Assembly: GCA_035527575.1 (NCBI GenBank)
Contig: DATLAD010000057.1
Span: 1-35,973, forward strand
DNA from: Dehalococcoidales bacterium
Lineage (GTDB): Bacteria; Chloroflexota; Dehalococcoidia; Dehalococcoidales; RBG-16-60-22
Direction: 5' to 3'
Length of the DNA: 35,973 nt
The notes below the pieces were generated by a model that was not told where the DNA came from, made no database searches, and saw only the letters and a list, made by a program, of their open reading frames with translations. The position numbers and the translations under genes are program-made. This document shows positions 1 through 35,973 of this stretch, one piece after another; position 1 is the first letter of the stretch, and each line of letters begins with the position of its first letter.

Positions 1-227
1 GCGCCGAACGTAGCCGGCGTGCCGGTAAGCGGGCCGGTGAGCACGCCAAACGTATTATCCGGCCCCAGGGGGTCGACGCCGCCCTTCTGGCGACTGTAAA
101 GAATCCGGGCACCGATACCATAACCGCCGATGAAATCCTTACAAAGAGCTGCATCAAGCGGCTCGTCTTCCAATTTACCGGTGGAAAGGTCCACGAACAA
201 CAATTTTCCCATGTAGCCTCTAGCCAT
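1..227 (-). CDS. aor: aldehyde:ferredoxin oxidoreductase (AOR family), N-terminal fragment; gene continues past the window start
   Basis: Reverse-strand translation from the ATG at 227 reads MARGYMGKLLFVDLSTGKLEDEPLDAALCKDFIGGYGIGARILYSRQKGGVDPLGPDNTFGVLTGPLTGTPATFG. This is the characteristic opening of the AOR N-terminal domain (GKLL-VDLS-G, GGYG-G-ILY, GPLTGT). AGGAG lies 6 nt upstream of the ATG. It is absent from the ORF track because it is truncated. Confidence 0.7.
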   Translation of the reverse strand, partial: MARGYMGKLLFVDLSTGKLEDEPLDAALCKDFIGGYGIGARILYSRQKGGVDPLGPDNTFGVLTGPLTGTPATFG

Positions 228-361
228 CAATTGCTCCTTTTCACTCTATTATACCGCCATTATAACCGTGGCTTAATTTCGGGGTCAAATTACGATTCTA
301 TAGTGTTTAGCAATAAGCCGGTTTCATTCCAGCGAAGGCTGGAATCCAGAATCCCCGCTCT

Positions 362-386
362 GTCATTCTGAGCGAAGCGAAGAATC
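362..386 (+). repeat. REP-like palindromic intergenic motif GTCATTCTGAGCGAAGCGAAGAATC
   Basis: Lies in the AOR/NTF2 divergent intergenic region. ATTCT and AGAAT arms flank a GAGCGAAGCGA core. A perfect hairpin ATTCCAGC-GAAG-GCTGGAAT sits just upstream at 326..345. An inverted relative occurs at 1001..1038. Confidence 0.35.
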
Positions 387-550
387 TCGGCGGGAGTGGC
401 GGACCGGATTCCCGGGTCAAGGCCTAGAATGACATTATTAACAATATTTCCAGATTTGATGATTAGCGTTAAAAGTATTAATATAGCAGGAAACGCTTTC
501 CGCAAGGCGGGTTTTCCCCGCAGAAATAAAGTAATAACTGGAGGTATGCA

Positions 551-982
551 ATGAATAGAAAGCAATACCTGGAATACATCGACCATTTCAACAACAAGAG
601 GTATGATAAGGTCACCGGCTACTTCGCGCCGGACATCACGGTGGAGTACCCCGACAACTTTGCCGGGCCGCAGATACCCGCCCGTACCCTGCACGGGCCC
701 GCAGAGTTTGCGGCCAGCTATAAGGCCCTACACGCTCACACCAGAGAAGTCCTGGAGCTTGGCGACTTCCTGGCGGAGGGAGACCTGGTATTCGTCGAGC
801 TCTACACGGAATTCCATACCTACAAAGATCCCCCGGCATCCGCCGGCCGCCAGTGGAAGAAGGGCGACATCACCATCATGACCAACTGGGTGGTATACAA
901 CCTCGATAAAAACGGCAAGATGAAACGCATCCGCATCGCTCATTTCCGAAACCACGACCCCAAGACGGCCAAGTATAAATAA
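551..982 (+). CDS. NTF2/SnoaL-like fold protein (ketosteroid-isomerase-like), function unknown
   Basis: 143 aa ORF with GGAGG 5 nt upstream of the ATG. The opening KQYLEYIDHFNNKRYDKVTGYFAPDI and the size are typical of SnoaL-like polyketide cyclase/NTF2 superfamily proteins. Confidence 0.6.
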   Translation: MNRKQYLEYIDHFNNKRYDKVTGYFAPDITVEYPDNFAGPQIPARTLHGPAEFAASYKALHAHTREVLELGDFLAEGDLVFVELYTEFHTYKDPPASAGRQWKKGDITIMTNWVVYNLDKNGKMKRIRIAHFRNHDPKTAKYK

Positions 983-1000
983 TTAACGGGTATCGAGCCG

Positions 1001-1038
1001 GATTGCTACGTCCCGATTGCATCGGGACTCGCAATGAC
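1001..1038 (-). repeat. REP-like motif (inverted copy) forming a nested hairpin; possible terminator for 551..982
   Basis: On the minus strand it reads GTCATTGCGAGTCCCGATGCAATCGGGACGTAGCAATC. It has the same GTCATT..GAG / AG.AATC ends as 362..386. It forms an inner perfect 8-bp stem GTCCCGAT/ATCGGGAC (loop TGC) and an outer stem ATTGC/GCAAT. There is no T-run. Confidence 0.35.
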
Positions 1039-1142
1039 AGAGTACGCGGCTTTTGTAACATCCCGCGTTACGCTGGTATAATCCAAAAGACGGCCTTTCA
1101 GGGTCGGAATAAGAGTCTCATCTAGAAAAGGACACGATATTA

Positions 1143-2483
1143 ATGACGGAAAAGAAATGGGAAGATATGACGCCTCAGGAGAAAAGGGAGCAGCGGTTTA
1201 AATGGTGGCTCGATGCGGAAGGCGTGAAGTTCGTTAATGCCGATGCCGCCAAAGCCTACAGGACGAGAGTACAGAGGATGATTGACGTCTATAACGTCAA
1301 AGAGCCGGACAGGGTGCCCGTTTCACTACCGGTCGGCGCGCTGCCGGCTTATCTTTACGGCACCGATTACTATACCTGTATGTACGACTACGAAATAGCG
1401 GCCAAGGCCTGGGATAAATTCAACCGGGAATTTAAGGACGCCGACACCATGTTCACTCCCGCCATGGTGCTCCCCGGAAAGGTCTACGACCTGCTCGATT
1501 ACAAGCTGTACAAGTGGCCGGGGCACGGGCTCTCCAGGAACGCCGAGGGAATCCAGTTCGTCGAAGGCGAGTACATGAAGGCGGACGAATACGATGCCCT
1601 TATCAAGAACCCGTCCGACTTCTGGATGAGGGTCTACATGCCCCGCATCTTCGGGGCGTTCGAGTCATGGAAAATGCTGCTGCCGTGGACGAACATCATC
1701 GAGTTGCCGTCCATGCACTTCGGGCCGTTTATGATGCCGCAGGTGCAGGCCTCCATGCAGACGCTTATCGATATCGGCAACGAGCTTGCCAGATATATGA
1801 AAGTTATCGGCGAGTTCGGCCGTAAGACACTGGAAGCCGGATACCCCGGCATGAGAGGCACCTTCGCCAAAGCTCCCTTCGACGTCATCGGGGACACGCT
1901 GAGGGGCACCCAAGGAATATTCTTCGACGTGTTCCGCCAGCCGGACAAGCTTCTCGAAGGCATCGAAGTGATAACCACGCTGATGATAGACTCGGTGATA
2001 GCTTCGGTCAACGCCTCCCGGGGACAGATGGCGATGTTCCCCCTGCACAAAGGCGCCGACGGCTGGATGTCCGAAAAGCAGTTCGATACGTTTTACTGGC
2101 CTTCTCTTAAAAAGGTTATCGATGCCCTGATTGACGAGGGCATCCTGGTAACCCTTTTCGCCGAGGGGAGCTACAATACGCGCCTGGAAAGCGTCAACGA
2201 GTTCCCGAAGGGCGCCGTCCACTGGCTGTTCGACAAGACGGACATGGCCAGGGCCAAGAAAGTCCTCGGCGACAGGTGCTGTATTTCCGGCAACGTTCCC
2301 ACGTCCCTGTTGATTACCGGCACGCCGCAGCAGGTCAAGGAATACTGCCGCAATCTCATCGAGGTCTGCGGCAAAGGCGGCGGCTATATCCTGGCCGGAG
2401 GGGCGCAGGTCGATAACGGGAAACCGGAGAACTTCCGCGCCATGCTGGAAGCCGCCAGGGATTACGGGGTGTATAATAAGTAG
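1143..2483 (+). CDS. uroporphyrinogen decarboxylase (URO-D) family protein, likely non-heme role (methyltransferase-like)
   Basis: 446 aa ORF. The N-terminal MTPQEKREQRF...EPDRVPVSL pattern and the overall length resemble the URO-D/MtaA-like family proteins common in anaerobes. Assignment is by recognition only. Confidence 0.45.
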   Translation: MTEKKWEDMTPQEKREQRFKWWLDAEGVKFVNADAAKAYRTRVQRMIDVYNVKEPDRVPVSLPVGALPAYLYGTDYYTCMYDYEIAAKAWDKFNREFKDADTMFTPAMVLPGKVYDLLDYKLYKWPGHGLSRNAEGIQFVEGEYMKADEYDALIKNPSDFWMRVYMPRIFGAFESWKMLLPWTNIIELPSMHFGPFMMPQVQASMQTLIDIGNELARYMKVIGEFGRKTLEAGYPGMRGTFAKAPFDVIGDTLRGTQGIFFDVFRQPDKLLEGIEVITTLMIDSVIASVNASRGQMAMFPLHKGADGWMSEKQFDTFYWPSLKKVIDALIDEGILVTLFAEGSYNTRLESVNEFPKGAVHWLFDKTDMARAKKVLGDRCCISGNVPTSLLITGTPQQVKEYCRNLIEVCGKGGGYILAGGAQVDNGKPENFRAMLEAARDYGVYNK

Positions 2484-2546
2484 ACGATATCCAGGAGAGC
2501 CTTCTTACGACAGGGCTTCCGAAGAAAAATAAGGAGTGAGTGAGCC

Positions 2547-4112
2547 ATGGCTTTAGCGAAGGACATTTACCGGGCATTCGAGGACGTGGTGGGGCCGGAG
2601 AATATCGCCGAAGACCCGGCGGTGCTGGACTCATACGCCTGGCGCTCCGGTCTGGTGGCCAAGACCGATAAGTTCGTACCCCGCTTCGAAGCCGTTACCC
2701 TGCCCAGGGACACGGCGGAAGTCCAGGCGATAGTCAGGTTATGCAATAAATACAGGCTACAGTTCAAGGCTTCGAGCACGGGCTGGGGGCCTTACTGCGA
2801 CCCCGCCGGGCCGGGAGTAATCAAGCTGGACCTGCGCCGGATGAACCGCATCATCGAGATTAACGAAAAGAACATGTACGCGGTGGTAGAGCCCTACGTG
2901 ATTTACGCCCAGCTGCAGGCGGAACTGATGAAAAGGGGCCTGAACACCAATATCACCGGCGCCGGCAGCAACTGCTCGGCGCTGCCTTTAGCCGCCCATT
3001 CCAACCTGGGGCACCTCAGCGTCAGCGGCAGCTACGGTGAGCGAAACCAGCTGGCCCTGGAGTGGGTTACCCCGGACGGAGAAATCGTCAGGACGGGCTC
3101 GCTGGCAACTCTGGACGAGTGGTTCTGCGGCGACGGGCCGGGGCCTTCCCTGCGGGGCGTCATCAGGGGCAACACCGTGCCGCTGGGAGGACTGGGAGTG
3201 TATACCAGGGCTGCCCAGAAAATATATCACTGGCCGGGTCCGGCGACGTTCCCGGTTGAAGGTGTATCACCACACTATAAACCGAGCTGCGTACCGCCGG
3301 GCTTTATGATACGTTACCTATCATTCCCGTCGCAGGAGAAACTAAGGGAAGCGGCAAGGCGGGTCGGGGAGAGTGAAATCGCCTTTACTTTAATGGGCTT
3401 CAACACGGCCATGATGGCATCGAATATAGCGACGAACAACGACGAAGACGCCGAATACCTCAGGCTATATACCGACCTGGTACAGGGGCCGGGCTTCATG
3501 ATTATCATCGCCGGCAATTCTCCGGGCGACTTCGCCTACAAGAAAAAGGTGCTGGAGAAAATCGCGTCGGAAACGAACGGGAAGGCGCTGGAGCCGGTGG
3601 AAGACCCCGAAAATGCCGGCGGCTTCATCTGGAGGTTCATCAGGGTCACCGGCTCGATAAGGGAGACCTGCCGTGCGACGGGGGTATTCGGGGGAGAGGT
3701 GGGCGGCACCGATGTCTTCAACCTCATGAGCAAGTTCATCGAGCAGGGCTCTAAAGTCAAGGAAGGATTCATACAGAAGGGCCTGCTCTTCGCCGACGGC
3801 ACCGACCCCTTCGTGCAGTTGATAGAGCACGGGCATTGCGGGCATGGCGAACTGCTCATCCGCTACGTGCCGAGCAATCCCGCCGCGGTACAGGCCAGCT
3901 TCGAGGTGTTCATGGCGGCCAACCGGACCGCTGTCGAGGGTCATTACGGCGTGCCTCACCACGTCTGGAGCGACGCCATCTGCGACATGTACACCCCGGA
4001 TACATCCAACTACACGAAATGGCTGAGAAATATCAAAAAAACTTTCGACCCCCAAAGCGTATCCGAAGCCAGCCACTATGTAACCCCCGAGAAGCAGTCG
4101 GACCAGCCTTAA
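2547..4112 (+). CDS. FAD-binding (PCMH-type, FAD_binding_4) oxidoreductase
   Basis: 521 aa with AAGGAG upstream. The N-terminus (VVGPENIAEDPAVLDSY ... VTLPRDTAEVQAIVRLCNKYRLQFKASSTGWG) matches the FAD-linked oxidase N-terminal domain pattern. Confidence 0.65.
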   Translation: MALAKDIYRAFEDVVGPENIAEDPAVLDSYAWRSGLVAKTDKFVPRFEAVTLPRDTAEVQAIVRLCNKYRLQFKASSTGWGPYCDPAGPGVIKLDLRRMNRIIEINEKNMYAVVEPYVIYAQLQAELMKRGLNTNITGAGSNCSALPLAAHSNLGHLSVSGSYGERNQLALEWVTPDGEIVRTGSLATLDEWFCGDGPGPSLRGVIRGNTVPLGGLGVYTRAAQKIYHWPGPATFPVEGVSPHYKPSCVPPGFMIRYLSFPSQEKLREAARRVGESEIAFTLMGFNTAMMASNIATNNDEDAEYLRLYTDLVQGPGFMIIIAGNSPGDFAYKKKVLEKIASETNGKALEPVEDPENAGGFIWRFIRVTGSIRETCRATGVFGGEVGGTDVFNLMSKFIEQGSKVKEGFIQKGLLFADGTDPFVQLIEHGHCGHGELLIRYVPSNPAAVQASFEVFMAANRTAVEGHYGVPHHVWSDAICDMYTPDTSNYTKWLRNIKKTFDPQSVSEASHYVTPEKQSDQP

Positions 4113-4132
4113 AGAAACGAGGACAACCTGCC

Positions 4133-5806
4133 ATGGAAGAATACGGCAATATCAAAGCTCTCATCGATGTTATGAACGCCAACGGCGTCGAATACGTTTT
4201 TTTCAACCCTGGGATTGACAACGTCCCCGTGCTGGAAACGATATCGAAATATAATGCGGAGGGCAAGAAATCACCTAAAGGCATACTCTGCCTCGACGAA
4301 TTCGTGGCGATGACGGCCGCCCACGGCAACTACATGGCATCGGGGCGACCGCAGGTGGTATCGGTGCACTCGGAGCTGGGGACCTTACAGATAGGCGGCG
4401 CCCTGCACAACGCCCAGTGGGGAAGGGTGCCGGTGGTGTTTTTCACGGAGACGCTGGGTCCGCCCCAGCGCGTTAACTGGCGGGGCGAGACCTTCGACCA
4501 GGGGACGATGGTGCGCAACTTCGTCAAGTGGGACCACCAGCTCAGCGCGGATGAAGATTTCTCCGGCGCGCTTAATAAAGCTTTCGGAATCGCCACGACC
4601 GAGCCGTGCGGGCCGGTATACCTGACCCTGCCGAGGCAAGTCCTCTGGAACAAAGGCGATACCCCCAGAATATCCCCGTCTAAAACTGTCAAAGAAACAA
4701 CGCCGAAGGCCGATGCCGGCGCCCTGGAGAAAGCGGCGGAGATACTGATTAACGCCGAAAACCCGCTGATAGTAACCGGATACGCCGGTAGAAACCTTGA
4801 GTCCGTAGCGTTGCTGGTAAAGCTGGCGGAGACACTGAGCGCGCGGGTGCTCGCCTCCGATATCAGGGTGAACTTCCCCAACATGCACCCGCTGGCGGCG
4901 TACATGGCCCCGGGCGGCGGCTTCGGGAATCCCATACTGACTACCGCCGATGTTATCCTGGCCATAGATTATGATATGCATTACGCGGCGCCGCCCACCG
5001 TACCCCGACCGGACGCTAAAATTATACACATCGATATCGACACGGCGAAAAAGGGCGTTCCATTGTGGGGCAAGGAGCCCGATATCCTCATCAAGGCCGA
5101 TTCCGGCCAGGCGATAACGGCCATTACGGAAATAATAGATAAGAAATTAACGGCGGGAAGAAAGCAATATTTACGGAAGCGCTTCGAGAAATACGAAGCG
5201 GAACATAAAAAGTTATCCGGCGAGTGGCAGGCGCTGGCGATGAGTCACGCCGACCGCAGGCCGATTTCCGCCCACTGGCTCAGTCGCTGCATAGATGAAG
5301 TCATCGATGATGACACCATTATCGTGAACCAGACTATTTCGCCTTCGGCAATCGTGGCGCACCTGGTCCACCGCAGCAAGCCGGGTACACTGCTTTCCTG
5401 CGCCGGCGGCTGCATAGGCTGGGCGCCGGGGGCGGCGCTGGGTGTAAAGCTGGCGTCGCCGGACAAGACCGTCATCAGCCTGATGGGCGATGGAGCTTTC
5501 ATCTACGGCTGTCCGGAAGCATCGCTGTGGTCGGCCGGTTTTTATAAAGCCCCGTACCTGGCCATTATCTTCGATAACCGTGGCTACGGCGCCATCAAGG
5601 GGCTGTTCAGAGAAAGGTACGACGTTGACAACATGGGCGCGGATATCTCCACCCCGCCCGACTACGCCGGTATTGCTCAAGCCTGTAACGCCTACGGACA
5701 CACCGTGGAAGACCCCGCCGATGTTGTCCCGGCCCTGAAAGAAGCCATTCAACAGGTGCAAAGCGGACGACCCGCCGTACTTGACGTCAGGATTGACCCG
5801 GTATGA
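4133..5806 (+). CDS. thiamine-diphosphate-dependent enzyme (acetolactate synthase large subunit-like)
   Basis: The ORF track frame opens at 3836, but that part overlaps the upstream CDS. An internal ATG at 4133 (GAGGA upstream) gives MEEYGNIKALIDVMNANGVEYVFFNPG, a typical ThDP-enzyme N-terminus. The C-terminal ThDP-binding motif is GDGAF-x-...-NRGYG (LMGDGAFIYG...IFDNRGYGAI). Confidence 0.75.
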   Translation: MEEYGNIKALIDVMNANGVEYVFFNPGIDNVPVLETISKYNAEGKKSPKGILCLDEFVAMTAAHGNYMASGRPQVVSVHSELGTLQIGGALHNAQWGRVPVVFFTETLGPPQRVNWRGETFDQGTMVRNFVKWDHQLSADEDFSGALNKAFGIATTEPCGPVYLTLPRQVLWNKGDTPRISPSKTVKETTPKADAGALEKAAEILINAENPLIVTGYAGRNLESVALLVKLAETLSARVLASDIRVNFPNMHPLAAYMAPGGGFGNPILTTADVILAIDYDMHYAAPPTVPRPDAKIIHIDIDTAKKGVPLWGKEPDILIKADSGQAITAITEIIDKKLTAGRKQYLRKRFEKYEAEHKKLSGEWQALAMSHADRRPISAHWLSRCIDEVIDDDTIIVNQTISPSAIVAHLVHRSKPGTLLSCAGGCIGWAPGAALGVKLASPDKTVISLMGDGAFIYGCPEASLWSAGFYKAPYLAIIFDNRGYGAIKGLFRERYDVDNMGADISTPPDYAGIAQACNAYGHTVEDPADVVPALKEAIQQVQSGRPAVLDVRIDPV

Positions 5807-5809
5807 GAA

Positions 5810-7366
5810 TTATATCGGCCTGGTGAACCTCATATCGAAAGCGTCCCAGGCTCGGCGTTCATCATCGTAGGGCGCCGCTTCCACGCGGCATTCCCTGTCC
5901 AGCAGCATCGTCATACGGTTTTTCCCGTAAACAGGCCACTTGCCGATGCTCTCGCAGGAGGGGTCGCCGGTGCGGGCAAAGGCCAGCCAGGCATTCTGGA
6001 TACGCCGCGAAATCTTTTCGACGACCGGACCGGTACCGCAGGCAGGGTCGTCATAAGTGCCGAAGATAAAACGCCGGTCCAGTCCGTGACAGGCGCCGTG
6101 AATTCCGCCTTCCAGGGGTGACTCATAGGTGAAGAGATAGTTGTAGGCAGGCTGGCCGTTATCACGCTGGGCTTCGACAAGCTGGATGGTCGGCATGCGG
6201 AACATCAGGTCGGTTTGTACGGCAGCCAGAATCTCAAAAGATCCGGTAGCCACGCCGCGCTTCCGGCGGGCCTCCCGGTAAGCCTTTATCAGTCCCGGCA
6301 CGCGCTCGGAAGGCAAGTAATTCTCAAGGCGCGCGAGCAGGCCTGCCTCGTCCAGGTCCCTTATTCCGGGTTCCCCAACGCTGAGACCCTTCCACTCCTC
6401 GAGAACCGTGCCCGCCATGGTTATGACGTTTTTTGCCGAACCTTTTCTAATTGCCTCTATGGGCAGTCCGGGAATTGCTTCGCCATCCACGACCGGCTGA
6501 AACGGCGTGATAACATGCTCGGCCTCACGAAGCCTCATTCCCAGACGCAGTTGTCCGGAGAGCAGTTCCCGGTACGTTAGCGCCCGCAATGGGCCGATGT
6601 CCCGGCCGCTCAAACCTAATATTTTAAGGTACTCTCCCGATATTTTTACGGCTTTATCCAGCGGACCGACCGTGTTGGCGGCACCGCTCTGGTTGATAGC
6701 CTTGTGGAACCGGCCGCGCGCCGCCGGCATACCCATTAAGCAACCGATACTCATCCCGCCGGCGGAAAAACCGAAGGCGGTAATGTTATCCGGGTCGCCG
6801 CCGAAGGCTTTAATGTTGTCATGCACCCATTCCAGAGCGGCAACCTGGTCCAGCAGGCCTTCGTTTCCGGTGGCCGGTATTCTGCCGCCGGTAATCTCTT
6901 TCAGGTTCATAAAGCCCAGCGCTCCCATCCGGTAGTTGATGCTGACGACGACCACATCACCGTTCGCCGCCAGATTGCCGCCGTGTGAACTCGGTTCCGT
7001 GCCGGACCCTATTATAAAAGCGCCGCCGTGTATCCAGAACATCACCGGCCGGCGGGCATCGTCCAGGCCAGTTGTCCAGATATTCAGGAAAAGGCAGCTT
7101 TCATCCTGAGTGCCTACATCCGTGTCAGCCCCGGGAGGAGAAATCGGCATGGGATTCTGAGGGGCGGCCGTGCCGTATTTTTTGGCCGGGCGCACGCCTT
7201 GCCATGGCTTGACCGTCTGAGGGGGAAGCCAGCGCAACTCTCCGACCGGCGGCGCAGCGAAGGGAATCCCTTTGAACACGTAAATCCCGTCCTGATAACT
7301 CCCCTCCACCTTCCCGGCTCTGGTGTTGGCTACGGCTTGCTTTTCGTTACTCATCTTTTCCTCCAT
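5810..7366 (-). CDS. type-B carboxylesterase / para-nitrobenzyl-esterase-like lipase
   Basis: 518 aa. It has the FKGIPFAAPPVGELRW opening, the oxyanion region WIHGGAF, the nucleophile elbow GFSAGG (Phe where GESAG normally has Glu) and the C-terminal catalytic His context HGACHGLD. A GGAGG precedes the second Met, so the true start may be 7354 (MSNEKQ). Confidence 0.8.
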   Translation of the reverse strand: MEEKMSNEKQAVANTRAGKVEGSYQDGIYVFKGIPFAAPPVGELRWLPPQTVKPWQGVRPAKKYGTAAPQNPMPISPPGADTDVGTQDESCLFLNIWTTGLDDARRPVMFWIHGGAFIIGSGTEPSSHGGNLAANGDVVVVSINYRMGALGFMNLKEITGGRIPATGNEGLLDQVAALEWVHDNIKAFGGDPDNITAFGFSAGGMSIGCLMGMPAARGRFHKAINQSGAANTVGPLDKAVKISGEYLKILGLSGRDIGPLRALTYRELLSGQLRLGMRLREAEHVITPFQPVVDGEAIPGLPIEAIRKGSAKNVITMAGTVLEEWKGLSVGEPGIRDLDEAGLLARLENYLPSERVPGLIKAYREARRKRGVATGSFEILAAVQTDLMFRMPTIQLVEAQRDNGQPAYNYLFTYESPLEGGIHGACHGLDRRFIFGTYDDPACGTGPVVEKISRRIQNAWLAFARTGDPSCESIGKWPVYGKNRMTMLLDRECRVEAAPYDDERRAWDAFDMRFTRPI

Positions 7367-7469
7367 ATATTTAGAACGGTCTCATTATAGCATTCCGCGA
7401 TATCCTTTCAAACTTCGAGAAGATTGTTTTTGGCGGTGTATCGGGACTAAATAAAATATCGAATTATAT

Positions 7470-7485
7470 TGTAACTTAAGTTACA
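7470..7485. promoter_or_regulatory. perfect 16-bp palindrome TGTAACTTAAGTTACA, candidate operator
   Basis: Read directly from a very AT-rich 258-bp divergent intergenic region between the esterase (-) and the molybdoenzyme operon (+). Confidence 0.35.
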
Positions 7486-7576
7486 TTGTGATTTACGTTA
7501 TACATATATTTATAATATGGTTATAACTCTATTGCACATTATTTATATAATATCTCTACGTTTTCGTTATATAATG

Positions 7577-7605
7577 TTGACTTATACTGCGCAATATGAT
7601 ATTCT
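7577..7605 (+). promoter_or_regulatory. candidate sigma70 promoter for the molybdoenzyme operon
   Basis: TTGACT (7577-7582), a 17-nt spacer ending in TGA (extended -10 TG), then TATTCT (7600-7605). AGAGG RBS at 7611 and ATG at 7625. Confidence 0.3.
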
Positions 7606-7624
7606 ATATTAGAGGTATATTCAA

Positions 7625-8350
7625 ATGAGATGGGGAATGGTCGTAGATTTAACCGGGTGCGTAAGGTGCTACGCCTGCCTGGCCGCCTGCCGTATCGAGC
7701 ACTTTCTGCCCATGGGCATGTCCTGGCCGAGGCTCGTGGCCATGGAGACGGGCGGGGACAGCCCTGCCGTATCGACCTACTCGGTGAGATGCAACCAGTG
7801 CCAGGACGCGCCGTGCGTCGAGGTATGCCCTACCGGCGCCACCTGCCAGCGCGAAGACGGCATTATAACGATTGACCAGGACAAGTGCGTCGGCTGCCGT
7901 TACTGCGTCATTGCCTGCCCCTACCAGAACCGGACGTTCCTCTCCAAAGACAAGAACAAGGGCTTTTTCCCCGGCAGAACCACGACCGACTTCGAGAAAG
8001 CCGGTAAATCACTGTACAGACATCAAATCGGGACGACGGAGAAGTGCAACTTCTGCGCCGAGAGGATTGACGCGGGATTAGCCACAGGCCTGCAGCCGGG
8101 TATCGACCGGGCGGCTACGCCCGCCTGCGTGAACACCTGCCCCGCCGGGGCGCTGACCTTCGGAGACCTTGACGACCCCGACAGCGAGGTTTCCCGGCTG
8201 ATAAAGGAAAAAGGAGGCTTCCAGCTGCACCCGGAATACGATACCAATCCTTCCGTGTACTTCATCGACGGCAAAATAGGGTATTCCGACATAACAGAAA
8301 CCGGGGTCGAATCAAAGCAGGAGCCGGCCCGAACGGGAGCGGAGAGATAA
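7625..8350 (+). CDS. 4Fe-4S ferredoxin-type electron-transfer subunit of a molybdopterin oxidoreductase (DmsB/PsrB/NrfC-like)
   Basis: 241 aa. Four Cys clusters are present (CVRCYACLAAC, CNQCQDAPCVEVC, CVGCRYCVIAC, CNFC...CVNTC). The MRWGMVVDLTGC opening is typical of the family. No twin-arginine motif. Confidence 0.85.
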   Translation: MRWGMVVDLTGCVRCYACLAACRIEHFLPMGMSWPRLVAMETGGDSPAVSTYSVRCNQCQDAPCVEVCPTGATCQREDGIITIDQDKCVGCRYCVIACPYQNRTFLSKDKNKGFFPGRTTTDFEKAGKSLYRHQIGTTEKCNFCAERIDAGLATGLQPGIDRAATPACVNTCPAGALTFGDLDDPDSEVSRLIKEKGGFQLHPEYDTNPSVYFIDGKIGYSDITETGVESKQEPARTGAER

Positions 8351-8351
8351 A

Positions 8352-9227
8352 TTGGAAATTCACGAGTGGATGATAAACTACACCCGCCAGACGGAGTGGA
8401 TTGACCGCAGGGGCATCTTTCTCTGGATTGCCTTCTATGCCGGCGGGCTCGGCGGGGGACTTTACCTGGTATCGCTTTATTTCAACAGCCTGTGGGGGAT
8501 GTTCCTGAGCTGGCTGATTATCGCCGTGGTCAAGGGCGGGGCCCACCTCATCTACCTGGGCAAACCGCTGCGCTTCTGGCGCATCGTCTTTCGCCCGAAC
8601 TCTTCCTGGCTGGCCAGGGGCATTATCTTCGTATTAGCTTTTGTTCTTTTCGCGGCGGTGCAGCTTGGCCTTTCCTATTGGCTGCCCGGTACCGCCATAG
8701 AAATCGTCTTCAAGGTGCTGGCCGGAATGGCGGCACTGGCGGTCACGGTATACACCGGCTTCGTCCTGAATACCGTTAAAGCCGTGCCTTTCTGGAACTC
8801 GACGTTGCTGCCATTATTATTCGTACTGTGCGGCATACTGGGAGGCTTCGGCCTTTCGGTAATCATCGGCTTGAACGGGGGGAACGTCAACATCGCCGCC
8901 GCCGAGACGGGGAGTCGATGGCTGCTCATCGCCAACGCCCTGCTGATAGTCGTCTATCTCTGGGCGGCGGCCAACCGCGAGACCACCGGAAAGAAATCGG
9001 TCGTGGAGCAGATGCGCGGCAACCTCGCCCCCGTTTTCTGGATTGGCATCGTCGTCCTCGGCATCGTCATACCACTGGCCATCGCCTTTTCCAGCTACTT
9101 AGTCGGCGAAGTATCGTCGGTCCTGCTGGTCACCGGCGTGGCCTGCGAGGTAATCGGCGGGCTGGCATTAAGATATTGCGTGCTGAAAGCCGGCGCCTAT
9201 AAACCGCTGGTCGCCATCGCCAGCTAG
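8352..9227 (+). CDS. NrfD/PsrC-like integral membrane anchor subunit
   Basis: 291 aa, polytopic and hydrophobic with about 8 helices. It starts (TTG at 8352, or ATG at 8370) 1 nt after the FeS subunit stop. Its position between the FeS and catalytic subunits supports the call. Confidence 0.7.
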   Translation: MEIHEWMINYTRQTEWIDRRGIFLWIAFYAGGLGGGLYLVSLYFNSLWGMFLSWLIIAVVKGGAHLIYLGKPLRFWRIVFRPNSSWLARGIIFVLAFVLFAAVQLGLSYWLPGTAIEIVFKVLAGMAALAVTVYTGFVLNTVKAVPFWNSTLLPLLFVLCGILGGFGLSVIIGLNGGNVNIAAAETGSRWLLIANALLIVVYLWAAANRETTGKKSVVEQMRGNLAPVFWIGIVVLGIVIPLAIAFSSYLVGEVSSVLLVTGVACEVIGGLALRYCVLKAGAYKPLVAIAS

Positions 9228-9282
9228 CCGGCCGTTAGTTTTCAGGCAAGCGACCCGCATTAATTCAGAAAGATATAAACAT

Positions 9283-11415
9283 ATGAGCGAGAAAAAGATT
9301 ATCAAGACCACCTGTAAAAGCTGCCACGGCGGCTGCGGCGTCCTGGTGACCGTCGAGGATGGGGTGATTACCCACATCGAAGGCAACCCGGACACGCCGA
9401 CCCGGGGCACGATGTGCTCCAAGGGGCTATCGAGCATCCAGCACATCAACCATCCCGACCGCCTTAAATACCCCCTGAAAAGGATGGGGAAAAGGGGGGA
9501 GGGGAAATGGCAGCGGATAAGCTGGGACGAGGCGCTGGATACCATCGAGAGCAAGATGAAGGAGTCCATCGAGAAATACGGGCCTTCATCCATAGCCGTT
9601 TCCCAGGGGACGGGGCGGGGCTACAACAGGTACACCCACCGCTTCGCACGTTCGATAGGCACGGCCAATATCATCACGCCCGGCTACATCTGCCACAGTC
9701 CGAGGCTGGGCCTCTACGGGCTGGTCACAGGGTACGGCCGTCTCTACTGCGACTATCACGGCTGGGGCGGGGAGTTCCCCAAAACGCAGATATCCTGGGC
9801 CAAACAGCTGGAAATAAGCAGCGCCGACTCCGAGATGGCGGTATGGTTCCTCAACTCGCTGAAGCACGTCAAGAACCTGATTGTTATCGACCCGCGGGAA
9901 ACAGCCCTCTCTTCGCGGGCGACACTATGGCTGCAAATCAGGCCGGGCACGGACGCCGCCCTGGCTCTGGCCATGATAAACGTCATTACCAACGAAGGCC
10001 TGTGGGATAAAGACTTCGTGGAGAACTGGACCTACGGCTTCGATAAGCTCAAAGAGAGAGTCCAGGAGTACACGCCGGAGCGTGTCGCCGAAATAACATG
10101 GTTAAAGGCGGATGACATTAGAAAAGCGGCCCGACTTTTTGCCGAGGACACGCCGGGCTGTATACAGGTCGGCAGCTCTCTGGAGCGGCAGGCCAACTGC
10201 GGCCAGACATTGAGGGCTATTATCTGCCTGCTGGGTGTCACCGGTAATATCGAGAGGCCGGGTAGCATGATGAGCTGGGTGGTGCCGGACACGGGGCTGC
10301 TGGAAGATTTTTACCTGGAAATACCCCTGACCGACCAAATGCGGAAGGGTATCGTGGGCAGCGACGAATACAAGATGGGCGCGGCGCGCACAGCTCATTC
10401 CGATAGTGTCATTAAGCAACTAATTAACGGAAATTCCGTAGTAAAAGTATGGTTCAGCGTCGGCGGGCAGCAGATACTCCACCTGGCGAACACCAGAGAG
10501 GTGATGCAGGCGCTGTTAAACGTCGACTTCCTGTTTCACGCCGACCAGTTCATGGGACCCATGGCGGAACACGCCGATATCGTCCTTCCGGCGGCGCACT
10601 GGCTGGAAATAGACGATATCTATAACATGCACCCTCGCTTTATGATAGAAGCCATTAATAAGACAGTCGACCCGCCGGGCGAGGCCTGGCCCGATAACAG
10701 GATATTCAACGAGCTTGGTAAAAGAATGGCTCCCCGGTACTGGTTTGAAAACGTCGAAAAGATGCTGGACTACACGGTGAGAAAGGCCAACCTGACCTGG
10801 AAAGAGTTCAGCCAAAAAGGCGTCATGGCCAGGATGGGCAAAGACCAGATTTACTACAAATACAAGACCGACTACTGGAAAAAAGGCGGCGGTTTCCCCA
10901 CCCCGACCGGCAAGATGGAACTCTATTCAACAGTGCTGGAAGACCTGGGGTACGACCCTCTGCCCTATTTCCAGGAGCCCGGCGAAAGTCCTGTTTCCAC
11001 GCCGGAACTGGCCAAAGAATACCCGCTTGTTCTTTCGACGGGATACCGCCAGCCCTTCTACTTCCTGTCGCAGTACCGGAATATCCCCTGGCTGCGCAGC
11101 TTTCAGAAAGACCCGGTGATGCAGATTCACCCGGATACGGCCAAGGGACTGGGCATCGAGGACGGCGACTGGGCCTGGATTGAGACGCCGAGGGGTAGAA
11201 TCAAGCAGAAAGCCAGGCTGTTCCCCGGCATTCACCCTGAAGTTGTCATGGCAACGGCCAACTGCTTTTATCCCGAGGAGCCGGGTCCGCTGCACGGTAT
11301 GCTGAAGTCCAACCCGAACGTGCTTACCTCTAACGACCACTGCGACCCCATGTACGGGTCGCCGGACCTCACGGCATTGTTATGTAAAGTGTACCGGGCG
11401 AAAGACGGCAGTTGA
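9283..11415 (+). CDS. molybdopterin (bis-MGD) oxidoreductase catalytic subunit, DMSO-reductase superfamily, no Tat signal
   Basis: 710 aa. The N-terminal FS0 cluster motif is CKSCHGGCGV...C (C-x2-C-x3-C-x27-C). The region KWQRISWDEALDTIESKMKESIEKYGPSSIAVSQG is typical of the family. The protein starts MSEKKIIKTTC with no RRxFLK motif. Confidence 0.85.
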   Translation: MSEKKIIKTTCKSCHGGCGVLVTVEDGVITHIEGNPDTPTRGTMCSKGLSSIQHINHPDRLKYPLKRMGKRGEGKWQRISWDEALDTIESKMKESIEKYGPSSIAVSQGTGRGYNRYTHRFARSIGTANIITPGYICHSPRLGLYGLVTGYGRLYCDYHGWGGEFPKTQISWAKQLEISSADSEMAVWFLNSLKHVKNLIVIDPRETALSSRATLWLQIRPGTDAALALAMINVITNEGLWDKDFVENWTYGFDKLKERVQEYTPERVAEITWLKADDIRKAARLFAEDTPGCIQVGSSLERQANCGQTLRAIICLLGVTGNIERPGSMMSWVVPDTGLLEDFYLEIPLTDQMRKGIVGSDEYKMGAARTAHSDSVIKQLINGNSVVKVWFSVGGQQILHLANTREVMQALLNVDFLFHADQFMGPMAEHADIVLPAAHWLEIDDIYNMHPRFMIEAINKTVDPPGEAWPDNRIFNELGKRMAPRYWFENVEKMLDYTVRKANLTWKEFSQKGVMARMGKDQIYYKYKTDYWKKGGGFPTPTGKMELYSTVLEDLGYDPLPYFQEPGESPVSTPELAKEYPLVLSTGYRQPFYFLSQYRNIPWLRSFQKDPVMQIHPDTAKGLGIEDGDWAWIETPRGRIKQKARLFPGIHPEVVMATANCFYPEEPGPLHGMLKSNPNVLTSNDHCDPMYGSPDLTALLCKVYRAKDGS

Positions 11416-11440
11416 CGGGTCGCACTCCTGAACTACTACC

Positions 11441-12757
11441 CTATTTCGTCGACAAGCCCGGCAACCAGGTCGCCAGAGCCGGAAAGACCAAAATCAACAC
11501 CATGACGCCGATGCCCATGAACAGGAAAGGCATTGAAGACTTGAACACGTCCCCGAGCGTCACGTCCTGCGGCGCGATAGCTTTCATGGTGAAGACATCC
11601 AGTCCGAAAGGCGGGGTAATCAACCCCAGCTGAATATTCATCAGCGAAATAACGGCAAACCACAGCGTATCGTAACCCAGAGCCCTCACCAGGGGAAAGA
11701 AGAGGGGCGCCGTTATCATTACAATACTGGCGGGGTCCATAAAAGCGCCCAGGAACAGCAGAATCACCTGAGTGGCTATTATGACAAAAATTGGATGAAC
11801 CGACAGATTCGTGGCGAACTGTACCAGAGTGGTGATGGCGCCGGTGATAGCCAGTATCCGGCTGAAGCTGATGGAGCCGACAACGATGAAAAACACCATC
11901 ACGGTAACCTGGACCGTGCTCTGTGCGGACTGCGTAACCGTCTTCCTGTTCAGCTTCTTATAGATAGCGGCCAGTATATAGCAGGCGATGACGCCCAGGG
12001 CAGCCGATTCGCCGGGGGTGGCGATGCCCATGAATACGCTACCGATTACGGCGAAGATGACCAGGACTATCGGCAGGATATGGGTAACCGTGGATTTAAC
12101 TTTCTCACCCATGGGCACGTGAGGGACCTCATATTCCGGTGCCAGGGAGGGATTTAAAGTGCAACGCACAATAATATAGATAGCGAATAAAGCAGCCAGC
12201 AGTATACCGGGCACGATAATGGCTAATAAAAGATTGCCGATGGATACCTGGCCAACGGCCCCCAGGAATACGGCAAGGGCGCTGGGGGGTATTAAAATCG
12301 CCAGGGTGCCGCTGGATACAATCGGGCCCAGGGTCATGGTATTCTTGTACCCGCGTTTTCTCATTTCCGGTATGAGGACCCTGCCCAGGATGCCTATCGA
12401 GCCGCCGCTGATGCCTATCATGGTCCCGAGGAGCACACCCGAACCGACGGCCAGCAGGCTCAGCCTTCCCGGCAGACGCCCCAGAATCTTATCGACGGCG
12501 TCTATCAGCATTGCGCCCACGCCGGAGCTAAAGATAATATCACCCATAAGGATGAACAGCGGTATCGGCAGGAAGTTATAATTGGCCACGGAGCTGTAGA
12601 AGCTCATGGCCAGCTGTTCCAGTCCCCGGGGGCCTCCCCAGAATATCAACGCCCCCATCACGCAGGTAAACATGAAGGCAAAGGCAATCGGCATGCCGGT
12701 CATCATGAGAACAATCAGACAACCGAACATGAGCAGCATGGCCAGATACCATTCCAC
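11441..12757 (-). CDS. dctM: TRAP transporter large permease subunit
   Basis: 438 aa, highly hydrophobic with about 12 TM segments. It sits directly downstream of small-permease and SBP genes on the same strand, and the sequence pattern is typical of DctM. Confidence 0.85.
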   Translation of the reverse strand: MEWYLAMLLMFGCLIVLMMTGMPIAFAFMFTCVMGALIFWGGPRGLEQLAMSFYSSVANYNFLPIPLFILMGDIIFSSGVGAMLIDAVDKILGRLPGRLSLLAVGSGVLLGTMIGISGGSIGILGRVLIPEMRKRGYKNTMTLGPIVSSGTLAILIPPSALAVFLGAVGQVSIGNLLLAIIVPGILLAALFAIYIIVRCTLNPSLAPEYEVPHVPMGEKVKSTVTHILPIVLVIFAVIGSVFMGIATPGESAALGVIACYILAAIYKKLNRKTVTQSAQSTVQVTVMVFFIVVGSISFSRILAITGAITTLVQFATNLSVHPIFVIIATQVILLFLGAFMDPASIVMITAPLFFPLVRALGYDTLWFAVISLMNIQLGLITPPFGLDVFTMKAIAPQDVTLGDVFKSSMPFLFMGIGVMVLILVFPALATWLPGLSTK

Positions 12758-12802
12758 CGCTATATCCTCCGAATACCCCTGAAATCCGGCCTGTTTGAGC
12801 CT

Positions 12803-13357
12803 TTAAATGGTCTTATAAGTATTAAAGTAGGCATAAGCATTCCTGATTACCTGGATAAACAACATCAAAAACCCTATGGGGATGATTATCTCTATAGGCC
12901 ATTTGGGCGGGTTCAGTATCGTCGCGAGAGCAAAATGATTTTGATAATCGAATACGGTTAATCGGCTAGTATAAAACACAATCCCTGCCAGAAGAATGAT
13001 ACACATACAAGAAGTTATAAAGTTAACAATAGCCCGGGTTTTCGGTGACAGTCGGCCGGTAACCGAGTCCATTTTCACATGCCCCAGGCTCCTCATCAAA
13101 GAGGTCGTACCCAGAAAAGTCATCCACACGAGGGTATAGGTAATCATTTCATAGAGGAGGTTCCAGGTGATACCGAATGATTTTCTTAAGATGACATCTA
13201 CGGACACAACTATAGCGTCGATGACGATAATGATGGCGGCCGCTAAAAGCATATAATCGATGGACCTGTCAAATATAACTCCGGCCCTGTTTAATGTCTT
13301 CACATCGAATCCTTCCGCCAGATAAACCTGTGCATAGGGATGACAGTAACACGTCAT
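12803..13357 (-). CDS. dctQ: TRAP transporter small permease subunit
   Basis: Four-TM protein between the SBP and DctM genes. The longest ORF starts at 13357. A GTG at 13303 preceded by GGAAGGA (6-nt spacing) gives VKTLNRAGVIFDRSIDYMLL and is a plausible true start. Confidence 0.75.
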   Translation of the reverse strand: MTCYCHPYAQVYLAEGFDVKTLNRAGVIFDRSIDYMLLAAAIIIVIDAIVVSVDVILRKSFGITWNLLYEMITYTLVWMTFLGTTSLMRSLGHVKMDSVTGRLSPKTRAIVNFITSCMCIILLAGIVFYTSRLTVFDYQNHFALATILNPPKWPIEIIIPIGFLMLFIQVIRNAYAYFNTYKTI

Positions 13358-13446
13358 ATATTTACCCTATGCACAGGTTATGCCTTGCATATTATGCCGC
13401 GTATTCCGGTTAACCAGCGGCTTAATAAGGTACACGGGTAAAGATT

Positions 13447-14463
13447 TTATTTAGCCCGCGAGAAATCCGGGTCTACCAGCCACTCTTTCAATTTAGGACC
13501 GACATCCGGCCACCTGGCAATATCCTCGGCCCACATCGAATCCCGGTAAGCCAGGTAGAACGTCCTGGCATCAGCCTTCGACAGGTGGATAATCTTGACG
13601 CCCTGTGCCGAAATATCCTTTTTCACCTGCTCCACGGTCTCGGTGAACATCTTGGCGCCATCGATTTCCGCCTGAATCATTGCCTTGTTCAGAACATCCT
13701 GCTGGGCTTTCGACAGGCTGTTATATTTAGCCATGTTCATGATCATCATGCCACCGCAGGAACTGAACGGCTCGTCCAGCATGGCTACGGTTACCGGCGT
13801 CAGGCTGAAGTCCTGGATGCCCGGTATGCCGATGTTGTAACCATCAACGGTGCCCCTTTCCATCGCCGTGAAGTAATCGGTGAAATCAATAGGAACACAA
13901 ACGGCACCCACGGCCTCGATAAACGACTTGTTGGAACCACCCGTAGCGGCTATTTTCAGGCCTTTCAGGTCCGCCACCCCGGAGATTTCCCTCCCCAGGT
14001 AAAAAACGGTCTGTACCTGGGGTTCTGAAGACACGGACGCACCCAGATAGAGGACACCCTTTTTGGCAAACTCGTCCTGATAGTACTTGAACGCCGGCCC
14101 CTTACGCAGTTCCATGGGGTTGATTTCGGCGCGGCCTATGGAATTCGAGCCCGGAACCAGGGCGTCGCAGAAAGGACCCAGGGAACTGGCGAGATCCACG
14201 GAACCCCTCTGGACGGCAGAGGGAGCATCGGGAGCCGGTATAGCTTCCGGTCCGCTTAATTTTATGGTCACAGCCCCGTTGGAGACTTTGCTTACCTGCT
14301 CAACAAACGAACGGGCCCAGTTGCCGCCGGGCGGAATATCGGGCAGAAAGCTGACCAGGCTAAGCTCTATAGATTCAACCTGGGCTGGCTTGGACGTACA
14401 ACCGGTGATTACCAGGCCGATTGTCAGTAAAATCGCCAGGAATAATAACACTATTTTCTTCAA
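13447..14463 (-). CDS. dctP: TRAP transporter substrate-binding lipoprotein (DctP family)
   Basis: The track ORF begins at 14481 (TTG). However, GGAGGTGA lies inside that extension, 8 nt before a TTG at 14463. That start yields a textbook lipoprotein signal, (M)KKIVLLFLAILLTIGLVITGC, with lipobox ITGC. Confidence 0.8.
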   Translation of the reverse strand: MKKIVLLFLAILLTIGLVITGCTSKPAQVESIELSLVSFLPDIPPGGNWARSFVEQVSKVSNGAVTIKLSGPEAIPAPDAPSAVQRGSVDLASSLGPFCDALVPGSNSIGRAEINPMELRKGPAFKYYQDEFAKKGVLYLGASVSSEPQVQTVFYLGREISGVADLKGLKIAATGGSNKSFIEAVGAVCVPIDFTDYFTAMERGTVDGYNIGIPGIQDFSLTPVTVAMLDEPFSSCGGMMIMNMAKYNSLSKAQQDVLNKAMIQAEIDGAKMFTETVEQVKKDISAQGVKIIHLSKADARTFYLAYRDSMWAEDIARWPDVGPKLKEWLVDPDFSRAK

Positions 14464-14636
14464 TTCAGTCACCTCCGTCAATATTTTACATGCTCCAGAT
14501 CACGAACTAATGACAAGGTAATAATTCTACTCTATTTTTATCGTTCAGATCACCTCCTTTTCGTAAGAAAACGGTGATTTTTTTGTTAATTTCCGCTTAT
14601 TATATTATTCCTGCTTTACTTAAGTCAAGGAAAATA

Positions 14637-15719
14637 CTATTTAAACACGATGACATTACGCAGCGCTTCACCCCTCTCCACCGCTTCAATAGCCTCGTTA
14701 ATCTGTTCCAGCGAATACCTGCCGGTGATTAACTCGTCCAGCTTGAGAATCCCCGCCTTATAAAGCTCGACCAGCCTGGGAATATCCTCCTGCAAATTCG
14801 TCGAGCCCATATAGCCGCCGGTAAGCACCCTCTCATCTTTGATGAAAAACAGGGGCGAAAAAGTGATTGTTTCGGTAAATTTAGTCAGTCCCACAATGAC
14901 GGTTGTACCACGCGGTCCCGACATATTGATACCCTGAAGGATAGCGTTAACGCTGCCGACCGTTACAAAAATATAGTCTGCCCCTACCCCGTCCGTCAAC
15001 TCTCTGACTCCCTCTACCGGGTCCTTTTGTGAAGCATTGATAGTATGGGTCGCGCCGAATGTCCTGGCCGCTTTGAGTTTCTCATCCGAGACGTCCACCG
15101 CAATCACGGGATAAGCTCCGGAAATAGCCGCGCCCTGGACGGCATTAAGGCCGACTCCTCCCGTGCCGATGATTACGCAACTGCTGAGCACCTCGGCTTT
15201 CACCCGGTTGACTACGGCGCCGAACCCGGTAATGACACCGCAGGCCAGCAACGCAGCCCTATCCAGAGGCATGTCCGCGGGTACTTTAACAACCTGCGAC
15301 TCAAGTACGATAACGTATTCGGCAAAACCGCCCACTTTGACCGTTTTCCTGATATATTTTCCTTTCTTATCTCGCACGCGGCTCTCTTTATCCAGCGAAA
15401 ACACCGTGTTGCACATATGGGGACGTCCCGTCCGACAGTAGCGGCAACTCCCGCAGGAATACAGGAGCGATACCACCACGGGGTCGCCCGGTTTGACGGA
15501 AGTAACGCCTTCGCCCACCTCCTCAATATAACCGGCACACTCATGGCCGGGGAGGACAGGCAGTTCGCCTCCCAGGTCGCCCCTGATGTCATGGATGTCG
15601 CTGTGACAGATAGCTGTGGCGGCCAGCTTCACCTTGACCTCTCCCTTCTGCGGCGGTTCGATATCCACTTCTTCTATCACCAGTGGTTTACCAAATTCAT
15701 AACATATCGCGGCTTTCAT
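14637..15719 (-). CDS. zinc-dependent medium-chain alcohol dehydrogenase
   Basis: 360 aa. It has the catalytic Zn ligand context CHSD and GHECAGYIEEVG, the structural Zn cluster CGSCRYCRTGRPHMC, and the Rossmann motif GTGGVGL. Confidence 0.9.
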   Translation of the reverse strand: MKAAICYEFGKPLVIEEVDIEPPQKGEVKVKLAATAICHSDIHDIRGDLGGELPVLPGHECAGYIEEVGEGVTSVKPGDPVVVSLLYSCGSCRYCRTGRPHMCNTVFSLDKESRVRDKKGKYIRKTVKVGGFAEYVIVLESQVVKVPADMPLDRAALLACGVITGFGAVVNRVKAEVLSSCVIIGTGGVGLNAVQGAAISGAYPVIAVDVSDEKLKAARTFGATHTINASQKDPVEGVRELTDGVGADYIFVTVGSVNAILQGINMSGPRGTTVIVGLTKFTETITFSPLFFIKDERVLTGGYMGSTNLQEDIPRLVELYKAGILKLDELITGRYSLEQINEAIEAVERGEALRNVIVFK

Positions 15720-15931
15720 GTTTTACTCCTTATATGTTTTTTTAACCATAATCAGTCTATTTGCCTTGAAAGATAAAGTCAAATGAGGCAAAGATATATC
15801 TTTACCTCACGCCCTGTGTCCCCCTCCCGCTGCGCACTCCCCTTCTGGGTGGTGGGTAAACAATTTCGATTAGACACGGATGCCTTGAGTGTGGAGGTTG
15901 AGAGAAGATATAAAGGAGGGGGGATAATTTT

Positions 15932-15961
15932 TTGACAAAGAGGGAATCTTGAACTTATGAT
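15932..15961 (+). promoter_or_regulatory. sigma70-type promoter TTGACA-18nt-TATGAT
   Basis: TTGACA at 15932-15937 and TATGAT at 15956-15961, about 30 nt upstream of the AAGGAGAG RBS and the ATG at 15992. Confidence 0.5.
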
Positions 15962-15991
15962 AAGCATATCCGTCTGAAAGGAGAGTCTGAG

Positions 15992-16327
15992 ATGTCTAAG
16001 AGTACGATACTGAACATTATAGGTACCGATTGCCCTGCCGAGATAGAAGCGAAGTTCAATAAATGGTACAACGAGGTTCATATTCCTTTATTGTTCAAAT
16101 ACAAGGGTATGAAGAAAGTTACGCGCTATCAACTGGCGGGTGAAAGCAAGGGGCAGGCCAAGTACCTGGCCATCTACGAGTACGAGACTAAAGAAGCCCT
16201 CGATGCCTTTTCAAATAGCCCGGAGTTAGCCGCCGCCATAGAGGAGATGCAGGGGACATGGAAGGGCGGGGGAATCGATATTAAATGGAGGGCCACATAC
16301 GAGCCGATAAAGACGTGGGAACGGTAA
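15992..16327 (+). CDS. small dimeric alpha/beta-barrel protein (EthD/DUF4286-like)
   Basis: 111 aa with a good RBS. The FNKWYNEVHIPLL motif and the size are typical of EthD/DUF4286-like ferredoxin-fold proteins. Function is uncertain. Confidence 0.55.
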   Translation: MSKSTILNIIGTDCPAEIEAKFNKWYNEVHIPLLFKYKGMKKVTRYQLAGESKGQAKYLAIYEYETKEALDAFSNSPELAAAIEEMQGTWKGGGIDIKWRATYEPIKTWER

Positions 16328-16437
16328 ACGCGGATAACAGAAGGTCTAATAGATATATATTTGTAAGAATGCGGACGCTTGGGTTACTATAGGAGCAGGA
16401 ACTTACGAACGGTTTTTAATACTTTCTTAGAGGGCGA

Positions 16438-16755
16438 TTGATGACCGTAACGGAAACCAGCTGGTGGGATTCTTCGGCAACGTTCAGACGGTGCACTGCA
16501 GAGAAAGCTTCTTTTATTCTCCTGTGCGGGTTCGACCTTACTCTGACGATACTGGCGATGTACCTCGGCCTGGCTGAGCTAAATCCTTTTGTCAGGTACA
16601 TCATTCGCATACCAGCGTTACTTCTGATGATCAAGCTGTTTATACCTGTTCTCATCGCGTGGCTGATGCCGGGGAAGCTTCTCTGGCCGTCAATCGGGCT
16701 GCTAATCCTGGTCGTCGTCTGGAATATCAAGGAACTGGTTGTCTTTTTGCTGTAA
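16438..16755 (+). CDS. small membrane protein, DUF5658-like
   Basis: 105 aa with three hydrophobic helices. It carries the D-x-x-LT...G-x-x-E-x-NP motif (FDLTLTILAMYLGLAELNPF). Start is TTG at 16438 or ATG at 16441. Confidence 0.55.
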   Translation: MMTVTETSWWDSSATFRRCTAEKASFILLCGFDLTLTILAMYLGLAELNPFVRYIIRIPALLLMIKLFIPVLIAWLMPGKLLWPSIGLLILVVVWNIKELVVFLL

Positions 16756-16760
16756 GGTCT

Positions 16761-17492
16761 TCACCGTCCCCCGGCGCGTACGAGAGGTTCTTCTTTCTGA
16801 TACAAACTACCCATCGTTTCCAGGTAAAGCCGGGCGGCACTGACCCTCAGGTGTTTCGAATTATAACCGGGGTCTGCCTTGAGCTTGCTGTACATGCTGT
16901 TGAGGTGGTGCTCGACCGTCTTGATATCGATGAACAGGGTATTGGCGATGGCCGAATTAGTGTAGCCCTGCGAGAGAAGGCTGAGGATTTCCAGCTCACG
17001 GGTGGTGAGCTGCTTGAGGAAGGGGCACTCCGGCTTTCCGGCGAACATAAAAGTAGCCAGCGGCGGGTCGAGGATAACCTGCCCCTGGCTAACCGCCAGA
17101 ATCATCCGGCACAGCTGGTCGACTTTATCCAGGGATTGTTTCAGGAAGAGCGCCATACCGCTTTCTCCGCAGAGCGCCAGCCGGCGCAGTAATTCAATGT
17201 CCTGCGAGCTGTAAAATATGATTAAAATTACTATTCCCATCCTGGGATAGCTGTTCCTGATTCGCTCCAGCTCTTCAATAATATCTATATTAAGCTTCTT
17301 GACACTCAGTAACAAAACGTCAGGATTAAGTTCAGACGCCGCCCGCTCCATAGCTCCTGTATTGCTGTTTTCCGAGACTCGCAGTATTTCAATATTGGAC
17401 CGGTTGGGCAGGACATAACGGTACATCTCCCGGTAAATTTCCTGCTCTTCCACTACGTATAAGCTTACGGTTTCTGACTTTTCCTGAATCAT
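16761..17492 (-). CDS. LuxR/NarL-family transcription regulator with an atypical (Asp-less) receiver domain
   Basis: The C-terminal HTH_LuxR reads LTTRELEILSLLSQGYTNSAIANTLFIDIKTVEHHLNSMYSKL. The N-terminal receiver fold is retained, but the acidic pair is EE (VVEEQE) and the phospho-acceptor position reads PDVLLLSVKKL, with Ser63 where Asp is expected. Transcribed divergently from the first archaellin gene. Confidence 0.75.
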   Translation of the reverse strand: MIQEKSETVSLYVVEEQEIYREMYRYVLPNRSNIEILRVSENSNTGAMERAASELNPDVLLLSVKKLNIDIIEELERIRNSYPRMGIVILIIFYSSQDIELLRRLALCGESGMALFLKQSLDKVDQLCRMILAVSQGQVILDPPLATFMFAGKPECPFLKQLTTRELEILSLLSQGYTNSAIANTLFIDIKTVEHHLNSMYSKLKADPGYNSKHLRVSAARLYLETMGSLYQKEEPLVRAGGR

Positions 17493-17888
17493 ATTAACGC
17501 CTTTCCCTTTATACCTTTTATTACTCTATATTCCCCGCAACCCCCCGCATCCTTCAGCTAACAGCCACTTATGATTGTAAGCCAGTTGTATAAAGAGATT
17601 TATAAAAATTCATAAATATACCATTAAGTTATCATTAATTTTTCATTATATTTTGGCCATTTGGCGAACCACGGCGGGTGTCTGCTTCTGATTTTGCCAT
17701 TTCAACCACTGAATAACAATGGATGCTACCCCCCATTTTGTCATAGGGAATTCCTTAATTTACTATCGGAGACCCCCCCCAGACGATTATTAGGAAAATG
17801 ACATACCAAGATTGGGGATGGTGTAGTGGCCACTGTCAGCCATCGGGGGTAGATTGGGTATATCCATGCCATCGCAAGGGAGGAAATC

Positions 17889-18491
17889 GTGATGCACAGA
17901 TTGGTAAAAAGGGTATTCAGGAGCCAGCGAGGCATCACCGGAATAGAGACAGCCATCATTCTCATCGCCTTCGTCATCGTGGCCTCGGTGTTTGCCTATG
18001 TCGTGCTTTCGGCAGGTCTGTTTTCCACCCAGGTAGCAAAGGAAGCTATTCATTCCGGCCTGGAAGAAGCTAAAAGTACCATAGAGATAAAAGGCAACAT
18101 TTACGGGAAAATGGAGAACAGTGTGCTGACGGAAGTCTACTTTACCGTAGCCACCACCACGGGAGGCGATATGATTGACTTCACCGACACTTCCTCGGCG
18201 AACGCTTCCAACCTCGTCGTTATCTCATACAGCGATGCGTATCAGATATTCCCGACGGTCAACTGGACGATGACCAAGCTGAACACAGATGCCCCGGATA
18301 ACCTGCTCGACAAGAATGAGCTGTTCATGATTACGGTCGATTTAACCTGTGTCAGCGCCAATGCTACCGACGAGCAGAAACCGGGTCCGTACCATAAGTT
18401 CCAGCTGGAAGTGAAGCCGCCGGTCGGCGCCGTGCTCGTTCTTGAGCGCACCGTTCCCGCCAGGGTCGACCAGATTGTCAACCTTTATTAA
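17889..18491 (+). CDS. arlB: archaellin (archaeal flagellin) paralog 1
   Basis: The class III signal peptide and processed N-terminus read ...RSQRG|ITGIETAIILIAFVIVASVFAYVVLSAGLFSTQ, with K/R at -2, G at -1 and G at +3. The conserved C-terminus is ERTVPARVDQIVNLY. GGGAGG RBS; GTG at 17889 or ATG at 17892. Confidence 0.85.
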   Translation: MMHRLVKRVFRSQRGITGIETAIILIAFVIVASVFAYVVLSAGLFSTQVAKEAIHSGLEEAKSTIEIKGNIYGKMENSVLTEVYFTVATTTGGDMIDFTDTSSANASNLVVISYSDAYQIFPTVNWTMTKLNTDAPDNLLDKNELFMITVDLTCVSANATDEQKPGPYHKFQLEVKPPVGAVLVLERTVPARVDQIVNLY

Positions 18492-18524
18492 TTAATGTAA
18501 TCAGATTCTGTCAGTGATACCAAT

Positions 18525-18830
18525 TTGAAGATGTGGGAAGTTATAAGAGGAATCACCGACCGTAAACAAGATAGCAAAGATAGCGCTGCCCTGCTACGGA
18601 TGGCTTCTGCCTTCATTGCGGGTATGGTGATAACGGCAGCCCTGACATACGTTCCAATTATTACCGAAGTATTATCCCACGAGCCAAGCCATGAGTCCGC
18701 CGTGCCGGAGCCATCAGATGCCCCGGATTTACTAAAGCCCGACAGCGGCCCTGACGGGAGCGACCCGGCGAAACATTATTTATACGAACTGGTTTACGCC
18801 CCCCTGGAGGAGGCGATACTTTCTGGTTAA
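18525..18830 (+). CDS. hypothetical single-pass membrane protein between the archaellin genes (doubtful)
   Basis: 101 aa ORF (TTG at 18525 or ATG at 18531) with one hydrophobic helix (AFIAGMVITAALTYVPII) and a Pro/Ser/Asp-rich tail. No recognizable RBS. Confidence 0.3.
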   Translation: MKMWEVIRGITDRKQDSKDSAALLRMASAFIAGMVITAALTYVPIITEVLSHEPSHESAVPEPSDAPDLLKPDSGPDGSDPAKHYLYELVYAPLEEAILSG

Positions 18831-19026
18831 ACGGTATAAACGTACTCGATGAGCCAGTAAACCTGCGCAAAGGAGGGTGAACGGTAATGTGAATATAAGG
18901 GGTAACAACTGAAGATACAAAGCTAAGGAATGGAAGGGGGTGATGTCCACAGTCATAAAATTAAGTAGCTAAAAAGAAAGAAAGGGAACATCTTAACTCG
19001 AAAAATTACCACTAAAGGGAGGAAAA

Positions 19027-19671
19027 ATGATTAAGAAAATTTTGAGACATGAGAAAGGTATTACTGGTCTGGAGACCGCCATTATCCTGATTGCCTTCGT
19101 CGTGGTAGCCGCGGTATTCGCCTACACGGTACTCTCCGCCGGCCTGTTCGCCACCCAGAAGAGCCAGGAGGCTGTCTACTCCGGGTTGAAGGAAGCCCAG
19201 AGCACCCTGGAAATCAGAGGCGCAGTTACCGCAATAGCCGATAGCATCGGTGACGACGGCACCATCAAGCAGATAAGCTTTATCGTAACCAGCGTGCTTG
19301 GCGGCGAGCCAATTGACTTCACCGAACCACTAGCAGGCGCAAGTAACAATGGCACGTCCTCCACCGATAGCAACAACAAGGTAGTCATCAACTATATTGA
19401 CGAGAACCAGAATGTTAATGACCTCTACTGGACTATTACCAAGCTGGGGAACAGTGACGATGACAACCTGTTGGAGCAATACGAGAAGTTCCAGGTAACC
19501 GTAGGTAGCGATAACCTAACTACCAACGGCGGCAACCTTGTTGACGCTCTCAGCACCGACTTAACAGTTAACAAGACCTTCAACCTAGTGGTGCTGACAC
19601 CGGCCGGTGCGGTGCTGCAAATTGAGCGCACCACGCCACCCTACATTGACCAAATAATGAACCTGCACTAA
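19027..19671 (+). CDS. arlB: archaellin (archaeal flagellin) paralog 2
   Basis: Reads MIKKILRHEKG|ITGLETAIILIAFVVVAAVFAYTVLSAGLFATQKSQEAVYSGL, with C-terminus ERTTPPYIDQIMNLH. It has a very strong RBS (AAAGGGAGGAAAAATG) and is followed by a GC-rich hairpin. Confidence 0.9.
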   Translation: MIKKILRHEKGITGLETAIILIAFVVVAAVFAYTVLSAGLFATQKSQEAVYSGLKEAQSTLEIRGAVTAIADSIGDDGTIKQISFIVTSVLGGEPIDFTEPLAGASNNGTSSTDSNNKVVINYIDENQNVNDLYWTITKLGNSDDDNLLEQYEKFQVTVGSDNLTTNGGNLVDALSTDLTVNKTFNLVVLTPAGAVLQIERTTPPYIDQIMNLH

Positions 19672-19690
19672 TTAGTTTTAGTCTGGTACA

Positions 19691-19721
19691 GGGGTGGGGG
19701 TTCTAACCGGACCCCCACCCC
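19691..19721 (+). terminator. GC-rich hairpin after archaellin 2 (terminator/attenuator; no T-run)
   Basis: GGGGTGGGGGT - TCTAACCGG - ACCCCCACCCC, a perfect 11-bp stem 20 nt after the arlB stop. Confidence 0.45.
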
Positions 19722-19820
19722 AACCGTGGTAACAGTGGGTGCTACCCGCTTCCCGAAGCTGTGGGAAATGTGGATGAGAACTTGTAAGCATTCGCTCCGA
19801 AGGAATAATGGAGGTCTGTT

Positions 19821-20297
19821 GTGGACAAAGTCATAACTACAGCTCTACTTATCATAGCGGGAGTTGTGTGTATGATATTTGTCTTTAACAGTGTCTATCC
19901 GATGATAAACCGCTCCAGCCAGGCCATGGTGAGCATGGCCGAACAGGTTGACGAGCGGATGAAGAGCCGGATAAACATTGTTCATGCGGCAAATTCCGCC
20001 AACCGTACGTCCGTTTACCTGTGGATAAAAAACGTGGGCACCCAGCGCATCGTGACCGTTGAAGACAGCGACCTGTTCCTTGGCCAGGAGGACAATTTCG
20101 AGCGCATTCCGTATTCGGCTGATGCGGGAGAAACCTATCCGCAATGGTACTTCAACCTGGAAAACGATACCGAGTGGCAGACAAGTGCCACTCTAAAAAT
20201 TACTGTAACCTACAGCAGCGACCCCGGCGCGGGGACTTATTGGACCAAGTTTATTATACCGAACGGAATATCCGACGAGTATTACTTCAGCATGTAA
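19821..20297 (+). CDS. ArlF/ArlG (FlaF/FlaG) family archaellum stator-like protein
   Basis: 158 aa, GTG start after GGAGG. It has an N-terminal uncleaved hydrophobic helix (VITTALLIIAGVVCMIFVF) followed by a roughly 120 aa beta-rich soluble domain. Size, architecture and position after the archaellins fit FlaF/FlaG. Confidence 0.6.
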   Translation: MDKVITTALLIIAGVVCMIFVFNSVYPMINRSSQAMVSMAEQVDERMKSRINIVHAANSANRTSVYLWIKNVGTQRIVTVEDSDLFLGQEDNFERIPYSADAGETYPQWYFNLENDTEWQTSATLKITVTYSSDPGAGTYWTKFIIPNGISDEYYFSM

Positions 20298-20308
20298 CGG
20301 AGTAACTT

Positions 20309-20824
20309 ATGGAGACAGCCATTGTCTCAATAATATGTATAGCCCTTATAGCGTTCGGCGGCATGACAATGTCCCGGGGATTCATGACGTCGGTTGATGC
20401 CAGCACGACGGGACTCGAGGAGATAGGACAGCGAGATGAAACGATAATGAGGACGGAGCTGACTCCCGTTAGCGCCGGGCAGCCCTCGGCCAACACCCTG
20501 GAGGTCGTGCTGGAAAACAGCGGCCAGACCAAGCTGGCTGATTTTGATAAGTGGGATATCATCGTCCAGTACTACGACGGCACCGGCACCTATCACGTGG
20601 AATGGCTCCCCCATGCCGAAGCGGTACTGGGCGATAACGAATGGGAAGTGGCCTGGATACGGCTTAACGACGGGGCCGAAGTATTTGAGCCGAACGTGTT
20701 AAACCGGCAGGAGCAGATAATGATAAGGGCCCAGCTCAACCCGTCGGTTGGTGCCGCCACTACCAATATGGTGATTGTGGCCACTCCCAGCGGGATTACG
20801 GCTTCAACTTATTTCTCGCCGTAA
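20309..20824 (+). CDS. ArlF/ArlG-like protein, tandem paralog A
   Basis: 171 aa. It has a pilin-like hydrophobic N-terminus (METAIVSIICIALIAFGG) followed by a beta-domain. By eye it is about half identical to the first 170 aa of the next gene (shared GQTKLA-F-KWD-IV-YYDG-G-YH-EWLP...GDNEW...FEPN-LN). Confidence 0.6.
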   Translation: METAIVSIICIALIAFGGMTMSRGFMTSVDASTTGLEEIGQRDETIMRTELTPVSAGQPSANTLEVVLENSGQTKLADFDKWDIIVQYYDGTGTYHVEWLPHAEAVLGDNEWEVAWIRLNDGAEVFEPNVLNRQEQIMIRAQLNPSVGAATTNMVIVATPSGITASTYFSP

Positions 20825-20897
20825 TAAGGCGTCCCGTATTCTGAGTAAAACAGGAGGCATAAATTAGTACTAACCAGGACAATAAGGAGCAAATGAT

Positions 20898-21992
20898 ATG
20901 GCGACGATTGCCGTCTCCATCATATGTATAGTGATGATAGTAGTAGGAGGTATGACGTTGTCCCAGGGAATCCTCACTTCAGCGGACTCTGCCGCCCTCA
21001 GCGTCGAGGAGATTAGCCTGAGAGAGGGAGAATTGGCCAGAACCAACCTGGATACAGTCAGCGCCGCCGAGCTTTCCTGGGCGGACCTCCTGAGGGTAAC
21101 CGTGGTAAATACCGGCCAGACCAAGCTGGCCAGCTTCAACAAGTGGGACTTTATCGTCAATTATTACGATGGCAACGGCGTCTATCATACGGAATGGCTC
21201 CCTTACACCAGCGGAGTGCTCGGTGACAACGAGTGGCAAAAGGCAAGAATCGGCCTTAACGGGCCGATAGAGTTCTTCGAGCCGAACATACTGAACCCCG
21301 AAGAGGAACTGGTAATACTGGCCAGGCTTAACCCGCTCCCGGGTGATGCTACAACCGGCGATGTAACCATAGCCAGTCTCAACGGGGTCTGTGACTCCAT
21401 TTCTTTTTCCAACCCCGGCTACACGCTGCTTAATCCCCACTCGGAAAATACCACCATTGCCAGTACCAGGTATTACCAGCTAGAAGAAGCCGCCCCGTCC
21501 GATGGCCCCGCAATGACGGTAATTACAGACATCTTTCAAGTTGAAGAATCAGGAAGAAAGATGATGCACAGCGAAAATGAGCCATCCAGACCGGCAAGAC
21601 ATATATTCCCGCTGACCGGAATCAGCCAGGTCCCGGCAGCCACCTGGACGGCCTATTACCGCTGCCTCGCCTCAGGACTGAGTAACATCCAGGACAATGA
21701 GGTTAATTTTGATATCGACGTAGTGATTCGGAAGGCGGACGGCACCGTAAGAACAACGCTGGCCACGAATGTAGCCAATGCCTATCTACAAAGTATCGAA
21801 CTGGATAGTTGGCTGACTAAAAGCGCCACCTATAACTTCCCCGGTTATACGGTGGTCGATGATAGCGACTACCTCGAGATAGTCTACTACGGGGAAATAA
21901 CAGGTAATGGTTCCGACACAGAGGGATACCTGCTGATAAGCATTGACGACGATACCCTGCCTCTGGCTGACCAGACCAGGATAGAAGGTTAA
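20898..21992 (+). CDS. ArlF/ArlG-like protein, tandem paralog B, with a roughly 190 aa C-terminal extension
   Basis: 364 aa. Residues 1 to about 171 are collinear with the preceding gene product. Residues from about 172 to 364 (nt 21411..21992) have no counterpart in it and no motif I recognize. Confidence 0.6.
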   Translation: MATIAVSIICIVMIVVGGMTLSQGILTSADSAALSVEEISLREGELARTNLDTVSAAELSWADLLRVTVVNTGQTKLASFNKWDFIVNYYDGNGVYHTEWLPYTSGVLGDNEWQKARIGLNGPIEFFEPNILNPEEELVILARLNPLPGDATTGDVTIASLNGVCDSISFSNPGYTLLNPHSENTTIASTRYYQLEEAAPSDGPAMTVITDIFQVEESGRKMMHSENEPSRPARHIFPLTGISQVPAATWTAYYRCLASGLSNIQDNEVNFDIDVVIRKADGTVRTTLATNVANAYLQSIELDSWLTKSATYNFPGYTVVDDSDYLEIVYYGEITGNGSDTEGYLLISIDDDTLPLADQTRIEG

Positions 21993-22005
21993 TTGGGGAA
22001 AAGAC

Positions 22006-23514
22006 ATGCTGGAAAAGTTAAAAAAATTAATATCTAGAAGCGACGATAGCGGTAAGAGCAAGAATAAAACCAACCGCCTGATGAGCTTCGACCTGTTCTA
22101 CCAGCTATCGTACATGTCAACGGTCGCTGCCGCCGGTGTGCCGCGCGACCAGATTTTTGAGCGTTCCGCCGAGCTCCAGTGCTCCTCTGCCGAGTATTTT
22201 AAGCATGTAGAGCTGGCACGCAAGCGGTTGAAATACGATTACGCCCGGGCCTGCCGCGCCGTGGGAGAACCGCTCAAGGAAGCAGAGGTCAAGGGGCTCC
22301 TCCTCCGCTTTTCCAGCTCCCTCATCTCCGGCGAACCCGAAGCCGATTTTCTCACGAGAGAAGCCCATGCGCGGGCCGAAGACTATGAAAACGAGTACAG
22401 TAGAAGCCTGGAATCGATGAAAATGTGGACCGACGCCTATGTCTCCCTCATCCTTTCGGCGGTCCTGATAGTAGTCATCGGGATTGTCGCTACCATGATA
22501 TGGAAAATAGAAACGATGCTTATTATAGCCATGGCATTTATCTCAATCGCCACCACCGTCATCGGCGTCTGGCTGATATGGCTGGTCTCGCCGAAAGAGA
22601 CCACGGTCTTACGCTGGGCCGGCTCAAAAGAACAAAAGCTCGCCAGCAGGCTCTTTAAACCCGTCCTGCCGATTGTCGTGACCGTCGGCGCCCTCTTTTT
22701 ACTGACCGGGCAGAACCTGGGACTGGCATTTCTGGTTATCGCGGGACTGGTCTTCCCGGTCGGTATTATCATGACGCGGGATGACCGGAAGGTATACAAG
22801 CGTGATGACGAAGTGGGAACATTCCTGCGTTCACTGGGCGGTGTTTGTACGGCGCTGGGGACAACGGTGAATTCCGCCCTGGGCCGCCTCGACCTCGATG
22901 CCATCAACTTGCTGAGGAGTTCGGTTAAGAACCTGCACACGAGACTCACCGCCGGCATCAAGTCAAGGTTGTCCTGGAAGTTATTCATCGACGAGACCGG
23001 AAGCGAACTGGCCCACCGCAGCGTGGGCATGTTCTATGACGCCATCGAAGTGGGCGGCTCGGCAGGACAGGCCGGGCAGCACGCCGCGGCCTTCGCCAAC
23101 AGGGTCGCGCTTCTCAGGGCGAGACGAAGGACGATATCCGGTCCTTTCCGCTGGCTCTGCATGACCATGCACGCTGCCGTCGTGGTGATACTGGTCTTTA
23201 TCACCGAGGTCATCGTGGCTTTCGGCGGTATGTTAACCAAAGCCCAGGAGTCAATGCCGACAGTATCCGGGGGCCCTTCGCTGAGCTCTTTATCCAGCTT
23301 CAACCTCTCCGGACTGGATCTCATGCAACAGATGGTGTTGCCTCTGGTCCTGATATTCACGGTAGCCAATGCTATCGTACCCAGTCTGGCGGAGGGGGGT
23401 AGTAAATATAAAATTTTAAACAATCTGGGATTTACCGCGGCTATTTCCGGTATATGCCTTCTCATCCTGCCGGCATTAGCCAGTACGTTATTTACATCCG
23501 TTTCTCAAATATAA
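22006..23514 (+). CDS. arlJ: archaellum assembly platform membrane protein ArlJ (FlaJ; TadC/PilC-like)
   Basis: 502 aa. The cytoplasmic N-domain reads FDLFYQLSYMSTVAAAGVPRDQIFERSA, as in FlaJ. A duplicated T2SS-F-like architecture has multiple TM helices. Confidence 0.8.
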   Translation: MLEKLKKLISRSDDSGKSKNKTNRLMSFDLFYQLSYMSTVAAAGVPRDQIFERSAELQCSSAEYFKHVELARKRLKYDYARACRAVGEPLKEAEVKGLLLRFSSSLISGEPEADFLTREAHARAEDYENEYSRSLESMKMWTDAYVSLILSAVLIVVIGIVATMIWKIETMLIIAMAFISIATTVIGVWLIWLVSPKETTVLRWAGSKEQKLASRLFKPVLPIVVTVGALFLLTGQNLGLAFLVIAGLVFPVGIIMTRDDRKVYKRDDEVGTFLRSLGGVCTALGTTVNSALGRLDLDAINLLRSSVKNLHTRLTAGIKSRLSWKLFIDETGSELAHRSVGMFYDAIEVGGSAGQAGQHAAAFANRVALLRARRRTISGPFRWLCMTMHAAVVVILVFITEVIVAFGGMLTKAQESMPTVSGGPSLSSLSSFNLSGLDLMQQMVLPLVLIFTVANAIVPSLAEGGSKYKILNNLGFTAAISGICLLILPALASTLFTSVSQI

Positions 23515-23524
23515 GGAGGTAAAC

Positions 23525-23716
23525 ATGAACACAAATACTAATATCGGGACAGAAACCAGCCTTGACTCTGTCGAAGCCGAATTCCAGGAAGTAAGAGACG
23601 AATTGAAAGAGATACTCTTTGATATCCGTATTTACTTAATGGAAGCGCAAACCCCAATCCCCAACGACCTGGACCGGGAAAGGCTTCGTGAAGAGCTTGA
23701 AACGGAAAGGGGGTAA
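23525..23716 (+). CDS. small acidic coiled-coil protein, ArlC (FlaC)-like
   Basis: 63 aa with a strong RBS (AAGGAGG). The segment LDSVEAEFQEVRDELKEILFDIRIYLMEAQTP aligns with the N-terminus of the next gene product (LETIQDEIKLLKGELKQSLASVRDYLLNMELP). Confidence 0.55.
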   Translation: MNTNTNIGTETSLDSVEAEFQEVRDELKEILFDIRIYLMEAQTPIPNDLDRERLREELETERG

Positions 23717-23722
23717 AACATC

Positions 23723-24895
23723 ATGGCAGAAGATAAGAGACTCGAGACTATTCAAGATGAAATCAAGCTGCTGAAGGGGGAACTAAAGCAGTCACTGGCC
23801 AGCGTTCGAGATTACCTGCTTAACATGGAACTGCCTTCTTCAGAATTTTCCACCATCCTGGCGGCTCTCAGCACTGATGGTGAACAGAAAATAACCATGA
23901 AGGGCAGCTTCACCAACCCGCAAGATAACGCCCCTCGTGCGGAACCCCAGGATGAGCTTACCGAAACGGTGTCAGAGGACGCCGGCGGGGAGTCCGTCGA
24001 AGAAGAATCAGAAATGCCCGGAGAAGACGAGGACCTGATTGACGTGGAAGGGCCGCTCGGAAAAGAATCGGAGAGGCTCACCGACGATGATTTGATGGGC
24101 GAAGAGGCGGGCATTGCCCCTGAAGACGAACTGTTTTCCCCGCAAGACGCCATCGAAGACGAAGAACTCGGTGAACCCGAAGAACTCAGTGAACCCGAAG
24201 AACTCAGTGAACCCGAAGAACTCGGTGAACCCGAAGAACTCGGTGAACCCGAAGAACTCGGTGAACCCGAAGAACTCGGTGAACCCGAAGAACTCGGTGA
24301 ACCCGAAGAACTTTATGAACAGGATGAACCCATCACGCCAGAATCGGAGATGTCAGAGGAGGAACAGCCCGTGGGCAACGACAAGACTATTGCTACTGCT
24401 AATGCAGATGCCGATGAAATGAGCTCAGCCATACCGAAGGTCAACATGCTGGCCAATCTGATAAACTGGGCCTCCCGCGCCAAGAAAGAAATAGGCTACG
24501 ACCAGTTGCCCGTATTCCTGGAAGTCTATGGCATCAGCGGACACCTGTCTCAGGAGTTGAAAGACGTCATCCTGCACCTTTCCGAACTGACGGCGGAGCG
24601 TCCCGAGGTCGCCAACAACGCCGAAGTCTGGAGCCAGTTAATGCTGTCGCTGCACGGCATTCTCACGGGAGGCGATGCCCCGCTTCACCCGGTAATTCCG
24701 TTCTGGAGCGAAGCCAGCATCGCGGAAGAGCCGGCCGAGGAAGAGATAATCGAAGTAGACAAGCCCAGGGGAAAAAAAGTGCCGGTAAAACTGAAACTGG
24801 TATTCCCGAACGGTGACGGCAAGAGCAAAGAGTTTTGCATCGACCTCAATCCCGAGGAGGATAATGACGACTCTTCCAGCAAGCGCAAAAACTGA
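23723..24895 (+). CDS. ArlC/D/E (FlaC/D/E)-like archaellum motor-scaffold protein with an acidic repeat linker
   Basis: 390 aa with three parts: an N-terminal FlaC-like coiled coil, a long acidic low-complexity region including (EPEELG/S)x8, and a C-terminal region. The C-terminal region (IPKVNMLANLINWASRAKKEIGYDQLPVFLEVYGISGHLSQELKDVILHL) resembles the FlaD/E domain pattern. Confidence 0.6.
   Translation: MAEDKRLETIQDEIKLLKGELKQSLASVRDYLLNMELPSSEFSTILAALSTDGEQKITMKGSFTNPQDNAPRAEPQDELTETVSEDAGGESVEEESEMPGEDEDLIDVEGPLGKESERLTDDDLMGEEAGIAPEDELFSPQDAIEDEELGEPEELSEPEELSEPEELGEPEELGEPEELGEPEELGEPEELGEPEELYEQDEPITPESEMSEEEQPVGNDKTIATANADADEMSSAIPKVNMLANLINWASRAKKEIGYDQLPVFLEVYGISGHLSQELKDVILHLSELTAERPEVANNAEVWSQLMLSLHGILTGGDAPLHPVIPFWSEASIAEEPAEEEIIEVDKPRGKKVPVKLKLVFPNGDGKSKEFCIDLNPEEDNDDSSSKRKN
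24161..24322 (+). repeat. 18-bp tandem repeat GAAGAACTC(G/A)GTGAACCC, 8 full units plus 1 degenerate
   Basis: Read directly. The units are identical except for a G/A at position 10 in units 2-3. The array is in-frame inside 23723..24895 and encodes EELGEP/EELSEP. Confidence 0.95.
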
Positions 24896-24924
24896 AAATC
24901 CCCGAAAGAGAGAGGTGATTAATA

Positions 24925-25641
24925 ATGGCAACGACACAGAAAAAGAAAGAGTTCATAGTTACCGGCGTACCGGAAGTTGATGATAAGCTGGGCGGCGGTA
25001 TTCCCCTTGGTTCACTGTGCCTTATCGAAGGCCACTCTGACGCCGGAAAAAGTGTCTTATGCCAGCATCTGACCAACGGCACCCTGATTAATGGCGAGAT
25101 TTCGGTAGCGTATTACACTACGGAAAACAACATCAGAAGCCTGATAAGCCAGATGGAATCGCTGGCAATGTACGTACTGGACCACTTCCTGGCAGACCGC
25201 CTGCGGATTTACCCGTTAACCTTTCACAGTCATATGCAGGGCGGCCAAAAACCTTTTTATGTCCTGACACACCATTTTTCCAAACAGCCACAGGACTTCA
25301 AACTGATAATAGTGGACTCTATTACGCTGCTGGTGGCGCACAGCAACCCGGTAGCCATCATCGATTTCTTTTCCAGATGCAAGGGCTTATGTGATGAAGG
25401 TAAAACGATAATCGTGGTGGCGCATTCTTATGCTTTCGAGGAGGACATGCTTGCCCGGACCCGCTCATTATGCGACGCGCGTTTCAGGCTCCGCCTGGAG
25501 CAGGTCGGCGATAGCATGATAAAACTCATGGAGGTACTCAAGGTACGTGGCGCCGAGCGCCCCACCGGAGACGTGGTCAGTTTCAATATCGAACCCAAGA
25601 TTGGCATGCGGATAATCCCGCTTGCCAAGGCGAGAGTCTAG
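24925..25641 (+). CDS. arlH: ArlH (FlaH), KaiC/RecA-like ATP-binding archaellum protein
   Basis: 238 aa. The segment VPEVDDKLGGGIPLGSLCLIEGHSDAGKSVLCQHL contains Walker A (GHSDAGKS), and Walker B is KLIIVDSIT. Size and position immediately before the ArlI gene fit ArlH. Confidence 0.8.
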   Translation: MATTQKKKEFIVTGVPEVDDKLGGGIPLGSLCLIEGHSDAGKSVLCQHLTNGTLINGEISVAYYTTENNIRSLISQMESLAMYVLDHFLADRLRIYPLTFHSHMQGGQKPFYVLTHHFSKQPQDFKLIIVDSITLLVAHSNPVAIIDFFSRCKGLCDEGKTIIVVAHSYAFEEDMLARTRSLCDARFRLRLEQVGDSMIKLMEVLKVRGAERPTGDVVSFNIEPKIGMRIIPLAKARV

Positions 25642-25649
25642 GAGATTAA

Positions 25650-27449
25650 ATGCTTCGTCTGCCGTTTGAACTAAAAGCCTGCCCCGGGGAGTGCGGGAAG
25701 GAATGCGGGAACGCCACGGAAAAGTGCCCGGTATTCCAGAAAATCCCGGCCGAGTTCCAGGAGGTATGCAAGAAAAATCCGCATCTCCTCCAGTACCTGC
25801 ACATGCTTCCCGCGGATAAGATTGCCATTCCGCAGTACTACGAAAAAGTGACGCGGGCTTTAAAAGGCACCAAAAACCCCGACCTTATCTATAGTGTCGG
25901 CAGCGGGGTATTCGTTCATGTCCTGGCCAATCTTGAAGACATCAGGGACTACTATATCGCCGTGGAACCGAGCCTCATCGACCCGCAGGATAGCACCCTC
26001 GACGAGATAGAGTTGAAGCTTGCCGACTATGTCGAAGAGCTCGAGGGTATCGCCGACTCCTCAAAGCGTCTCGAAATCATCATGAGAATCGTCGACAGGA
26101 TTGTCGCGGTCAGCGGCTATAAAGCCCCCGAACCACAGCCGGACGCAAAGAAAGCCGACGCAGACAGTAAAAACGATACCAATAAAAAAGAGAGAAAACC
26201 TCTCTTCCTTAAGTCAAAAGGAAGCTCCAAGGGAAAGATACATATAACCAAGCTCCAGTATACCAGCCTCCGCTATCTGCTGCGGCGTAAGCTGGAAGGC
26301 ATGGGCCTCCTGGACCCCATGATACTGGACCCCAACATCGAAGATATTTCATGTTCCGGTCTCGGTAATATCTTTGTGGAGCATAAAATCTTCGGCGGTC
26401 TCAGGGCCAGCATCGGATTCGAGACCAACGAAGCGCTGGACAAATTCGTCATCGAGCTGGCCGAGGGTATCAAGCACCCGGTTACGTTCCGCGAACCGGT
26501 CGTCGACGCCACGCTGCCCGACGGCTCCCGTATCAATATCGTCTACGGCACCGACGTTTCCAAGCGGGGCAGCAACTTCACCATCAGGAAATTCAGCGAT
26601 ACGCCGCTGAGCATACTGGAGCTTATCCAGTTCGGCGCGCTTAACTACGACATGGCCGCTTACCTGTCCATAATACTCCAGGAAGGGATGAACGTCTGGG
26701 TATCCGGGGAAACGGCTTCCGGCAAAACAACCCTGATGAATGCGCTGACCACCTTTATCCCGCCCGAGTCGAAGATAGTAAGTATCGAAGACACCCCGGA
26801 AGTCCAGGTGCCACACCATAACTGGATTCGCGGGGTTACCCGCGGTTCCGCCAAGGATGCGGACTCCTCCGAGGTATCCATGTTCGACCTTCTCAAGGCT
26901 GCCCTGCGGCAGAGGCCCAACCTTATCATCATCGGCGAGATTCGTGGTGTCGAAGGGGCTATCGCCTTTCAGGCAATGCAAACCGGTCATGCCACGATGA
27001 GCACCTTCCACGCCGCCTCCGTATCCAAGCTCATCCAGCGTGTTACCGGCAACCCCATCAACGTACCCAAGACGTACGTGGACAATCTTAACGTCGTCGT
27101 TATCTGCCAGCAGGTCCGGCTGGCCAACGGCGGCCTGGCCCGGCGCCTGACCAGCATCAATGAAATCGTCAACTACGATTCGATAGCCGACTCGTTTTCT
27201 TTCATCGAGACCTTCTGTTGGAACCCTCTGAACGACACTTTTCTGTTCCGGGGTTTCCAGAACTCATACCTGCTGGAGAATAAAATCGCCCCCAGGCGCG
27301 GCCTGCCGGAAGAAAAAAGAAGGCAGATATACAAGGTATTAAAGCAAAGGTCTGACGTCCTGAAGCGTATTTGCGACCAGGGAAAAACTGATTTTTACGA
27401 AGTCTATGCAATATTATCCAAGGCGTACCGCGAGGGGTACTTCCGATAA
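25650..27449 (+). CDS. arlI: ArlI (FlaI) archaellum assembly/motor ATPase (type II/IV secretion NTPase family)
   Basis: 599 aa. It has Walker A (GETASGKTT), the Asp box and Walker B region (RQRPNLIIIGEIRG) and the His box (TGHATMSTFHA). The N-terminal Cys-rich segment and a Lys-rich insertion are unusual. Confidence 0.9.
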   Translation: MLRLPFELKACPGECGKECGNATEKCPVFQKIPAEFQEVCKKNPHLLQYLHMLPADKIAIPQYYEKVTRALKGTKNPDLIYSVGSGVFVHVLANLEDIRDYYIAVEPSLIDPQDSTLDEIELKLADYVEELEGIADSSKRLEIIMRIVDRIVAVSGYKAPEPQPDAKKADADSKNDTNKKERKPLFLKSKGSSKGKIHITKLQYTSLRYLLRRKLEGMGLLDPMILDPNIEDISCSGLGNIFVEHKIFGGLRASIGFETNEALDKFVIELAEGIKHPVTFREPVVDATLPDGSRINIVYGTDVSKRGSNFTIRKFSDTPLSILELIQFGALNYDMAAYLSIILQEGMNVWVSGETASGKTTLMNALTTFIPPESKIVSIEDTPEVQVPHHNWIRGVTRGSAKDADSSEVSMFDLLKAALRQRPNLIIIGEIRGVEGAIAFQAMQTGHATMSTFHAASVSKLIQRVTGNPINVPKTYVDNLNVVVICQQVRLANGGLARRLTSINEIVNYDSIADSFSFIETFCWNPLNDTFLFRGFQNSYLLENKIAPRRGLPEEKRRQIYKVLKQRSDVLKRICDQGKTDFYEVYAILSKAYREGYFR

Positions 27450-27505
27450 AAATAAGAGGGAACGGATAGCAGGTTTACGATAGTTTGCTATCATGGAGGT
27501 CACCA

Positions 27506-28045
27506 ATGCGTTTAAAAGGTTTTAATATAGGCAAATCCAAAGAAAAGCCCAAAGACGCCGCCGAGACGGAAGGCACCACGATTGAGCAAATCGTCGAGAT
27601 GGAAGAAAAGATTAACGGCAGGACCAAGAACCTCGAGGAAACGGCGCAGCAGCTGCTGGAGCTCTCCGATGAAGGCGTTACCCCTGTGGAGGATGCGCAT
27701 GTTTTAGCCAGGCCCCACGGACCTGTGGCCGAGCTATCGATCGAACCTGAAGATACAATGTCCGACATCGATGATTTAGATGCAGGGGCGGACGTGTTCG
27801 AGGCAGGCGGGGAAGGAATTAAGGTCGTCGAGGTAAGCGCGGGAACTCCCCCACCGCCGAAAGAGGAGAAAGAGGTAAAACTGGAGGATTTCAGTGATTC
27901 CATTAACAACCTCTTCAGCGATGAGGAGGAGGAAGAGAACCCGCTGGCCAACCTCATCAAGTCGATGCCCGATGTGACGACCGGGGAACTAATGGACGAT
28001 TTGAACGAGATAAAGGGAATTATAAAAGAATGGCAGAAAAGCTAA
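27506..28045 (+). CDS. highly acidic cluster-associated protein, unknown function
   Basis: The track ORF starts at TTG 27485. An ATG at 27506 lies 6 nt after GGAGG and gives MRLKGFNIGKSKEKPK... The protein is 179 aa and Glu/Asp-rich, with a short basic N-terminus and a predicted helical C-terminus (NPLANLIKSMPDVTTGELMDDLNEIKGIIKEW). Confidence 0.6.
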   Translation: MRLKGFNIGKSKEKPKDAAETEGTTIEQIVEMEEKINGRTKNLEETAQQLLELSDEGVTPVEDAHVLARPHGPVAELSIEPEDTMSDIDDLDAGADVFEAGGEGIKVVEVSAGTPPPPKEEKEVKLEDFSDSINNLFSDEEEEENPLANLIKSMPDVTTGELMDDLNEIKGIIKEWQKS

Positions 28046-28260
28046 ATAAGATATACCGCGCAGTCCGGGGATTCCTGCTCACGGGACTGAGGGAATTCCC
28101 CGATAAAATAGGGGGTTATCATGGTTGCCTGCCATGGTACAGCAGTAGTAGCCTGAAACTGAAGGGCAACCGGGCAAAATTGCCCGCAATACCTGTTGTC
28201 GTTGATGAAGCCATGGCTAGGAAGCGATCGTACCCTTTAAACCAGGGAGGCCGAAGATGA
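28030..28260 (+). CDS. possible small basic protein filling the arl/kinase gap (doubtful)
   Basis: 76 aa ORF. It overlaps the upstream stop by 16 nt and ends in an ATGA overlap with the kinase start. It has no clear RBS and contains several rare-looking codons, and the region also folds into hairpins. Confidence 0.2.
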   Translation: MAEKLNKIYRAVRGFLLTGLREFPDKIGGYHGCLPWYSSSSLKLKGNRAKLPAIPVVVDEAMARKRSYPLNQGGRR

Positions 28261-29759
28261 GTTACAAACGCAATAAAAAAAGCTGGTGGGCAAATAAACA
28301 CCTGCGGTACATCATAACCATCATGGTGCTTTGTTCCATCATTTACTATCTGCCCGTTATCGGCGGCTTATTCGGCTGGACATCCATGGAGAACTCCCTC
28401 AACAGCCTCCACGATTTCTACGGGATTGACTTTCTCGGTCTGATATTCTTCGCACCGGTGGTATACACCGCCTATGTGCTCGGCGTCATACCGGCTGTAC
28501 TTTCCGCCCTTATCGCCATGTTAATCCTGCTACCTTACGCCATACTGATAGACACCTATCCCAACGCCCTGTTCAAACCTACGGCCTTCGTTATCATCCT
28601 CAGCGCCGTCGGAGCGGCCATCGCTTTGCTTCAGAAAAGCGAGGCAGAGCACCGCCAGAGGATGAAAGAGATGAAATGCCTCTACGATACCGGCAAGGCG
28701 GTGGAAGAGAGCGGCTCCATAGACGAGTTCCTCGCGAAGGTGGTGGCCCTTATTCCCCACGCCATGCAGTCCCCCGAAGAAACCAATGTCAGAATCACCT
28801 TCCAGGACCAGGTCTACAAAAGCCCCGGTTTCCAGAAATCTCTAAGTAAGATAACGGAGAACCTGGTGGTGGGCGGCGAAGCGATGGGGCTCGTGGAGAT
28901 ATACTCCTCCCGCGATAACCCTTATTTAAAGAAGAGAAACCACCTGACCAAGACCCTCGTGGAGAGAATCGGCGGGGCTATCCGGCAGCTGGAACTGGAG
29001 CAGTCGTTACAGGGCTACTACGAACAGCTTGAAGACGAGGTCGAAAGCCGGACGAAGGACCTGGAGCACGTACAGCAGAAGCTCATCCGCTCCGAGAGGC
29101 TGGCCGCCGTCGGCGAGCTGGCCTCGGGCGTCGGCCACGAACTGCGCAACCCGCTGAACGTGATAAGGAACTGCGCCTATCTGCTCAATATGGCCATCAC
29201 CGATAAAGGCGACGAGGAGGCTGCGAATACCCTGAAAGTCCTGGACAAGCAGATTGACATCGCCAACAAAATCGTCACCGACCTGCTGGACTTCACCCGC
29301 ATTACGCCGCCATCGCCGGACATAGTCGACCTCAACCATTTAATCAACGAAAGCCTGTCATGGATATCCGTACCGGAGCACGTCACCGTGAAGGCCAACC
29401 TCAACGGCCATCCCATGAAGGTCAGGACGGATGCCGAGCAGATAAGCCGCGCCTTCACCAACATCATTTCCAATGCCATACAGGCCATGAACAGGAAAGA
29501 CGGAAAGCTGGACATAGACACCGGCACGGAGGACAGCTTTATCTGGATTAAAATCCAGGACAACGGCTGCGGCATACCGGAAGAGAACATGAGCAAGATA
29601 TTCGAGCCGCTCTTTACCACCAAGCCTAAGGGTATCGGCCTGGGGCTGGCCATTACGAAAAGGCTCATCGAGCAAAACGGAGGCAAAATAGAAGTCGCCA
29701 GCCAGGCAGGCCAGGGCACAACCTTTACCGTGAAGCTACCGTTAGAAAAAAGGAGATAG
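28257..29759 (+). CDS. membrane sensor histidine kinase (TM - GAF-like - HisKA - HATPase_c)
   Basis: 500 aa with about 4 N-terminal TM helices. Motifs: H-box ELASGVGHELRNPLN, N-box ISNAIQAM, G1 DNGCGIP, G2 GIGLGLAI. Confidence 0.85.
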   Translation: MSYKRNKKSWWANKHLRYIITIMVLCSIIYYLPVIGGLFGWTSMENSLNSLHDFYGIDFLGLIFFAPVVYTAYVLGVIPAVLSALIAMLILLPYAILIDTYPNALFKPTAFVIILSAVGAAIALLQKSEAEHRQRMKEMKCLYDTGKAVEESGSIDEFLAKVVALIPHAMQSPEETNVRITFQDQVYKSPGFQKSLSKITENLVVGGEAMGLVEIYSSRDNPYLKKRNHLTKTLVERIGGAIRQLELEQSLQGYYEQLEDEVESRTKDLEHVQQKLIRSERLAAVGELASGVGHELRNPLNVIRNCAYLLNMAITDKGDEEAANTLKVLDKQIDIANKIVTDLLDFTRITPPSPDIVDLNHLINESLSWISVPEHVTVKANLNGHPMKVRTDAEQISRAFTNIISNAIQAMNRKDGKLDIDTGTEDSFIWIKIQDNGCGIPEENMSKIFEPLFTTKPKGIGLGLAITKRLIEQNGGKIEVASQAGQGTTFTVKLPLEKRR

Positions 29760-29766
29760 ACCTGAA

Positions 29767-30528
29767 ATGAATGACGAACCGACGATTCTCGTAGTCGATG
29801 ATAACGAGGATTTACTGGAGACATTTGCCATGATTCTGAAGCGGCGCGGTTTTTACGTGGAAACGGCGAGCAACGGGGCATCCGCCGTAAACAAGTTTAA
29901 AGAACAGGACTTCGACGTTACGCTGATGGACATCGTCATGCCCGAGATGAACGGCGTGGAGGCCTTCCGTAAAATAAAGGAGACGCATCCCGAAGCCTCT
30001 ATCATACTGATGACGGCCTATTCCGACGAAGACCTGCTTCAGTCAGCCAAAGACGAGGGCGTTCGCCGGATTATACAGAAGCCGATAAGGATAGAGCAGC
30101 TGATAAAGCTGATTAACGAGGCAGCCAGCAGCGAGCCGATTCTCGTCATCGATGACGACGCCGATATCTGTGATACCCTGACACAGGTATTGAAACGGCA
30201 GGGGCACGAGGTATTGACGGCGGGCAGCGGTGAAGAGGCAATTATCATAGCGCAGGAAAAAGCCTGCCAGATAGCATTTATCGATGTCAAGCTGCCGAAC
30301 ATAGACGGACTGGAGACCCTCCTCCGCCTGAAGGAAATCAACCCGGATATCCTCACTGTCATGATGACCGGCTTCCGTAACGAAGTTAAAGAAGCCCTGG
30401 ACAAGGCACAGAAAGCTTCGGCGATTACCTGCCTTTACAAACCCTTCGACCCCGCCGAAGCCGCCGATATAGTGAAGAAAATCGGTAAAAAGGCACGTCA
30501 TTCCAGGAGAGTAGATGAAGGCAAATGA
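29767..30528 (+). CDS. tandem-receiver response regulator (REC-REC, no output domain)
   Basis: 253 aa. REC1 reads ILVVDDNEDL...DVTLMDIVMPEMNG...KP. REC2 reads ILVIDDDADI...IAFIDVKLPNIDG...YKP. Both keep the acidic pair, the acceptor Asp and the Lys. Confidence 0.85.
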   Translation: MNDEPTILVVDDNEDLLETFAMILKRRGFYVETASNGASAVNKFKEQDFDVTLMDIVMPEMNGVEAFRKIKETHPEASIILMTAYSDEDLLQSAKDEGVRRIIQKPIRIEQLIKLINEAASSEPILVIDDDADICDTLTQVLKRQGHEVLTAGSGEEAIIIAQEKACQIAFIDVKLPNIDGLETLLRLKEINPDILTVMMTGFRNEVKEALDKAQKASAITCLYKPFDPAEAADIVKKIGKKARHSRRVDEGK

Positions 30529-32131
30529 AAGCGTACTGGTAGTCGATGATGACCTCGATTTCCTGCAAATCATCAGTCGCATTCTGGGTAGCAAGGGCTA
30601 CGAGGTAGGAACGGCTCCTTCCGCCGGCGAGGCGATATCCCGGCTGAGAGAGCGTTTCTACAACGCCACTATCCTGGATATCAGCCTGCCCGATGCCAAC
30701 GGCACTGAGCTGCTCTCCAGAATAATCGATATGCACCCGGAAATCATCGCCATCATGCTGACCGGCCATTCCTCGGTAAAGAATGCCGTGGAATCGCTGA
30801 ACCGCGGCGCTTTCGCCTACCTGGAGAAACCGCTGGACCCGGAGAACCTCTTATCCGTCATCAGCCGCGGCCTGGAGAAGCAGCGCCTGGTCATGGAAAA
30901 CCAGCAGCTGGTGGAAGAACTGGAGCGGCACAACCGCATCACCAGTACCCTGCTCAACGTATCCCAGGCGGTATCGCAGTCCCTCGACCTGCAACAGATT
31001 ATAGATACGGCGCTGGAGAAATTAGCCCGGTCCACCGGGCTGGAGGCAAATTTCGTTTATCTCCATGAAAACGACCGCCTGTTGCTGAAGGGCCACCACG
31101 GGTTTTCACGCAGGATAATCCAGGCCATGCCGAAAGAGGTGGGCAAAGACAGCGATATTATCGGCCGTATTTTCGGGGAAGTCAGACCCGAAATAATCGA
31201 AGATTTAACAAAAGATGCAAAATCCGACATCAGCTTCCTGAGCAACGGAGGTTACCGCTCGTTTGCCGGCGTTCCCCTGACTATTTTAGGGGAGAGCATC
31301 GGCGTCCTGGGCGTAGCCACCAGCTTCGCAAACTACTTCAGCGCCAATAATATCGAGCTCCTCACGGGAGTAGGCCGCGAAATAGCCATCGCCGTGAGAA
31401 ACGCCCAGCTGTACGAAGAAGCATCGAGCGCCAGGGCGCTCCGGGAGCTGGACTCCATGCGCACCGAGTTCCTGGCCAACGTATCTCACGAACTGCGCAC
31501 CCCCCTGGCCGTGATAAAGGGCTCCGCCAATAGCCTCCTGCAGCCCGATGTCGTTTTCGACGAGCAGACACGGCGCGACTTCCTTGTGTCCATAGACAAA
31601 GACGCCGATACGCTGACCCGTCTGGTGGACGACCTGCTCATGATGTCGCGTCTCGAAGCCGAAGCGCTGGAGGTGAAAAGAAAGCCCCACAAGCTTACCG
31701 AGGTAATCGACTCGATAAAGGACAGGCTGGACAACCTGACCGCCAGACACCACCTGCGCATCGACATCCCCGATACAACGCCGCCGGTGGCCATCGATGA
31801 AGGCCGTATCGGGGAAGTGCTGACCAACCTTGTGGAGAATGCGGTGAAGTTCTCGGATGATAATATGACCATTACCATCGAAGCTCGCGCAAACGGCAAA
31901 GAAGTTATTTTAAGCGTTGCCGATGAAGGCATCGGCATTCCTCAGGAGCTTCACCAGAAAATATTCGAACGCTTTTTCCAGGGAGACAGTCGCAAGACCT
32001 TAAGGAGAAAGGGTACCGGACTGGGGCTCGCCATCTGCCGGGGTATCGTCGAGGCGCATGGCGGTAGAATCTGGGTGGAAAGCGAACCGGTTAAAGGCGC
32101 CAGGTTCAGCTTCAGTCTGCCGGTGGACTAA
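30515..32131 (+). CDS. hybrid kinase with N-terminal receiver (REC - GAF - HisKA - HATPase_c), KdpD-like catalytic core
   Basis: 538 aa. The REC reads VLVVDDDLDF...ATILDISLPDANG. A GAF-like middle region follows. Kinase motifs: H-box FLANVSHELRTPLAVIKG and G2 GTGLGLAICRGIVEAHGGRIW. The start overlaps the previous gene by 14 nt. Confidence 0.85.
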   Translation: MKANESVLVVDDDLDFLQIISRILGSKGYEVGTAPSAGEAISRLRERFYNATILDISLPDANGTELLSRIIDMHPEIIAIMLTGHSSVKNAVESLNRGAFAYLEKPLDPENLLSVISRGLEKQRLVMENQQLVEELERHNRITSTLLNVSQAVSQSLDLQQIIDTALEKLARSTGLEANFVYLHENDRLLLKGHHGFSRRIIQAMPKEVGKDSDIIGRIFGEVRPEIIEDLTKDAKSDISFLSNGGYRSFAGVPLTILGESIGVLGVATSFANYFSANNIELLTGVGREIAIAVRNAQLYEEASSARALRELDSMRTEFLANVSHELRTPLAVIKGSANSLLQPDVVFDEQTRRDFLVSIDKDADTLTRLVDDLLMMSRLEAEALEVKRKPHKLTEVIDSIKDRLDNLTARHHLRIDIPDTTPPVAIDEGRIGEVLTNLVENAVKFSDDNMTITIEARANGKEVILSVADEGIGIPQELHQKIFERFFQGDSRKTLRRKGTGLGLAICRGIVEAHGGRIWVESEPVKGARFSFSLPVD

Positions 32132-32144
32132 AGGGGGAACAGCT

Positions 32145-32840
32145 ATGGATAAAAAACACATTCTTATCGTGGACGACGACCCCGCCATCTTGAGGTTGCT
32201 CGGCACGAATCTCAAGGCGCGCGGCTACGAAGTCGTTGCCGCCACCAACGGGGAGGAATCACTGGAAGCGGTGCAGAGAGATTTCATCGACCTGATAATA
32301 CTCGACCTCATGATGCCCAAGGTGGACGGCGTGGAAGTGGTCCGCCGCATCCGGGAATGGTCGGACGTGCCCATTATCATTCTCAGCGCCCGCGGAGATG
32401 AAAACGACAAAGTGAAATGCCTGGAACTGGGCGCCGATGACTATCTGACCAAACCCTTCGGCATCGCGGAACTGATGGCCAGAATCAAGACGGCCTTCCG
32501 GCACCGCGGCGACCCCAGTGTCGCGCCGGCACAGTCGAACTTCGTCTGCGACGGCATGGAGATTAACTTCGCCAAGAGGCGCGTCACCGTTAACGGCAAA
32601 GAGATAACGCTCACCCCCACCGAGTACGCCCTGCTGCAACACCTGGCAGTGAACTCCGATAAAGTCCTCACCCACACCATGCTTCTACAGAGCGTCTGGG
32701 GCAACGAATATTCTTCCGAGAAGGAATACCTGCGCGTGTTCGTCGGGCGGCTGCGCCGCAAGCTGGAGTTTGACCCCAAGAACCCGAAGTTTATCCAGAC
32801 CATTCCCGGCGTGGGCTACCACCTGGCCACGATACAATAG
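32145..32840 (+). CDS. OmpR-family (KdpE-like) DNA-binding response regulator
   Basis: The internal ATG at 32145 follows AGGGGG. MDKKHILIVDDDPAIL...LIILDLMMPKVDG...LTKPF is followed by a winged-helix domain (LTPTEYALLQHLAVN...VFVGRLRRKLE...IQTIPGVGY). The track ORF start at 32058 overlaps the kinase gene. Confidence 0.9.
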   Translation: MDKKHILIVDDDPAILRLLGTNLKARGYEVVAATNGEESLEAVQRDFIDLIILDLMMPKVDGVEVVRRIREWSDVPIIILSARGDENDKVKCLELGADDYLTKPFGIAELMARIKTAFRHRGDPSVAPAQSNFVCDGMEINFAKRRVTVNGKEITLTPTEYALLQHLAVNSDKVLTHTMLLQSVWGNEYSSEKEYLRVFVGRLRRKLEFDPKNPKFIQTIPGVGYHLATIQ

Positions 32841-32871
32841 AAGAGATACACTCTCAATCAGAAAGAAACGA

Positions 32872-32898
32872 GGGGAGCCGTTATGGCTCCCCTTTTTT
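32872..32898 (+). terminator. rho-independent terminator
   Basis: GGGGAGCC-GTTAT-GGCTCCCC followed by TTTTTT, 32 nt after the regulator stop. Confidence 0.8.
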
Positions 32899-32985
32899 AT
32901 TTGTGTATATCTCTCTCTTAGGGGTAAAATCAGGTACAACCTATCGTTACTTTTTCCATTTTCGGCGCCAGGAGGTCTTCATAAT

Positions 32986-33423
32986 ATGGCCAGAACCAGG
33001 TACGGAAAACATATATTAACAGGGAAACTTATTAAAGACATACCGCACTACACCGGCAAATCAATCGTGGCGCATAACGGCGAGCTCGATGCGGACTGCA
33101 GCCTGGGTTATCACTGCATCTCCAGGCCCATGTCTTTCGACCGCCCCCACTCGCATGACTTCGCCGAAATGCTCTGCTTCATCGGGGGGAACCCGCTGGA
33201 CATTACCGACTTCGGGGCGGAAATAGAGTTCACCCTGGGCGACGAAAAACATGTCATTACCACCCCCGCCGTCGTTTCCATTCCCCCCGGCTTAACGCAC
33301 TGCCCGATAGTCTTCAAAAAGGTCGAGAAACCCCTTGTATTCCTGGAAGTATCGCTCACCCGCATATGGAAGCCGGGCGGGCCGCCGAAGAAAAGAAAGA
33401 CCTCTGAAAAACAGTCCGGATAA
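32986..33423 (+). CDS. cupin-fold protein, paralog 1
   Basis: ATG at 32986 after GGAGG; the track ORF start at 32770 runs through the terminator. Cupin motif 1 is HSHDFAEMLCFIGG (HxH-x3-E-x6-G) and motif 2 is PPGLTH (PxGxxH). It has a basic C-tail (PPKKRKTSEKQSG). Confidence 0.7.
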   Translation: MARTRYGKHILTGKLIKDIPHYTGKSIVAHNGELDADCSLGYHCISRPMSFDRPHSHDFAEMLCFIGGNPLDITDFGAEIEFTLGDEKHVITTPAVVSIPPGLTHCPIVFKKVEKPLVFLEVSLTRIWKPGGPPKKRKTSEKQSG

Positions 33424-33435
33424 GGAGAAAAACAA

Positions 33436-33867
33436 TTGGCCAAATCGAAATACGGAAAATACATTATCACCAAGGCAAAGCCTCCCAGGACCAGGCCTCC
33501 CCGGCCGCCGGCGGGTGAACGCTCCGGCGAGATTGTGGTCGTTGTGGATGACGAGGTCATCAAGGGAGCTTTCTATCTTAACTGCGCCCTGATATGGAAA
33601 GCGTCAGGCGGGGGTAGTCCGCCCAACAGCCATTCCCACGACTGGGACGAATACATCGGGTTCTTCGGGAGCAACCCGGAAGACCCGCACGACTTATGCG
33701 GAGAGGTGGAAATACACCTGGGTGATGAAAAGCATATCCTTACTAAAAGCTGCGCGGTCTTCGTGCCCGCAGGTCTTTCACACTGTCCTATATACTTCCG
33801 CAGGGTGGACAGGCCCATTTTCTATTTCACCACCGGCCCTAAAAGCGTATACGATAAGAAAGGCTAA
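33436..33867 (+). CDS. cupin-fold protein, paralog 2
   Basis: 143 aa, TTG start. It has the same opening as paralog 1 (MAKSKYGKYIIT versus MARTRYGKHILT). Motifs are HSHDWDEYIGFFG and PAGLSH. It carries a Pro/Arg-rich insert (KPPRTRPPRPPAGE). Confidence 0.65.
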   Translation: MAKSKYGKYIITKAKPPRTRPPRPPAGERSGEIVVVVDDEVIKGAFYLNCALIWKASGGGSPPNSHSHDWDEYIGFFGSNPEDPHDLCGEVEIHLGDEKHILTKSCAVFVPAGLSHCPIYFRRVDRPIFYFTTGPKSVYDKKG

Positions 33868-34055
33868 TAGTCTCTGAGCCGATACTTTATGTAAACCGTA
33901 TTTACGTTATTGGCGCATGCAGCGTTTGTCTCCCCCCACCCCGCCCAATCATTAATAAGATATTTATCTTATTCCTGCGGCCGTTTATGCTCTGTTTATT
34001 GCCCTGATGTTAGTCTTATACCAGAACATTAAACAACAACCCCAAGGAGGCTGAC

Positions 34056-34475
34056 ATGCTGGCAAAAACTAAAATCCTTACCATCAGCACCGACCCTGTA
34101 CTGGTAGGTTTCCTGCAGCAAGTACTCAACAACGGCGAGTACGAGATAATAAGCACCCGCCACACCGGACTCCGCCTCAAAGACGTAATCGAAGCGGAAG
34201 ACCCGGAGTTTATCATCCTGGATATCATGATGCCGACACTGGACGGAATCGGTATCTGCCTGCAACTCCGCCAGTGGACCCATCTCCCCATCATGATGCT
34301 CAGCACCTGGGGTACCGGCGACAACACGGTCAGGGGACTGAACCTGGGTTGCGACAGCTATCTGACCGAACCTTTCGGCGTCGACACGTTAAAAAAGCGG
34401 ATTGTAGATACCCTGAAACGGAATACCGCCTCCACGGTCGACCCGCTTTCCAATATGCGCACCGGAAAATACTGA
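34056..34475 (+). CDS. stand-alone receiver-domain protein (OmpR-family-like REC without output domain)
   Basis: 139 aa with an AAGGAGG RBS. The segment FIILDIMMPTLDGIGICLQLRQW..LPIMMLST...YLTEPF closely parallels the REC of the regulator at 32145..32840. The N-terminal acidic pair is degenerate (ISTDP). Confidence 0.8.
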   Translation: MLAKTKILTISTDPVLVGFLQQVLNNGEYEIISTRHTGLRLKDVIEAEDPEFIILDIMMPTLDGIGICLQLRQWTHLPIMMLSTWGTGDNTVRGLNLGCDSYLTEPFGVDTLKKRIVDTLKRNTASTVDPLSNMRTGKY

Positions 34476-34534
34476 AAATAAAAAACCGCTTTACGAGCTG
34501 TTCCCCAGCTTGGTAACGTTCCAACAGGTAGTGG

Positions 34535-34571
34535 GGGCTTAGCCAATAAAACGCTAAGCCCTTTCTATTTT
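34535..34571 (+). terminator. rho-independent terminator
   Basis: GGGCTTAGC-CAATAAAAC-GCTAAGCCC followed by TTTCTATTTTT. Confidence 0.65.
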
Positions 34572-34732
34572 TATCAGCTTCTATCCCCGCCAAAACATTT
34601 ATGCATTGTTTATAGCTCCACCCCGGCTTTTTATGTTTTGTTCCCCGCTCCGGCGATAAGCTGAGACTGTGAGATAAAAACCAGATATGCAATACATCCG
34701 GAATACAGGGTTGAAGCATAAGGCCCGATGAA

Positions 34733-35248
34733 ATGAAAAGGAAACTGATTTTCCCACTGATTGCGGCTTTACTCCTCGCTCCCTGGCCGGTGGCATACGC
34801 CTATGACGAAGCCATGGCCGTAAATACCCCTATGAACATAGAGGCAGTAGAGCCGGCCGCCGCACCGAAATTGAATGCCTTCGGGAATGCCATTGGCGGC
34901 GTCACTCCGGGCGACCTTTTTCGTATCGACTCTTCCAGCAACAACGCCGACACGCTCTTTACCCTGTATATCACCAATACCGACGAACTCGTGCATTATT
35001 ACCGTTACATGACCCTTAATATCGGCATTTACGTACAGACCGATATCGACCGGTGGGAAAAAGTGAACCCGGGTGAAGGTGAAACGCCCCGGGAGACCTA
35101 TCTAACGATGCAGAGCGGCATGGTGAGCTTCATGCTGCCGGGATACGCCATATATAAAATCACTATCGATAAGGGCTGTTTTTTCTGCTACGGGACCGGC
35201 GCCGATAGAAGCGCCGCCTTACCCGAGTTTTACCTGACTGCAAGCTGA
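34733..35248 (+). CDS. secreted protein of unknown function
   Basis: 171 aa. It has a Sec signal peptide (MKRKLIFPLIAALLLAPWPVAYA|YDE). The mature part is beta-rich with a CFFC pair. No family recognized. Confidence 0.6.
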   Translation: MKRKLIFPLIAALLLAPWPVAYAYDEAMAVNTPMNIEAVEPAAAPKLNAFGNAIGGVTPGDLFRIDSSSNNADTLFTLYITNTDELVHYYRYMTLNIGIYVQTDIDRWEKVNPGEGETPRETYLTMQSGMVSFMLPGYAIYKITIDKGCFFCYGTGADRSAALPEFYLTAS

Positions 35249-35306
35249 GTCAACAGGGAGACTCCCTTATGACCTGTATAAATAAATCTTCGCGGGAGGT
35301 AAGAAT

Positions 35307-35525
35307 ATGATAATACTATGGATACGTAAAAGAAAATCGGAAGAGCCAAAGGGCCCGGCCAAGAATGAGACAGACTCTTTTCAGAAACACGACGAGGTCA
35401 TGAAAAAGTTCCGCCTGGCCCACCCGGACACCAGTATCCTCAACGCCAGGGACATTATGACGGCAGACGGCAACCTGCTGGCGCCGATACAAGATGTTAA
35501 GCTCGCCGAGCACGTGCAAAACTGA
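35307..35525 (+). CDS. small hypothetical protein
   Basis: 72 aa with a strong RBS (GGGAGGTAAGAATATG), followed by a terminator. Confidence 0.5.
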   Translation: MIILWIRKRKSEEPKGPAKNETDSFQKHDEVMKKFRLAHPDTSILNARDIMTADGNLLAPIQDVKLAEHVQN

Positions 35526-35548
35526 CACGCTCAAGCAAAGTCATATAT

Positions 35549-35588
35549 AAAGCTCTCCTCCACCTTTATATGGGAGAGCTTTATTTTA
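35549..35588 (+). terminator. rho-independent terminator
   Basis: AAAGCTCTCC - 14-nt loop - GGAGAGCTTT followed by ATTTTAT. Confidence 0.6.
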
Positions 35589-35668
35589 TGCCTGCCTACC
35601 GGTCAGCCTCAATCTGCTTGCCACAACATATCTTATGATGATAAAATGAGGAACAGCAGTTACATGAT

Positions 35669-35744
35669 GGGCCGCTAGCTCAACTGGCAGAGCAGCTGAC
35701 TCTTAATCAGCAGGTTACAGGTTCGATTCCTGTGCGGCTCACCA
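35669..35744 (+). tRNA. tRNA-Lys (anticodon CTT), CCA encoded
   Basis: Folded by hand: acceptor GGGCCGC/GCGGCTC (one G-U), D-arm GCTC-AACTGGCA-GAGC, anticodon arm GCTGA-CTCTTAA-TCAGC, variable loop AGGTT, T-arm ACAGG-TTCGATT-CCTGT, discriminator A, CCA. It is very similar in layout to bacterial tRNA-Lys. Confidence 0.9.
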
Positions 35745-35973
35745 TTTTTTAAGCTATTTCCACCCATCATTTCGCCTTCAACGCTTTCTATATATCACTA
35801 TTCGTATGATAATATTGCTTATATATCATATCCTGCAAATTTGTAAAGGTGAAATTAGATAAAACCACCAACCAAATGTCAAGAGAACCCTTACCTTCTT
35901 TGTAGCCCCGTCAGCTAGCATTCTCCCTATGGTTAGAATATAATTTTAAAAAATGCCCTAACTAATGTGAAGG

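Follow-up and report, generated by a model that had tools for sequence, protein, structure and literature searches.

A complete and conserved archaellum gene cluster on a Dehalococcoidales contig

Sivabalasarma et al. (Nat Microbiol 2025; PMC12488501) described 244 archaellum clusters in Chloroflexota, distributed among SAR202, Anaerolineales, Dehalococcoidales and Thermofilales. The origin of these archaella was placed in Methanotecta, and the archaellum of Litorilinea aerophila is functional and drives swimming. The arlG-arlF order and, in general terms, the duplication of arlF and the variation in the order of arlH, arlI and arlJ were already described there; PilD/PibD lies outside the arl locus in Chloroflexota and CheF is absent from the phylum (PMC12488501). 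The bacterial Tad pilus is itself regarded as the probable product of an earlier transfer from Archaea (PMC12488501).

Here we analyze a contig of 35,973 nt, labeled by its depositor as Dehalococcoidales bacterium (NCBI) and called the window below. An initial annotation, made from the sequence alone, proposed that an archaellum had entered a bacterium by inter-domain transfer and mentioned similar clusters in a few Chloroflexota, which the 244 published clusters bear out. We find a complete and well conserved archaellum (archaeal flagellum) gene cluster on this contig. It is very probably a bona fide arl2-type operon of an uncultured Dehalococcoidales chromosome, which descends from the described transfer from Methanotecta-like Euryarchaeota to Chloroflexota. 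The archaeal motor in Chloroflexota was thus already published in 2025. Three details of the present locus may be new, namely the conserved 330-nt upstream region with six phased hexamers, the beta-sandwich domain added to an arlF paralogue and an unannotated acidic protein family at archaellum loci. In the main text of PMC12488501 we found nothing on the acidic family, on the regulators or on the upstream element.

The arl genes and their products

The arl genes occupy the plus strand from 17889 to 28045 in the order arlB1, arlB2, arlG, arlF, a paralogue of arlF with an additional domain (arlF′), arlJ, a gene for a small ArlC-like protein, a gene for an ArlC/D/E-type protein, arlH, arlI and a gene for a small acidic protein. 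All the genes named in the initial annotation are found in the ORF list at their positions, and 11 of 11 arl-associated ORFs are intact, each arl start being preceded by a Shine-Dalgarno-like motif at 3–12 nt. Some of the other annotated traits hold only in part. The arl genes are co-oriented, but the first gene of the annotated span, 16761-17492, runs on the minus strand; the good ribosome-binding sites are confirmed, but the gaps are not all short, since arlB1 and arlB2 are separated by 536 nt. The bacterial promoter and terminator motifs are not enriched inside the locus, where 15 sigma-70-like promoters were found versus 10.6 ± 2.6 expected from shuffles, and 18 terminator motifs versus 13.2 ± 4.0. 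An ORF of 101 aa with a TTG start and a single hydrophobic segment (18525..18830, plus strand) is doubtful, has neither a Shine-Dalgarno motif nor a family match and is kept only in three loci (L001, L002 and L012).

ArlB1 (17889..18491, plus strand) and ArlB2 (19027..19671, plus strand) are archaellins, 44% identical to each other, with 108 and 86 bits to Pfam Arch_flagellin (PF01917; cut-off 29.5 bits). Both match TIGR02537, the archaellin/type IV pilin N-terminal domain. The start of arlB1 is likely the ATG at 17892, with GGGAGG 7–8 nt upstream. The N-termini of the two archaellins read ...RG/ITGIETAIILIAFV and ...KG/ITGLETAIILIAFV, where the slash marks the predicted cleavage site. Among PDB entries, the top match of ArlB2 is 9i5h (125 bits), followed by the Methanospirillum archaellin 5tfy. 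In the alignment of ArlB2 with 9i5h, a solved mature chain (ITALETAIILIAFV...), residue 1 of the latter falls on residue 12 of ArlB2, and we place the cleavage after Gly accordingly. This match appears consistent with the ArlB of L. aerophila, which is reported to start at Ile29 (PMC12488501). [quoted passage not shown]

The three ArlF/G-like proteins of the initial annotation are confirmed and are resolved by predicted fold into one ArlG and two ArlF paralogues. The AF2 model of the stator protein ArlG (19821..20297, plus strand; PF01917 30.9 bits; pLDDT 81.5) has FlaG 5tuh as its top Foldseek match (E 1.3e-8, TM 0.90, rmsd 2.0 Å). In the model of ArlF′ (20898..21992, plus strand; pLDDT 87) the residues up to about 170 match FlaF 4zbh/4p94 (top 4zbh, E 1e-6, TM 0.83). 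The C-terminal half, an extra beta-sandwich domain of about 190 aa, has only weak Foldseek matches, to carbohydrate-binding-module and jelly-roll folds. The shorter paralogue, ArlF (20309..20824, plus strand), stays below threshold with both FlaF_Ig-like (26 bits) and the ArlF model (E = 0.0016); we identify it as a stator protein because the N-terminal half of ArlF′, whose model matches FlaF, shares 53% identity with it. The ArlF′ extension occurs among the fetched loci only in L001–L012 and in one ORF of L031, and more than 120 full-length ArlF′ homologues are present in metagenomes.

The membrane platform protein ArlJ (22006..23514, plus strand) passes the T2SSF cut-off. It aligns with NF004703 (ArlJ/FlaJ) over residues 18–497 with E = 1.4e-115 and 387 bits (equivalog cut-off 570), and three ArlJ models match it over the full length with E = 1e-115, all below the naming cut-off. 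ArlH (24925..25641, plus strand), a KaiC-like ATP-binding protein, scores 249.8 bits with NF004723 FlaH (cut-off 194), 191 bits with NF052589 ArlH and 59 bits with the KaiC Pfam family. The motor and assembly ATPase ArlI (25650..27449, plus strand) reaches 653 bits with the FlaI equivalog NF058587 (cut-off 550) versus 155 bits with the TadA model (cut-off 373). Against solved structures it scores 429 bits with FlaI 4ii7 versus 148 bits with CpaF, and its N-terminal Cys4 motif is restricted to this clade. In the profile-HMM searches that the initial annotation had proposed, archaellin, FlaI and FlaH thus lie above their cut-offs, with ArlJ and ArlF below the naming cut-offs. Genes of TadZ, RcpC and PilMNOPQ were not found in the window.

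Between arlJ and arlH, a helical ArlC-like protein of 63 aa (23525..23716, plus strand; start preceded by GGAGG at 5 nt) shows homology to the N-terminal helices of its 390-aa neighbor and of archaeal ArlD/E-position proteins; with FlaC_arch it gives only E = 0.059. The neighbor (23723..24895, plus strand) consists, from the N- to the C-terminus, of a helix, an acidic EPEELG-repeat linker, an ArlD/E-like domain and a tail unique to this clade, an architecture that alignment finds in common with archaeal loci. The profile of its C-terminal domain reaches the ArlD/E-position proteins of 10 archaeal loci. Such archaeal proteins (Methanosarcinales loci) themselves match Arch_fla_DE below threshold, with E of 0.0003–0.03. 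Neither the 63-aa nor the 390-aa product has a family match above threshold in Pfam and further profile searches. The FlaC-like and FlaD/E-like annotation is supported by the profile link to archaea, but not by a direct family match, and we call these proteins ArlC-like and ArlC/D/E-type, respectively, on the basis of transitive, sub-threshold similarity.

The same genes might build a non-rotary surface filament, either for adhesion or as another type IV-like pilus, instead of a swimming organelle. Cultured Dehalococcoidaceae are described as non-motile. Neither chemotaxis genes nor CheF were found within the window, and CheF is absent from Chloroflexota (PMC12488501). However, a homologous Chloroflexota locus drives swimming (PMC12488501). 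ArlH, ArlG, ArlF and the ArlC/D/E-type protein, the markers of archaella versus archaeal pili, are all present and conserved here, and ArlI exceeds the FlaI equivalog cut-off. We therefore regard a non-rotary filament as unlikely and prefer the archaellum.

Bacterial host and conservation of the locus

The nearest relatives of the window ArlI, with 73–86% identity, all belong to Dehalococcoidales or Chloroflexota MAGs, whereas archaeal ArlI proteins are about 50–53% identical. At least 12 independent Dehalococcoidales genomes (L001–L012), from different studies, have the same gene order together with the bacterial-type flanks on either side, and four other independent assemblies contain the ArlH-ArlI-acidic-HK-RR junction. 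The contig is therefore not chimeric. Across the junctions the GC content stays even (0.47–0.55), and the genes elsewhere on the contig are ordinary metabolic ones or encode two-component regulators of kinds frequent in bacteria. The contig comes from a metagenome-assembled genome and the deepest homologues of all arl genes are in Archaea, which could point to an archaeal or mis-binned contig or to an archaeal-bacterial assembly chimera; against the shared flanks, the even GC and the ArlI neighbors, we consider this extremely improbable.

It might also be argued that the ancient transfer has left no more than an inactive relic here, given that the signal peptidase is not encoded in the window: Peptidase_A24 has no match among the ORFs scanned in the 36-kb contig, and the GxGDxK motif of class III signal peptidases is absent from all six frames. 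However, the intact ORFs retain their Shine-Dalgarno motifs. Across the clade, third positions show clearly lower identity than all codon positions together, and far lower identity than the proteins, as purifying selection would give. The non-coding upstream region is conserved too, and hundreds of near-full-length homologues are present in metagenomes. A relic is thus very unlikely.

The FlaI-type ATPase, the presence of ArlH, ArlG, ArlF and the ArlC/D/E-type protein, and the bacterial host together support an archaellum, and not a Tad or type IV pilus, that reached a bacterial genome via inter-domain transfer. Our ArlI tree (neighbor-joining) is midpoint-rooted without outgroups, and the donor lineage is therefore taken from PMC12488501. 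The gene order, initially regarded as a peculiarity of this locus, is a trait of one Dehalococcoidales clade, in which arlJ precedes arlH and arlI, and such variation is already published.

Upstream region, regulators and the acidic protein

The conserved non-coding region upstream of arlB1 (17560..17888) is 69–82% identical to its counterparts in nine related genomes, versus 43–70% at the third codon positions of the neighboring genes. It contains six hexamers [T/C]AT[A/T]A[A/T] (starts at 17589, 17601, 17611, 17622, 17633 and 17644) with a phasing of about 11 bp, followed by the palindrome GCCAnnnTGGC at 17656-17665 and by other conserved blocks that extend to the ribosome-binding site. The hexamers are kept in 9–10 of 10 genomes, and the spacers between them vary. 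The triple-phased hexamer pattern is unique in the window and has 0 matches in 100 shuffles; of 84 loci, 8 related ones have it, always at this same position, and it recurs nowhere else. The region has neither a supported RNA structure nor an Rfam match.

The divergently transcribed gene at 16761..17492 (minus strand) encodes a NarL/LuxR-family regulator with a GerE helix-turn-helix (50.9 bits), which aligns over the full length with NarL/MadR-type response regulators, below their cut-offs. Its N-terminus is a divergent receiver-like domain (Response_reg E = 0.024 only), in which the phospho-acceptor position reads, by eye, DVLLLS, not ...D. L001, L002, L005 and L007–L014 share this gene in synteny. 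Downstream, Pfam domains and NCBIfam matches define a two-component cluster on the plus strand (28257..32840) of a membrane histidine kinase (28257-29759), a double-receiver REC-REC protein (29767-30528), a REC-GAF hybrid kinase (30515-32131) and an OmpR/PhoB-family regulator (about 32145-32840). In L001, L003–L014 and L016–L018 the cluster follows the locus directly, in synteny, with no visible OmpR-type gene in L016; L002 and L015 end before it. Bacterial-type regulators are thus attached on both sides, as initially noticed, and conserved in relatives. Archaellum expression seems to have come under bacterial control, a role that we infer for these regulators.

The acidic protein of 179 aa (27506..28045, plus strand; start preceded by GGAGG at 6 nt), whose C-terminal motif is conserved, is identical to 'hypothetical protein VMW86_02500 [Dehalococcoidales bacterium]' (P0121) and has no Pfam or NCBIfam family. 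In about 62 loci of Chloroflexota, a member of its family is encoded immediately behind the last core arl gene (arlJ or arlI). In archaeal loci an acidic ORF with a matching C-terminal motif follows arlJ, and a profile-profile comparison links it to the family (91% probability, P = 1.1e-6, 0 of 200 shuffles as high). We considered a bacterial add-on and rejected it because of this homology. The extra gene noticed initially is thus real, but not peculiar to this locus.

Proposed working and comparison with known systems

By homology to the archaeal systems and to the functional one of L. aerophila, we infer the following scheme of the putative motility. The ArlB1 and ArlB2 precursors would be cut after the Gly of ...(R/K)G/ITG by a class III signal peptidase encoded elsewhere than on this contig. 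An ArlI hexamer on the ArlJ platform would use ATP for filament assembly and then for rotation, modulated by ArlH. ArlG and ArlF would form the extracytoplasmic stator, which in this clade the second ArlF with its beta-sandwich domain may join, and the small ArlC-like and ArlC/D/E-type proteins the cytoplasmic ring. The atypical NarL/LuxR regulator and the kinase/double-receiver/hybrid-kinase/OmpR-type cluster are candidate regulators and may act via the six upstream hexamers; the conserved acidic protein may also have a role.

The locus resembles the published Chloroflexota archaella, that of L. aerophila among them, in having arlB copies, arlG before arlF, arlH, arlI and arlJ in one locus, an arlCDE-type gene and not arlX, a signal peptidase outside the locus and a monoderm Chloroflexota host. 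Unlike in published Chloroflexota archaella, in this clade arlJ precedes the arlC-like gene, arlCDE, arlH and arlI, and the second arlF carries the beta-sandwich extension; cheY, pilN or pilO-LysM genes do not adjoin the locus here, and the conserved two-component cluster and the NarL-type regulator do.

Compared with the arl2 system of Methanotecta (Methanosarcinales and relatives, Methanospirillum hungatei), distant Chloroflexota loci keep the order B-(C/D/E)-G-F-H-I-J. The N-terminus of the window archaellin, TGLE(T/A)AI(I/V)LIAFVVVAAVF, is almost the same as in archaellin 5tfy of M. hungatei, and the ArlC/D/E-type architecture and the motif of the acidic ORF are shared. The differences are the ArlI identity of about 50–53%, the lack of CheF in Chloroflexota (PMC12488501), and the bacterial host and regulators.

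Like bacterial Tad/Flp and type IVa pili, the system belongs to the type IV filament superfamily: it has an ATPase of the VirB11/GspE type and a polytopic platform protein, and its pilin-like subunits carry class III signal peptides. However, its ArlH, ArlG, ArlF and ArlC/D/E-type protein have no counterparts there. Unlike in Tad/Flp, the subunits match Arch_flagellin and not Flp, and the ATPase is of the FlaI type.

Archaellum core genes and their host

The gene cluster at 17889-28045 (+) is a genuine archaellum operon, intact and conserved, and its host is a Dehalococcoidales bacterium. The initial annotation had placed an archaellum locus in this region, and the ORF list and the family scans bear this out: the genes are present in one co-oriented run, 17889-28045 (+). 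The co-orientation described for the whole span is true of this run but not of the first gene included, that of the NarL-type regulator (16761-17492, -), which lies on the opposite strand. The gaps were said to be short, which fails between arlB1 and arlB2, separated by 536 nt with only a doubtful TTG-start ORF. The ribosome-binding sites are there: a Shine-Dalgarno-like motif is found 3-12 nt 5' of each arl gene.

Profile-HMM searches, proposed earlier as a check, place the archaellins, FlaI and FlaH above the cut-offs of their models. Both subunit genes, arlB1 (17889-18491, +) and arlB2 (19027-19671, +), match Pfam Arch_flagellin (PF01917; 108 and 86 bits, respectively, cut-off 29.5) and exceed the cut-off of TIGR02537, the model of the N-terminal domain; their products share 44% identity. 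The archaellin alignment begins at residue 1 of the mature PDB chain 9i5h (ITALETAIILIAFV...), hence the cleavage of the class III signal peptide is placed after the Gly of KG/ITG. The second-best archaellin match, after 9i5h, is the archaellin of Methanospirillum hungatei. The KaiC-like ArlH (24925-25641, +) scores 249.8 bits with NF004723 (cut-off 194). The top three NCBIfam matches of the arlJ product (22006-23514, +) are all ArlJ/FlaJ models (E = 1.4e-115, residues 18-497); the best of them reaches 387 bits where the equivalog cut-off is 570, and Pfam T2SSF is matched above cut-off. As judged from its sequence, ArlJ is a homologue too diverged for automatic naming.

A Tad/Flp or type IVa pilus would have an ATPase that clusters with the Tad/T4P enzymes and subunits that score as Flp or type IV pilins. 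The product of arlI (25650-27449, +) does match the TadA and PilB models, at 155 and 63 bits, but their cut-offs are 373 and 676, whereas the FlaI equivalog NF058587 is matched with 653 bits (cut-off 550). The next NCBIfam model after FlaI is BasE with 172 bits. Among solved structures FlaI 4ii7 gives 429 bits and CpaF 148 bits. The subunits match Arch_flagellin, and the family scans found no Tad or Pil accessory families in the window. ArlH, ArlG, ArlF and ArlC/D/E are the components that set archaella apart from archaeal pili (PMC12488501; 2026 TFF preprint). The pilus alternative is thus rejected, as the initial annotation had argued, and we retain the archaellum.

Several other features lie within this part of the cluster. 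The first 35 residues of ArlI (window 25650-25760) carry an N-terminal C-x3-C-x3-C-x6-C motif, kept only in the clade whose gene order is rearranged (L001-L015, L030); elsewhere one or two Cys/His are found there. This motif may be a metal-binding site. The ORF between the archaellin genes (18525-18830, 101 aa) has one hydrophobic segment and a TTG start without a ribosome-binding site, is kept only in L001, L002 and L012, and may be no gene at all. Upstream of arlB2, at about 18930-18950, there is a block (GGAAGGGGGTGATG) resembling one 5' of the arlB2-type genes in L010 and L011. No class III signal peptidase was detected on the 36-kb contig, either as a Peptidase_A24 match or as a GxGDxK motif; in Chloroflexota archaella its gene lies outside the arl locus (PMC12488501).

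The host is a member of Chloroflexota and the locus is native to it. The depositor labelled the contig as Dehalococcoidales. When one genome per GTDB species was scanned, the nearest ArlI sequences came from Dehalococcoidales, Dehalococcoidaceae and other Chloroflexota MAGs (73-86% identity), and archaeal ones (Methanosarcina, Methanosarcinales and others) are about 50-53% identical. Mapping of all the window proteins onto these related loci gave an identical order for L001-L012 wherever the fetched DNA reaches: NarL-type (-), arlB copies, arlG, arlF, the second arlF with an extra domain (arlF'), arlJ, the 63-aa gene, arlC/D/E-type, arlH, arlI, acidic, HK, REC-REC, hybrid HK and OmpR-type. L013-L015, L023 and L030 have this order but lack arlF', and the shorter pieces L016-L018 agree as far as they reach. 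In the ArlI tree (neighbour-joining, midpoint-rooted without an outgroup, and so uninformative on the direction of transfer) the rearranged order, in which arlJ precedes the arlC-like, arlCDE-type, arlH and arlI genes, falls into a single clade (L001-L018, L023, L030), and the arlF' duplication into its inner clade L001-L012.

A chimeric or archaeal contig is very unlikely. Synteny of the flanks and the nearest relatives extends over at least 12 Dehalococcoidales MAGs; the ArlH-ArlI-acidic-HK-RR stretch recurs in another four independent assemblies, of which two come from ENA and two are Logan assemblies of SRR runs; and the GC content is even across the locus junctions. The remaining contig carries ordinary metabolic genes (TRAP transporter, molybdopterin oxidoreductase with FeS and NrfD subunits, esterase, ThDP enzyme), two-component regulators and one tRNA-Lys. 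The argument drawn earlier from sigma-70 promoters and intrinsic terminators finds no support in the consensus scans, in which such motifs inside the locus are not enriched relative to shuffles. Upstream of the locus, a three-subunit molybdopterin oxidoreductase (7625-11415; 4Fe-4S protein, NrfD-like membrane subunit and catalytic subunit) and a TRAP transporter (DctPQM; 11441-14481) belong to ordinary metabolism unrelated to the archaellum.

Stator genes and probable ArlC/D/E-type proteins

Three archaellin-fold proteins with an N-terminal helix are encoded at 19821-20297, 20309-20824 and 20898-21992. Sequence models for these stator genes stay below threshold. Structures of the first and the third product were predicted from alignments of metagenomic homologues. 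For the 19821-20297 product (pLDDT 81.5) the best PDB match is Sulfolobus FlaG 5tuh (E 1.3e-8, TM 0.90, rmsd 2.0 A), with FlaF ranked second; on this predicted fold the gene is arlG. The model of the 20898-21992 product (pLDDT 87) best matches FlaF 4zbh/4p94 (E 1e-6, TM 0.83), and its N-terminal 171 residues are 53% identical to the 20309-20824 product. Together, the FlaF fold and this identity point to 20309-20824 as arlF and to 20898-21992 as its paralogue arlF'. The stator order in the locus is thus arlG, then arlF.

The C-terminal half of ArlF' is an added beta-sandwich of about 190 aa (residues ~172-364; window 21410-21992); its prediction is confident, and by fold it resembles carbohydrate-binding modules and viral jelly rolls only weakly. 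Outside L001-L012 this domain is seen in a single 678-aa minus-strand ORF of L031. We suggest that the duplicated stator with its beta-sandwich may adapt the anchoring to the envelope of this Dehalococcoidales lineage.

Between arlJ and arlH lie a 63-aa ORF (23525-23716, +) and the gene of an acidic 390-aa protein (23723-24895, +), neither of which has an above-threshold match in Pfam or NCBIfam; relaxed thresholds also gave nothing usable. The 63-aa product matches FlaC_arch with E = 0.059 and shares homology with the helix that begins the 390-aa protein and the corresponding archaeal proteins. With a profile built on the 390-aa protein's C-terminal domain and iterated across the ORFs of 80 related loci, the proteins occupying the ArlD/E position were recovered from all ten archaeal loci. 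Nine of the 33 members of the resulting ArlC/D/E-type family match Arch_fla_DE (best E = 3e-4), all below the gathering score, and the archaeal matches (E 0.0003-0.03) always span the same part of the model. The architecture common to the family alignment (A2) is a helix followed by a variable acidic linker and then a C-terminal domain in which one Trp is invariant. The family profile found no relative among the PDB sequences. Hence, the best reading of the two proteins, through transitive profile similarity, is ArlC-like for the 63-aa and ArlC/D/E-type for the 390-aa product.

The acidic linker of the latter contains about eight EPEEL(G/S) repeats (window 24170-24300). Its C-terminal tail KLKLVFPNGDGKSKEFCIDL (window 24780-24895) is common to L001-L015 and L030 and is missing from the archaeal and the more distant ArlC/D/E-type homologues.

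The acidic protein family

The last gene of the cluster (27506-28045, +) encodes an acidic protein of 179 aa, which is 100% identical to the 179-aa 'hypothetical protein VMW86_02500 [Dehalococcoidales bacterium]'. Its start is set at 27506, with GGAGG 6 nt upstream. The family has no Pfam or NCBIfam entry, relaxed thresholds included. A family profile places the ORF immediately 3' of the final core arl gene in 61 loci of Chloroflexota, with a 62nd recognised by eye, and nearly all the loci lacking it are truncated at that place. The conserved portion, about 60 aa at the C-terminus, forms the motif D-x-[LI]-x2-[LF], an acidic run and L-x2-L-x3-[LP]-[DE]-[VI]-x3-E-L-x5-E-[VI]-x3-L. Further members are L054:7385-8101, L059:13976-14650 and L036:13374-13913. 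Next to the gene, at 28030-28260, four other assemblies have a called ORF of 76 aa that runs from within the end of the acidic gene into the first part of the histidine kinase gene.

In archaeal loci of the Methanosarcinales type an acidic ORF lies one or two genes from arlJ in ten of ten cases, nine of them with a similar motif by eye. Profile-profile comparison of the Chloroflexota and archaeal sets gives a probability of 91% (P = 1.1e-6, score 37.5). Controls score far less, 8.0 +/- 1.8 with shuffled columns (200 shuffles, highest 15.4) and 11.4 with the alignment reversed. Thus, the acidic gene, listed as an extra gene in the initial annotation, is no bacterial addition but a homologue of the archaeal ORFs that came with the cluster in the transfer.

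In two Dehalococcoidia loci (L040:13048-14820 and L046:7947-9296) the motif is N-terminal and is followed by a transmembrane segment and wall-binding LysM domains, the L040 fusion additionally having a Peptidase_M23 domain. In Anaerolineae loci it comes after two transmembrane segments. These arrangements suggest a module that docks to the motor on the cytoplasmic side. Chloroflexota have no CheF, and another component may connect signalling to the motor there (PMC12488501). We speculate that the acidic family is a candidate for the motor partner replacing CheF. It is possible, if rather unlikely, that the protein is an unrecognised conserved component of arl2 clusters, which could couple signals or anchoring to the motor in the CheF-less Chloroflexota, in this clade via the two-component cluster. 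We found no mention of the family in the archaellum papers searched, which is not proof of its being undescribed. The family also occurs in loci of the archaeal donor type and offers a concrete candidate for the motor-associated partner with which, according to the published work, Chloroflexota must replace CheF.

Regulatory region and relation to known Chloroflexota archaella

The 330 nt 5' of arlB1 (upstream region 17560-17888) are 69-82% identical across ten genomes, compared with 43-70% at the third codon positions of the neighbouring genes. The region contains six hexamers [T/C]AT[A/T]A[A/T] at 17589-17649, spaced by 12, 10, 11, 11 and 11 nt. Conservation holds for the hexamers, whereas their spacers vary. 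The triple-phased pattern occurs once in the window and in none of 100 shuffles; among 84 loci it is found only at the same position in eight related ones. A GCCAnnnTGGC palindrome (17656-17665) and the blocks GATTTTGCCA, ATTATTAGGAAAA, AAGATTGGGGATGG and GGGGGTAGATTG also belong to the upstream region. A structured RNA or riboswitch in the arlB1 leader might conserve such a stretch as well; it is rejected, as RNAalifold on ten sequences gives -10.6 kcal/mol with a covariation term of 0.03, and Rfam in E-value mode returned only noise. We favour reading the conservation as DNA-level sites.

Phased direct repeats are typical of OmpR/PhoB-type regulators. An OmpR-type regulator gene closes the conserved two-component cluster downstream of the acidic gene (28257-32840, +), and we infer that its product may act on the phased hexamers. 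The NarL-type regulator is atypical: its receiver is barely recognisable (E = 0.024), with Ser, by eye, at the place of the phospho-acceptor Asp. A lone 139-aa receiver-domain protein of CheY-like architecture is encoded at 34056-34475, 1.2 kb past the end of the two-component cluster; the models it resembles most are receivers of the OmpR family rather than CheY. The NarL-type regulator, the four-gene two-component cluster and the conserved phased-repeat operator (putative) would form a bacterial regulatory shell grafted onto archaeal structural genes, and the locus could still show how a transferred machine gets domesticated. The acidic family, the upstream element with its regulators and the ArlI N-terminal Cys motif may go beyond the published description. 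As leads that can be tested, though modest ones, we name the acidic family, the extension of ArlF' and the regulatory shell.

That a complete rotary motor of archaeal origin works in bacteria is striking, but it was published in 2025, and the contig is one more Dehalococcoidales instance. Sivabalasarma et al. (Nat Microbiol 2025; PMC12488501) described the Chloroflexota clusters as of arl2 type, with arlG before arlF and with arlCDE, not arlX. They solved the archaellum of swimming Litorilinea aerophila at 2.7 A, the only one of these bacteria for which ATP-driven rotation and swimming are demonstrated, and traced the transfer from Methanotecta-like Euryarchaeota to the ancestor of Dehalococcoidia and Anaerolineae (PMC12488501). 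The inter-domain transfer proposed in the initial annotation and most of the peculiarities listed there for this locus are already in print (PMC12488501). Hence, the earlier finding is correct as stated and no longer novel, and the locus joins the kind described in 2025.

Follow-up and report, generated by a model that had tools for sequence, protein, structure and literature searches.

The stator of a rotary motor must be fixed to something rigid, and in the archaellum of Sulfolobus acidocaldarius two stator proteins are known from solved structures: ArlG (FlaG; 5tuh, 5tug), the stalk-forming subunit, and ArlF (FlaF; 4p94 and 4zbh, with FlaG 5tug and 6pbk), the S-layer-binding cap. The binding partner of Sulfolobus ArlF is the S-layer rather than the filament (PMC13319060), and one ArlF and one ArlG are reported for archaea (Makarova 2016, PMC4858521). 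The closest described systems are the archaellum loci of Chloroflexota (PMC12488501), which share the kind of locus, the arlG-arlF order, the phylum and the class with the one analyzed here, and a duplication of arlF in some Chloroflexota has already been published (Sivabalasarma et al. 2025, PMC12488501). A PilO-LysM/PilN pair, absent from our window, has been proposed as the envelope adaptor of L. aerophila, while stator anchoring in Chloroflexota other than L. aerophila was stated to be unknown (PMC13319060).

The archaellum operon and its ArlG/ArlF trio

The window (i.e., the whole 35,973-nucleotide stretch of DNA that was analyzed) carries one complete archaellum operon, composed of two arlB genes, an arlG-arlF-arlF2 trio, arlJ, two small ORFs, arlH and arlI. 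The trio occupies positions 19821-21992 as three co-directional ORFs on the plus strand, with the coordinates given in the earlier note.

16761..17492, minus strand: LuxR-type response regulator (Pfam GerE, E = 1.2e-13), divergently oriented, upstream of the operon
17889..18491, plus strand: arlB1 archaellin (Pfam Arch_flagellin, E = 8e-31), with class III signal peptide
19027..19671, plus strand: arlB2 archaellin (Pfam Arch_flagellin, E = 4e-24)
19821..20297, plus strand: arlG (ORF1), 158 aa, GTG start, N-terminal hydrophobic helix followed by a putative FlaG-like beta-sandwich
20309..20824, plus strand: arlF (ORF2), short copy of canonical length, 171 aa, profile match to FlaF
20898..21992, plus strand: arlF2 (ORF3), 364 aa, predicted helix (aa 2-48), FlaF-like beta-sandwich (~aa 50-171) and jelly-roll (aa 172-364)
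21411..21992, plus strand: C-terminal extension of arlF2, 193 aa, predicted uncatalogued all-beta jelly-roll (domain-only model)
22006..23514, plus strand: arlJ membrane platform (NCBIfam ArlJ/FlaJ, E = 1.4e-115), beginning 13 nt past the arlF2 stop
23525..24895, plus strand: two conserved ORFs, a 63-aa one and an acidic 390-aa one, in the slot expected for arlCDE-type genes
24925..25641, plus strand: arlH (NCBIfam FlaH, E = 2.6e-74, over the curated cut-off)
25650..27449, plus strand: arlI motor ATPase (NCBIfam archaellum ATPase FlaI, E = 3.4e-196, over the curated cut-off)

The intergenic gaps ahead of ORF2, ORF3, and arlJ measure 11, 73, and 13 nt, respectively, and speak for membership of the trio in the operon. 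The order arlG-arlF-arlF(long) is shared by independent Dehalococcoidia/Dehalococcoidales MAG contigs (related loci L002-L013), and in every complete related locus arlF2 is flanked by arlF and arlJ at short distances. Orthologs of the LuxR-type regulator (77-87% identical) occupy the same position in L002, L004, L006, L007, and L011, and the 63-aa and 390-aa ORFs are kept in all related loci; neither of these two had a significant Pfam or NCBIfam match, the only trace being FlaC_arch (E = 0.059) for the 63-aa ORF. Within the locus, the archaellins and the C-terminal domain of arlF2 belong to the parts that evolve faster.

Single-sequence scores could not tell F from G for ORF1 (Arch_flagellin 30.9 bits, NCBIfam ArlF 27.0 bits, NCBIfam ArlG 25.1 bits); the ArlG score is under the curated NCBIfam equivalog cut-off (110 bits), and the protein is a divergent member of its family. 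The family profile built from 8 orthologs had S. acidocaldarius FlaG (5tug/6pbk) as its sole significant match in the PDB (E = 1.4e-7; next matches E > 0.4), with query residues 30-156 aligned to chain residues 15-135, which is the whole soluble domain, albeit at low similarity. On this profile match, ORF1 is assigned to ArlG (FlaG). Its orthologs are 75-85% identical in the related loci L003-L013, it is distant kin of ORF2 (20% identity, E = 0.002; hhalign E = 0.004), and it precedes arlF, in agreement with the G-then-F order of the arl2 layout reported for Chloroflexota (PMC12488501).

The same approach identified ORF2, whose family profile matched S. acidocaldarius FlaF (4p94, E = 2.7e-7) as the only significant hit in the PDB and whose scores stayed under both curated cut-offs (Pfam FlaF_Ig-like 26.0 vs. 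28.4 bits, NCBIfam 18.6 vs. 110 bits). Orthologs of ORF2 were present in every complete related locus. ORF3 aligned with ORF2 end-to-end over 171 residues (53% identity, E = 1e-59), and the alignment contains all the blocks (SIICI, GQTKLA.F.KWD.IV.YYDG, EWLP, GDNEW, FEPN.LN, and LNP) from which the earlier note had deduced a tandem paralogy over about 170 residues. Its own scores were also under the curated cut-offs (NCBIfam 17.8 bits, Pfam FlaF_Ig-like 15.2 bits), and its family profile had FlaF as sole PDB match (E = 0.011). ORF1 and ORF2 were identified through the matches of their profiles to the solved FlaG and FlaF structures; structure models were made for ORF3 and its extension. The AlphaFold model of ORF3 (pLDDT 81.6, pTM 0.76) has a helix over residues 2-48, and its top three matches in a PDB fold search (Foldseek) were FlaF structures (4p94/4zbh, E = 2.7e-6, TMt 0.73-0.83), with archaellins and FlaG ranking behind. 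The expectation that the three proteins have FlaF/FlaG beta-sandwiches was thus borne out by the model of the ORF3 N-domain and by the profile matches of the other two.

Taken together, the profiles and the model assign ORF2 to ArlF (FlaF) and ORF3 to an ArlF paralog with a 193-aa C-terminal extension. The features shared with FlaF are an N-terminal hydrophobic helix without class III signal peptide, an Ig-like beta-sandwich, and a gene beside arlG; the differences are a sequence identity of only ~20%, the presence of two copies, and the bacterial host. The N-termini of ORF2 (METAIVSIICIALIAFGG) and ORF3 (MATIAVSIICIVMIVVGG) are both hydrophobic helices, and the class III signal peptide is absent from ORF1, ORF2, and ORF3, unlike in both ArlB proteins, which carry the motif G/ITG(I/L)ETAIILIAF (N-terminus of ArlB1: ...RG/ITGIETAIILIAF). 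ArlF and ArlG without this peptide have already been published (PMC13319060). The count of three ArlF/G-family genes, as opposed to the one of each reported for archaea, is right, but they are not an undifferentiated set: the profile and fold comparisons resolve them into one ArlG and two ArlF.

Recurrence and fold of the ArlF2 extension

A search with ORF3 yielded 292 homologs; of the best 120, all but a few are ~344-372 aa long with 94-100% query coverage, the exceptions in length being one 314-aa fragment and two 418-aa proteins. A fusion created by assembly errors or a frameshift was rejected, as the length is shared by these homologs and the gene order recurs in independent contigs. The neighbor-joining tree of the N-domains separates the short and the long ortholog groups and does not order which form came first. 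All ArlF-jelly-roll fusions with an organism name belong to Chloroflexota, and among 1.84 billion representatives the profile search recovered only a handful of ArlF-fused clusters, of which the organism-named ones were Dehalococcoidia, and no archaeal ArlF with the extension. The view that the extension is a common archaeal ArlF trait is unsupported by this representative search and by the curated ArlF models, which span 137 and 112 positions and leave out the 193-aa jelly-roll. ArlF duplication is already known and we found no published description of the extension, which goes unmentioned in the text and the consulted supplements of PMC12488501, where the duplication is reported.

Modeled alone, the extension is predicted with high confidence (pLDDT 96.5) as an all-beta domain of 12 strands, probably a jelly-roll. 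No Pfam family was found in aa 172-364 at E ≤ 10, nor any NCBIfam, PHROG or PDB sequence-profile match, and a comparison with the ArlF Ig domain (hhalign E = 0.6) rejected an internal copy of the latter. The earlier note was correct in calling the extension unrelated to the ArlF domain and in assigning it to no family; it is not private to the window, given that the architecture is kept across Dehalococcoidia MAGs. In the PDB fold search with the predicted structure, only generic jelly-rolls were found instead of a close solved homolog, with weak matches (E 1e-5 to 1e-3, TMq ≤ 0.59) to birnavirus VP2, TNF/C1q-like proteins, the lectin BC2L-C, and the jelly-roll of cocaine esterase (C-domain, TMq 0.55), while BFVD fold matches were phage tail-fibre-like proteins.

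The extension is probably functional, considering that its length is kept in the listed homologs, that its dN/dS of ~0.1-0.25 indicates purifying selection, and that the fold is confident. Several acidic residues are invariant in it (E183, D202, D324, and D350), and jelly-rolls of ~190-250 aa are known among the glycoside hydrolase families, features that a small beta-jelly-roll enzyme of the glycoside hydrolase or lyase type, opening the wall for the stator or the filament, could also have. This role appears very improbable, as no hydrolase family was recovered in Pfam/NCBIfam or among the top 50 fold matches.

A candidate envelope anchor

In our preferred reading, to which we give about even odds (roughly 0.5), the trio is the extracellular stator set (ArlG, ArlF, and ArlF2) of a bacterial archaellum of Dehalococcoidia type and the jelly-roll is its envelope anchor. 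By analogy with Sulfolobus, ArlG would form a stalk that spans the region beyond the membrane, capped by ArlF-type subunits. The FlaF-like beta-sandwich of ArlF2 may retain the contact with ArlG or ArlF, while the jelly-roll would point distally and bind the outermost wall layer, either an S-layer-like glycoprotein or a wall glycan, a grip that would provide the fixed point for the motor turning the filament. ArlF2 is a candidate adaptor because ArlF touches the wall in archaea and because here a second, conserved copy carries an added domain; we infer from this that an envelope-adaptor function of the extension is plausible. If true, it would be a case of domain accretion fitting a horizontally acquired machine to a new envelope.

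Which envelope this would be is a separate matter. The earlier note had reasoned from the lack of an archaeal envelope in bacteria, a premise that is doubtful here since S-layer-like walls have been reported for Dehalococcoidales: the loss of dcw genes was described for the order, together with an S-layer-like wall in D. mccartyi that resembles that of Archaea (PMC10608941). A contrary survey found peptidoglycan synthesis encoded by 235 of 244 archaellated Chloroflexota (PMC13319060), so that published accounts of peptidoglycan in these lineages disagree (PMC10608941 vs. PMC13319060).

Against a wall anchor counts that no LysM, SLH, PG_binding, OmpA-like or catalogued CBM signature was detectable in the extension, neither in Pfam (E ≤ 10) nor among PDB sequences. 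The matches to generic jelly-rolls with low TM scores also count against it, as does the usual N-terminal position of the domain in its phage and large-protein homologs. As lectins are among the jelly-roll folds (BC2L-C being one of the weak matches) and O-glycosylation has been reported for bacterial archaellins (PMC12488501), the domain could instead bind the archaellum itself, for instance at its glycosylated filament or at the stalk of ArlG, and serve as a collar, bushing or assembly factor at the wall crossing, which would also fit with both the C-domain and the archaellins evolving fast. We regard such a role as improbable, given that the S-layer, and not the filament, is what ArlF binds in Sulfolobus.

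Relatives of the jelly-roll in surface and phage proteins

The profile search detected the jelly-roll domain, a mobile module, in 262 representative clusters, so that the extension defines an uncatalogued domain family (~260 clusters) common to surface and phage tail proteins. Most carriers are large extracellular proteins, in which the domain is accompanied by DUF2341, fn3, PKD, and CarboxypepD_reg, or phage tail-module proteins; carriers with a signal peptide or TM anchor are found on bacterial contigs. These partners, anchors and tail modules point to a putative extracellular binding-type module. The homology is clear (E down to 1e-59, ~40% identity, with the invariant motifs ADGT, YTVVD..DYLEI, and IDD.TL..DQTR in common), but the architectures differ, as the surface and phage carriers have the domain followed by Ig-like repeats, lack an ArlF-like helix and beta-sandwich, and are located outside archaellum loci. 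In these carriers it mostly stands at the N-terminus, which in tail fibres often serves for attachment to the virion and not for receptor binding.

Outside archaellum loci, beside Zn or ABC-transporter genes, we found three divergent genes that join ArlF to the jelly-roll (L010, P0167, and P0168), one of them (P0168) with an added DUF2341 domain, so that the family may not be confined to the motor. A link between DUF2341 and pilus-tip adhesins has been described (PMC4858521). Together with the frequency of the C-domain in large adhesin-like proteins, this would suit ArlF2 being a membrane-anchored adhesin or cell-cell contact protein, with an ArlF-derived helix and Ig stalk, that merely rides in the operon. 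However, such a protein would hardly be expected to keep its place between arlF and arlJ in every complete related locus, nor an N-domain that is 50-85% identical to its orthologs, a level comparable with that of arlF itself; moreover, the three orphan copies come from short MAG contigs and an archaellum locus may lie elsewhere in those genomes. We thus consider an adhesin unlikely.

IMG/VR viral contigs and phage tail modules contain homologs of the domain at ~40% identity, and against the nearest relative the extension is a block of extra divergence (21485-21916) with a dS ~3-fold above the flanking genes. The block would be explained if the C-domain were shaped mainly by interplay with phages, either as a phage receptor or as a decoy derived from phage tail proteins. 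The chance of this seems slight, more so than for the collar, as 40% identity indicates an old relationship and not a recent transfer, and purifying selection (dN/dS ~0.2) suits a conserved cellular role.

Under the preferred reading of ArlF2 as an envelope anchor, the jelly-roll would have been recruited from bacterial or phage extracellular modules after the entry of the archaellum into Chloroflexota, and its divergence would since have outpaced that of the remaining operon. A gain on the bacterial side is suggested by the fact that the named ArlF fusions are all Chloroflexota and that the non-ArlF carriers examined were all in bacterial or phage contexts. As a tentative history, the archaellum was transferred to Chloroflexota, the cap protein was duplicated and the jelly-roll was then added, possibly giving a fast-diverging, perhaps recombining cassette that would serve as a lineage-specific grip on a non-archaeal wall, distinct from the PilO-LysM route of Litorilinea.

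Identity and conservation of the three genes

A complete archaellum operon (+ strand) spans 17.9-27.4 kb of the window, and the three ArlF/G-like ORFs lie in it where the earlier note had placed them.

Genes of the archaellum operon (window coordinates, strand, gene)
17889-18491, +, archaellin arlB, class III signal peptide
19027-19671, +, archaellin arlB, class III signal peptide
19821-20297, +, ORF1, 158 aa, assigned to arlG
20309-20824, +, ORF2, 171 aa, assigned to arlF
20898-21992, +, ORF3, 364 aa, arlF paralog (arlF2), extension at 21411-21992
22006-23514, +, arlJ, directly after the three ORFs
23525-23716, +, 63-aa ORF between arlJ and arlH, conserved
23723-24895, +, acidic 390-aa ORF between arlJ and arlH, conserved
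24925-25641, +, arlH
25650-27449, +, arlI

The operon is surrounded by bacterial-type genes (TRAP transporter, LuxR-type and OmpR-type response regulators, histidine kinases), and the nearest loci in a species-level genome collection all belong to Dehalococcoidales, Dehalococcoidia or Chloroflexota MAGs; the window therefore derives from an archaellum-acquiring member of the Chloroflexota. Horizontal acquisition of the archaellum by some Chloroflexota has already been described (PMC3971608; PMC12488501), and the locus belongs to the published arl2-type archaellum loci of this phylum.

ORF2 and ORF3 were confirmed as paralogs (53% identity across the full ORF2, E = 1e-59), with every sequence block quoted for them earlier present in the alignment, while ORF1 shows only remote similarity to either. 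The profile of ORF1 orthologs had a single significant PDB match, FlaG (ArlG) of S. acidocaldarius, covering its entire soluble domain (E = 1.4e-7), and that of ORF2 orthologs matched FlaF (ArlF) only (E = 2.7e-7); on these profile matches ORF1 is assigned to ArlG and ORF2 to ArlF. For ORF3, FlaF was the sole match of the family profile and provided the three best PDB fold matches of the AlphaFold model (pLDDT 81.6; TMt 0.73-0.83 for the three matches), with archaellins and FlaG ranking lower; this identifies it as an ArlF paralog (ArlF2) from family profile and predicted fold. The class III signal peptide of both ArlB is absent from the three ORFs, each of which begins straight with a hydrophobic helix, and ArlF/ArlG have been described as lacking this peptide (PMC13319060). 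Their order (ArlG, ArlF, ArlF2) agrees with the arl2 order reported for Chloroflexota, where arlG precedes arlF (PMC12488501). Single sequences of the trio did not reach the curated NCBIfam and Pfam cut-offs for FlaF/ArlF; these are divergent ArlG/ArlF members, recognisable at the profile and fold level only.

ORF3 had 292 homologs, and nearly all of the 120 listed were ~344-372 aa long with 94-100% query coverage; the named ones among those listed were Chloroflexi or Chloroflexota, a few being already labelled FlaF by IMG. Gene order was identical in the nine MAG loci with enough flanking sequence: response regulator (-), two or three arlB, arlG, arlF, arlF2, arlJ, 63-aa ORF, acidic ORF, arlH and arlI. 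Short and long copies formed separate ortholog groups in a neighbour-joining tree of the N-domains, and the duplication is therefore older than the divergence of these lineages. FlaF and FlaG are reported to be single-copy in archaea (PMC4858521); a 'duplication of arlF' in some Chloroflexota was already noted (PMC12488501), and we found no mention of a C-terminal extension in that paper's text or the supplements searched.

An uncatalogued domain at the C-terminus of ArlF2

For the C-terminal 193 residues of ORF3, ORF2 offers no counterpart, and profile comparison showed no similarity to the ArlF domain. The earlier note could not assign them to a family, and they indeed gave no match in Pfam (even at E <= 10), NCBIfam, PHROGs or PDB sequences. 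Modelled alone (61 aligned sequences), the extension was predicted as an all-beta domain of 12 strands (pLDDT 96.5). Fold comparison with the PDB gave generic matches of low strength, to birnavirus VP2, TNF/C1q-like proteins, the N-domain of the lectin BC2L-C and cocaine esterase (its jelly-roll domain, TMq ~0.55), so we describe the extension as a predicted beta-sandwich of jelly-roll type that has no close relative among solved structures. Comparison with predicted viral structures placed the matching region in uncultured tailed phages, within proteins resembling tail fibres (rmsd 3.3-4.2, 170-200 columns).

A domain-only profile search of 1.84 billion representatives recovered 262 clusters, of which 120 reached E <= 1e-30. 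Few were ArlF fusions (P0149, P0150, P0152, P0167, P0168 and some fragments); the majority were large proteins (500-2100 aa) with the jelly-roll near the N-terminus or internal, accompanied by DUF2341, fn3, PKD or CarboxypepD_reg domains and, in some, by a signal peptide or membrane anchor. A link between DUF2341 and the adhesins of pilus tips has been reported (PMC4858521). One large carrier adjoins hrcA-grpE-dnaK-dnaJ on a 427-kb bacterial contig, another adjoins lexA, and homologs on virus-like or IMG/VR contigs comprised proteins of ~250 aa at 40% identity and one of 917 aa.

Selected carriers on other contigs (contig, coordinates, description)
L014, 10001-10843 and 15759-17249 (-), virus-like or IMG/VR, two jelly-roll copies, one fused to fn3 and DUF2341
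L016, 10001-10657, virus-like or IMG/VR, jelly-roll
L018, 9980-12733, virus-like or IMG/VR, jelly-roll inside a tail module
L019, 3627-7664, virus-like or IMG/VR, jelly-roll
L010, 6739-7833, ArlF N-domain plus jelly-roll outside an archaellum locus, divergent
L020, 2545-3618, P0167, ArlF N-domain plus jelly-roll outside an archaellum locus, divergent
L023, 2980-4601, P0168, Dehalococcoidia MAG, ArlF N-domain plus jelly-roll outside an archaellum locus, extra DUF2341 domain, cut by contig end

The direct neighbours of the L018 gene encode tail-fibre, minor tail and tape measure proteins. Its presence in both surface and phage proteins thus marks the extension as a mobile extracellular module shared by bacteria and their phages. 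Among the carriers recovered, no archaeal one was identified. In the literature searched we found no earlier description of a conserved ArlF paralog with a jelly-roll extension, nor of the sizeable uncatalogued domain family, common to surface and phage tail proteins, to which the extension belongs. On the 427-kb bacterial contig mentioned above (L021, 8001-14590), six small genes lie behind the gene of a 508-aa membrane-anchored jelly-roll protein; weak Ig-like or cohesin-like matches in three of them suggest a surface-structure gene cluster.

Both halves of ArlF2 had dN/dS of ~0.1-0.25, which marks the extension as a constrained coding region; even so, apart from the acidic ORF, no other part of the operon is as divergent. 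Compared with the nearest related locus (L001), nucleotide identity was 0.83-0.92 in the N-domain, 0.60-0.71 in the C-domain core (21485-21916) and 0.77-0.96 in arlJ, with dS of ~1.0 in the C-domain vs. 0.3-0.4 in the flanks and dN/dS near 0.23 in the core block, all from short segments and with dS near saturation in other pairs. Since dS is raised as well as dN, a lead emerges towards a separate history of this block and not just relaxed constraint, suggesting cassette-like recombination or a separate domain history.

Proposed role of ArlF2 in stator anchoring

In the Sulfolobus model, ArlG forms a stalk that is capped by ArlF, which binds the S-layer (PMC13319060). By analogy, and alongside the documented homology, architecture, operon position and conservation of ArlF2 and the extracellular nature of its module, ArlF2 would join the stator cap via its FlaF-like domain and turn the jelly-roll towards the outer wall layer, a contact that would give torque its fixed point. 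We give this reading a probability of about 0.5. This reading is weakened in that the extension lacks a recognisable wall-binding signature in Pfam (E <= 10), that the jelly-roll is mostly N-terminal in its other carriers, and that the three divergent ArlF-plus-jelly-roll genes outside archaellum loci (L010, P0167 and P0168) adjoin Zn-uptake/Fur-like or ABC-transporter genes. On account of these three genes ArlF2 could instead be an adhesin-type protein, a reading that we consider unlikely.

The anchoring role was originally argued from the absence of an archaeal envelope, a premise that is questionable. One survey reports peptidoglycan synthesis genes in 235 of 244 archaellated Chloroflexota (PMC13319060); on the opposite side, dcw genes are reported lost in Dehalococcoidales and SAR202, and the D. 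mccartyi wall is S-layer-like, resembling that of Archaea (PMC10608941). If the wall of this particular bacterium is S-layer-like, the need for an adaptor would come from an S-layer protein unlike that of the donor, and not from a missing S-layer. The finding bears directly on a stated open question, the anchoring of the stator in bacterial envelopes (PMC13319060), with a function that we infer.

Further features of the operon

The 63-aa and the very acidic 390-aa ORFs occupy the place expected for arlC/D/E-type genes; neither had a significant match in Pfam or NCBIfam, and the former gave a trace FlaC_arch match (E = 0.059). The 390-aa protein is best conserved in its C-terminal third, and within its gene an 18-nt unit encoding EPEELG/EPEELS hexapeptides is repeated in tandem 8.5 times, nearly perfectly (24160-24312); this region is gapped in the alignment to L001, so that copy number probably varies. 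The 536-bp gap between both arlB genes (18492-19026) holds a 101-aa ORF with a TTG start (18525-18830), for which every related locus lacks a homolog. As several related loci have three arlB, this may be what is left of an archaellin gene that was lost.

A LuxR-type response regulator (16761-17492, -), conserved in related loci, lies divergently upstream of the operon, and a cluster of histidine kinase and response regulator genes, one of OmpR type, follows arlI (28257-34475, +). Together with the lack of che genes within the window, this makes two-component regulation of the archaellum possible.
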